From Dimorphilus gyrociliatus (lineage: Eukaryota > Animalia > Annelida), in NCBI GenBank assembly GCA_904063045.1, contig CAJFCJ010000007.1, positions 1,442,698 to 1,506,697 on the forward strand: 64,000 nt of DNA, given 5' to 3'. Below the pieces are notes generated by a model. It was not told the origin of the DNA. It did not search any database and saw only the letters and a list, made by a program, of their open reading frames with translations. Below are positions 1 to 64,000 of the stretch, piece by piece (the first letter of the stretch is position 1; every line of letters starts with the position of its first letter). Made by a program: the position numbers and the translations under genes.

Positions 1-1016
1 GGTTTCACTCCGACTCTGAGAAGTACAAAATTTGTTCATGCTCAGTAAGATTAGTTCATATTAATTAATATAATATTGATATTAATAATATGTATTTTTT
101 ATTAATATTATTTTTAGAAAAGTCCTAAAGCGTAGTATAGCGACAGTATCCAAATTTAAGATTCGTCGTCATGTAAACAAATCACCAACGAAAAAATTGT
201 GTATTTTCTATACTCGTTTTGGAAAATGCTCTAGAAAGGAACGATGTCCATATGTTCATGATAGCACAAAAGTGGCTGTTTGTACTCGGTATCTACTAAA
301 TTCTTATCTTAGTTTGATAATGCTTCATATTGGTCTTGCTTCAAATCAGCTATGCTCAGGGAAAATGCGTCGAAGATAACTGTCCATTCCTACACCAGCT
401 ATCAACAAATCGAATGCCAGTGTGCCATTACTTTCTGAAAGGAGTCTGCAACAAGGAAAATTGCCCATACCTGCATATAAATTTAGGAAAAAATGCCGAA
501 GTCTGCCAGGACTTCGTCAATGGATACTGCTCAAATGGCGCCCACGTTAATTTCAACAAGAATACTATCTTGTTTTTTTTTCTTTTTTAAATAGTTATTT
601 ATAGAACTATAATTTCCTAAACAGTGCAAGAAACTTCACACAAACATCTGTCTGAAAGGTAAAAAATGTAACAACAACCAATGTAAACTGAAACATAAAG
701 TAGCTAGACCAAGAAAAATATCCATTTCAACAGAGGATATTAAGAAAAAGTATATTTTTAGAAAAAGAATTAAACTAAAAAGTCACCTAATTTACTATTA
801 ACAGAGAATTAGACCGGACGACAGTAGATAAAACGCCAACAGGTAGTCTGTCATTTATATCTTTAGGATCCCACGACGATTTGGAAATCAGCCATTCGTG
901 CGATCTTTCTCCCGAAACATTCAGTTAGTACTTGACATTATTGTTTTTTTATTGTAATAAAAATGTTTCTATTTCCAGACGATATTCATCCAAAATTAAA
1001 CTTTGACAGCGATTAA
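1..1016 (+). CDS. ZC3H3: CCCH zinc-finger protein ZC3H3-like, 3' part (5'-truncated by window edge), multi-exon
   Basis: Tandem CCCH fingers CIFYTRFGKCSRKERCPYVHD, CPFLH, PVCHYFLKGVCNKENCPYLH and VCQDFVNGYCSNG. The last exon 979-1016 (..DIHPKLNFDSD*) ends at TAA 1014-1016. Introns are short GT-AG. Confidence 0.8.
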
Positions 1017-1738
1017 ATTCACCTGTTTTTATTTTTTAATGCAGTTTTAGCCTACAGGTGCTATTGTTCATCGAAATTAATCGAACGTTCAGACAAAATC
1101 GGAAATTATTAGTGAGCATAATAACCCAACTGGATCCTCTGTCTTGTCCGGTGTCGTTTAAACTTGTTGGTATTGATATTGTTGATATTTTCTCAGAATA
1201 AACTGAAAGATTAAAAAAATAATTTGAGTGCAATAGATTTTCTATAAGAAATTGTGCAACCCATTTGACTCTCTTTAAGGCCGAAGTACTGCTCCTCCTA
1301 CAATAAAAGTATAACAGACACTTTTTTAGCTTAAAACAAAATTTTTCGTTAAAATAAGCCGGTAATTACCATAATATATTAATTTTCAATCTATTAATAG
1401 GTATAAGAAAAGTTTTAACACCCGTTCCATGGCCTATATGAGGTCTTTGAATAGAGTAGAAATGCACCGGCAGTTTTGAGTGACAGATTCAATTCTAAAA
1501 ATAACTACCTCATTTGCATGCCCGAATTTTCCATAGATTCGCCAAACGTAATGTCTAAAAATAGCTATGATCTTAACGCTGATTGGCTCGCTGTGCGCCA
1601 ATATCCCAAAGTAGTAACACAATGGAGCTATCCCTATATAAAGCGGAACTCCGGCAATTCTCCGTAAAATTTCAAGCGCGAAACATTTAAAACTCTACTT
1701 ATCCGAGTTTGTTTATACACTTTAGTCGCTGTAACAAC

Positions 1739-2347
1739 ATGAATGAACTATCTGACGACATTTTGGCACTCATCAACGGTATATCTAGTAATGACGATGA
1801 ACAAACATCACCTGTCCACTCTTCATCGTATCCCTCTTCTCCTGAGTCGGATTTTTACGCCTCATCTGCATCATCCTTAGACATTCATCAATGCCGACTA
1901 CCCACTGATCATAAAGAAATTAACGTTGAAGAACTTATCAAGATGGTTGGTGAACAACCCCTGCAGAACGAACCAACAAAATTGAATATGACCGACATGC
2001 AGCTAGTATCTCTATCCGTGAAAGAATTAAATCGACAACTTCAAGGTTTGTCAAAAGATGAAATAACCCGTATAAAACAAAGGCGAAGGACCTTGAAGAA
2101 CCGAGGTTATGCCCATAATTGTCGAAACAAACGTCTACAACAAAAAGCCGACTTGGAAAAAGTGAACCAAAGTGTCCTATGTCAGTTCCAAGAATTGAAG
2201 AACCAATTAAACGTCGCAAAGGAAGAAATTGACTCTCTTAGAAGAGAAAGAGATTATTTTAAGAAGGAAAGAGACTATTATAAAACAGAATTTGAAAGGC
2301 AACAATTGACCAGTATTCCAATGTCTCCGGAAAGCGTCATTTTCTAG
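1739..2347 (+). CDS. MAF: Large-Maf-type bZIP transcription factor, intronless, about 202 aa
   Basis: Maf extended homology region plus basic/zipper: [44 protein letters not shown]. The acidic Ser/Pro-rich N-terminus ([14 protein letters not shown]) favours the large-Maf class. ATG at 1739. Confidence 0.88.
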
Positions 2348-2960
2348 AAAAGAAGTTTTTCTACTTTCTATGCACAAACTGAACGAAAGTGTGTCGGAAG
2401 GTCGTGTGAGATTATATAAATTCGATAAAATTTCTATGAATGCATAAACGATTGTAGTATCTATATTTTCCTGCTATTTATTCCTCAAGTAATACAAACA
2501 CTGCCATTTAACATATAGTTCGATCTCCTATAAGATGTTCACCTCAATCTTTAATCAGCTGTATTTTAGCACATGTGGGAGTGAATAGCCAAGAAAGAAT
2601 ACGCCCATCATGTGCCCGATCGATCACCCTTTCTCCCCCTTCCTTTCTCGCTAAGACTTATCTAATTGTCTTATATAGCGTACTATAAAACAGAGCAAGT
2701 TCGTACAGAAAAATTCAAAAATCTGTTAACAAAATATGCAGAAGCTAACTCCTTGCTCCTTGCCCTATTAAATCCTTTACAAATAAAATTTGTACATGCC
2801 ATTTAAGTAGAGTATAAAAATTTATTAACTCACATCTGTATATCAACACATAAATAAAGATATATTTATCCACTCATACAAACTATGTATTCAAATACAA
2901 TATATGTTTAAATATAAAAGTCTAGCTTGTATATATAGTCTACCCTGTTAGCTGGATGTA

Positions 2961-3100
2961 GATATATATATATATATATATATACAATATATATATACTG
3001 TATATATAAATATGTATATATATATATATATACAATTTATATTAGTACATATGTATATCTATAAATATATATATTCATATATATGTACCATATATATATT
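2961..3100. repeat. (AT)n microsatellite / low-complexity tract
   Basis: Long imperfect TATATA run between Maf and WWOX. Confidence 0.95.
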
Positions 3101-3178
3101 CATATTCAAAGAAAACGGACGAAAGGGTGAATGCGCGGCTTCCACTAATCAATTTTTTGTTCTATTTGTATCTTCCAA

Positions 3179-3428
3179 TGACGTCATATTTAGGCATCCC
3201 TACAAACAAGTATCCGCGAAATTTCCAGAATTTAGCTATTAATTTATTGAATGATAGGAAATTACTCTATCGCAAATAGTCGATCGTCATAAATGCAACA
3301 TGTGCCCACGCAATTTATAGAGAATAGTAATTGCTATAGAAACTACTTATACATAAAAAAATTATGTAGCATGACCTCTGTAGATTGTAGGGCGTTACTT
3401 GTGACGTCAATGCAAATTACTGACGTCA
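3179..3428. promoter_or_regulatory. Cluster of three perfect CRE palindromes (TGACGTCA)
   Basis: TGACGTCA at 3179-3186, 3402-3409 and 3421-3428, between the Maf and WWOX stop codons. Function is inferred. Confidence 0.5.
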
Positions 3429-3484
3429 AACGAGAATTACAGGAATACCTGGGAGACACGGCAAACAGACGCGTCAGTTCCTCA

Positions 3485-5632
3485 TTAGCATATGGCAAAC
3501 TCGGTCGGGGCTTCGTTTGGTTGCTCTGCATCAGTCAGCTGTTTGCAGCGTAAGTTTAAGTCGTTCAAAGTAGCAGCTTTCTGTATCATCAATTCCCCCA
3601 AAGACCACAACTCCTTGGCTAAAATATCACTTTGTGCAGCCAAACTAGGCTGACATTCAGAACAGTTCATGAAGTAGCATCCGCCGATTACGCCCACCTA
3701 CTCGCATTTTCCATAAATGAGTTAATTGACGTAAGAAATTAAGTAATCTACTAGCCTGCCTCGATGTGGCTGCATAAACAATAGTAGCAGCACCCTGCTC
3801 TTTCGATTTAGTAAAAGGTCTGCAGAGGGTGTAAGCTAGCATTAACCACCAGGAGTGACGAAATATAGAGGTATATATCATGTTTCCAGGATGCACTGCG
3901 TGACAAATAACCTAAGCGAATAAAAAAATCACTTTATTACACAAAATATAATTCAGGATGCAAAGGAAAGTTGTACATAGCGGAATAACCATCTTAATCT
4001 ATCTAAGAAATGAATACTACAAGAAAGGCTTTTTAATTAGTAAACAAGTCACGAACATATAAACTATATAGATAGATATAGGGCATATACCTGTCTCTGT
4101 ATTCACAGAAAAATTGTAGCAAACAAAATATTGTTATTATTTTATAATATTTATAATTATATTTATAGATACCCTCTTCTTATCCATTCTCCTATTAAGT
4201 TCTTTTACTAAAAGTAGCTTGCACAGATTTGCATTACAATAGGCTTCTAAGGGGCAATAGCCAGACGCTTGGGGATTTAGAGTATTAGCGATAATATCTG
4301 ATGCATTTTGAATCTTCGATTGCCTAATTTCAAATATAACAATATAGTACAACTACATTAAATTAGATTAACGCACCAATGAGCTTCGCATGTAACAGCA
4401 ACAATACGAGAATTTTCAGAGCTATTGTAGCCTGAAGCAACTAAAAGATTTTCAAGAAATTTGCACAGATAGAAATGACCCAAATAATGTGATTGAAATG
4501 TTCTTTCAAACCCGTCAACAGTTTTTTGGAATGGAGGAAACATTTCGCCAGCATTAAGGATAAGAACGTTTAAAGGCCTAAACAAACAAAAGCATATTAA
4601 TAAAAAGAAAACTAAATCGAATAATCAACAAAAGAAATTTACGCACCAGCCCTGAGAAATATATTCCTGCGCAAAACATTTTACGCTTTTCAAATCATTC
4701 AAATCCAAATGTTTAACGTAAATATTCAATTTAACTTTGGAGCTGCAATGAAGAAATAATTGCTTAAGAGTTATTTGTTTATATGCATTTAGTATTAAAA
4801 TTATATTATATACAATATTTAGTATATTTGTAGAATTTCTTTATAAATATTAACCTGTTGTCAATCATTTTAGAAGCTATTAATTCAGCTTTTTTAACAT
4901 CTCTACAGCCCATAGTCACGTGAGCGCCATGAAGAGCTAATGATTTAGCTGTTTCATATCCTTTCAAAATGTATATGTATTATATATTTATTGGTTAGCT
5001 AATTACTTCTAATACCTAATCCAGAACTAGCTCCAGTAACTATTATATATTTTCCCGTTAGGTCTTTTCCATGAAGAAGTTGTAATGTAGTCGTACTTGA
5101 GTCAAATCGACATTTTAAAGGTACAAATTTATAAGAATCATCTTCAATTGCAAATGCTAATCTAGGGTCCGTGAAGGTGGTTTTCTGATTTATATGACTA
5201 AAAAGAATTGCAACCGGAGTAGATCAGTTCTATTTCATAATATACAAACTTACTCAACGTAGACTATCAGTCCTTGATCCGACACTGTCAGTTCCCAACC
5301 GTAAGGTAAATCTGGGAGTAGTTGACCTAAATAAATTTTTATCAGTATTATGCAATGAACAAACCTCCGATTACTCTTTTCTTTTTCCCTGTGTAAGGAT
5401 GTTCCCATTGAGTTTCTTGAGTTTGATGGCTTAAGATAGATTGAAACAATAAACATTCATTATCGCTCGACAAAAAATATATAAAAACTCTTTAAAGAAA
5501 TATTAAAAAAAATATTCCTGACAATCATAAAAAAACTTACTTTGCATAATAGACTTTCCCGTTTGTTGTGACCCTTTCTTCCCAACCACTAGGAAGATCA
5601 TCGTCAGAATCACTTTCAGCTAGTTTGTCCAT
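3485..5632 (-). CDS. WWOX: WW domain-containing oxidoreductase, about 10 exons
   Basis: [32 protein letters not shown] (WW1), [35 protein letters not shown] (WW2), SDR motifs [22 protein letters not shown] and [16 protein letters not shown] at 5632-5630, stop at 3485. Confidence 0.93.
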
Positions 5633-5740
5633 TCCAGATTCGGACACTGTGGAGTTTTTGAATGATTTTCAGTTTATTGTTTGGAATTATTCTTTCGTTC
5701 GATACCCAAGTTTCGACATTCGATCAAAATTTGACTAGAA

Positions 5741-7345
5741 ATGTCAGGAAATCCGCGGACAGGGGCTGATATATGGTCAAGGTTTGTGCCATTTGTTATC
5801 AAAATCTTTAAATTGTAATTTCCCAGTGAATTTTCATATTTGATTTTGCGGCACATTCTTAACATAACAGAGGCGTTGCCTGTCGTAGCTTGTTTTCGCT
5901 CTCTGTTCGACTGCAGTGATTGAATTTTTCTAAATGTTAAAATTTCAGCAATCGACAGCAAAGATTTATAGAGCAACGAATCGCCCAGGTGGAAAAGCAC
6001 CTGGGCGAAATGTGTCAAGCATTCGGTGCTTTTTCTCGAAAAATAGCAAGACTTAGAGACAAAGGTGAGAATCATATTAAGGCTTGGGGCTGTTTCTTTA
6101 ATTTAGCTTTTCATTAGGTGACGAAATATGTCAAAAGATCAAGGACTATTCCGAAACTGAAATTGTTAACCAGAGTACACTAGAAGCATTGTCAACTTTT
6201 GCACAAAACTTTTCTGCTGTTCAAGATTATCGAGATCACGAGGTATTGTTTGCATTCTTTTATTTTTAAATAAAAATTTTACACCATAGCAAATTCAATT
6301 CTTTATTAAAAATAGGTTAAAAGCATTCAACGTAAAGTTGTAAACCCTCTATCGCAATATGGACACAAATGTAAAGATGCAAAAGAAGACTTGAAAAATG
6401 CATTTACCGCACACGAGAAGGATCTAAAAAGTCGTAAAAAGTTTGAAAGAACTCGAGAAAGGGGTTCAATTGATCGTCAAGATATGGTATATTATTACCC
6501 ACATTTTTACGTAAGTTATTGTAAAACTTATTATATGACTATTATTTCGCAATAGACAAGAAAGGAGCATGAATTGCTTAAAACTAGTACACAAGCACTC
6601 CATTCGGAGAAAGTTTTGGAAGAGAAAATGGAGTCGTTTGAAAGACAAAAAGTAAATGATCTGAAAGTGAGTTAATATTTTGTTTAATTAAGTGATTTAA
6701 AGTTCTTTTCTCTTATCTTTTTTTTCAGAACATTCTTATGGATTTCGTGAATACCGAATTAATATTTCACGCAAGAGCTTTGGAACACTTTACAAATTGT
6801 TATAGATCTTTGCAGGATATTGATGAGGAAGCTGATATAGCGGTAATATTTCTTTATGAACAAATAAAATGAAACAAATTTGTTTTTCATATCAGAGTTT
6901 TAGATCCGTACTGAATCCTTCTCAAACTGAAGGTAGATTAAATATACAACGGCAAAATTCAAGGTCGTCTTTGAACGATACACGATTATCTTCTCAATCT
7001 GCAACGCCACTTCAAACTCGTTCGGCAACACATAGCCGTCAACATTCGACTTCTTCGGCTAATATGTTTGTTGCTAAATCTGAAATTGGACGATCACCTC
7101 AGGCTCAAGCAAGAACATTCAATGGCCAGAATCGAAATGATAGGAGGGGATATGCAGCTGCTAGTAGCGAAGACGATGATCTTGAAGATGATGATGAGGA
7201 TGAAAGCGAAGATGAAAGTGAAATTACTAATCCACCAGTTAATAGAGGACAAGGAAGAGGCTCGAATATTATAAGAGGGGGTCGGGGTGGAGGTAGGCCT
7301 AATTCTGCAGGCCCTGTTAGAGGAAGAGGGGCCTTTGGGCGATAG
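5741..7345 (+). CDS. CIBAR1: FAM92/CIBAR BAR-domain ciliary protein, multi-exon
   Basis: Exon 2 encodes RFIEQRIAQVEKHLGEMCQAFGAFSRKIARLRDKG, matching the FAM92 N-terminus. Later exons give FERQKVNDLK and ELIFHARALEHFT. ATG at 5741 (MSGNPRTGADIW). The tail is acidic and RGG-rich. Confidence 0.85.
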
Positions 7346-7629
7346 TTAGTAAGGTGCTAATATGCATAAAGTAAACACTGTCTCGTCCTATTTTAACCGT
7401 CCGTGATTGTTTATAGAGTATAATTTGTAGATAAAGCAACATTATATTTTTTGAATTAATACATTCCGCGAATAAGTACCGCCACCTACAATTTTATCAT
7501 GTAACAACCAATCAGAGAACTGAACGCTGTCGTTCTTTAAAAATGCACTTGTATAAAAGGCTACGGAAAGGGCAACCTGACAATTCTAGTTGAGCACGTT
7601 AAATTATAGTTATACGGGAACGGTGGAGT

Positions 7630-10600
7630 ATGAGCCCCGAATATCTAGTCGTTTTATTTCAAGTGACAGGAGGTCAGAATGGTGAAAACCTTGGCTCCGA
7701 CGAAGAAGAAGTCGTCTTTTTCGTTTACTTACTTTATGACATAGCGTCTAATAAAGTAGTTTGTGTGCAATCCTATTACTGCCGGCCCACGCAAAATGAA
7801 CTTCGAGAAACTATTTTAACTGAAGAATGCAAAATTGTCACTGGCCTTAATGAAGATCTCATAAAATCTGCTCCTCCTCTGGAGCAAGTTCTGGACGAGG
7901 TTAGTTTCATTCTCTGTCAATAGGCCTAAGTGCTCAGTTTTCACAGTTTTTAGCTGTGTCTATCACGTGTTTTATATATAACTTTAAAACGTAGCATATA
8001 TATTTAATTTTAATGTGCTTTTTTGCCTATATAGCATTTATGTGCTAATTCATTTTTTTTCAATGTGTTCTTCAGTTCGAACGTTTTCTCGTTCAAAAAG
8101 AACTTCACCCCCTCCATGGCGGTTCATCCTTCTTTTTATGCTGCGATGGCCAACTTCACTTACGACTAGTCTTACATCCAGAAGCTCAGAGAAAAAACAT
8201 TTCATTGCCTACATACTTTTATAAATTCTTCGACCTGAGGAAGGCTTTTAAGGAACACTACAAGGTTGAAACTGTCCATTGCATCAAAGACATGCTAGAC
8301 CGTATCCTTTAAAGTTTTTACAACTTTTTTGTAACACTACATACGTCCCGCATTCATGAAAACGTGACGTTAGAGGTTGGCAGGCGCTTAATTTACATAT
8401 TGCTGTAACGGTGCAGGTGCGTCCCGCATTGGACGTCGTCGAAGAAAATAAACCCTTATATAGATAGCCATGTCAGAGAGACGCCTTTCGAAACGTCAGC
8501 TGCGGTACACGTGGCTTGATGACTCCTCAATTTCGATTGAGTTATCCAGCTGTTGCGAGCATCAAACGGGCGTCCAAATGCTTTGTTCTGTAGAGCTAGG
8601 TGTTGTGTATTGAGAAACGTGCATCTATTCAGCTGTCGCGCACTAAAACGCGTGTTCTGAACGATATACTGCCTATAACGAATATTATAAAATATTCCTT
8701 AACCGTTCATCAAATATAGACTTGAATTTAGAAGTGGACCAATCTGTGGAATATGGCGTCAGACACTGCCAAGATATGGCTAAAATTATTCAAAGATTGT
8801 TGGACGATCGTAAGTTTTTTATTAATAATAATCATTATTTGGTATTATTATTTCAATTCATAGTACCTTGTATAATATCGATTTTTAATATACTCTTACC
8901 AATCCGAGTATATAGTTGTTTTTAATCACTTATTATATTGTTAATTGTTAGTTAGAGGAGTTAGGAACGAGGGCCATTAATCGTCCTACTAATCCTCCAC
9001 TTTAATAGAGTGGAAAAACTTGAATGGTTTAGCAATAGAAGTATACGTTGTAACTTGCGTGTATATTTACGTAGAAGTGCCCACTGTCTTACTAAGCTTC
9101 TAGGTCAATAGTATATATCGAGTTTATACCGCCCTTTACGACATTCGAACGCTTATTAAAATTTCTCACGCTTCAGGCTATCAGTTCAGCGATCCCGAAA
9201 CAATCAGCAATCGTCTGGAACCCGGCATATGGTTAGTACTCTTTATCTATTTTTTCCGCCAATCACACTTTAGGCCTAAGTATTTTGAAACAATCCTACT
9301 TCTTCTCTTTATGTCACTTTTAGACTAAACAGTATTTCATTATTTGCAATAGAAAAAAATCGCAGCATTTATAAATAGTTCGTTCGCATTGAAATCGCAT
9401 TTTCGCTATAGACTGGTGCTTTTATATGATGTGTTCTATTCTATTTCACAGTTCAAAGAGTGAGAACGTTGACGACGACACGGTAATTAGAGCTAGAGGT
9501 TTGCCATGGCAGTCTTCTGATCAGGACATCGCGCTTTTTTTTAAAGGATTAAATATTATAAAGTAAATAAAAGAGCAATATTTTCAGACGTTTCAAATTG
9601 ATTTGCTATAATATGAAAAAAATGATTGAACAGGGGTGGAGTTGCTTTATGCCTTAGTCCACAAGGGCGGCGAAATGGCGAAGCTTTAATACGATTTGAA
9701 TGTAAGGAACATAGAGATTTGGCGCTAAGAAAACATAAACATCATTTGGGCCAACGCTATATTGAAGTCTATAAGGCTTCTGGAAAAGATTTTATAAACG
9801 TGGCTGGGGGAGGGAACGCAGAAGCTCAACAGTTTTTGGAGAAGCATAACAATGAAGGCCAAGTCATTGTTCGAATGCGGGGACTACCCTATTCTGCTAC
9901 CTCTCAACAAATCGTGAGTGTGCCTTTTGCTAACTAGCTTTATCCTCTTTCTTAACTCATTAATAATAAATGTGGTAGCGGGTGAGGAAAAGTTTTAATC
10001 TCTGCTCTGACGATCAGGCATTTTGTTAAGGTTATAGTGACTTTGTAAAGCAGTCTTTATGGCAAAGAAGGGACTGGGTGGGGGGCTTTTGCCGTGGTAG
10101 AGGAAAACATTTTGAACATAAAAACGACATATTTAAAAGATTTTCTATCAATATAAACAGACCCGTAAACGATGTCTATAAATGGTAAGTCGCAGAAATG
10201 GGGAAGTGATTTAGCGGGTCTGGTGTGGTTTCCTGTGTTTTAAACGGAATAAGCTTGCATTTACAAATAATATCATAATAACCAAACGTATAACCAACAG
10301 TATGTAGATGTATCTAAAGTATATATGTATATAGATATATAGATATACACTTTAGAAACTACACTTACGTACAAAAACACTATCTATACAGCCTATGGTT
10401 TATACAGTGCATAAACTTGAACACGTTATTTAATCTCTTATAGCTAGCTAACATAAATATTGTTTAGCATGAGCAATGCACATAATACGGAATGAATTTT
10501 TTTCATAACACTTTTTCATACATAAAGATTATTAATTTTTTGTTTATTTAAAAAATTCAAGATACACAGAAGTTTCTTGTATATTGAGAGACAGACAGAC

Positions 10601-10859
10601 AGACAGACAGAGAGAGAGAGAGAGAGAGAGAAAAAAAGAATCTAAAAATAATGTCCCATATGTTGGTTAAAATCAAGAAACAAAACTGTTCAAGAGTATG
10701 AATAGGTAGTGTAGTAGCTTAAGAAAATTTTCTTTTTTATTGAGACGACGATATACGATAAGCATATTTGCTTGTGCAGAGTTAACACATTGCATTGCCT
10801 TTTCACTCAATAGATATCTAATAAGCTTTGCACTGTATATTCTCATGTTGTATACGTAG

Positions 10860-10890
<31 letters not shown>

Positions 10891-12468
10891 ATATATATAC
10901 GTATATATACTTCAAGTGCGAACTTAAATTATATATATAATGTTAAGTTCGCATAAAACGGGTATACGTATTTAACAGTTTTGGTAGTGGTTATAACGAC
11001 TGCAATTTGAACGCGATTGGAGTGTTTGTAATGCGTTTATGAAATGATTTTCTTTTTATAAACGACAGCGCAATGTCTTTCTCTGGTGATTTTTAGTCTT
11101 TCTCTCATCAACATTTAAAAAACATGTGTTCTGTACATATGATACAGTATATTTTCAATATGTATTACATAAAATAAATTCTTAAAATAAGCGTATGGCT
11201 ATATATAAAAGTTGTGTGCTATCACATAGAAAGTATGCAAGTCTTACATATAGTCAGTAGTTTGAAAATCCTTGGTATTTTATTGTTATTATTATTATTG
11301 TATGCAGTATTTGAATCAACTAAGCATATAATACGGCACATACTATTTAGAAGGTGTATGTTACATATTATGCGCTTCGTATGAAATTATAAAAGTAGTT
11401 AGAGGGAAAGTTTTGTGTTCGTATAATTACAAAAGAAAACTTGTACAGATCGATTTCTTCCAAACCGGACCGAATAGTGTACAAGTTCTAGATGGCCAAG
11501 AAGGTGTCTTATTTGTCCATCATGCCGATGGTAGAGCTACTGGAGACGCTTTCGTTCTATTTGCAAACGATGAAGAAGCTGATCTGGCTTTACTAAAACA
11601 TCGGGAATGTATTGGATCAAGATACATTGAATTGTTCAAGAGTACAACAGCCGAAGTTCAACAGGTTCTCAATCGTTCGATGGACCCTCGTGCACACGCT
11701 ATGGAAGCCGGTGTTGCACAAACGGTTAATGTCTCAACTGCTGCTGCCGCTTCATTTATCGACCCTTCCGCCGCCACACAAATGGCATTGATGGGGTTTG
11801 CTCCGCCCACAAATAATCTATTGCCAGTTCCGCAACAGATGATAACAACTGGATCGCAAAAGGACTGTATAAGACTTAGGGGTTTACCATACGAATGCAG
11901 TGTCACAGATATCTTGGCATTTCTTGGGGAATTTTCAAAACACATTGTCTTACAAGGTGTACATATGGTTATTAATAGTACCGGCGCCCCAAGTGGTGAG
12001 GCCTTTATTCAAATGGAAGGTGAACTAGCCGCTGAAGCAACAGCTATAGCTAAACACCGAAAAACAATGACAACAATAAATGGTGTAGCATGTTCGAAAA
12101 AGCGCTATGTTGAAGTCCTTCAGTGCAGCGGCGACGAAATGAATATCATTCTAACGAATGGCCTTCCATCTGTTGCTTCGCCTCTTGCGACACCATTGTT
12201 ACAAGCGGTTGCGCCTTCACCTCAAAGAGCATTAATGCCCACACCTACTGTTCCCACTCATCCAGCAATTTTAAGCCCTCCAATGGCTTATCCTGCTCCG
12301 GCATTTGCCTCGCCAATTAATCATCGCTCTTTAGCGACAGCGACAACCTTACCAAACTATGTTTCACCACTACCGACCACTGTTAACCCATACCAGCCTT
12401 TCTTCTACTTGTACAACGGTTATCCAAGCCCTCCAGTTTCACCTCCAACAGAAGTTCTACCGCGTTGA
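7630..12468 (+). CDS. ESRP1: Epithelial splicing regulatory protein (ESRP/fusilli): DnaQ-like N-terminal domain plus 3 RRMs
   Basis: [102 protein letters not shown], and C-terminal YPSPPVSP. Confidence 0.95.
8302..8719 (+). other. U12-type (minor spliceosome) GT-AG intron in ESRP
   Basis: 5' splice site GTATCCTTT at 8302 and branch point TTCCTTAAC at 8696-8704, followed shortly by AG. Splicing restores DML-D/H-LNLEVDQ in frame. Confidence 0.85.
10590..10632. repeat. (GACA)n(GA)n microsatellite in ESRP intron
   Basis: gacagacagacagacagacagagagagagag... Confidence 0.9.
10858..10910. repeat. (AT)n microsatellite in ESRP intron
   Basis: atatatatat run. Confidence 0.9.
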
Positions 12469-13116
12469 ATAGAAATTTAATTATCGCATAAGTTTATGTT
12501 ATGTATAAAAAAATGTGTTCGTTAAAGCATAAAACAAAGTTTGCTTTGCTTTTGACTGTTTTAATTGTATATAATTTCTAATAATGAAGTCCCCCCTCCC
12601 CCTGTACTCTCCTGACTGTTTTTATTTTATCAAAAAATAGTTAATTTCATTTTGGTGGTGGAAAAAAATACAAAAAAAATCTTTTTCTTTTAAGAAGGTG
12701 GTGGTGTTTAACTAGTTAATGGTGAAGGTGCTTCTGCTGGAAGCTCGATCTGAGTTTTTAGGCGCCTGTATATACTATATACAGTATATATAGATTTTTA
12801 AACGCGCACGTGTTTAGCATAATTGATTTTATTTGTTCAAATGAAAGCAGCTGTTGCAGAACTTATCGACTCAGATACTGCAAAATTTTTGCCATTAATA
12901 TTTGAGAAACGTGGTCGTTATGTGTTAAAGTCTATGCATATCAGTCGAACATAATATCTCTGCCGTACAATTGCAAAAGAGTACATATCTAGTCCGATAA
13001 TGTATTTGTTCAAATTTAGCAATACACCTAATCGAAATAAATATAAACATGAGAATAAATAAATTTATATCTATTGTTAAATGGATTCACAGGATTAAAA
13101 AAAACTATTAAAGTAT

Positions 13117-14166
13117 TTAGGAATTAGCCAAGAAAATATACGAGACAATCCCGACCATACAACCGGCTAAACCTTCTCCATTCACCTTCCAAACTTCCCC
13201 CTGTATAAAACCAATTCTGTTTCTGTACACATCACCCAAAATTGGAGGATTTAAAACGTTCCATAAGAAGTGCAAAAGTGCGGGTGCCCATATCGAATAG
13301 CTGTTCAAAATAATAATGTAAAAGTATATTTGCGACATCTAGCGGACATCTTAAAAATACATACTTGGATTGAATAGCAATCCATCCAAGTGTTAGACCG
13401 TTGACATTACATGATAAAAATTGGAAAAGTATTGTTAAATAAGGTTTTGAAGTGCGAAATCGAGCAGTTAATAACACCATAATAGGTATATGATAGCATC
13501 CCCATACTAGGCCACTAGAAAAATGAAAATTTTATAATAATTATCGTTTTGACGGGAAAAGGATAATTTTTTTAATGTTTTTGAAAGTATATTCTTTTTT
13601 CTATTTACCTGATTAATAATGCTTCAAAACGACCATATTTATTGATTAAACAAGGAAGCATCAGACATCTCCATCCAATCTCCTCTCCACTTGCCCTTAA
13701 AAAGTTTTTTATGTATTCATTAACTGTAGTCTGACGTAAACTTTTGAAAAGTTTAGACCAACTCGCATCATCTCTTAATTCGCCTAGACCAGAAAGAATG
13801 TTGAACGATATGCAGAGAATCATTTCACCAATAACAATTAAGAAGGCAATAAATGAATATAGACTAGCTAGACCAATCTAGGGGAGAAAAGGTATTTGTT
13901 TTGTTTTTAAAATTCAACATCATTCATGATATTTTTCTTAAACTATCTAGAGCATCTACTGGAAGTCAATTACTTACACTATCATAACCAATAAGAGCCG
14001 ACAGATCGTACCCGTGAAAAAACCATGGAGCAAACAATCCTGGGAAAAACATTGCCCAAGCTAATTTTTGAAGTGTCCATTTTTTGCCGATTACTACCCA
14101 CAGAATAGTTACAGCTATTGTAAATATTGCGAATAATTCGCAATTTCCAAAATAATTAGTTTTCAT
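13117..14166 (-). CDS. CPBP/Abi (CAAX-protease-like) intramembrane glutamic protease, bacterial-type motifs, 4 exons, about 263 aa
   Basis: Exons 14166-13978, 13877-13609, 13514-13365 and 13300-13117 (792 nt, in frame). Motifs SGEEIGWRC, GLVWGCYHIP and SIWAPALLHFLWN, with multiple hydrophobic segments. Confidence 0.75.
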
Positions 14167-14525
14167 TGTGAAGGTCAAGGCTAAAGGTTTTGTGCGAAAA
14201 ACACTCTAGATGTCAGTAGCTGTTAATTATTTATTTTTTTCACGCAGTTCTATCGTTTTATTAAGACCGACCAAACATAATCTCTATAAAATAGACGGTT
14301 AATGAATTAACAGACAAATCTGTTTATCATTCTCAGGAACAGAACAAGGCAATTAAAACTAAATAAACTCTTTCATATAAACATACAACATAAACTTATT
14401 TTTAGTTATTCTCAACAAAACCTTTTCTATCAATATTATTGCTTTCAGATTTCGTAACAAGAGCTAATCACCTTTGGTGACAATAAACATAGTTACTTGC
14501 TCTAAATTTAAATTTTCATTTGGCC

Positions 14526-16031
14526 CTAATTTGGCCAAATTTTATTAAACAATTCCATAAACGAATCGTAAATCATGAAAGTAATAGCAACATCCAAACA
14601 GACTCTTGATAATCTAGGTAAAGTTCCCTTGTAGAATCTAAAAAGTATTTAAAGGGTTAATTATAAATAAGTACAAAAGTAGTATAATATAGAATATAAA
14701 TATTAAAATATCTTACGCAAGAGGTCCTTCGTGCTTCAATATTTTTGCAGCACAATCAAAAGTGTTCTTGTATTTTTTAGCTTCTAATCCCTGAAAGTAT
14801 TTAAATAATTTATTTACATTTCAAACATCTAATTGTTTAAGTCTAAATTTAACCTGCATTCTAGTTTTAACAACATCGAGAGGTGTGTTTCCAAATACAG
14901 AAGCAGCACCAGCAATAGCTCCAAAAAGTCCAGTAAGTAATTTAGGAACAGACTTTCCTTTCTCATCTCCTCTATACATATCTTTTAGAGTTTCAACAAC
15001 GAAAAACCTAATAGCTTGATTACTTCCTTGTTTCATGATAGTCGGGGTTAATCCTTGATAGCATCCTCGAAATCCTTCAGTTTTGATGATACTTCTGACA
15101 CCATGAAAGAATCCCTTAAACTTTGGATTTGCAGATGCTTGATCATTGATAAACTTTACTTTTACAGTTTCCATAGGAGTAACAGCAAATATAGCTTCAC
15201 AAACGCCAGCTCCCAAACCACATAATAATTTTTTTTGGGCAGATAAATTTCCTTTTTCATCAACAGCTCTTTTCTTAAATTCTTCAAAAGCTCCAAATCT
15301 TACAGCAGATTTCGGAATTGAACCGTACAAGAGAACGGATAAACCTCTATAAAGACCAAAGAATCCATGGTCACGTACAGTTAACTTCGCGCAATCCACA
15401 ATACCCTTATAGCGTTTAGCGCCTCCTGATTTTTCATCCAATTGCAATTGTGTCTTAATATATTCCGTTGGAAAGGTGATACATATTTCAATACCCCCAG
15501 TAATTCCACCTATATTAGTTAGAAATTATACAATCAATACAATTAGTTGGCACGTGTTACAGTGATTAAATCTGGAAGGGTTCCGCATATGCGGGAGAAT
15601 GTTTACGTGACAAGCCTACTTTTACTCAGTAAATTGACTCTATCGATTGACTGTCTTACATCGCAACTGCAAATCGATATTTCTTTATATTTTATAACCA
15701 CTGCAATCAGGCGATACAGACTTGTAAATGTCATCTTTGAACTTTGAACCGTTGCCATGCTTTAAATGATCCTTCGACCAATTTTAAACATAACACCTGT
15801 GGTTTTCGTTTTTTTTCAAATAGTCTTAAGTTAATAAGTTCAAAGATTCATTTGAACGTTTGATTATAAAACTATTCTAAATATATAGAGGTCTAAGATA
15901 GAGCGATAATCCAAAATTATACCAGCGATGATGCCCTTCAAACTGCTGTTTGTGCCTGCTGGAGAGGCTGCCATCTCGCTTCCTTGCCTATTATAATAAG
16001 GATTAGATAGTCTCGTTCCAAACTTGTCCAT
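14526..16031 (-). CDS. SLC25A1: Mitochondrial tricarboxylate (citrate) carrier
   Basis: [101 protein letters not shown]. Confidence 0.95.
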
Positions 16032-16241
16032 TGTCAATTGTTTTAGGATGTTAGCTTTCTGAAATTGTTAAACTCTTAACATCAGCTGCTCATTCCAATA
16101 GCTATAAAGGCGGAGCTTATTTTTGTATACCGGTTTACTCCAGGGCAGCAAAACATTCAAAAAAAAAGTACTGTAAAATCACAAGCTCTGTTGCACAAAG
16201 TACTGCAATTTTTTCATTATTCTTAAACTAAATAATTAGAT

Positions 16242-19200
16242 ATGAATACTAGAGAAAAAAGAAATGGAAAGAAAAAAGATACTGTTGCCCAACCATTGAA
16301 AGATGTTGCTAAAGGTATGATCCGAGCATATTTGAAGGCATTTCACAGAATAAACACGTGTAATCGAACGTTTTTGTTACAGTAAAAAAGTCATATGCTT
16401 CCAAAGAATTGACAGCGGCAGCAATAGTAGAACAAGAAACTTATCCTAGGGTGTGTAAAAAAAAAGAGAATAACATTGTGATCTTTTGTATATAATAACA
16501 ATTATTCAAAATACAATTTTTATCAGATCGAGCTCGAAGAAGAAGTTGAGAATAATCTTGTAAAACTATTAAAAACAAATTTAGAAAATAGATTAAAAAG
16601 TACTGTAATATCAAATCGGTTGACAGCCAAAAAGTTAACAGTAAGTTATATTTCTAAAGTAGTTTAATTTGCATTATTGTTCATTTTTTCTAATATATTT
16701 GCATAAATATTCTATAGGATGTATATAACGCATTATTTGACTATGGCTTCAAACAAGAACAAATAGAAATTGCCATGGATCATGTTCTACCTCAAGGGGG
16801 AGATTTAATAGATGCTTTAGATTGGCTATGTTTAAATCTCAAGAGTGGTAAGAATTTTTATGCTAAATTAATTCTATAATACATAATTATCTACGCTACT
16901 AAACAGATCAATTGCCGAAAGGATTCTGTCACATTAAAAAAACTGATACTAAACCTCGTGAAAAATTCCAAGAAAATTTAACAAACAAAAGAATAGAAAC
17001 TAAAAGTGTTAAAGCTCCACCTAAAGTAGATTTACAAATTTAATTAATACTTAAAATGATATTTAGAATAAATGTTGATTTATTTGCTAAAACGTTAGAA
17101 AGATATAGAATCGGATAAGGCAAATATGAAAGATTGGATATTAAGATATGCAGAGGATACTGATTCAAGCGATGATGAATCAAATGCTAAGAAATCTGTT
17201 GAAGAAAACCCCGTAAATAATCTTTAAATATAGCTAATGGAACATTTTTGAATTAGTAAGAATTTTTTGTTAATTTTTAGAATGAAAAATACGCAAGAAT
17301 TGATTATCTTATTGCCGAAACAAAGCAAAAAGCTCAATTGGCAAAAGCCGAAAGGAATAAGAAGGCTAGTAAAGAATTGAGTACGAAAATTAATCAATTA
17401 ATGCAAGGTATATTATATTTGATTAAAAATGTTTCCTCTAGTTTTAAATTATAAAATATCGAACTATTTTAAATAGAACTGAGAACAATTGAGAAGCATC
17501 CTCAATTTAATCTTTCAAGCGTTCAAAAATACGAACCACCTCCAGAAGGTAAAGTTCCAGACTTAACAAGTGATTTGGTCCACAAGAAGAGTTCCATTGA
17601 TGATGATGACAATGATGACGAATGCGATGTAGGTCTCCTTGGTTTCGACAGTTTAGAATGTTCTAATCCAGGTTTTCATCCAATCATAAAAACAAACTGT
17701 GCGTTTCAGTTGTAACACTAGAATTTGTTTTTAATAGAGAAGATTGAAAAGCCTAAATTCCAAAAGAGATCTTTCTCCTATACAAGACAACAGTGGACTG
17801 GAAAATCTCCAAAACAATTTTTAATCGATTGGCTACGTAAAAATCTAAAGAATAGTCCACCACCTAGATTTAAACCTATACAAGTATCCGGATCATTATG
17901 GAGAAGCAGGTGAAATTCTTAAAAGTGCAACTGATTACTTGATAAACCAATTTCATTCAAAATAATATATTTTAGGTGTATAGTTAATCGAAAGGATGGT
18001 GATGTTGAAGTAATACCAGATATTGTTTGCGAAAATGTCAAAGAGGCTGAACATTTAGCTAGTACACTTGCGCTATTTCAGCTATGCGGCGGCCAGGTAA
18101 AAAAAAATTAATTAAAAAACTTTTTTATTATTACTTCATCAATTTGAATTTCAGAGAATTCATCAATTATTACCACCTCCTTATAGAGATATTTGGTTGG
18201 AATGGAAAAAAGCAGAAGAGGATATTGTACAAAGTGGTAAAGAGCAAATAAGTAAAGTAATGCAATTTAAATTTCTATTAGACTTTTTACGGCATATATG
18301 CTTTGTATACAGTAGACTGTGTACTATAAAAATATACATCTATTATAAAAATGTATTGAATTTTACAGCCCAGAGACGCTTTTGTTTCTCAATTAGTCAA
18401 GAAACTATCAAAGATCAAAGTATCCCTATCCGATGTCTCTAATAACGAACAAGATAACGTTTGTAACGATTGGGAAGATATACCTGTATCACCCGTTGTA
18501 AGATTTTCGCCTTCCTCCTTGATCATCTTTTTAATTACACTATATTCGATTAGACAACATCTAAACTAAACCTAAAAGATCCCACTATAAAGGCGCGCTG
18601 TCGCGATATTCTTTTAGCTGCTTCAAAACAACAAGAATACGAGAAATTGCTAAAAACGCGAGAACAATTACCAGTTTATAAATACAGGTATATTATAATA
18701 ATATTTGAGTTAAATATTTAGTTTAATTAATCTGTAGAGATGAAGTTATCAGCGCAATAAACAAATATGATGTTACAATTATTTGTGGTGAAACTGGCAG
18801 TGGAAAATCTACTCAAATACCTCATTTTCTCTTACAAGTAGGTGGATTAGTGTATCACTTTAAAAAGATGGATTCTTTATAAGATTTTTGTCTTTTATTA
18901 ATGTTATTTTTTCATTTTTTTATCTCTCTCTATACAGGATTTACTAGTGGATAAAGATTTCTTGGATTGTAATTTAATTTGTACTCAACCTAGGAGAATA
19001 TCTACCGTATCTTTAGCTTCTCGAACTGCTCTTGAGATGAATACTAATAAACCAGGCAGTAGAGATAGTTTAATAGGATATCAAATTAGGTTTGCTTTTT
19101 ATTAATAGTGGGTATTAGAAGATATTTTATTCTGTTTAACTTCAATAGATTTGAAGCAAAGACTTCACCAACGATGAAGTTGCTATATTGCACAACGGGA

Positions 19201-21920
19201 GTGCTTTTACGAAAGATTCAAAATAATGTTCTACTGAATGGTACAAGTCATGTAATTATTGATGAAGTTCACGAACGTTCAGTTGACTCGGATTTCTTAT
19301 TGGTTACCCTAAAGAATTTGGTAAAAGAGAGGAAAAGGTTAAGAAAACCGTTAAAAGTAATTTTAATGAGCGCTACTCTCGATGCTCAAAAATTTATTGA
19401 TTACTTCGAGTCGTCGGATGATGATGTTAGGCAAATATTAGATGTAAAACTGGTATCACTACCAGGAAGGACGTTTCCAGTTCAAAATTTTTTTCTCGAG
19501 GATATCGTCGAGCAAACTGGTTTTTGTCCTGAAGAAGCTGAAGTTAACGATAACTCAAATTATGTAATTATTACGTCAGATGCAATGATAAATATTTATT
19601 ATATTTTAATTAATTTAGGTAACGGAAAATCTTTCAATATCAGCTAAAGGAGGTAAATCTTTTAAGGAACAAGTCTCTTATTCCACTCAGGAGGTAGAGC
19701 ACAACGACTTAGAACTGGATACAACAAAATATAGTGCCCAAACAATTCAAACAGTAAATCGGTTAAACGGCATATTAAAACTCAATTTAGATATTATTTT
19801 GGTAATTAAAATAATTATTAGAAACTCTTTCTATTATTAGTATGTTTAATAACAATTTTTTTTCAATATAGGAAACAATAAAATTAATAGAAAGGAAAGA
19901 AGAATTTAATCAAGTTCAAGGTGGAATATTAGTATTTTTACCCGGTTTAGCTCATATACAAGAATTATATGATATGATCCTTTATGACGCAGAACTGTCA
20001 AAGCGCAAGTAATGAATATCTACTGTATTTTTTTAAAGATATTAATAGTATTACAATATTCTATTCTTTTAAAGGCACAAAGTTCTGCCGCTGCACTCAA
20101 CTTTATCAAACGATAGCCAGGAGGAAATATTTAAATATCCTCCTAAAGGTCATAGGAAAATCGTTTTGGCAACAAATATTGCCGAAACTGGAATTACAAT
20201 TCCAGATATTGTATTCGTTATAGACAGTGGCAAAGTAAAGGAAAACTGGTAAAATAAAATATTTAGGAGTTGTAAATTTGTTAAATGTTTGCTTTATAAC
20301 TCTTTATTGTTTAGGTTTGACGAAAATACTCAAATGAGTCGTCTTAAGGAAGTTTTTGTTAGTCGGGCAAGTGCTGATCAAAGAAAAGGTCGAGCCGGTA
20401 GGGTTCGTGAAGGATTTTGCTTCAGATTATATACACATATGAGGTATTTTTCTTTCTGTGTTTCTCTCCCCCTCCTGTCACTTCAATTTTCCTTGCGATA
20501 TTTTCTAGGTATAACAGTATGAAACAATTTACAACTCCAGAGATTTTACGAGTACCACTGGAATCTCTCTGTCTGCATATCTTAGTATGACGAACTATTT
20601 ATAGTATTATTGACGTCTATTCATTAATTTACCACTCTAAACTTTTTATAGAAATGCGAGGAAAAGGATCCCGAGAAAATATTATTGTCAGCTTTAGATC
20701 CTCCAAGACCTGAAGCTATTAGGAAATCTCTATCACTACTACAAGAAATAGGTGCTGTTGATTGTATAAACATGGTTCTAACGCCGCTTGGTCATCATTT
20801 ATCAACTCTTCCTGTCCATGTGAAATTAGGACGTATGTTAATATTCGCCGCTATATTTGGTGTAACAGAGCAAATAGTAAGTCTTCTAAAAGATATAATC
20901 CAACTATAAACAAACTATTTCTCATAAATAAATAGGCCATAATAGCCGCCAGTATGAATGAAAAATCACCTTTCTACGTTCCTGTACGAAAGAAAGAAGT
21001 TGCTGAAAATGCATTAATGAATCTAAGCGTTTCAAATTCGGATCAATTGACAATATTGAATGCATTTACTAAGTAAATTAGTTTGAATATATTATTCAGC
21101 TTTTACACAAAACATTAATTAATTTTTTGTTCGCAGATGGCAAGAATCTAGAGCAAAGGGGAGAAACGCTGAAAAACTTTATTGTGATATGAATTTCATT
21201 AAGAGGAGCACTATGATAGAAATTGAGGTAGAAACTTTAAAATATAGTGCTTTTTATATAAAATTTCATTAACTTTTATTATAAAAAAAAACAACTAGAA
21301 CATCTCAAAGGAGCTAATGAAATTAGTAAATTCAATTGGCTTCAATAATGATTCTCAATTGATCGGGAATAAACTAACTGCAAAGGACGAAAATATGATT
21401 AAGCTTATTCTAACTGGTGGAATTTATCCCAACATTGGTCAAATTAGGAAAATTGAAAGAACTGAAGGTGATAGAACGCCCCTGACCGATTGTTTAACGA
21501 ATCAAGGAAAAGTGTTAGTTCACCCATCGTCTGTCAACAAGAACATTAACATGGACGGCTTCATAATCTATCACGAAAAAACGAAGGGCGAGAAGAATAC
21601 ATTTATTCGAGGGACAACTTTAATTGACAACATCTCACTCTTAATGTTCGGAGGTGATATTCAAGTATTTCACGCTAATCAGACTGTAACGGTTGATGGA
21701 TGGATTAAATTAAAAGTAAGGACACTGGCATTTTAATTATATACTTGAAATTGTAAGAAATATTTTCCCTTTTCAGGCTTTTGCACGAACTGGTGTTATA
21801 TTCAAAGAAGCAAGAAAGGTTTTAAATGATTTATTAGCAAAAAAATTAACCAATCCTGCAGTGAACTTGTCTGATAATCGTTTAGTACATCTTTTAATAA
21901 AAGCTGTAACAATTGTTTAA
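16242..21920 (+). CDS. DHX29: DEAH-box RNA helicase DHX29, many short introns
   Basis: [15 protein letters not shown] and [18 protein letters not shown] (DHX29-specific), [40 protein letters not shown]. The last exon 21777-21920 ends at TAA. The start ATG is approximate. Confidence 0.92.
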
Positions 21921-23782
21921 AACTGAAAAGGTTTATAAACGGCTCTGTTGTCAACTATGTTGCGATCAACATTAATAGGTGGTAATTTAACTTTTGACTG
22001 TGCCTTTGGCTTTTGGCGCCAAGACGACTGTTTTTTCTTTCTTTTCTCTTGTACAAAGGTCATATTGACATCCATAGGCACTTCATCGATTGAATCAAGA
22101 TTATTCTTTCGTTTTACAAAATCAATAATATGCGAAGGTCCTGTTATCGTGATATACAATTTATTTTCTTGCCAATAGGCAACAGATTTTAATTGGGTGG
22201 GTATCCCAGGACGAGCTTTGGAAGAGCTTTGGACACGGACTAGTCGCTTCGTTTCTGCCATCTCAACTCTCTCTGGCTTCCTCAATATTGGCTTAACGTT
22301 AGCTACTGGCTTCTCTGAGACCTCACTGTTAACGATTGTATTATCACTGAACGTTGTCTGTGAGGTTGTCTCTGATGCCACTCGCGTTTGCCAGGGTTTT
22401 GGTCGGTGAATTCTACCAGCTTTCCGAACTTCTATTATAGAAACAGGCTGAACAGGAGGTTTAGGTTGAGGTCTTGACATGTTGTTTAGCCACGGCTTAG
22501 GACGATTATGTATAGCGTCCATTTTTTGTTCGTGACTCAATTTCATTTTAATGGGCGCTGGAGGCTGTTTACGATGCGGTCGATTTAAGAAGCCTGGCCT
22601 TTGAAAGTTCTCCAATTCCAATACCCCATTTGTTATTCCGATCGCGGGTAGAGCTTTATTGGTGAATTTATCACGTGTATGAGACTTTTGATTCATATCA
22701 GTACTCTCCTTCTCCGTGAAATTTTCGAAAGTACCTTCACTATAGCTGTCTTCCGTTTTCTCTTCAATTACTATTAGTTTACTATTTCTTTTTGACCTTT
22801 CGTTTAACTCTTCATCACTTTCTTCTTTCTCAGAACTTTTATCGTCTAACTCGTTTAAAATGTAGTTTTCCTTTTCCTCTTTGTCACTTTCCGGTCTGGA
22901 CGTTCCGAATTCCTCTTCTTTATCAATATCTTCTTCCTGCTCACTATCGCTTTTATGGTTTACCTCCTCCTCCCTTTCACTTTCTATATCAGTTTCAAGT
23001 TTCTTTGTTGTAGCGTCACTCTTATCCTCAAATTTAGGGCTTGGCGACCGCCGTTTACTGTCTTCAACTGATTCTGAATAACTGTATTCACTATAATTAT
23101 CACTTGCTGTCTTTAATGTCTGACGGCCTTCTTCATTTAATGACCGGTCATCCTGCGCGTCAGTCCTTGGGGATAATTTAGGACTTGAAGATTGCTCCTC
23201 AGCGGCCTCAGTTACGTGGGTATTATTTTCATTAAGGCTCTCTGAATGGCTATAATCGCTGGCATACCCCGCTATTTCATTCTGATGCTCACTACCGGCA
23301 GGAGTCTTTGACACCGTTTCCGAGTTGACTACTGGTGGCCTTTCATCTTCATCACCCACGGAGTTATTATGTTCATCGTCTTTCACTTCAGTGTGATTTA
23401 TAACAGTAGGACTGGACGTAGAAGATTTATCACCATTCGATTTTCCATTACTCGCAACTGATGAGTTTTCGGACACTCTTCTTTGATTGTCAGACATTCT
23501 GCTATATGTTTCAACTATGGAACCTTGTCCCACAATTGTAAATCCTTTTTCTGGAGCCGCTTCTGGACTTTTAAAAGGACTTCTTTCACTCTCATAGTCA
23601 TTTTGATCAGTATCTGTTCCTTGATTCATTTCCTCCTCATAGTCTAGTGACACAAATGACTCCTTCTTATCCAATTTATCATAGGTCAGCGGTCGAGTAG
23701 AATTCGTATCAACTTGTTGATCGAAAAATTGGTAATGTATTGGTTGAGTTTCCTCAGTGTCCCAATCAATGCATTCAGACAT
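21917..23782 (-). CDS. Intronless 621-aa acidic/low-complexity protein of unknown function
   Basis: An uninterrupted 1866-nt ORF in an AT-rich genome. Glu/Asp/Ser-rich N-terminal half and basic C-terminal half with two RPKPW motifs. No family recognised. Confidence 0.75.
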   Translation of the reverse strand: MSECIDWDTEETQPIHYQFFDQQVDTNSTRPLTYDKLDKKESFVSLDYEEEMNQGTDTDQNDYESERSPFKSPEAAPEKGFTIVGQGSIVETYSRMSDNQRRVSENSSVASNGKSNGDKSSTSSPTVINHTEVKDDEHNNSVGDEDERPPVVNSETVSKTPAGSEHQNEIAGYASDYSHSESLNENNTHVTEAAEEQSSSPKLSPRTDAQDDRSLNEEGRQTLKTASDNYSEYSYSESVEDSKRRSPSPKFEDKSDATTKKLETDIESEREEEVNHKSDSEQEEDIDKEEEFGTSRPESDKEEKENYILNELDDKSSEKEESDEELNERSKRNSKLIVIEEKTEDSYSEGTFENFTEKESTDMNQKSHTRDKFTNKALPAIGITNGVLELENFQRPGFLNRPHRKQPPAPIKMKLSHEQKMDAIHNRPKPWLNNMSRPQPKPPVQPVSIIEVRKAGRIHRPKPWQTRVASETTSQTTFSDNTIVNSEVSEKPVANVKPILRKPERVEMAETKRLVRVQSSSKARPGIPTQLKSVAYWQENKLYITITGPSHIIDFVKRKNNLDSIDEVPMDVNMTFVQEKRKKKQSSWRQKPKAQSKVKLPPINVDRNIVDNRAVYKPFQF

Positions 23783-24101
23783 ATTTCTCCACGAAATTTC
23801 ACTAACTTAGCAACGCCGGCCTCACGAGACCAGCTTTTAATAATGCGAAATATGATAGCTTATTATGATAACATTCCGTCACCTTGTATTACGACCATTA
23901 CACGCTTACACAATACACATTTTTTTTCTCTACAAAGCATCAATTGTTTTTTTTTTTAAAAAAGAAACAGTTTACGCGATAAAATATATAAAAAAGCATT
24001 CTTGAAAAAAATATTCAATTGTTCTGTAACCATTTATCGATTAACATTTTCGTCATCACTGTCGCGTATAACTTTAGATTTTCTAACGAACGATACTATA
24101 T

Positions 24102-24797
24102 CTATGAGACATCTGAAATGAAATCAAAACATTAAAATAATATTGCAAATTTATTATGTTTAACTTACAGCTCGCGGTTGCGGCATCGTTGAATCGTTGG
24201 CGCAGTTGATCGTGATTGAATTTCAAAAAAGCTTCGTATTGCTCTATACATATGAAACAAAGATTAGCATTTAACAGCTGCGTGAATTTTAAAATGAGTA
24301 CATACCGGCCATTTTCGTGACAAGAACTTTGTCGTATTCTTCTCGTAATTCAGCCTCGTGTTCCTTAAGCATTTTTTCACAAAACAGACTCACTTGCTTG
24401 AAAGTGAATAGAGGCTTATCTTGTTTACAAGGTGAGGATAGTCCCGTAGCCGAACCCGGTGACGTTTCACCGATACAGATTGTCGAATGAGTCGGAGATA
24501 ATTGTCTTCTAGCTCGCATACGGCGAATTTCTGCATGTAGGTTGGCATAAATTTGCTCTGTAAACAAGGATTGAAAAAAAAAATTATGAGGATAAAGCTT
24601 TAACACTTGTGCAACGTACCGTGCGAAAGTCTAGGTGCACAAGCTAAAAATGGCGAAACGGTCGTTTGATGTTGTTTCGTCGGTGGGATATTCGGTGAAA
24701 GAGTCATTGGTGTGCATCTTCTTCGTTTCGGAGACCGAGCTGGAGAATGAAGAGGATCAAATTCTAAACTGCGCTTTAGCGTAGCACCACAAGCCAT
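24102..24797 (-). CDS. AKIRIN2: Akirin
   Basis: [71 protein letters not shown]-terminal SYVS*. Confidence 0.95.
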
Positions 24798-25452
24798 CTT
24801 ATTCTTGCTAATATGCCTCGTAAAAAAATCGCTCAACAATCTAAACCGGACAGATCTTCGAATGATATATCACTCTAAGCTATATAGTTTTCAGATTCTA
24901 GTCTTTTCCAACGATTTCGGAGATATGCAATGATACAACAACCAAACTGTCGCTTTATATTAGCTTATGCGGCTGCGCAAGACTGACTCAGCCTCGTTCT
25001 AAAAACCATAAGTACAAACATTTTAAATTTTAGATATTACAAAAATTTCATGTCATAAAAAATACAATAAATATTTTATAAATATTTATCAATTTTAGAT
25101 TTAAAATAAAAAAATATATTTCAATTTATAAACTTTATCGCAATCACAATACATTTTTGCACAGAACGCAGAAAATTATCTATTCTATAATCGTACAGGT
25201 ATTCACAAAAAAATTTTGTAAATAAAATCAACATACTTAACAAGTTATTCAAATATACATAATAATTACATACTTTTGCTAAAAATGTTATAATCGTTGA
25301 TAAAAAAACGATTTTGAAGCAAACTATACGATTTTTCTTGAGCGATAAAGCCGTGAATTACATTCTATTTTGCAATTGTTTGAAATTGAAACGATTAAAA
25401 TTGAAAAAAAAAACTTGTATAAACTTGTTCCTTTTTAGTTTAATCGAAGAAT

Positions 25453-28400
25453 ATGCCGAGAAAACGGAAAGGACAACTTCCCCAAAAACTTAATGAAGAC
25501 AAACGAAAGAAACTTACTTGGAATATGTTTGAAAGTATTGACAATAATCCGTCAACTTTGGAAAAAAGTGGCGATCCCAGTACACAATCAGCCAATGAAC
25601 CAGAAAGTATTGTAGAGGAAACAAATAAACCACAAAAAATACCTTTTAATACAATAACAAGCTTATCAAAGCATATGATAAGCAGCAAATTCAACTTCGA
25701 TTCGTTTGGTAATGAATCAACAGACCAAACTTTAACCTGTCTAGTAGAAAATATTTCTGTAAAAATCCTAGACCATTCAGAAGAACTGTATACACAGTTT
25801 ATAGCCAATTTAACGGAGGGAGTGATAGTATTAACTTATAAAAAAGGCCTATATTCAAGAAATAAAAAATTTGAATGCTTTTTGTTAATTTCTGAGAATT
25901 ACATCGGTATTGAATTCGAAGATGATGAGATAATTCATGCACTAATGAGCAAAAAATTTACGATACAACTAAAGAATAAGGATAAAGAAGGATTTTTATT
26001 GTTTAATTTATATTTAAACTTAAGCGCTTTATCTTCAATTCGCTGGCCAAGTGAATCATGGCGTACCACAAATTTTAATGTTTGTATTGGAAATTTAATG
26101 GAAAAATACTATGGAAAAAATTCACCATGTAAGCGTTATTGTCCAATTATTCCCCATTGTTTTTGTTTTTAACTATTGTTTTCTATTCATTTACACTTAG
26201 TTATGAAAAATTTCGAAAGAGAGAATATTAGCATACAATGTATTTATGATTTGTTAGAAAAAAAGCAACCAATATGTCCATCCAAGAATCAAACATTTAA
26301 ACATTCAGCTTTAAAAGTTAGCTTACGTCCTTATCAGAATCAATCCGTTGCTTGGATGCTACAAAAAGAGACTACACACCGAGGTAGAGATATATTAACA
26401 CTACCACTTAATTGATATTTATTAATATACTTTGAAATATTAGAACAAGACGAAACTCTTCATTGCCTTTATGAAGAGTTCTATTCGAAGAGTGGCCATC
26501 TACTTTACTATCAGAAATTTGGTGGAAAGTATGAAAAACATTTTTTAAATTCTTGGTTTATAGTTTGACACTTAATGTTACAGTATTGTAACAAAGAGGC
26601 CTTTATCCTGTCTGAATCCACCAGGTGGAATTCTAGCAGATGAAATGGGATTGGGAAAAACGGTCGAGGTTCTTGCATGCATTCTATCCAATCCTAGACA
26701 ATTAATAACAAACACTATTGAAACGGAGCAGGTTGTTTACAAAAAGCTTAATGTATTAAGATATTGTACATATACTCTATATTTGTCATGAATAGAAGAC
26801 AAAACGAATAAAAGAACAAGAATCTAATTCCTCAAAACTAAAAGAAACCACTAAATACAATTATCTAAATTTGGATTGCGTTTGTGGAGTATCAAAAATC
26901 GAAATAAATTCCAAGAACAAGTTAGTAGAACTAATTAAATTCGCATATTGAAATTTGTTCAGCCTCTTTCCTAAATAGAATACAATGTTCGGAATGCAAC
27001 ATCTGGCAGCATCCTAAATGTCTCAACTATGATATTAACTATCCTCACAAAGAACCTTTTAAATGTCCTCATTGCCTTGTATCTTCGGTAAATTAAAATC
27101 TATTTTTAGAATAATTTTTTCACATTAAACTTGTAAAATCTACTTAAAAGCCACCTTTAAAATCTACTGCTACATTAATTGTAACACCGACTTCCATTAA
27201 TGCGCAATGGATAGAAGAAATTAAAAGACACGTTCATATGGAATGTTTTAGCTTATACGTCTATGAAGGGGTTCAAAAAACCGGATTTATTCAACCTTAC
27301 TATCTTGCTAATCATGATCTAGTCTTAATGACTTATGAAACGCTCCGTAAGGAGATTAATTATGTTGATTTACCACATGCGAGTAAGCGTTCTAGTATTT
27401 TTTATGATTTATTTATTAAATAGAGATATTCTACACAAATTGGATAACTAATATTTATTTCAAAGGCAAAGAAGGGAGATCGTTGAGAAACTCTAAAAGA
27501 TACATGACTATTCCAAGTCCGTTATTAGTGATAGAGTGGTGGAGAGTCTGCTTGGACGAAGCTCAAATGGTCGAAGGAACCACAACAAAAGTAATCGCAC
27601 ATACTTGCAAATAGCTCAAGTTTGATATTAGAAATTCAATAATTTTATTTCTTTTGTTTAGACCGCTGAAATGGCTCTACGATTAAATTCAGTAAACAGA
27701 TGGTGTATTACTGGAACACCTTTGCAAAGGGGCATTGAAGGTTCATTCAACTAAATACTTTATTGTCATTTGAATATAAACTAACCCTATCCTTTTAAAA
27801 AGACATATATGGGCTTGTTTTATTTTTGGGTGTCGACCCGTATTTTGTTCAATTGTGGTGGCGTCGAGCCCTTCTTGAACCCTTCTTTATCGGAAATAAA
27901 GAACCAATGAAAGTTCTCTTAAATAACATCATGTGGAGAACTTCGAAATCCGAAGTCATAGATCAGATTCAAATTCCTGACCAATCCGAAATTATACATT
28001 GGCTAAACCTGTCATCAATCGAAGAGCATTTCTATAGAACAACACAAGAGCTTTGCGTTAAACAAGACGGTCATAATATGGCGAAATTTCCATCAGAAAT
28101 TAAGCTGTCACAATTAGATAAATCCTCCTTAAATAAAATATTAAATCCTTTATTACGTCTACGACAAGCTTGCTGCCATCCAAAAGCTGTAAGAGGAAAG
28201 TTTTCAACGAAAAAGTTAGTTTACTTCTGATTTGAGAGAAGCCTCTTATCCTCTTTCATCCTTTCAGCATAATGACTATGAGCGAACTCTTAGACACCAT
28301 GATTCACAGGACTGTTCGGGAATGTGAGGAGGCCCATAGGCAATTTGTAGCATCTTTAAACGGATTAGCAGCTATTGCTCTTATTAAGAATGATGTAGAA

Positions 28401-30968
28401 CATATCCTACTCTATTCGATTGTGCTAATAGATATATCTTTGTGTTATTTTAGGTCAAAGAAGCTGTTAACTTGTATAGAAACGTTTTGCAATCTGTGAC
28501 AGAATATTCAACTGAGCTCAGAACGGATGAGATACAACAACTTCATACTCTAGAGAACTTACAAGAAGTATTAGTGGAACATCCTTCAGATGAGTATGGT
28601 AGGACTTTAAGAGAAGAAAATATACCTGCTGAAGTACATACTAAACAAAATGTTATAATAATTAACATTAAAATTGTATTATTTTTAGATCAGTCAAATT
28701 AAAGAGAAATATATAAGTCAGCGTCAAATCAAGTTTGAAGGTGCACTTGATGGATGGAAAACAGTGAAAAGATCTTTAGATGAAAATATGGAAAATCTAA
28801 ATTACAGTTGGTGGGGAGAGATGCTATCCTTAAAGAATGAAGACATGCTTCTAAATTCCTTAATCATTAGAGTAAAAAATGATCTTCGTAGTAAATCAAA
28901 ATTAGGAGGAGGTAATATTGCCGGAGCTTTCAAGAACGCAAATGGGCTTATGTATATTATTGATAAATTTTCAAACGAACTTATGACAAGTAGAAATGAG
29001 TTGCTAGCTACGATAGAATCTCTATGTGGCTTTCCAGAGAAGCAGCAGGTTGAAGAGGTTGCATCGTGTTGTTTAAGACCTGAAACTGACGAGGCGAAAG
29101 CTTCGAAAGAGTAAATTATTTGACTAAACAGATAATACTTTAGAAAACTTAAATTGATAATATTTTCAGCTGCAAATTCTGCAATTGTAATCGATTGCTT
29201 CAGTATTACGAAAGCAAATTATTTTCAATTAGTGATAAGTAAAAATTCTCTTAAACAATTTAACTTATTAAACAATTTACAAACGTTTTATTGATAGGAA
29301 TATTGAAGATGAAGAAAATGAGCATGGACTATTTACTCTAAAGCCAGAAGGAAATTGGGCGGATTCTTCTTTAGAAATAATACTTAAAGCGCTTATAAGT
29401 TTTGGAAAAACTTACAGCCCTTGGAAGTATCTAAGTGACAATGGTTCTCAACACGTCCTAATTATTGATAAAATGAAAAAAGAATTTCGTGTAAGCCTTT
29501 CAATTTCTAGTCTATGAACATATTTTCATGTCTTTCTATTTATAAAGTGCCTTCGTTCTATTTGGACCACATCAAGAGACCGAATCAGTGCATTAGACGA
29601 GTTGGAGATGGCAAAAATTCGATTTAGATTACGTAAATCGTACGAAGACAGATCGAGCTCAACAGCAACATATATACTTGAGCAGCATCAAGTAAATGAA
29701 CAAAAGTTAAAGTTAGCTTCAGATAAAATAGTATCAAAAAATGATTTGTCCAGAAAACTTGGTCAACTAAGATACTTAAGGAATTTAGCAGTAGTATGTT
29801 TCATAAATACTTTATCTATTATGTAATATTCACTTGTAACAAAATATTCAGCGATCACCAAACGATTCAGAGCCCATCAACAATTTAGATCCATGTCCAG
29901 TATGCGCAAGAGACTTATCAGACAAAGTTCGATTGCTTAACGTAACTAATCAGATTTCCATGAATTCAAGATATTTTTTATTTTAGTGGTCCGTCCTACA
30001 TTGTGGACATTGCTTGTGTTTGGATTGTATAAAGGTTATAATAACTAGAACACGAGCGCCCGGAGTCAACAAAGGGTCTTGCGCCTGTCCAATATGTAGA
30101 CAGAGAACAAACCATGAAGATATATCTTTCGTGTACAACTCGAAAACAAATAACGAAGTTTATGATGAAGAAGATAAGATGATAAGTAACAAATACGAAA
30201 TAGAAGTAAAACTTTTATATATAACTTTCGGCTGAAATTCTAAGAAATGCACTTTTTAGGGCGATCACTCTACTAAAATTAAAAATATTGTTAAGTGTCT
30301 CATGTATATCCAGTCGACCACGCCTGACGCTAAATCTTTGGTCTTCTCAACAGTAAGGAGAAACTAACAATATGCTTTTATTAATAGACGTTCTACAACG
30401 TACTGTTTTTTTTTCAAATCAGTGGCCGGAAGTACTTGAGGTTCTATCGAAAGCGCTGAATCAAAACAATATGAAATCCTTAGTTCTGAATCATTCTGCG
30501 AAATACAAGGTAAAATAAATTTCTGAACATCCTTATTGACTTTTATTTCTTCATTCCTTAGGATGTACTCAGCGCTTTTCGGGAAGGAAACGACGCAAGA
30601 ATACTACTACTTCCTGTCCATGCAGGAGCGAATGGTCTCAATTTGATTGAAGCGACACATGTTCTATTTGTTGAACCTCTGCTTAATCCAGCTCAAGAAT
30701 TACAAGCTATAGGCAGAGTTCATCGAATTGGCCAAACAAAGCTAGCTTTTAATAAATTAGTTTTAGAATTTAGTCTAGATTTTTTATTTTTAACAGGGAA
30801 ACGTTCGTTCATCATTTTATCATCCGGAGAACCGTAGAAGAGAGGGTCAAGCTGTTTTCTCAGAGTTTAAAAAGTGATGAAACAAGAGCAATGACTGTGG
30901 GCGACATTTCCTCTTTGGTGCATGCTACTTCTGACAAAGAGACCAATGAAGTTACTCAAGTTGATTAA
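25453..30968 (+). CDS. SHPRH: SNF2/PHD/RING E3 ligase-helicase SHPRH
   Basis: LRPYQNQSVAW, GGILADEMGLGKTVEVLACIL, PHD (LDCVCG..QCSECNIWQHPKC..CPHC), WRVCLDEAQMVE, LRLRQACCHP, RING (CPVCARD..CGHCLCLDC..CPICR), ANGLNLIEATHV, QAIGRVHRIGQTK. Confidence 0.93.
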
Positions 30969-31414
30969 GAAATCTTATATTTATAGAATAGCAAAATATA
31001 ATTTAATCTGCTAAATAAAATTCTGTAGGCTTGATTGCAAAACTGTTAAAATTCGGCTAATATCATAAGTTGTCAGTTGCAACGCAAAGATTAAATTAGA
31101 GGTATTTCCTAATTTCACACTAAATCAATATTAGCATGAAATTGGTTAACTATAGGCTTAGGTAACGTACTCGCACACAATAATTACCAGAAACTGCATT
31201 TTTTAAAAAACGTCATGTTTTTTTTTTTAACATCTTCTTTATCCCGTTAATGAACCTTATAATAATTACAGATAGGAATTAATAAAAGGCTATGGAAATC
31301 ACCAAACGATCGATAGATTATTTTTATCACTGAGATAAAAATAATCAACTTATAAATTTTACACTGCAACTATGTTCTATTCAGAGACTAGACGAATATT
31401 CATCTTGTCCTTAT

Positions 31415-32514
31415 TCATAAGAATAACTTAGCAATTGTTATTCCAACGAAGATTAGGATGATGCCAGCCACCACATGAATTCCAGTTGGTAGTGCTGTTT
31501 GTTGCTCGCTAAGTTGTCCCCCATCAGAAGGTGCCTTTTTCGAAAAACTATCCTTTTGAACAAGCTTCTTCAAACGTTCGTTTTCGTCCTGAGATTATTA
31601 AGAAATCAAGAAATTACAGAAAATAAAAATCAACTGTTTTTACCTTTAACTTTTGGTTTTCATTTTGAAAAAGAGCTAAAGTATCCTTCATTTTCCTCTG
31701 ATCATCGACGGGCTTGTCTCTACTCGTTTCCATCGTCTAAGAAATAGGCACATAGAGATGAAGCTATACCATATTGTTTAATAACTTACTCTAGTTGGTA
31801 CAGGGGCATCTTGTGTTAATAGCTGCGGTGTTGTAGTAGTTAAATTCTCTTCTTTGGATAGATTCAAATTATTCTGATCAAAAACAGTATTATAGTAATA
31901 ACAATAGACAATTTTTAATTTATTATTTATACTTGTAACTGTTCCTGAGCAGGCATATCAAACACACATTTCAGCTTTGAGTCCATTATTTTTTCGCCAG
32001 AGGCATTTTTCCACTGCAAAGATATTTATTGATTTTTTTTATTTTACATTAATGTAGGACTAACCAAATTTTCCAAGTTTTCGATATGGCCTTCTGGTAC
32101 AATCATAGTTTGAACCATAAATTTATGCTTATTTTTTTCATTTGGATCGTATTCGAATGGTTGTAGCATTACTGAATTAAGTAAAAGGATTCAACTTTAC
32201 TGAATAACATATGATATTATTTTTTAGCAGAATCATTACCTGCAACGGTTACGGTAGAGTTGGGATCAATGATTCCACCATTTGGTCGGACACAGTAGCG
32301 CCTTGGAGCCGTAGTTTTTACTTTGAAACATACTTTTTTATCCAAAGGATTTTTTAAAACCAACTCAGACGTTACAACGTCAGTGAATGGTCCTGATATG
32401 AGAAATACGTACTCGTTATGTGGAGTGTGTAATATTTTATATGTTCGCTTAATTACCTTTGAATCGCAGCTCGTGATACGGCTCTAACTGAAGGACTTGC
32501 TCCAGTTTTGACAT
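31415..32514 (-). CDS. VAPB: VAMP-associated protein (MSP domain, coiled coil, C-terminal TM)
   Basis: [57 protein letters not shown]-terminal TM ending IAKLFL*. VAPA versus VAPB is not resolvable. Confidence 0.92.
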
Positions 32515-32742
32515 TCTTGCTTTTTAATCTTGATGTTTAAACCATTCACAAGTGGCTAAAGAGCATCTGAGAGAAAATTTCGACGATCTCGTTTTCACTT
32601 AAGGAAGCGGAAATGACGGGTTAAACTGACGTCTTGTTTTCGAATGTTCCAGTTTTTATACGAAACTCAAAAAATCTTCCCTGCTCGTCTTTATATTTAA
32701 TTAACTTATTTTATTCCATATATGTTATTAACTAGATTAGTA

Positions 32743-32750
32743 CCGGAAGT
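32743..32750 (+). promoter_or_regulatory. ETS/GABP-type motif CCGGAAGT in the VAP/NOB1 divergent promoter
   Basis: taCCGGAAGT. The same ACCGGAAGT 9-mer recurs at 36772-36780 and, reversed, at 43668-43676 in two other divergent promoters. Confidence 0.45.
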
Positions 32751-32898
32751 ACAGCAAATTACGGCAAAATATTCATCAACATCTAGCAGATCGCAAAATC
32801 GAATGACATCATCGATTCTATATAAAATATTATTTTATATCGTATCAACCGATAAGTTGGATTCGATTATTGAAGTTTTATTTTTCGCTATCTGCATC

Positions 32899-34418
32899 AT
32901 GAAAATTAAACGTCTTGTTGTAGACTCAGGCTGTTTCATACGTAATATACAATTGCAGGTCAGTATTAATAAAAACGATTTTCTTTGTGGTTTAATGGGA
33001 GATAATCATTAAAGAAGATGATTTTGATCAGGGATTAACTGAACACGTGGTTACTGTAAATGAAGTAATAAGTGAAATCAAGGATAAGAGAACTAAGGAA
33101 TCATTACAAGTCTTACCGTATGAATTTACACTCAAAAGTCCTGATGTTGAAGCTTTACATCATGGTATTTAGACTTTTATTTCCTTTATCTTTAAGATCA
33201 ATGTTTTAAATATTTCCAGTAACAAACTTTTCAAAGAAAACCGGAGATTATGCAAGTCTGTCAGCTACTGATCTAAAAGTCATCGCCTTGACGTTCGCTT
33301 TAGAAAAAGAAGTAAATGGTACAGACCATCTGAAAAACGAACCAGGCTCAAAAGTAATATAGAGTAATTTCTAAGTTATTTTTGTAAGATTGAAATGTTT
33401 TGTAGGTTCAGCTAAAATCAACATGGAAAAGATTTGATAATCCTAAAGATATATCAGGGTTTTTTATAGAAAAATCATCAGATAAAAATTCTAAAAAAGA
33501 AAAATCCACTAATAGCCAGAATTCTCAAGAAAAAGTATACAAGTCAGAAGATGAACAAGATAAAGAGTCAATTCAAGCAAGTATAGAGAGTTCTGAATCA
33601 TCACCAAATGCAGAAAAAACAGAATCGAACGAAATAGTAAATGAAGGAGAGGAAATTCCTGGAGATGCTATTGAAGCAAGTGAAAGTGAAGAAAATGAAG
33701 ATGATGAAGAAGGGTGGATAACGCCATCAAATGTTCGGAGTATAAGAGCAAAAATGGGCAATATTGATTTAGATGAAAAAAAAGAAATAGATGTAGCATG
33801 TATTACAACAGATTTCGCAATGCAGGTAATTTCCAATTTTTTATTTTACTATTTATACAATATTTTTCAAAATTCCAGAATGTCCTTCTTCAACTCGGAC
33901 TGAACGTTATATCCGAAAACGGAATGTTAATAAAAAGTGCCAAAAGTTATATATTACGATGTTTCGCATGCTTTAAGTATGTAATTTCTCCTTGATAGAC
34001 ATTCTAATGAAAAACAATTTAATATAGAATAACCAAGAAAATGGATAAAGAGTTTTGTCCACATTGTGGTAATGCAAATACCTTGAAAAAAGTATCAATG
34101 TCTGTGGACAAGGATGGAAATGTCCGCATATATCTATCACGAAGAAAAAAAATTTCACGTCGAGGACTTAAATATTCCCTTCCTACTCCAAAAGGTGGAA
34201 AACACGCAAATAACCCTATTCTTTTTGCCGATCAACCCGTTCCCCAGCAAAGATCTTCGAAAGCGTCAAGAAAGAAGATGGATGTCCTAAATGACGATTT
34301 TCTGGCATCTAGCTCCCCATTTGCTGTTAAAGACATTTACTCTCGTTCAGCTATGTTAGGTATAAAACAATCTGGAAGAAGTAGACGAAATCCAAACGAA
34401 AGCGGACGAAGGAAGTAA
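32899..34418 (+). CDS. NOB1: NOB1 18S rRNA-processing PIN endonuclease
   Basis: MKIKRLVVDSGCFIRN (PIN), TGDYASLSATDLKVIAL, ITTDFAMQNVLLQLGL, Zn ribbon CFAC..FCPHCGN, KYSLPTPKGGKHA. Confidence 0.93.
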
Positions 34419-34682
34419 AACTTCGAACTCACTTCAAATGTTATATTTTTAAATGAAAAGGAAAAAATGATGAACGTTTTCAAAGTAAAGTATAGCACAA
34501 CAATTGATAAGTGATCACAAATGGCGGACTAACCGTCATGCAGTTTAAAATAGAGCAAGATAAGAACCAAAACTTGTCTTTTTGCATTAGCAGTCTCGAA
34601 ATGAGTCTTTTTATATAACGGGCGAAAAAAAAATACAAAAACTGCGTATATTAAATGTGGCCATAACGAGATCTGCATGATA

Positions 34683-36543
34683 TTAGCTGTCTTCTTCCTG
34701 CTTCGGCTGGGGTCTCAGTTGATACCTACCTAAATACATATACATGGTTCGCTTAAAATTCTTAAAAAAAAAAAAAACTATCTATAAAAAAATTTCTTAC
34801 TCGTAGTCGTCATATCATCCATTGTGCGACTTTGACACACTGATGCCTTGTGTCCAAATTGACCACAATTAAAACAAGTGTTACTCTTATTAATATTTGC
34901 CCCTCGTCCTGACGAGTGTCTCGCTGAAGGTCGCACTTGTGGAGAGGAATAATAAGGGAAATAGTAAGGTAAGAAGTCAGTATGGAATTGGGGTATTCCG
35001 TTCGGTTGTATAGCGCTATGATAGGGTGGTTGCAAAATTCCGTTGGAGGCGCCCGGTCTAGGCCATACCATAACAACCGGACTATCTGGATGAGGTGAAG
35101 AGGAAGTGAGCGGTGCTGGACTAGAAGTAGTTGAATTCGTCGCTGTATAATTCGGCCGTTGTATGACCATGTTCGACATGGAAAGGTTTGTTGTGCCTAC
35201 AGTCCTCATTGATGACGGGACCAAAGTAAAACCACTGGCGGTTGCCTCATTATCCGTCAAATCGCCGTTTTGTTGCGCATCTTGAAAAATTTTAAACAGT
35301 TTTTCACTAGCTCCACTTGTTATACCCAAATTTAAAAAGTCATCCTTAGATTTTTCCTTTAATTCACTAAGAGTGAAATCCTGCAGTTTAGAGGCGTACT
35401 TAGTAAGGCGATTAGTCTTGAGTAACTCGTAAATGTTCGGTGCGATATTTAAATTAGACTCGACCGAAGATGCTGGAGAAACAGAAGGACTACTAGAGTT
35501 TTGCTCAACATTCAAAAAGTCACTTTTAGAGTTTTGTTTTCTGGGACTTCGAACATTTTCCGTGTAACTCGAATCGAATCTCTGTGCGATGATTTTGTGA
35601 CTGAGTATGTGGAAAGGTAGTTTATGCAGATTTCGAAGTACATCGGTAACAACATCCATTTCAGAAGCAGATGGTCCTACTTCCAATAGAAGATCAGAAC
35701 TTTCTACCGGATAACGTATAATTAACTGCAACAGATTTAAATTACTTATTAAGGATAGTTATCTCTTTAATTCTCTTACCTCCGTTTGTAATTGATGCAT
35801 ATCCGCATGTGATTTGATTATTTCTTTTTGAGATCCGTCTGACCATGAGACATTCAAGTAGAAAATACGTCGACTTTGATCAAATTTTGTCACTTCGACA
35901 CGATTAACCCAACCTGCAAATCGTAACACGTTATAGTATATTGAGTTCTTATTAATTACTGCTTACGTATAGGTTCTACTGGTGATTTTGCGGAATTCCT
36001 ATCGTTCATTCGTTTTCCTGTACAACATTTTTTCAAGATGCGATCCAAAGCCTCCATTCGTCCTTTCATGACCTGTCGCTGACCTACGGATATGGCAGGA
36101 TGATTTCCTGCCAAAGTATAAGCCATTATTACGTCTTGAAGGTGTTTCTTATTGTCTTCGTGCACTTCACCTTCAGTGCACTTAGAAGGCATATCGGCGT
36201 AAGCCGACAAGTCTATGGAGTTTAAAGTTTCGTAGAAGACGTTTGCACACTTGGAATTGGTAGTATGCATTAAGGACAAATATAGTATCAATTGAGATCT
36301 GACATGTTGATCATTTATGTCATTTAGTTTGTTGACAACGTCTAACTTGTTAGCGTTCGTCTCATCAGCACGTAGGGAAAGAAAATCTTTCCGAGCCATA
36401 TCTTCAATACAAGTTCCGAAGAAACGAACCTCCAAAGGATGGCAATGTTGAATAAGACTGCACATTAATTCGATTCTTTCGGGTGCTTCCAGTGTTTTAA
36501 ACCATTCACACACACGTTCTTTCTCATACTTTCGAACCATCAT
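34683..36543 (-). CDS. ZCCHC14: ZCCHC2/ZCCHC14-like protein (N-terminal conserved domain, SAM, C-terminal CCHC knuckle)
   Basis: EWFKTLEAPERIELMCSLIQHCHPLEVRFFGTCIEDMARKD, SAM-like LKTNRLTKYASKL..LGITSGASEKL, CFNCGQFGHKASVC. The last exon SRYQLRPQPKQEEDS* ends at 34683. Confidence 0.82.
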
Positions 36544-36960
36544 TTATTCGCTAGAATTTGACAATGAATTCAGTCGCTTAATAAGTGACAAAACTGCAAA
36601 TATTTCTTATAAAATTCTCTCCATATCGTGTACCGTACATCCGGGCATCGTCGATAAGGAACGGGGCGAAAAAAATTATTACCCATAAATTTTTTATTAT
36701 AAAATATTATTTAAAATTTTTCAAAAATATTATTAAGCTTAATTTTTTTCATTTTAATGAAGTAAAATTGAACCGGAAGTCAGTATTCCCCACCGCTATT
36801 TGTAACCTGTATTTTACAAAAACTAAGTAGCCACATGGGTAGTATTTCAGCGCTAATAGCGCTCGTTTGTCACGTGTGTGTTGAGGACTTTCTCCGAAAT
36901 TCGCTGTCTCTTAATTGTTTTTTGATATTTGCATGAGTCATCGGTTTGAACTGAGAGAAG

Positions 36961-39102
36961 ATGGGAAAATCTAAACGCAAAGATAAAAAAGGTAAAGGAG
37001 CGGAAAAGACAGCTGCAAAAACTGAAAAGAAGGCCGAAAAAAGAAACAAAAAAAATTTAAAAGAACAAGGCGAGGTAAGTTATACTTTGTCAGTATGGTT
37101 AGAATACTAATTTAGTATTTTAAAGGAAGACATTGAATTGATTATAGCGGAATTAGCAGAAGCTGATAGAAAGCGAGAACAAGTTATAACTGAGAAATGT
37201 GAACCTCCAAGCCCAAGGTATTTGAATTTTGTTGAAAAAAGTTATTTTTAACGAACTTATCTGTTAAAAGAGCTCATTGTTCTTGGACATCGTTTGAAGA
37301 AAAACACTTGATTCTTTTGTTTGGAGGAGAACATCTGACTGGATCGAAAGTATGCAATTTTCTAAATAGAATCACCCAGTTCATCGATTTTTAAATTATA
37401 GATTAATGTTTACAACGAACTGTATTTTTATTGCTCAAAAAATAATACATGGACAAAAGTTAAAGCTCCTAACGCTCCACCTCCACGAAGTTCACACCAA
37501 GTAAAAATAAATATAAGTAATTCCAATTAAGTAAAATAATTGTAATAGGCTATCTGTCTGAAAAGAGGAGGAGGTGAACTATGGATTTTTGGAGGTGAAT
37601 TTACAAGTCCTACTCAATCTCAATTTTACCACTATCGGGACTTATGGATGTTTCAAATAAAAGAAAGAAAGTGGCAAAAAATAGAGTATGATAATATAGT
37701 CTCAACCATCATATTTTAAATAAATTTTCTTCAGTGCGCCTAAGGCGCCATCATCCAGAAGTGGTCATAGAATGATTTTATGCAAACGTAATATTTTTGT
37801 TTTCGGTGGATTTCATGATAACGGCCGGTAAATATTGAAAATATTTTTTTTAAAATACAAACTAAGAACATTGATTTTTTTTTTAAGTGACTATAAATAT
37901 TTCAACGATCTGCATATGTTCAACGTCGATAACTACACTTGGACCAAGATAGACACATGTGGCATACCCCCGTCCCCACGATCAGGATGCCAACTAGTTC
38001 TTCATCCAAATCAACAATCTATCATTGTCTATGGTGGATATAGCAAAGTAAATGTGAAAAAAGACATAGATAGAGGCACAATTCTATCAGATATGTTTTT
38101 GCTCTCATCTCAAAGTAATAAACATTTTATATACATTTTTTTTAATTACTGAATTAAAACATTTTACGGATCTAGATAACGAAACTGGAGCCGATGTGAA
38201 ATGGAAATGGTCCCAAATAAAGCATTCAGGAAGTAAACCAAATCCTCGATCTGGTTTTTCAATGATTTCAACTGCTCAGAATCGAGCTTTTCTCTTTGGT
38301 GGAGTTATTGATGAGGAGGACGATGAGGACGTAGAAGGACTATTTTTAAACGATATGTATTCTCTAGATTTAGATAGAACGAAATGGTACCAAGTTTTCC
38401 TACAAGAAAAAGTAGAAGAAAAGAAGGTTTCTGAAAAAGCTGACGACTTAATGGAGTCCTCTGAAGCACCAGAAACTACAGTTGTAGAAGATGGAGTGTT
38501 TACTCTCACTATAGAAAAGAGCGACGCAATGGAGATCGATGATAGTATTCCTACAGATATTACAGAGAAGTTTCAGCCTCATCCCCGTATGAACACCTCA
38601 CTAGCCGTTCATGGAAATATCTTATACTTATACGGTGGAATTTATGAGAAAGGCGACGTGCAAGTTACTTGCAATGATCTGTATTCTATTAATACCCAAA
38701 AGTTTGATAGCTGGAGAGTTCTTGTTGCTCCAACACAAGAGGCTGAGGTTTGTTTTTTACTTGACAAAAACTCGACGATATCACTGCTGACTATTGTATT
38801 ATAGCAATGGGATGATTCTGACGAGGATAAGGATGAAGACAGTGAAGAAAATGAATCAGATGAAGGTAGCGTACTATTTACACATGATTGTGTTTTAATA
38901 ATTTTATATTAAAGATGAAGAGATGGAAGACTCACCCCCGCCACTAAAAAATGACGAGGAGTTATCTGAGTACTTTGGGAGAACAAAAGACTATTGGATG
39001 CAGATAGCTGATGAGGAGGCCGAAGAGAAGAATGTGAAATTGTCAGCCAAACAGTTAAAATCAAATGCCTTAGAATTAGCTCGTTTGTTTGTTAAACGAT
39101 AA
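36961..39102 (+). CDS. KLHDC4: Kelch domain-containing protein 4
   Basis: MGKSKRKDKKGKGAEKTAAKTEKK, kelch repeats (APPPRSSHQ, IFGGEFTSPTQSQFYHYRDLW, PSSRSGHRM, PSPRSGCQ, PHPRMN), and a C-terminal EYFGRTKDYW region. Confidence 0.93.
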
Positions 39103-39521
39103 TTTAGGACGTTTCTTGTTGAATTATAAATGTTTAATAAAGTCTTTGACATTGATAATTGAATTGTTTTAAAAAAACTTGTTCTTTTAATTGTTACTTT
39201 AAATATACCCGTACTATTTGTAGTAAATATCGTAATACATCGATTTTGTCGCCATCTTAGTTTCTATGGCAGCATGCACTTCCGCTTTCAGAAATAACGT
39301 AATTTTTGTTACAATAGCTATTATTATTATTTAGTCTTGTCCATAATATAGGAATTAATTTTTCAAGACATATTTCGCGTCTAAAAAAATTACGAAGACT
39401 ACTGAATACCACGCCAGCAGTTGCGATTAGGAAAGTGGGTCAACTAAAGACTCTTTACAAAGGTCAATCATTCTACGAATAGATCCTAGACGGTGACGTT
39501 AGCGAAGCCACGTTTAACTTT

Positions 39522-41444
39522 ATGAACGAAACGATGAAAACTGAAGATTTTCCCGTTGATCTTTTACCGTTGAATCTCGAAGAATTTGGAGAAATACAAT
39601 CTCCATTCGACGACGTATTCCGCTGTATGGTATGTAACTTATAGAAATTCTGAAAAAAATATCATACAATATCTGCAATTGCTTGTCTATCTTTTTAAAC
39701 TTTTTTTAAACATTCACATTCGTTAATTGGAAAGCTTATTGAAGCTTTAGAGAAATTACATATAACGGAACCTCTTGAATTTGCTAGATGGGCGAAGTGA
39801 TATAGAAAGGAGCCCATGGTGCGCGATCGCTTTTATAGCTTTTAACCCACGTGACCATTCGTTCTAAATGCATGCCAAATTTTAACCAATCAGAACGAAG
39901 GTCAAATGAAATTCAATGTTCACGTGATTTCACTTGTGATATCTGACCTGGCGACCTAGAAAGTTTATTTTTATTCATAATTGATTACTTTTGTAAAACT
40001 TGAAATTAAGAGAATATTTTCTTGAACAGTCTTTAGACTTAGAGTGTGCACCAACTTGCGAACCATCAACTCCTTATTACCCCCCTTCCTTAACACCATC
40101 TCAAAGCGAAGCCGAATCGCGAGCTAGCAGTCCTAGGCAAACTAAGAAGAAAAAATCAGATAATGGAAAACAGAAGATTCCGCGACATAAACGCGAATCT
40201 CACATCAATGCCGAACATCGTCGGCGATTTAAAATACAGGTAGGTCTAGCCAGAAACTGGCAGGTAATATAAAAAAAGGATTTTTTTCTCTAACTACTTT
40301 TAAAAGTTTTAGGTTCGAAAAGATTAAATGCTTGAAAAAAATCTTTTCATACTAAATACTTTTTTGCCTTTTTTAGATTTACGAATTCCAGAAGCAATAT
40401 GTTTTTACTAAAGCTAACTTTATGTTACAGAGAGGCTTTGATGATCTCTCTAAGTTGGTGCCGGCTTTGAGCGAGTCTGCGGCGCAGGGCACAAAAGAGA
40501 GCAAGGCTGGCATGCTTAATAAAAGTAAGATTTGTGCATCGTCTGTGTATGATGAAAAAAAAAATGAAATGAAAGTGTTTTGTCGGTAAAAGAACAAATT
40601 GAATTGCATTCTTAAATATTGAAAAATGCCTTGCACAACCATTAAAGCCTTATTTTGATATCTATACACGAACATTTAAAGACAGAATATAAATCTTTAA
40701 TAATGATTTCCATTTACAGCTATTAATAAAAAAATTTTCCATTTTTTATAGCTTATATTAAAATATATTTTATACATTACATACAGTTCTTATAGAAAAA
40801 AATTGTTATATTTCTAAATAATCTTATAGTTTTTTTTTCCTTAGCCTTGGACTACTGCTATCAAATAAGAAGAGAACATCGCAAATTGCAAAAAGAAGCC
40901 GATGCATTACGTTTGGAGGCTCAACAATTGTCAAATGAAATTAAGTAAGCTTTTCAATTGTTTCAAATTAAGTTTCAACATTTGATATCTTGTTTTTAGT
41001 TCATATCAAATGCAATTGCCAGAAGGTGGTGTTAGTAGCTCTCCTCAAGAAAGCAACCCGATGAGAGTCGAACGTATGTTTGATGATTTCGTTCGTGCTC
41101 GAACATTTCAAAATTGGAAATTTTGGATCTTTGCTATGTTTGTTCGCCCTATCTTTGAATCTTACAATCGTTCAGTTACTTTGCTCAATTTTCATCAATC
41201 CGTTCTCAGTTGGGTTGAACAGCATTGCTCTCTTATATCACTCCGTCCTGGTAATTTTCTGATTCATAAGATAAAATTTCGATTCTATAGGTATATATAA
41301 TTTTCAGCAATCCTATCACGACTTAGACGCTTGTCTACGTCATCATCCATAATGGCTAGTCCCGAAAAATTACCCGACGAAGCTTTAAAAGCGGCAATGG
41401 ATGAAGATTCTGTATTACCCTCCTACAAACATGGACACTCCTAA
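39522..41444 (+). CDS. MLXIP: Short Mondo/ChREBP-type bHLH-Zip-DCD transcription factor (about 300 aa, 6 exons)
   Basis: bHLH RESHINAEHRRRFKIQRGFDDLSKLVP..ESKAGMLNKTLDY, a zipper, and the Mondo-type C-terminal domain FDDFVRARTFQNWKFWIFAMFVRPIFESYN..WVEQHCSLISLRP. Exons start at 39522, 40030, 40431, 40847, about 41000 and 41308. Confidence 0.82.
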
Positions 41445-41591
41445 TTTTTAAAATTCCATTTGCGTTTGTAGTGTACTATATGTGAATGTCGTAGCAAAAT
41501 CGAAAAGCTATTTACCCATTACGATTGTATATTTGATAAATATGAAATGTAACATTAATAAAATATCATATTCAAAGAATTAAATTTCAAC

Positions 41592-43378
41592 CTATTTTGT
41601 AAACAATTCCTCATAATTAGCTATCAAATAGGCTGTAAATGAATTGATATATTGTATGGAGACGGGGTTCGGTTGCGTTGTACAATGCCAGAGCAAATTA
41701 GGTCCAAAGACAATGCCTAAATTGTGACTATTCATGGCATTGACCTCGGAGTTAGCAGCAACCTTAGCTAAAAACCTAATTATATACTTTAAAACTTCGT
41801 AATTATCGTCAGGTAATTCATCGCACAAAACTCGGCGAACTTCAGGAAGCTTGTTATCATCTGGAAAAGAAGCTGAAAACGTTTCAAAGTTAGTAATTGA
41901 TTATTGAAAAAAATGGGGACTTACATTGGATTTGTAAGATGTAATCGTACAGATCAAATGTCAGTAAGGGTTTTGGTAACTGCCGACAAAAGCATTTTAA
42001 AACGGCAGCTGCCAAATTGGGATCGTTGAATGAACCGTAATCGATTTTTTCTCCATTGTCAATTTGCTTTTGGACGGCGGTCAGCGATTGAACATTAGCA
42101 GATCTCCTAAATATTCCCTGACAACTTAAACCTTCATTTAAAAGGTATTCAGTTGTCGAGCTAACTACTATAGGTATTACGTTGTTCTGATTTCGTTCTT
42201 TCATGCTAAAAGTAAATACGAGAAATATTAGTTTTGTTACAATAATAATTTTCTAAAAATATTCAGAAATGATTCATATTTAAAATATTTACTATTGCAA
42301 AGTGACGCCAAACTGTTGAGTAAACTTTGGAGCCTGTATGATGGGCATAGGCTTTATTACTGGCTTATACTTCTCTAGTAATTTTGCGTCATGTTCTTGA
42401 ACGGCTTTAGGAATGAGAAGTTGAGAGAGTTGAACGTACTGAGCCAAATCATGAAGATATTCAACATGTATGACTTTTTTACCGAACTTAGCACTAATTA
42501 TAGGTTGAAATAGTTTCCATAAAAATCTTATGACCCTACTTGGATGGACAACATAGAGCGCTTTGAGATTCTTCTTATATCTGTTTTTGGTTGATTAGTT
42601 TTAATAAACTGTATATTGATTTAAGTAAGCCTGTCAAACCTTCTGTCGAATTCTTTATAGGCCTGACGAAGCCACGCAAAGGATGGTTTATTTTCTCGAT
42701 TAAAGCCGAAATGAAAATAAACGATGCTGTAATCATTCTCAACATACTGATCAAGCGTCTTTTTCAAGAAACTAAGCAATTTTGCGTGATCGAGCACCGA
42801 TCTTGGCGGCAATTTACATGCACTTATCACAACAATTTTTCGCCCAAAATTATCATCACCTGCTAACTGAACTATACCATATTTCGATATATCTTTAAAT
42901 TCACCGTCTTCTTCATTCTCTATATGATCAGGTGAACCTAATTCTTGTTCGAAGTCTTCGTCGATTAATCCATCTGGAGTTATAGCTCCAGCTCTTAGAT
43001 GTGGATCTTCGCTCTCCTCCTGACATAGAGCTAAAATAGTTATTGTACATGTAAAGGAATGTCAACTGGTGAACGAAAGACACAAATTAAGAAAAGAAAA
43101 TTAAAGAACCAAATACCAATTTCGCGTTCTATTACAGCGGATAAGGAAGATTCCGTCACATCTGCAGACAACACCGATAAAGCATGCTTTTTTTACAACA
43201 TTTTTATACCGTCGATTGCAGCTAGTTCGATTCCAGATTCGTCAAATTCTAATTCAGGTTCGACGACTTTATCGCTCCATATATCGTCTAAAGTTTCATT
43301 ACTACAGGTTATGGTAAACAAAGAAAAAATATGTATCTACAAACCCTCATCGGCTCTTGCCGAAGCACTTTGGGCCAT
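41592..43378 (-). CDS. ARHGAP1: Rho GAP with CRAL-TRIO/BCH domain (ARHGAP1/8, Cdc42GAP)
   Basis: [94 protein letters not shown]. Confidence 0.92.
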
Positions 43379-43986
43379 TTTTTACATAAATTCTGTAAAT
43401 TTGAAATAAAATTTAGAGCTTCCTGTTTGTATAGTATTATTTTTATGCTTATCTAGATATAAAATTATTGAGTGTCACTCATAAATACAAGCTCCGTTTA
43501 AATGAACATTAACAGATGGTGTCATGATTTCTCACCATACATTAAAGGTAGAAAAAGATTTAAGTTACCAGATAAAAACAAAAGAACACAGATATTCTGC
43601 TGTAAAAGCTCGAAAACTATAAAATTACCGCTTTGTTTCTTATCTGATAAGTCACTAGCTGCAGTCTACTTCCGGTATATATTCGTAAAAGTTTAGAATT
43701 TTGTATACAAACGGAAAAAAACCTATTAATTTTTTAAATTTAAAATAATATATTTCATATTTGTAGAAAATATATTTAAAAGTATTCTCGAAGGACGAAT
43801 CGGAACCCAGATTATAGATCTATTTGTATTTTTTTGTACAACTGCCCCATTATGTTTAATCTGGTTTATATTTTTCGTCATATACTCCCGTAGAAAATTT
43901 CATCATATATTCCCCCAGTGATTTAGTCTTGGACAAGTAGATTTCAGAATTAAATGTGTATTGAGCGATAATAAAGCTATATAACA

Positions 43987-46900
43987 ATGCACGTCAGCTA
44001 TACTAATAGTGTGGAATTTAAGGATTTGCAAGCAACCGCACTAGGAATAGACTGTAACAAAAACTCTGTTATATTAGCGGGGTATAGCATTTAAAATACA
44101 ATGTTTCATTATTCTATTTCTGCTAAATACTCCCTTTACAGGCGAAAAAGTATAGCCGTAGTTGATTTGGAGAAAACAGAAATAGTGCAAAAATTTGTCC
44201 GCAATTCAAAATGTGATGTTAGTGCTTTACACTGCAGCCCGTTTGAATCTCAAGTTTGTGCGATTGCTGTAAGTACTTTTTTTTATTAATACTTCAATCA
44301 AGATTTCAATAACCTAACCAAATTTCACCAGACTGTCCAGAAGGCTGAAATATGTGAATTGAACAGTTGTAGAGTTCGTCAAACTCTTAAAGGCCATACG
44401 AGAACAATAAATGACCTAGCTTGGTCACCTGAAAACCCTAATCGGATTGCAACCTGCTCCTCAGATGCTTCTACTTTCCTCTGGGATCTTAGGACAAACA
44501 AGCCTGTGAAGAGCTTGCAAGCCTTTGGTCGGTTTTCGGTTCATAGTTCAATCAATCTTGGACTTTTAAGAGTTTATTTTTCTGTAAACAGCCGGAGCTT
44601 CTCAAGTACAATGGAACAAAGTGTCAAATGATATTTTAGCAACAACCCACGATGGTGACATAAGAATTTGGGATATAAGAGTAATATTGTGCTCTTCAAT
44701 GTTTTATTTCATTAAGTTCTTTAATACAAATAATAGAAAGGAAATACACCAGTGCATTACATTACCGCCCATCTTAGTAAAATACATGGTCTTGACTGGA
44801 GCTATACAAGTAAGAAACATCTGGCTACGTCATCACAAGATGCCTCCATAAAGGTTTCTATATAGAGTATAACATTTGCATGCAGAGAAATCAATAATTT
44901 TACTTTTGTTAGATATGGGATATTGACCAATCGAGGCAACCCAAGATGCGTATTCAGTGTGTTCATCCTGTTTGGAAAGCCCGCTATACAGTAATTAAAG
45001 AATTTTATTAATCTTTTTAATGAAAATGATTCCTTTTGTAGCCTTTCGGCGAAGGGATTTTATCTGTAGTTGTGTCACAATTACGGAGAGAAAATTCACT
45101 AATATTATGGAATTTAAAAGATACTCAAAGCCCTCTTCATACATTTACAGGCCATAAAGATGTAATTTTTAATTTTCAATGGAGAAAATTAGGCTAGTTT
45201 ATTTAATTATTCGGATAACTAAAATTATAATTTGAAATTCTATTCCTATAGAACAACGTACAGAATTATTAACATGGTCCAAAGATCAAAAGTTACATAT
45301 TCTAGAAATAGATAATTCACTTCAAAAAACTTGCGGTGAACCCTTTCCAGAGGTGGAAGAGAAGCCGACAGAGTGTTTCTCGCCAAAAGTTGCAACAACC
45401 TTGTCATCAATAAGTAATGGGGTAAATTCAGATAACCAAATAGCAGGAAATACCGTATCTCCAACTACGTCACTTCAGGAATTTGAATTGGCAAATTTTG
45501 ATAATTTAGAGCACGTCTGTGTACAAAGTGTATGTAAATTTTTCAGAATAATAATCCTTTATTTATATTCTTTATTGCTTAATTTGTAATTTTAGATGGA
45601 TCAGGAAAATGTGACTTGTACTGTCGTTGTATCTATTCGACGGAAATTAGCCACTGTCAAAATAACGTTTCCTGATAAATATGTATCGAATGTTACTCCA
45701 ACCTTTGAATTTATGGAAGATACAAATTTAAACGCTGCTTCAAAGCGACAAGTGTCAGAAATATTGGTTCAAACGGCAGAGCAGCGTGTTAGAAATAATG
45801 GACTATGTTTAGAATCGTGCGTTAGAAGATTAGAAAAAGCTATTGAGAGTCTTCCAGTAAGTGATAAATTATAAACGAAAAACTTCCTATTCTTCTATTT
45901 CGTTTTTAATAGGATGAGCAAATCATTGAGAATGGATCAATGTTTCCTACATACTTTAATAGATATTATCCTGGTGTTCAAGAAGATAGCAGGGTGCCAT
46001 ATCCAAGACACTGTGGAGCAAGGTTTTCTTCCGTGGGTTTACTTGTTTGTTTTACTCATCCATCAATTAGACGGGGCGACGAGAAGACTCCTCGCTGTTT
46101 AGAACAATTTCATTACCCTGATCTTGCATCTTCAAGTTCGTCTTCATATTTCGGTCGAAGTACTTCGCCAGATCGTATTTTCAATTTATATCAAAATGAC
46201 CCTTGGATTATGGTATAGTATTTGTATACAAAAAGAGTCTTTTTGTATTTTACTTTTTTTATTCTCTAGTCGACATCTCGAATGAGAACCAAATCACGTC
46301 TTACAACGGAGGGCTCTTCTCATAAAAAAACAATTGACGGATTTAAGAAAACGCAGACTGTTGTTATTTACAACATGGTATCAGCACTATCTGTTAATAG
46401 ACAGCTAGCAGAACAGTACATTTTAGATAGATATAATCTGCCAAGAACTTGTTCACATAATGCTCAAGCCGCTGCAAATGTTGGAAGGAGAGATTTATTT
46501 CAAGCGTGGTCGGTTTTGGGTGTTGCAGTGGATACTTCATTTGCCCTTGATAAAGGGGGTGATTACTCACGATGGTCTGACCATCCTATGGGTGTGTCAA
46601 TGATAAAATCGCTGTAGGGTTATAATTCTTTTTTAAATAGAATTTTTGAAGACTTATTCAACGCATTTTTCAGTTTGGAGCACTATTTAAAATTGGGTGA
46701 TATACAAACAGTTGCTATGATATCTGCAGCATTATCACCAGTTTCACCACCTCAAACCACATTTCAAGATGACTGCTCACAATCGACGGTAAGTTTTTTT
46801 CATATTAACATTAAACAGAAACATCTCGTCTTATAATCCTTATTTAATTGTCAAATCGGTCAATGTTGTATAAATTTACCGGAGAGTAACTATTTCGATT

Positions 46901-48268
46901 TAATTATCAGAACAAAGTAAACAGAGTAAGACCGCGTAATATCCATAAAGTTCAAAAATCAACACCAGTAAGCAGCATTTTCCCCGATTTTGCATACAAG
47001 ACCTTCTTTTTTACCTAATTAGGCATGAGTTATGTTTAGAAACATTGTGTATTGTCTTAGGTTGATACCCCTGAACAACACCTAAGTCTTAGTGAGTTTT
47101 CTTGAATTTTTTTTACCTTAAAGCTTTTAAATGCATTCTAATTTTAGTATATACTTCGCATGATAATTAAAAGATATTACTACTAGTACTACTTTTATTA
47201 TTATCGTTATGCTTATTTTATAGTGTCGTTTATGTAGACTTCCTGACTTTACTGTATTAACTGTTAAGTAGAAAAAAAACAGTGAATATACTCGTATTAG
47301 TCATACTGTAGACGTGCTTCTTATTAACATTAGCTATTTATCCTTCCAACATGCTATTTAGCTTTTTTTAGTTGACGGTTGATACTATATGCTTCTGCTT
47401 AATCTTATTGCTTCTTGATAATTACAGTACAATCCCTACCATACTATAGATTTATCTGATACTTCACTCAAAGGGTGGAATCATAGTAAGTGTCTTAGTT
47501 TAGTTTGCTTCATTTAGCTGCCTGATTTAAATTAAACCTAAATCTTGACATCATGTTCAATATTATAAATAGATCTTTCTCGAGTAAAACGATCTAATAG
47601 TCTAGAAGAATTTTCATGGCCTGAAAATGAAGGAAAAACAACGATAAGTGAAAAGCCTATTCCAGAAAATGATAGAGTCAAAGTGACTGTTCCAGGGTAT
47701 ATATTATAAGAAGTATGTTATTTAGAGTAATGCTAAAAAATTTTGTTTTTAGAGTACTAGATGGAGACAATAAATTATACGACGCTATTAAGTTAACTTA
47801 CGCAGAAGTATTATATCGATGGGAGTTGCTTCGCCAGCGAGCAGTGATTTTAAAATCTTTAAAAAATATACCTTCAACTTATATGTTTGGTAAGATAAAA
47901 ATGTTCTTAAATTCTCTTAGACGAACTTTTTTAATTCATCTTACGTTTTCCAGAATTTAATTATCGGTGTCCATTTTGCGGAGAGACAACTCGATCTATA
48001 AAACACAAGGAACCGAAATGTCTAAAGAGGCTATTGACATGCTCAATATGTCAATTGGATGTTCGAGGATTGGCATCATACTGCATAGAGTAATGAATAA
48101 TTATAAATATAATTTATAAATACATAATGTATTCTTTTTTTCAGATGTGGACATGGCGGTCACTCACAACACATTGAAGATTGGTTCAAGACCCGCTTTA
48201 AATGTCCAACAGGATGTGATTGCGAATGTCTATTGAACAGTACAGCGCTTGAAAAAGTAATAGTTTAG
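43987..48268 (+). CDS. WDR59: GATOR2 component WDR59 (WD40, RWD, C-terminal RING)
   Basis: VEFKDLQATALGIDC, GHTRTINDLAWS, VPYPRHCGARFSSVGLLVCF, YAEVLYRWELL, CGHGGHSQHIEDWF..CPTGCDCECL. Confidence 0.93.
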
Positions 48269-48427
48269 TATTTTAAAATGAAACAAAAATTGTTTTCTGG
48301 TTTTGTTACTTTTGAAATTTTACCCAAGCATAGAAAGATGACAATGCAGATATTTTTTCCAGATCGTATTAATTTATTTTGTTATTTTCTTCATAAAATG
48401 AAACAATTTTATTTTAAAATAGATTTG

Positions 48428-49385
48428 TTAAAATAGGGCTATTTTTGTGTCTAATTGATCTGTTCCAAGGCAAGAAGAAAAATGTTTCTGAAACAATACA
48501 AATAAGTCTTTACGCGTTTCTGGAATATTAACAATTTTCCTTTGTTTTAAATCTTTCCAATACCAATCTATTACTATAGCTTTCAACTGTCCCGTTTGTA
48601 AGCTACCTACAAGGAAACAACGAAAATCAAGACATTTATAAATGAAAGAGACTATTCTTACCTAATTCCAATAAACTAGAAACCCTATTCGGAGTACCAA
48701 CTGCAAAGTGGATATCATTTTTTTCCAAGAATTGAGATTGATCTTTTAGCTACACAATTAGATTATATTAATTATTTATAAGTAATATGCACTATTTATA
48801 AAATTTATTATGCAAAAATTAGTACCTTCATATGTTTAGCAAAGAGTTTAGCCGTTTTACATTTTTTTGTCTTAAAGTCATTGGCTTCCCTAAAAAGAGA
48901 AAAAAATAACAACTAGCGTCAATGAAAAATAGTTTCTGACCTGTTTAAATCGACTGCTCGCAGGGCAGAAGAAGCTAGAACAATAATAAATGGTGATCCT
49001 TTCTTGGATTTGGTTTTATCATTAATTAATTTATCCCAGTCAGTCATTATTTCTTTTAAATAATCTGATAATGTTTTATGATTTATATTGCTAGTTAAAA
49101 AGCTTCCTTCCCCAAAATTCATTGCTTCTCTCTCAATGCTTGATAAATTATGTTTGAAGAAATCGTCAAGTTTGTCAAGAAAATCTTCTTTTGGGTCTTC
49201 ATTGTCTTCTATAACTATCTTAGGTTCCTCAGAAATTCTTTTCTTCTTACGTTTTTTTCGCTTAGGCTCTTCAGTATCGCTTGGTACATCATTCACTTTA
49301 GAAGATAATTACTTAATGAGAGTTACAAATAGTTTAGATCAAAAATATACGTACATATAAAATCATCAACCAAATCATCAGCCAT
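48428..49385 (-). CDS. CMSS1: CMS1 ribosomal small subunit homolog
   Basis: MADDLVDD, KGSPFIIVLASSALRAVDLNR, KLFAKH, HFAVGTPNR, IDWYWKDLKQR. Confidence 0.85.
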
Positions 49386-49524
49386 CTAAAATTTTGATAT
49401 TTATGTGAGAAAACAGTGAATAGAGACAATTTCGAGGAACGCAAGACTAGCAATCCAAAACTCGTGCACGTCGAAACCCGTTCGAATATTACACACTGCA
49501 CGCTGTCCACCAAGTCAGTTTAGG

Positions 49525-52500
49525 ATGAGTGGTAATAATGATGAAAAAGAGAAACTTTTTCAAAGCTTGCAAAGTCAGTTTAGTGAAGATGACGAAGGAA
49601 ACCATGAAACATCTCTGATTCGACAAATCTATCTGGTAAAACATATTTTTACTTTTTTTTGTTCAATCAATTGAGCGATAATATCTATATTTTGTAAAAT
49701 AAATATAGAGTGGCTCAAAAGCAACAACAGATGATGAAAGTGCTTTGATCGCCGAATTACTTGGAGAGGAATGCCCGTCCACATCTGCGCAATCTCGTGA
49801 AGACACTGAAATAGGTCGAAATACTAAAATTCAGGGTGTTGATGAAAATATCCTTCAGCAATATCTAATGGGAAAAATATCTTTTGAGGAATTTAATGAT
49901 TACCTACACCCAGCTAAATTGGATAGTAGCGACGATGAAGCCAAATCAGAGTTAGCAGATGAACCTGCTTCGAAAAGGAAAAAACTTGATAAAAAGAAAT
50001 CAGAAAAGGTTCAGACACCAATTGTACGTTTGTTCATATGATTTTTTAAATAAGATAGTTGTTTTGTTTTCATAAAAAAAATAATTTGAACAGAAAAGAT
50101 TTGGACGTTTAGAGAGATCTAAATTACCTCCAGCTCTTCAAGGCTTAATGGGACAAGCAAATTTAAAATGCGCATCAAACCAATACGACGAAGCGATAAA
50201 GATATGCACAGAAATCATTAAACAAGGTTAGTTTGACTTTGGTGTCTCATTAACTAATGGCCAAAACAAGTATTTGAAACTTTTAGAACCGACTGCGAAC
50301 GAACCGTACGGAACTCTACAATATATATACGAAGAGAAAGGAGATCTGGAAAAATGCTTGCAGTGTGGTTTGATAAATGCTGTTCTGACTCCCTTCAAAG
50401 AACCAGAAGAATGGCAAAAACTGGGACGAATGGGTTTAAAATTGGAGAATACTAGTCAGGCTCTATTTTGTTTTCGAAAAGGTTAGTTATAGATAATTAA
50501 AGAAAATTATTAAGTTTTTTTTATTTCTACTTTTACAGCTGCTGCCTTAGATAAAGATAATATGGAATTAAATTGGTTTCTAGCATCACTTTTATTGGAA
50601 AACGGTCAATATTATCAAGCTGCTTTAACTCTTTCTACTATGCTAAAACACGTTAAAGATGATGACGAAAAGTGGAATGTTTATATTGCTCTTCTCGAAG
50701 TAAATTTTCAGTTGAATTTCTCTATTCAAAATCAAATAAAGATTCTTATAATCTTCAGGCATATTTAAAAACTGAAAAACTGGAAAACGCTATGAAAACA
50801 TTTCGAGCGGCTTTTGCAGAATTTCCATCAAAAGTTACTGAAAAAGGTGTGTTAACTATTAAATATTAATTGACTATAAAATATAATTATAATAATGATA
50901 ATTAAATTTTTAGACATGAATCAAGCCCTTGAAATTTGCCTAAGAAAACAAAACTTTAATTTAGGTATTGAAGTAAGTGCTTTTTCAGTAATTATATATA
51001 AATTATTAATAATTATCATTGTATTGAACAGATAATTAGCAATTTCAAAGGTGTTGATATCAAGAAAGACGAAAATACAAGTGAAATTATTGCGTTAGTT
51101 TTTAATTTATATCTGTTATTTCTCTTAAAAACTTTACATACAGAATTAATATTCCGGATGAAATTCCCATAGAAATTCGAGCTAAAGTATTAGTCTGTTT
51201 GTTACAGAATACGGCTAAACCATCTAGGGCAATTGAGGTTTATTTTCAATGATTTTTTCAGTAAGCTTTATCTAATGAAATTCTGAGTTTAGGAAATTGT
51301 TGAACCTATTCTAAGTCGTCCTTACGGACATGAAACAGAAAAGATGCAAATTATTGATGCCCTAATCACTTCGGGATTTTACGAAAAAGCTGCTAAAATA
51401 TTAAAACATCTACTGGATCACATAAAAACAGAGTCAACTCTTTGGTCCAAATACGGCCGCTGTTTACAAGCCACAAGTAAAGCAAATGAGGCCTTAGACG
51501 CCTACGAAAAGTCTTTAAAATTAAAATCAGACGCTGATGTTTTATTAACTATGTCTGCCTTATACAATCAACTTGGACGGCATAAAGAAGCACTAAAATG
51601 TCTAGAACATGATCAAGAAGACGCTAGAATACTATTACAAAGGGGACTAATGTTGTATGCTCAAGAAAAATATACTAACTTTGTCGAATTGGCGGACAAA
51701 CTTTTTTATTCGAAATTCGAAGTTTGCTATAAGAAACGGAAGTTTTTAAATGAAGTGCATTGTCAGCGGGGTGCTAAACATCGGCTAGAAGTTATAAGAA
51801 ATATTTTTAATAGTATTGAAAAGGATTCTTTGAGACGTACTTTAGAATATTTTAAACATATACCAGTTGAGAATATGTATGATTTATATACAAAAATGTG
51901 CCAAGCCTATCTTAAGCTAAAAGACAATAAGGGTCTCTTAAGAATATCTCAATTAGGTATACTCTATCCACCGTTTGTGACTGATAGATCTAAAGCTGAG
52001 CAAGTCGATTTAATTTTGGTTATGACTTGCTTAAAAACTAAAACAACTGACCTAATTTTTAGAATTCTTAGAGAGTACTGCACCACAATGCCCCAACTTC
52101 CACAAGTATGGAACTTTTATGGTCAATTATGCATGTACGATTTAGATGGAAGGCATGCACGCTTTCTATCTAGACTTCAAGCAAAATCTCCAGATTCAAA
52201 GCCTTTAAAAATGTTACTTGGTCATTATTCTTTAACAAAAAGTAATTATCGGGATGCTTTAAAAGAATTTATGGAGGTTTATATATCAGATAAGGACAAT
52301 GCATTTGTTTGTCTATGCATAGGCGTTGCGCTAACAAACCTAATGTCAGTTAGAACCGAAAAGAAAAAGAATTGGTTAGTTGGGCAGGCTGCGGCCTTTT
52401 TCTCAAAATATAAGGAAAAAAGAAAGTTTGATCAAGAAAGCTACTATAATTTGGGTCGTGCCATGCATCAAATGGGCCTATTGCATTTGGCTGTTGAAAT

Positions 52501-52651
52501 GTATGAGAAGGCACTGGCTTGTCCATCAGTTGAGTCTGAGGATTTTAACTTAAAAAAAGAAACTGCCTACAATTTATCAAGAATTTATTTAGATAGCGGA
52601 TCTAAAAACTTAGCTAGAATGGTTTTGAGTAATTATTGTGTTATAAGGTAA
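49525..52651 (+). CDS. GTF3C3: TFIIIC TPR subunit (general transcription factor 3C polypeptide 3)
   Basis: LPPALQGLMGQANLK..EAIKICTEIIKQEPTANEPYGTL..EEKGDLEKCLQ, and C-terminal QESYYNLGRAMHQMGLLHLAVEMYEKAL..ETAYNLSRIY..YCVIR. Confidence 0.9.
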
Positions 52652-52839
52652 TTTGTGAACATTCAATTGAGTTTGAATGCTTTGTTAATGATTTTTATTC
52701 TTCTGAGGCGAAATATAAATAAAGTACTTTTTGTTTTTGATTCTTAAAAACATTTTATCGATAGATTTAATAGCAAAAAAAAATGTAATAGTCATATCTT
52801 ACATTTAAATAACAAAACAATTTTCATAGTTTCTGCCAA

Positions 52840-54125
52840 TTATTTTTTACCACGAGCTTTTTGACGGCGTTGTTTACCAGGCCTTTTTTGTCCTTGCCGT
52901 TTAGCTTGTTTGGCCTTGCCTGGAGTCATCGCATTCTTTTTCGTTTTGAAATCAGAATAAACCGCGTCCACACTATTTTTAGTATTATACTTGGAACGTT
53001 TCTTTTGACCACCGAATCCGAACTTGGCATTTTTCTTGTCTCGTTTAGTATTTGTTCTAAAAAGATTCAATCAAAATGAAAAATGTAGGCAAATTAAGCA
53101 AGATTAAACACTTCACTTTTTATTTTTATTTTTATTCTTATCCTTTCCTTTCTTTTCATCACCTTCTAAGAATTCTAAAGATTCTTTTTTGCCTGGCAAA
53201 AAACGCAAAAATTAAAACCTTTAGAAACATTTGTTAATAACAAAAACCTTTTCTGTATTTTTTTACAGCATCCATCATTTCTTTTTTCTCTTTCTGCCTT
53301 TTAGCAAGGACTTCCTGTTGAACTTGTTTACCAAACTTTCTCATCTCTCTCAATTTCTTTGCTTTTTCTGATCTTTCCAAAGAAAGTTTCTTGGTGATGA
53401 GGTTCTCTCTAACTCTGGTCATGTGAGCATCTGATTTTGCCATTTCAGCTAAATAATCATCTGGTCTTTTAGTTGGTATATTGAAAGCTTTCAAACGCGG
53501 TAGACCTTTGACAAGAGCAGCCTGTGCTAACCTATGACTGTATAAAGGTACAAAGGAAAATGAAATCGTGTAAAGGTATAAAAATAGCTATACTTACAAA
53601 TACATCTCTCTTTTGAAATCATCGTTGATGTCCTCTGGATTGTCAAGGATCTGATCTTTAATAGCCGATGGAGCCATAGCTGGAGCTACTGTTAAATCTA
53701 ATCTCTCAGGCCATGGAAGGTCTTTCTTTTTAAACTCTTCAGTTTTCGATTTAAGGCCATCCTAACAAAAAGAATTTTTTATCCGTAAGAACGAGTTTAG
53801 ATCTTAAAATTTCCTTTCACAAAATCTATATAGAAAATTATAGGTGCTTACTATTTTATTGATAAACTCCCTTTTCTCCTGTTCTATATTTAACTTGTCT
53901 GCCTTTAATAATCCTTTTTCATATGCCACAAGTACCTATAAAATAAAACTATCATATATCGCCCACTAAAATATAATTTTATAATATTCTTTAAGGTTAA
54001 AACCGGAAAAATTAAGAAAGCATATTTGACATTGAAGTCTACAATTAGTTTCAGAGACAACTAACCTCTTTATCAGAGTCATCGCTCGAATAGCCGTAAC
54101 TTTCTTCACTTTCATCCGCAGACAT
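52840..54125 (-). CDS. EBNA1BP2: EBP2 rRNA-processing protein
   Basis: LPWPERLDL, DINDDFKREMYF, PTKRPDDYLAEMAKSDAHMTRVR, KRDKKNAKFGFGGQKKRSKYN, KRPGKQRRQK. Confidence 0.93.
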
Positions 54126-54565
54126 GCTTCTCTAGTGCGTTCTTAAAAGATTCAGATACTACCAGTTTTTTCCTGGGGCGAAAACTACGTTGGCTGACCA
54201 TCCAAACATCTTAGCAATTTTTGCAAGAAACCGCAATTTTATTTCCCAAATGACTATCAAAATTGAATAATTTACTTGAGTATGATATACTTTGTAATGG
54301 CATAAAAAATTTGTATTTTGTAAACCAAAACTTCTTTTAAGCTTAATGCTGTATGCACGTTGATTAAAGGTTTTCCTAATTAAAGAGTAATAGCGTTTAT
54401 TTTTGGAATGAAGGTATTTGATGAAGTATCTCTCTTCTGTATTTCATCTTATATGTTGTAATTATTTCTGTGTGATCTACTTATTAACTAGATAATTTAT
54501 TTTTCTGTTGATTTCAATTTAACTTGACTAGCTATGCTTCCATATATATCGAATTTGTATAGAGT

Positions 54566-55717
54566 CTAATTTAAAGATAAAATACTTTCGTCGTCAACAT
54601 CCGAAGCATTTAGTTCGCTGACTCGCACCCAACTTCTTCTTTCATTTGATTTTACCATAGCGTCAATAACTCCTTGAATGTACTGTGCTTGTGCAAGGGT
54701 TGTGGCTTGTTTCTCTACTTTTCTATCGTATAAGTCATCTCCTTCCTTATTTTGAAAGGAATCTTTAATGCTATTCAACTGCCTCGTGATTCCAGATAAA
54801 TGATAGCCAGAAATTTCTGATTGTGAATTTGAGGATTCTCTTAGAGTCAAACGATCGTCGTACAAATGCTCTTCTCTCTCACAATTTTTAACACCCACCA
54901 GATCCTTTCCTTTGACACTTAATCTACCATGAGAACCACAAACTGACACTTCTAGGTCGTAATCCTTACGAAAGTGTGAGTTTAAGTTAAGTGAAAACAT
55001 AGCTCCATTTTCCAATTGCAAAACTGCAGAGCAGTAGTCATCACTTGTTACTTGACGAATACTGCAAATTGTTTTGGTCTGGGTTGTGTATGTCTTTAGA
55101 ACGGTATGCACTTTGGAAGCTTTTAGATTGGTTAAATACCGTATTAGATCAATAACTGGTGATCCATAAATATTAAGTATACCACCACCCATTCGTTCAT
55201 CGCATGTCCAATCATAGCGTTCTTTCAAAATAGATTTACAGTGTACACGAGCTTCTACAGTACGAATATCTCCAACGTATCCTTCATCGATATGCTTTTT
55301 CATTTGTACAAAACATTGTAAGTATTTTAATCCATTGCAGACAATTGCCATCAATTTCTCGGAATGAGCTTTTACTAATTTCAAGAGATGTTCTTGAGTA
55401 GGTCCAACAGGAAAGTTGCAAATGACATGTTTTCCAACAGTTAAGGAATTATACGCAATTTCTGTCTGACTTGTTGGACAGGTACTTATAAATATGATAT
55501 CATATAAATCTTTTTGTTTAACTATTGCTCCCTCTTCAACAGACCAATTAGGTACATTCAGCTCTCGGGCGACAGCTTCAAGATTCTCTGAACTATTGTT
55601 CCAAATTGCAACTACTTTAAATCCACTATTCTTTAAGTTTGGAACAAGGCATTTTACGGTAGCACTAGTACCGAATATCGCTACTCTAGGAAGTCTTTTT
55701 GCTTCCTGTTCTTTCAT
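54566..55717 (-). CDS. GFOD1: Gfo/Idh/MocA oxidoreductase GFOD1/2-like, intronless
   Basis: LPRVAIFGT, YDWTCDERMGGGILNIYGSPVIDL, TKTICSIRQVTSDDYC. GFOD1 versus GFOD2 is not resolvable. Confidence 0.88.
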   Translation of the reverse strand: MKEQEAKRLPRVAIFGTSATVKCLVPNLKNSGFKVVAIWNNSSENLEAVARELNVPNWSVEEGAIVKQKDLYDIIFISTCPTSQTEIAYNSLTVGKHVICNFPVGPTQEHLLKLVKAHSEKLMAIVCNGLKYLQCFVQMKKHIDEGYVGDIRTVEARVHCKSILKERYDWTCDERMGGGILNIYGSPVIDLIRYLTNLKASKVHTVLKTYTTQTKTICSIRQVTSDDYCSAVLQLENGAMFSLNLNSHFRKDYDLEVSVCGSHGRLSVKGKDLVGVKNCEREEHLYDDRLTLRESSNSQSEISGYHLSGITRQLNSIKDSFQNKEGDDLYDRKVEKQATTLAQAQYIQGVIDAMVKSNERRSWVRVSELNASDVDDESILSLN

Positions 55718-56073
55718 GGCGATATTTTATGGCGATTTATACAAAGTTTCACTAACAATTGGCTACATCTTTTTAGAGGAAGTGTTATAGAGTTTTCTTG
55801 ATCGAAAATATATCATAATAAAACGATGTCCCGAAAGATACTAGCGCCTCCTGTAATCTACTATATACTAAACAAAAGTATCACATACAAATAATTGATG
55901 TCTATTGTGATTTGTGCACAGATAACAAAACTAGAAAAAACGTCACAAAATGAAACAATTTTGTCACAGCCACGAATACGGAAGTAGACCTGTTTAACAT
56001 AATTGAATTAAAAGCTACCATCTATATATATGAGAAAAATTTTATATTCTCTACTTCCGAACTAATGATGGAA

Positions 56074-58378
56074 TCACAGCTCATCTTTTTTAAAAGAAAC
56101 AGAAGCATGTTTCTTAATAAATTCTTCTAAATCTTTCAAGTCTCTATTTCCTTCATATTTAACTGGCGAATCTTTTCTATCAGCCGGAGCAAAATAAATA
56201 GTTGGAAATCCTTCCGATGTGAAAGTACTTTCGGGAGATTCGTTTGCAGTCGCATCCATTTTTGCGATAACTAAATTCTTTTCTTTCTATAAAATGTAAA
56301 TAAAATTTTTATAATGCAAAGTATAACAAACTTAGTTTTACTTATACCTTAAACTTCTTGGCAAACTTCTTATACTCGGGTTCGAAAGCTTTACAATGAC
56401 CACACCTGTGTAAATATTAGATTATCAATATTGAGAGGGTTAATTGGCTTAAATAACAAACCATGGAGCATATAACTCGAGGAGTACATCTTTAGATTTA
56501 TCCATGACAATATCTTTGAAACTATTTCCAACAACAACTTTAACGGGTCCTTTTTGTTTTTTAGGAACTGGCTGAGACTTAATTTTTGGCTTGAGTTTAC
56601 CTTGTTTGAATGCACGAATGAATGATCTGATATCATCAGAGTCAAACTCCTCCATAGCTGGCATTGGGTAACGAAGATTTCCTTCACCGAATATACCAAT
56701 GTTCATTTCCTCAGGGGAATCGTCAAGACCCAAATCCTTGAGCAAGTTTTCATTACCCTCCTCATTTGCAATGGCAAATGTGATATCTTTGAAATCTTTC
56801 GCAATATCTAAGATCTTTGATCGCCATAACTGAGTACTTTTACGATGTTCAAATGAAAAGTCAACAGTATAAAAGAAAATAATAAGAGGACGGGTTTTTT
56901 CTGAGTATCTTCCTTTGCTAGTGTCATAAACGCCTACCAAGGGTCTTTCATGTTCGGAGAAGAAACCCTTAATGTCTTCAACTTCAGCATCTGAATCTGT
57001 AAAAATGTGCCACTTGGGTTCATATTTACTGTAGAAGCGTTCAGCATTGAAGACAACGATAGATTCAGCATTCACTTTGTAATGATCTCGTATGCTCTTT
57101 TCAAAAGTATGACCGAATGTATAACCATCTCTTACATGATTTGCAGCTTCTTGATACCTCTCATATAATTTACTCTTATCATTTTCAAAAAATCCAACAA
57201 TTGTTATGTCGTCAACATTCATTAAATTTTGAACAGCTTTAAGTGTGGTTTGTTCTTTCGAAGCATCACCTCTTTGTTTTTTCATGTACTCAACTACACC
57301 CATAGTGTCTCTTGGGCCGTTGTATTCAAAAACTTTAGTCTTTCTGAAAATTTTTAGGGTGGGATACCCAGTAACTTTGAAAGATGTAGCCATTTCTGTC
57401 TCAGCGGTAGCGTCGACCTTTGTCAAATAAACAGGAGGGTCTAATTTTTTCAATTGTTGAGCAGCTTTCTCGTATTCTGGAGCGAATCGCTTGCAATGCC
57501 CGCACCAAGGAGCATAAAACATGACAAGCATAAGTTCCTCCCTGGTTGTCCATTCAGTAAAGTTGTCCTTGGTTAAAGTAAGAACAGCTTCCGGTGGAGG
57601 TTTCCAATTGGGATCAGCTCGCTCACGCATAAAGTCAACGATTCCCTGCTCATCTCTTGGTCCATCGAAGTCAATTGGAGTTGCCATTCCCTTCTTGAAA
57701 ACTTTAATAGTAGGATAGCCCTGTACTTCATATCGCTCAGCAACTGAAGTCTCTACAGTTGCATCAACTTTTGCCAATGAAACTGGAGGATCATTCTTTT
57801 TTAAACGTTTAGCTGCTGCTTCATAGGCAGGAGCGAGAGCTTTACAATGGCCACACCTAGAATCATAAAATATTATTGATAATAAATAAAAAAATTAACT
57901 CAACTAACCATGGGGCGTAAAACTCAACCATAATAATTTCCTTATCAAACACGACTTCATCGAAGTTATCGTTAGTTAACACAAGAACATCATTATCCTC
58001 GAGTACTTGAGGTGCGTCGTCATTGCTGTCCTCAGACTCTACAAAATTTCAAGCGATTGAATAGTTGGTTCAATTAATCAACATAAATAGGAAAAATAAA
58101 GCAACAAACAATTTATAGTTTGTATACAGGATTTCTACGTCTTAGACAGTTAATACTGTATAAAGAGAGTTGTATGTTATATACGAAATATCTATGGAAT
58201 ATGCTGAGATACCCTTTTTAATATTTTATTTTGAACATTCAACAATTCTCAACAAAAAGATTTTTTAACCTTGTGTATTTTCAGAATTTTTCGCTTCTGG
58301 CGTTCCTTCAGTACTATCTTCTGCAAAACAACTTGCTGAAATTAACAGCAATATTCCTAGAAGCTTCCAAAATTTCAT
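56074..58378 (-). CDS. PDIA4: Protein disulfide isomerase A4 (ERp72)
   Basis: Signal peptide MKFWKLLGILLLISASCFA, three YAPWCGHC thioredoxin sites, and C-terminal KDEL. Confidence 0.95.
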
Positions 58379-58632
58379 GTTATTTCGTGAACAGAACCGG
58401 CTTAGAGAAAAGTGTTTGAAAACCAAGCCCTGTAACACAGTCTTATTGTTAATCCGCTTACAACAAATGAAATAGTTCGCCACATCTCTTTAAGTATTTC
58501 AGTAAAATGAGCTTAAATTTATACAAACTTTATGCTATTCGCCAATTAGCTTTCAAATACGATTCGAGGAAATGGCTATAATGATTTCAACCGAGTTTTT
58601 ATTGCGAGTATTAACTTAATTTTTCTAATTGT

Positions 58633-58651
58633 CCAATCAGAAAATGCCAAC
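58633..58651 (+). promoter_or_regulatory. ERSE-like element CCAAT-N9-CCAAC upstream of PDIA4
   Basis: CCAAT cagaaaatg CCAAC, about 255 bp upstream of the PDIA4 ATG. Confidence 0.45.
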
Positions 58652-59210
58652 TTTCGGCGGCTGAAACTATTGGCAGCCTTGACCTATGGTTGAAGCAGAC
58701 TGCAGTGCACTGCAGACGACATACGAATCAATAAGAGTTGTTACAGAGTTTAACATATATAATATTTTAAAAAAATTACATAATATGCTCATAAATATAT
58801 ATTTGTACTATATATTGTCCCATTGCGGTTGAAAGCTATCAAAGTTACTGTACAAATGGAGAGAAATATTAATAAACTTTATGTTGATCGTCTGCTCTTA
58901 TTGAGAGTAGAGCGTGATTTGGATGCTTGTACATCGATGATTGGTTAAGAATGCGGTTGTGTTTTGCTCTGAACAAATCGAAAGAAGAAATTGGCAACCT
59001 CAGCCCGAACTTACTCTGATAATTCTGCGCATGCGCTGTATTGCCGGTTGCCAAAAGAACGAGCAGAGGAAAAAAGTCTACATAATTTTTATGCAAACCA
59101 GAATGAAAATCTAACAAGTCAATTGAATATTTCTTTCGATCCCGTCCACTTATTTATCTTAAATAGCTATCGGAACATGACTTCTTAATCGAACAAATTC
59201 TAGTTCAAGA

Positions 59211-60462
59211 ATGAAGAAAAGTTCGTCTCCGGCTTCAAAAGGCCAAGGACCCCTTCGGGCGACGAGACAATTTGGTACTAATATGATAAATGTATCACCA
59301 GATTCATGTATTTTCAGAGGTAAGATTTATTTTGTTAACGGATAGCGACCGATTTGGCACAGTGCCAAACTGATTGTGTGTCAAATGTTTTCATGCGAAG
59401 TTATTGATTTACTGCTAACTACGAAGAATATGTTTGGCGAGTTATATGCGTGCCCTAGGCGCGGTTAGGAATAATTTTTTATCTCGAGTACATTATTTAT
59501 TTGTCTGACACTGAACAGAAGTGATTTAAAGCATTTTCATATAAACAATAACGAGTACGTTTCTCACGCTGTATTCAGAACTAGATAAAAAGTAGTTGTT
59601 ATTAGTAAACATAATTATAATGGTTGTTGGATCGTTGCCAAAACAGTGATCAGCACCAGTCCATCGCCGTTGCGACGCGCAGCATCAGCCGACATTACTA
59701 CTGCGCAGTATCTAAACGGTGAGTGGCCAACAACAAACGATTCGATTCATTCGATAAACTCATCATTTAAGGAAGACGTCAGTACGCAGGTATAATTATT
59801 GTTGGCAAGTTGCCCATTCGTGGCGCGTAATGCAGTCTCAACTATTGCAGACTCCCGACGAATGGGCGGCGACGACGGATCATTATCATTCTAGAAGACG
59901 CTCACAGCACACTCGCTCGTGGAGCGTTGATGATCAACTACAGCAGGCGTTTCGTATCAATCAATTAAAGAGAATGATGTCGACACCACCCTCTTGCTGT
60001 AAGCCGATTTCTAACGGGCATTGTACGACGCCAACCAAATTTCGAATACAGCGTGGCAGCGTGGAAGGATTAAACCAGGAAATCGAAACGCTCGTCTTTA
60101 CCGCATCATCTCAATGCGTTCAGGCGTGTTGTACACCACCTCGAGACGGTCGTCGTCCACCACTTATTGAAATACTCAGCCATAATATGCAGACGCAGAC
60201 ACCGTCCAGTTTTGGTGATATACAATTGGACGATGACAGTGCTAAAGTTGAGACTCTCAAGCCAGCACCAATACGTGAACCTCCTGATGGGTGCTGTGAA
60301 CAACAGGAAAATGAGGATAGTAAAATTTCTTTACCGACGGTTAAGGAGCCTTTATTATCAGCTACAACCCTAATACCGTCGACCAACTCAGCATTTAAGT
60401 CGTACTGCAGTAGACAGTTGCCTCTCAAAGTCAGCTACGAAAAGGCTCTACAGCCTGACTGA
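59211..60462 (+). CDS. GLCCI1: FAM117/GLCCI1 family protein, 3 exons
   Basis: GPLRAT, LRRAASAD..YLNGEWP, STQTPDEW, GSVEGLNQEIE, PRDGRRPP, REPPDGCCE, PSTNSAF. The paralog assignment is uncertain. Confidence 0.8.
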
Positions 60463-60761
60463 TTAAATTTTTGCTAATTGTTAACATTTTGTCTCTATTC
60501 TCTTTCTTAATTGTGCGTGTGTATGTAAAAGCGTGTGACTGATTTTTTTAAAACATTTTTTGCCATTTTCCTGTGCTATTTTCTGCCTCTTTGTGTCGTT
60601 AAAAAAAGGTTAAGTAGTATATAAAAAAAGCGGCCGGGGCCGTAGCTCGCAGCTAAACACTAAGGGATTATTTCGCGTTCGATAAATGTCGAGAAAACTA
60701 AATATTTATTGATATTCCGAGACGCTTCGTTTACAGAACAACTAAAGTCTTTTGCAGGCCT

Positions 60762-61779
60762 CTATTCGTTTGAAAAATTCGGTTTGCGTTTCTCAACAAA
60801 GGCGGTCATTCCCTCTCGTCTATCACTCTGTTGGAAATACCGGCAAATTATGTTAAGCAGAACTAATAAAATATATACAAACAGTAGCGAAAGTCTGGTG
60901 AAACATGCGTTTCTCAAAATGGACGCCTTCGGCTAAAGTCATCTCAAAGGATGCGTTGACCGCCTCCTTTGCCATTTTAACAATTAATGGAGAATGTTGG
61001 CATATTCTATCAGCTGTTTTAATAGCTTCGTCGACCAACTTTTCAGGGGCTACCACCTTACTAACCAAACCGAATTTGCATGCTTCTTCTGCACCAATGC
61101 GATCGCCAGTTAGTACCATTTCCATAGCCTTCGATTTTCCAACCAGACGGGGAAGCCTTTGAGTTCCACCAGATCCTGGAATTGTTCCAATAATAATTTC
61201 TGGCTGTCCAAATTGTGCTTTTTCTCCGGCGTAAATCATGTCACACATCATAGCTAATTCACATCCACCTCCTAATGCAAATCCATTTACAGCTGCAATA
61301 ATTGGTTTACGCAGGCGAGTGATTCTATTCCAGTGTTCAAGAAAATTGTCTCTATATACTTCCGAAAAATGTTTAGGTTGCATTTCTTTAATATCAGCTC
61401 CAGCGGCAAAAGCCTTTTCGCTACCTGTTATAACGGCACAGCCTATGGTGTTATCATTATCTATCCAATCAAAAGTCTCATTCAATTCCAACATCAAGCC
61501 ATTGCAAAGGGCATTGAGTGCTTTTGGACGGTAAAGTTCAATAAAAGCAACTTTGTTTTCTTCTCCACATCGACCTACTTTAAGATATTCGAACTTCTTC
61601 TGATCACTTGGTACTGAAAAAAATAGCGGCAGGGAAATAAATCTCATATACTTGATAATACATCATGACAGTCACTTACAAGTAGACAAGAGAGAAGCTG
61701 GTATAAATTGCTTCTGACTGTTTAAAGTTTGTCTAACTAATAAAGCAGAATATCTAGATGTTAGCTTTGCGAACGCCAT
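60762..61779 (-). CDS. ECHS1: Mitochondrial short-chain enoyl-CoA hydratase
   Basis: [83 protein letters not shown]. The N-terminus looks like a presequence. Confidence 0.96.
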
Positions 61780-61929
61780 AGCTGCTCACTTCCTTTAACC
61801 TTGGCCTTTAGTATTATTTTTCGTAAAATTCAATATTTTGTTAAAAAAAGGTAAGAACATAAATTAATCAATTTTCTTACATTAAAAGATTGGTAATTAT
61901 ATTTTACGAAAGCGTGCCTAACGAAGGAA

Positions 61930-62881
61930 ATGCGAAGAGTGTTGTTTTTCGCGACCTCTGCTAGAGTCCCACTTTCTTGCTTGTTTTTCGGTCGGAGCCG
62001 CTCCACAATGGTAGGTATTTTTAATTTCAAAACATATAGTCTATAGTAAAAGTTATCGGTTTCAGAGCGGTTTCTTTGACTTTCTGCTATGTAAAACTTT
62101 TAAATACATCATAATTTTGATAGCTCTGGGATTGGGTTTACAATTTGTAGGCATAAATTATGTAGACGAAATAAAAAGTGTTTTTCAGGCAGAGGCAGAT
62201 TCCTGGAAGAAAGCGTCATCAATTTACGACTTCACCGTGAAAGATATAGATGGAAATGAAGTTTCTCTAAAAAAATATGAGTAAGTAAAAAACTTCTGTT
62301 TGAAAACATTTGAAACTGAGAGAACTATTTCAGAGATAAAGTTTGTCTCATAGTGAATGTAGCCTCTAAATGAGGTTTCACTGATTCAAACTACAAACAA
62401 CTGCAAGCTTTGCACGAAGAGCTAGCAGATTCTGGGTTACGTATTTTGGGTTTTCCCTGTAATCAATTTGGAGGTCAGGAACCTGGTACAAATGAAGAAA
62501 TAAAAGCTTTTGCCCAAGATAAATATGGTGTTAAATTTGATATGTTCTCTAAAATCGAGGTAAATGGAAACAATGCGGATCCACTTTACAAATATTTGAA
62601 AATGAAGCAAGGTGGATTTTTAGGAGAGTAAGTGTTTTCTGCAATGTCATAGTAACATATTAATTAGTACTTTAGATTAATTTCCCTAAACATCTTTTTT
62701 TTGCAGTCGTATTAAGTGGAATTTCTCGAAGTTTCTTGTTGATAAAATGGGGCAACCAGTTGATAGGTATTCGCCAACGACTAGTCCCTTTGTAAGTATA
62801 AGCAATTAAATAACCATTTAATAACTATATCTATTACTCTGATTACAGTCAATAAAAAAGGACATAACAAAGCTGCTCTAA
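61930..62881 (+). CDS. GPX4: Phospholipid hydroperoxide glutathione peroxidase, selenoprotein, 5 exons
   Basis: Exons 61930-62010, 62189-62280, 62334-62627, 62707-62791 and 62849-62881. [27 protein letters not shown](62371-62373)-[26 protein letters not shown]. Confidence 0.93.
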
Positions 62882-62954
62882 GTCTTTATTACCAGTATCC
62901 TGATTACTTAACTTTATATTATACTACGTATTGATGATTATCTCTTTGGCGCTT

Positions 62955-62994
62955 ATGATGACACTTTTTGAAAGCTTTGCGAAAAGTGTTTGAT
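62955..62994 (+). promoter_or_regulatory. SECIS element in the GPx4 3'UTR
   Basis: A-UGAU, 10-bp helix GACACUUUUU/GAAAAGUGUU, unpaired AAA 11 nt above the core, and 3' UGAU. It starts about 75 nt after the stop codon. Confidence 0.85.
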
Positions 62995-63239
62995 AAAAAT
63001 TATTCGTGCAACCCTGCCTAGTGAGATTGTCATTAATATGAAGTTTCAATATTTTGTACAAGTTCAAAGTAAAGAAAATAAATTTTTTCAAAGTATTTAT
63101 TGCACGTAGAGCTGAAATTCATTAAAAAACGATTCTCTTCGATATGACACTATACTGTAAGAAACGTCAGATAACGCAAACATTTAAACGGTTGAGCAGT
63201 TAATGCTTTAGAAAAAATATATGATATGGTATGCGTAAG

Positions 63240-64000
63240 TTATCTTCTCCTATGAATCAATAATCCGGCAAGAAATGCTCCAGTCGCGCAAATACCAGTC
63301 CAAAATATCCACTTACGCCACCGTCTTGATGTAGTATCTTGACCATCAAAAGAATCTTCTTCATATTCTGACTGTTTTTCGCTGCTTATCTATAAACGTA
63401 TAGGATTAAAACCTCCATCTATAAAAGAAAGTTTAAAAAATCAATTGACTCTTACTCGACTTCGAAATGAATTTGTAACGCCCAATGTATAGCTTAAGTC
63501 AACCTCATCAACTTCATTATTAAACGGAAAGAACCCTGTAGAACTTTTGCGACTTTTTATTGTATTTCCTGAGCCAGGTTCTGACAAATAATTTTCATTT
63601 TCCTCAACAATTGTAGCTTGCTGCAATATCAATAGATTATATGTCATAAACTTAACTTAATTATAGGTTGCCCACCCAAGAATTGCCAAGTTTTTCTAGG
63701 TAATCACGTGTATAATCTAGCAATAGGGTAGCTGTAAACTGAATCAAATCATTCAAATTTTTTTCTCCTTTTTGGATAAGTCGAAAAGCTAGATGTTGAC
63801 TGAGTAGCAAGATGAGAGTAGCCTGTATAGAGAAGTTACTAGTGATGATTATATAATTTGATAATTTATGAAACCTTTCGTAAATTGGAGAAAGTGACAC
63901 ATGAAGAAAGCAGACTGCTAACATAGGTTTTAAAAACATTATATGTTATGCTTTCTTTTTCTTTTTTAAGAATGTCATCCAATACGGCTTCTATTTGATC
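63240..64000 (-). CDS. BCL2L13: BCL2L13/Bcl-rambo-like tail-anchored Bcl-2 family protein, 3' part (5' end beyond window)
   Basis: LIQKGEKNLNDLIQFTATLLLDYTRDYLEKLGNSW-ATIVEE resembles the Bcl-rambo BH1/BH2 region. An acidic spacer follows, then the C-terminal TM WIFWTGICATGAFLAGLLIHRRR* ending at 63240. Confidence 0.65.

Follow-up and report, generated by a model that had tools for sequence, protein, structure and literature searches.

The MAF locus of vertebrates has been published as a genomic regulatory block (GRB) in which WWOX is a bystander (Synorth, Genome Biol 2009, PMC2745767), and ancient microsyntenic gene pairs have been described in metazoans (Irimia et al., Genome Res 2012, PMC3514665; Touceda-Suarez et al., MBE 2020, PMC7530604). 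Conserved neighbourhoods of developmental transcription factors of this kind are a main line of evidence for long-range regulation constraining genome architecture. Gene content is also shared through bilaterian ancestral linkage groups (Simakov et al. 2022, PMC8809688), and residual macrosynteny has been reported in Dimorphilus gyrociliatus, a marine worm with a very small genome in which ancestral linkage is eroded yet visible and in which neither operons nor trans-splicing occur (Martin-Duran et al. 2020, PMC7854359). In the human literature MAFA and ZC3H3 are handled as a single locus, the longest alpha/beta-cell DMR being annotated MAFA/ZC3H3 and both genes lying at 8q24.3. A preliminary description of the present DNA had pointed to both of these vertebrate neighbourhoods, and the literature is in keeping with it on MAFA/ZC3H3 as well as on MAF-WWOX, where WWOX is termed the 'alleged bystander' (PMC2745767). 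Neither ZC3H3-Maf nor Maf-WWOX is named in the main texts of PMC3514665 or PMC7530604, and a literature search found no paper combining ZC3H3 with microsynteny.

The window analysed here is a stretch of 64 kb of Dimorphilus DNA, the first base of which corresponds to about base 1,442,698 of contig CAJFCJ010000007.1 (GCA_904063045.1), as placed via the Maf protein. Within 12.5 kb it carries an array of ZC3H3 (+), a large-type Maf (+), WWOX (-), FAM92/CIBAR (+) and ESRP (+), so that ZC3H3 and Maf are in tandem, Maf and WWOX convergent, WWOX and FAM92 head-to-head, and FAM92 and ESRP in tandem. The public annotation, converted to window coordinates, lists a CCCH-finger gene of 329 aa on the + strand (-818..1016), a bZIP_Maf protein of 202 aa (+, 1739-2347), a protein of 441 aa with WW and adh_short domains (-, 3485-5632), and a single fused FAM92 and RRM_11 model that begins at 5741 (+); it counts four genes because FAM92 is fused with ESRP. 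Single-exon Pfam scans, which were run independently of the annotation, agreed with it and placed CCCH at 197-590, bZIP_Maf at 1709-2347, FAM92 at 5989-6117 and 6738-6872, and RRM within 11413-12468. Reading of the sequence gave 722 bp between the end of ZC3H3 and the Maf ATG, 1137 bp between the stop codons of Maf and WWOX, 108 bp between the ATG codons of WWOX (5630-5632) and FAM92 (5741-5743), and 284 bp between the FAM92 stop (7345) and the ESRP ATG (7630). Annotation, exon scans and sequence reading thus confirm that there are five adjacent genes in 12.5 kb in these orientations, and annotation and sequence confirm that ZC3H3 precedes Maf in tandem and that Maf is convergent with WWOX, all as first described.

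The window contains the 3' two-thirds of ZC3H3 (1..1016, +), the annotated start lying 818 bp before it. Exon reading, together with annotation and Pfam, gave five tandem CCCH fingers, with finger exons at 118-289, 350-545 and 625 to ~800. The exon at 351-545 (65 aa) scored 78-100 bits against proteins named ZC3H3, and its top relatives, at 85-100 bits, are proteins of 750-1200 aa with fingers close to the C terminus, several of them named ZC3H3. The relatives so named come from five vertebrates, two molluscs and an annelid, and include gar, shark, pike, newt, Littorina and Paralvinella. Against CPSF4 this exon reached 58.7 bits. Its closest matches are thus to ZC3H3 rather than to CPSF4 or another family of CCCH proteins, in agreement with the original assignment. 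The Dimorphilus product is short, at 329 aa compared with 750-1200 aa elsewhere.

Maf (1739..2347, +) is a single-exon gene for a bZIP protein of 202 aa. It matched Pfam bZIP_Maf with an E value of 8e-26 and, in the PDB, MafB, MafA and MafG. In the tree, the small Mafs formed a clade with 99/95 support and the window Maf fell outside it, on the large-Maf side of the split; Pfam and tree together uphold its placement as a large Maf, the class of MAF, MAFA, MAFB, NRL and traffic jam. Alignment showed a 14-residue insertion in the leucine zipper and a C-terminal S-P-x-S-P-E/D motif that is common to large Mafs. A second large Maf of Dimorphilus, P0004, which the preliminary description had overlooked, is located on contig 32, outside the ZC3H3/WWOX neighbourhood and beside a FOG/ZFPM-like gene. 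P0004 has the better N-terminal motif and a shorter branch than the window Maf, and the two are mutual closest relatives at 47%. Given this paralogue, the window Maf does not qualify as a one-to-one orthologue with a canonical N-terminal activation motif; it is a divergent co-orthologue, the more divergent of two lineage-specific paralogues.

Search tools support the orthology of ZC3H3, Maf, FAM92 and ESRP, while the identity of WWOX is suggested by domain architecture. The putative WWOX orthologue (3485..5632, -) has many short exons, and its annotated product of 441 aa unites N-terminal WW and, after them, short-chain dehydrogenase sequences in a single protein (WW and adh_short in precomputed Pfam). 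Exon 1 encodes a WW half-domain with generic WW matches, among them 1wmv WWOX. The protein is presumed to resemble human WWOX strongly. The FAM92/CIBAR gene (5741..7345, +) encodes a BAR-domain protein with a disordered, acidic, RGG-rich tail and was identified through two exons that matched Pfam PF06730 (8.5e-8 and 4.2e-5) and through the annotated product. ESRP (7630..12468, +) encodes the N-terminal ESRP-specific domain and then RRMs. Among the matches listed in its search, at least 120 in number, all had RRM_11 and nearly all DUF8400 in addition, and every name was ESRP (ESRP1/2) or fusilli. Further matches were to the PDB entries for ESRP1 RRM2 and RRM3, RRM3 at 1e-25. ESRP1/2 or fusilli, and not hnRNP F/H, are thus the best matches, and the orthologies first proposed for FAM92 and ESRP both stand. 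ESRP exon 1 matches the N termini of ESRP proteins. FAM92 and ESRP were read as two genes because the FAM92 frame closes with a stop at 7345, a TATA-like box follows near 7553, and the alignment of ESRP orthologues to the ATG at 7630 begins at their residue 2; the public model would therefore appear to have fused them wrongly.

Non-coding conservation was assessed by footprinting against one collinear sibling species, a single species pair for which background identity is 66-72%. The block 1475..1700 (+), which covers the Maf promoter and contains CCAAT-like motifs as well as a TATA box near 1633, was 90% identical. The proximal Maf 3'UTR (2348..2640, +) was 91% identical and thus better conserved than the Maf coding sequence (85%); AATAAA signals follow at ~2782 and ~2853. 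Past both likely poly(A) sites lies an intergenic element, CNE-a (3096..3200; 91% identity), in which CCAAT is followed by TGACGTCA at 3179-3186, and for which no Rfam match and no stable fold were found. A second element, CNE-b (3341..3484; 94% identity, with ~85 bp identical), is directly 3' of the WWOX stop codon and probably sits in the WWOX 3'UTR; it contains two copies of TGACGTCA, at 3402-3409 and 3421-3428. The motif occurs three times in the 64 kb window, each time inside CNE-a or CNE-b, against an expectation of 0.52, and none of 100 shuffles reached three. TGACGTCA is the CRE motif, so that both elements are CRE-bearing.

The spans of ZC3H3, WWOX and FAM92 were at 0.72-0.75 identity, near the background of 0.66-0.69 for this one species pair, and this single sibling-species comparison found no conserved non-coding DNA inside them, WWOX introns included. 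By comparison, the ESRP span 7630-10300 was 89% identical with its introns included, and the FAM92-ESRP spacer (7346..7629, +), which probably is the ESRP promoter, was 93% identical. Conserved non-coding DNA was accordingly found only beside Maf, with one element reaching the WWOX 3'UTR, and around ESRP. The proposal that the array is a GRB with Maf and perhaps ESRP as targets and ZC3H3 and WWOX as bystanders is in part consistent with these positions, and the elements may regulate Maf; inside the supposed bystanders and FAM92 this species pair showed none.

It could be that the tight pairs are kept by local transcription and not by long-range Maf enhancers, with WWOX and FAM92 sharing a bidirectional promoter, and FAM92 and ESRP being joined by read-through or co-transcription. 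The 108 bp between the WWOX and FAM92 start codons, the joined FAM92 and ESRP model of the public annotation and the strong conservation of the spacer between these two genes would fit. However, the WWOX-FAM92 spacer itself was at background (0.73), FAM92 ends in a stop codon of its own, ESRP starts at a separate ATG that matches orthologue N termini, and operons and trans-splicing are excluded by the genome paper (PMC7854359). This explanation is considered very improbable.

The neighbourhoods of these genes in other animals separate the contacts of the array. In the crinoid Anneissia, a verified ZC3H3 (P0126) and a large Maf that carries the canonical N-terminal motif are 5.6 kb apart, with Maf inverted. 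In the starfish Acanthaster, a CCCH gene of 1067 aa ends 8.3 kb upstream of a large Maf on the same strand; it is a candidate ZC3H3, the locus having covered only its last 1.7 kb, with an N gap. With the human literature, ZC3H3 and Maf are thus neighbours in at least two distant phyla, and the pair recurs in three lineages spanning deuterostomes to spiralians if the putative starfish ZC3H3 is counted as a candidate. As weak negatives, the 10 kb flanks of ZC3H3 showed no Maf in Paralvinella or gar, and those of Maf showed no gene of any kind in Patella (limpet) or hummingbird. The ZC3H3-Maf adjacency looks truly ancient.

Maf-WWOX adjacency was found in Dimorphilus and, from the literature, in vertebrates, and in no other invertebrate among those examined. 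In Anneissia IST1 and not WWOX adjoins Maf, and in Acanthaster and Patella the 10 kb around Maf showed no WWOX. One interpretation is that only ZC3H3-Maf was inherited and that Maf-WWOX is a coincidence of compaction within one linkage group, free of regulatory constraint. This would agree with the restriction of the pair to Dimorphilus among the invertebrates examined, with WWOX introns devoid of conserved elements, and with linkage groups that are eroded yet visible, such that neighbours often share a human paralogon. On the other hand, in a linkage group of several hundred genes, the chance that Maf would come to lie beside the partner it has in vertebrates, and convergent with it as there, is well under 1% by a rough estimate, and CNE-b in the WWOX 3'UTR with CNE-a just beyond it is how a shared constrained spacer would be expected to look. 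Coincidence is therefore rated unlikely, and the convergent Maf-WWOX pair is probably ancient.

The downstream half of the array behaved differently. FAM92 was absent from the 10 kb upstream of ESRP in Helobdella (leech) and Chamberlinius (millipede), by gene calls and by tblastn; in the leech the upstream gene is DLIC, in the millipede it is a TLD gene, and PLCG also adjoins millipede ESRP. No FAM92 or WWOX exon was detected by tblastn in any other-animal locus examined, WWOX exons being short, and WWOX-FAM92 contact was seen only in Dimorphilus, a comparison that is indirect. Neither FAM92-ESRP nor WWOX-FAM92 was thus found as neighbours in two distant phyla. The human orthologues of IST1, DLIC, PLCG, the TLD gene and FOG/ZFPM are taken to lie on 16q or 8q.

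These results bear on the preliminary claim that the bilaterian ancestor had the five genes together in a single uninterrupted block, which vertebrates split after duplication and which Dimorphilus keeps as an intact miniature regulatory block. All five have human orthologues on 8q or 16q, and this exceeds the local background because the genes directly downstream, DHX29-like and SHPRH, do not belong to 8q/16q. In human, CIBAR1 and ESRP1 share band 8q22 and are assumed to follow each other at ~1 Mb, with the order and strand that FAM92 and ESRP have in Dimorphilus. Human PLCG2 lies ~2 Mb from MAF, and the PLCG gene that adjoins millipede ESRP is therefore a hint of a formerly shorter distance between ESRP and Maf. 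The FAM92-ESRP spacer is, moreover, strongly conserved. Against this stand the lack of FAM92 within 10 kb upstream of leech and millipede ESRP, IST1 in the place of WWOX beside crinoid Maf, the absence of a second species with WWOX next to FAM92, and the two human halves of the array, presumably tens of Mb apart. A block of five is on balance improbable. An extension of it, in which the 12 kb are a miniature of megabase vertebrate landscapes with the CRE elements and the ESRP spacer and introns as an irreducible regulatory core locking the neighbours, is likewise thought improbable. What survives of the claim is ZC3H3-Maf, from echinoderms and the human literature, and probably Maf-WWOX, from the vertebrate GRB; FAM92-ESRP did not hold in leech and millipede, WWOX-FAM92 was seen only in this array, and the evidence stops short of a full five-gene ancestral block.

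The Maf and ESRP neighbours of other animals are 16q-type genes (IST1, DLIC, PLCG, FOG) and speak for a single linkage group of ancestral origin, not for a block of five genes. The explanation favoured, with moderate confidence, is that the array is a linkage-group remnant with ZC3H3-Maf, and probably Maf-WWOX, as its old core, held by Maf cis-regulation. The array would be a retained fragment of the bilaterian linkage group matching human 8q/16q (20q and 14q for other large Mafs), which genome compaction would have squeezed to 12.5 kb. WWOX-FAM92 and FAM92-ESRP would derive from the same old chromosome and have been made neighbours in the dinophilid lineage, or kept together only there. Maf cis-regulation would be the likely force keeping ZC3H3, Maf and WWOX together: the control DNA of Maf may lie in the short flanking spacers, as the promoter block, the 3'UTR and the two CRE-bearing elements extending into the WWOX 3'UTR, and a break on either side of Maf would separate it from control elements or damage a neighbour. 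The gene identities and order, the reappearance of ZC3H3-Maf in echinoderms and the positions of the conserved DNA are all observed here; that the elements regulate Maf, and that the neighbours persist for this reason, is inferred. Counting against this explanation are the inverted Maf of the crinoid and the fact that the window Maf is the more divergent paralogue. The shared 8q22 location of CIBAR1 and ESRP1 also counts against it, since FAM92 and ESRP may to some extent have been loosely linked from early on.

Should ZC3H3, Maf and WWOX be a trio of ancient origin, its Dimorphilus version would fit the whole landscape into ~5 kb, with a 230 bp promoter block and two CRE-motif elements of ~100-140 bp as candidate Maf control elements, and would be easy to dissect compared with the megabase-sized vertebrate WWOX/MAF region. 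The locus also marks a limit of synteny read off human chromosome bands, since three of the four claimed contacts are explicable, partly or wholly, by same-chromosome linkage.

As in the vertebrate MAF GRB, a large Maf, a developmental regulator, lies by WWOX with 3' ends facing, and conserved non-coding DNA goes with Maf rather than with WWOX. The vertebrate block differs in that conserved elements extend across and beyond a WWOX of ~1 Mb, whereas the Dimorphilus WWOX spans 2.1 kb with introns at background, and the elements, identified here by sequence conservation, are only in the 1.1 kb spacer and the WWOX 3'UTR. The array is also like the bilaterian linkage groups, in that the genes found beside Maf and ESRP, whether in crinoid, leech, millipede or Dimorphilus, have human orthologues on 16q or 8q, as a shared ancestral chromosome would lead one to expect. 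Macrosynteny predicts a shared chromosome and not adjacency, and so explains FAM92 near ESRP but not the repeated contact of ZC3H3 with Maf. For that contact the likeness is to the ancient metazoan microsyntenic pairs, in which a transcription factor and an unrelated, housekeeping-type neighbour are kept across phyla, as ZC3H3 and Maf are in an annelid, echinoderms and human.

The window Maf protein was located on assembly GCA_904063045.1, contig CAJFCJ010000007.1 (4.62 Mb), where the public annotation places four gene models, given here in window coordinates: a CCCH-finger gene on the forward strand (-818 to 1016, 329 aa), a bZIP_Maf gene on the forward strand (1739-2347, 202 aa), a gene with WW and adh_short domains on the reverse strand (3485-5632, 441 aa) and, on the forward strand from 5741, a single model in which FAM92 and RRM_11 are fused. 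Pfam scans of single exons agreed with this annotation, and the order and orientation of the five genes in the preliminary description, with ZC3H3 and Maf on one strand, Maf convergent with WWOX, and WWOX divergent from FAM92, which is followed by ESRP, were exactly borne out. The spacers measured 722 bp from the end of ZC3H3 to the Maf ATG, 1137 bp from the Maf stop to the WWOX stop, 108 bp from the WWOX ATG to the FAM92 ATG and 284 bp from the FAM92 stop to the ESRP ATG. The fused public model (5741-12468) presents FAM92/CIBAR and ESRP as a single protein longer than 1028 aa, with both FAM92 and RRM_11 domains. Because the FAM92 frame stops at 7345, with a TATA-like box downstream near 7553, and because the ATG at 7630 aligns with residue 2-5 of leech, millipede, and mammal ESRP proteins, two genes are recognized here and the public model is probably a mis-fusion, to which a genuine FAM92-ESRP read-through may be the alternative.

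The identities of the genes other than Maf were examined by domain content and similarity. Exon reading gave five tandem CCCH fingers for the first gene, from exons at 118-289, 350-545, and 625 to about 800. A query of its 65 aa exon (351-545) against 1.84 billion representative proteins returned 728 proteins at E<=1e-10; the best of these, proteins of 750-1200 aa, showed 45-56% identity, and the matching region lay near their C terminus. The source name "zinc finger CCCH domain-containing protein 3" is carried by relatives in Littorina, Paralvinella, Batillaria, Polyodon, Esox, Pleurodeles, Lepisosteus, and Scyliorhinus. The solved structure nearest to this exon, CPSF4, was rejected as the identity of the gene, as it reached 58.7 bits against 78-100 for the ZC3H3-type proteins and its architecture was also contrary. 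On these exon bit scores and source names the CCCH gene is taken to be a ZC3H3 orthologue, as it had been named at the outset, and at 329 aa the Dimorphilus protein is a very short one. The last exon of ESRP gave 292 matches at E<=1e-10; among the 120 best of these all had RRM_11 and nearly all had DUF8400 as well, and the source names among the 120 matches listed were ESRP1, ESRP2, or fusilli only. In addition, ESRP exon 1 matched the ESRP-specific N-terminal domain, and the window sequence hit RRM2 and RRM3 of ESRP1 in the PDB. FAM92/CIBAR was recognized by the Pfam FAM92 domain on two exons together with the annotated product. The WW and short-chain dehydrogenase architecture of the remaining annotated product, and a WW half-domain in its exon 1, identify a predicted WWOX orthologue, which we take to be strongly like human WWOX. 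A word search with a 79 aa WWOX exon gave no candidate, and the WW and FAM92 exons gave generic matches or none against the PDB.

The relationship of the window Maf to other Maf proteins was studied using a maximum-likelihood tree of 31 named proteins picked from the 120 matches listed, a set from which vertebrate small Mafs were absent and for which the midpoint root was used for drawing only. A small-Maf clade (99/95) stood apart from a group containing all large Mafs and both Dimorphilus sequences, which excludes a small Maf as the identity of the window protein. The C-terminal S-P-x-S-P-E/D motif of large Mafs is present in the window Maf, together with a weak form of the large-Maf N-terminal motif. 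The second Dimorphilus large Maf (P0004), which was absent from the preliminary description, is a 188 aa protein encoded with introns on contig CAJFCJ010000032.1, and its branch is shorter and its N-terminal motif better than those of the window Maf. The genes flanking it encode an EF-hand protein and a FOG/ZFPM-like zinc-finger protein, and are not ZC3H3 or WWOX. The two proteins are mutual closest relatives at 47% identity and are therefore lineage-specific co-orthologues, the window Maf being the more divergent copy, with a 14-residue zipper insertion at residues about 165-178 (window about 2230-2275). This insertion resembles a duplicated ERDY-x-KK heptad stretch and is missing in all seven other aligned Mafs. 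As read from the protein sequence, it would alter zipper register or length, and perhaps the dimer partners.

Gene neighbourhoods in other animals were compared over 10 kb on either side of a chosen gene, a span that makes positives strong and negatives weak. In the crinoid Anneissia japonica, a Maf of 237 aa lies on the opposite strand 5.6 kb beyond a verified ZC3H3 orthologue (P0126); this Maf has the canonical large-Maf N terminus and a starfish large Maf as its best match. Upstream of the large Maf of the starfish Acanthaster, on the same strand, a CCCH-finger gene (1067 aa) with the same Pfam signature ends at a distance of 8.3 kb; this gene is a candidate ZC3H3 only, and its last 1.7 kb, which holds an N assembly gap, gave no tblastn match to the window exons or to ZC3H3 proteins. 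In human, the longest differentially methylated region between alpha and beta cells is annotated MAFA/ZC3H3, and both genes are at 8q24.3. No Maf was present within 10 kb of ZC3H3 in Paralvinella or in gar, where the ZC3H3 gene is 110 kb long, and no gene was called within 10 kb of Maf in Patella or of MafA in hummingbird. Human ZC3H3 and MAFA are presumably direct same-strand neighbours about 7 kb apart. Chance adjacency of any one given gene pair can be put, roughly, at about 1 in 10,000 per genome; against this figure, a ZC3H3-Maf contact that recurs in Dimorphilus, in two classes of echinoderms and in human has been inherited. A literature search found no paper linking ZC3H3 to microsynteny; supplementary lists of gene pairs may contain ZC3H3-Maf.

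The Maf-WWOX pair has a published counterpart in a vertebrate regulatory block, where MAF is the target and WWOX the "alleged bystander" (PMC2745767). The neighbour on the other side of the crinoid Maf was IST1, not WWOX, no gene was found within 10 kb downstream of Maf in starfish or limpet, and a literature search gave no paper linking WWOX-MAF synteny to invertebrates. Adjacency of WWOX and FAM92 was seen only in Dimorphilus and the sibling species of contig SRR23372228_11968. With regard to FAM92-ESRP, the upstream neighbour of ESRP in the leech Helobdella is a dynein light intermediate chain gene, while in the millipede Chamberlinius a TLD-domain gene lies upstream of ESRP and PLC-gamma downstream. 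The leech negative is not strong, because Helobdella is known for lost synteny (Martin-Duran et al. 2020, PMC7854359). Searches by tblastn with the window FAM92 and WWOX exons against all fetched loci of other animals found nothing. For human FAM92A1 and ESRP1, the band is 8q22 in both cases; we take them to be separated by about 1 Mb and about nine genes, with order and strand as in Dimorphilus.

The human orthologues of the genes next to Maf and ESRP in other animals presumably all lie on 16q or 8q, the positions being, as we assume, 16q22 for IST1 and DYNC1LI2, 16q23 for PLCG2, 16q24 for ZFPM1, and 8q23 for ZFPM2. Such neighbours are the signature of one ancestral linkage group, and FAM92 and ESRP would therefore lie near Maf and WWOX without any need for a five-gene block. 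Linkage blocks in Dimorphilus have been described as "eroded but still visible" in its genome paper (PMC7854359). The downstream flank contains a mitochondrial carrier gene (14821-15447), a DHX29-like DEAH helicase gene (19108-21736; PDB DHX29, 1e-19) and SHPRH (27826-29114), and upstream of the window lie an adhesion-type 7tm_2 receptor gene (795 aa ORF) and a C2H2 zinc-finger gene; no gene recognizable as 8q/16q was present in either flank. Since the downstream genes fall outside the 8q/16q group, five of five exceeds the local background, and some probability is thus left for the intact ancestral block of five genes proposed in the preliminary description. Of that proposal, ZC3H3-Maf stands, as it recurs in crinoid and human, and Maf-WWOX probably does so through the vertebrate block, while FAM92-ESRP finds no support in leech and millipede, where ESRP has other neighbours. 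The most likely interpretation of these data, which we regard as reasonably probable, is that the segment would be a remnant of an 8q/16q-type ancestral linkage group, in which the ZC3H3-Maf adjacency would be ancient, the Maf-WWOX adjacency probably ancient, and FAM92 and ESRP would have become, or stayed, direct neighbours in this lineage only.

Conservation along the array was explored by footprinting against a 49 kb Logan contig of run SRR23372228, which provides one species pair. Along about 19 kb of the window and the flank upstream of it, this contig was collinear and showed the same gene order, with DNA identity of 75-84%; identity reached 89% for the Maf protein and 93% for the last ESRP exon. 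By these identities the lineage is probably a close congener or a cryptic species, and serves well for footprinting. Unconstrained spacers, taken as background, showed an identity of 0.66-0.69, and a value of 0.72-0.75 was obtained across the genes ZC3H3, WWOX, and FAM92, counted with their exons. Identity was 0.85 for the Maf CDS, 0.90 for the Maf promoter (1475-1700), 0.91 for the proximal Maf 3'UTR (2348-2640), 0.93 for the FAM92-ESRP spacer and 0.89 for ESRP including its introns (7630-10300). Between the Maf and WWOX 3' ends, two conserved elements, CNE-a (3096-3200) and CNE-b (3341-3484), reached 0.91 and 0.94, respectively. In the ESRP introns at 8100-10300, a stretch that includes 8302-8719, identity was 0.86-0.99 per 100 bp (0.99 at 9100-9199), which equals or exceeds the identity in exons of the genes alongside; such conservation may point to alternative exons or to splicing elements with an autoregulatory role. 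A simple TA-rich repeat is present at 10851-10917, within an ESRP intron, and further analysis of the array covered 1-10800 and 11413-12468.

CNE-b shares about 85 identical bases with the sibling lineage. All three copies of the TGACGTCA (CRE) motif in the 64 kb window were found within CNE-a or CNE-b, at 3179-3186, 3402-3409, and 3421-3428, and thus within 250 bp between the Maf and WWOX 3' ends, where 0.52 copies were expected in the window and three were reached in 0 of 100 shuffles. We regard the cluster as a candidate CREB/ATF/bZIP-responsive element. By the positions of poly(A) signals, CNE-b would lie in the WWOX 3'UTR and CNE-a past both gene ends. An RNA gene at either element was rejected, as neither gave an Rfam match at E<=1 or a convincing fold (best z -2.4). 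A long (TA)n/(TATA) microsatellite (2960-3095) separates the Maf 3' end from CNE-a and is poorly conserved in the sibling lineage.

Since the conserved elements, by feature identity, sit at both Maf and ESRP, these look like the constrained, regulated genes of the array, in agreement, for this one species pair, with the initial guess that Maf, and perhaps ESRP, were its targets. Elements of a target gene within bystander introns, a classic feature of a genomic regulatory block, were not seen in the footprinting against the sibling lineage. The candidate Maf elements would instead occupy the short spacers and run into the end of WWOX, and such an overlap would by itself make a chromosome break costly. 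From this arrangement we infer a compact regulatory block. The convergent Maf-WWOX order is common to Dimorphilus and the vertebrate MAF block, but whereas the classic block has its elements in bystander introns, the form suggested here is a compact one, with the elements in the spacers.
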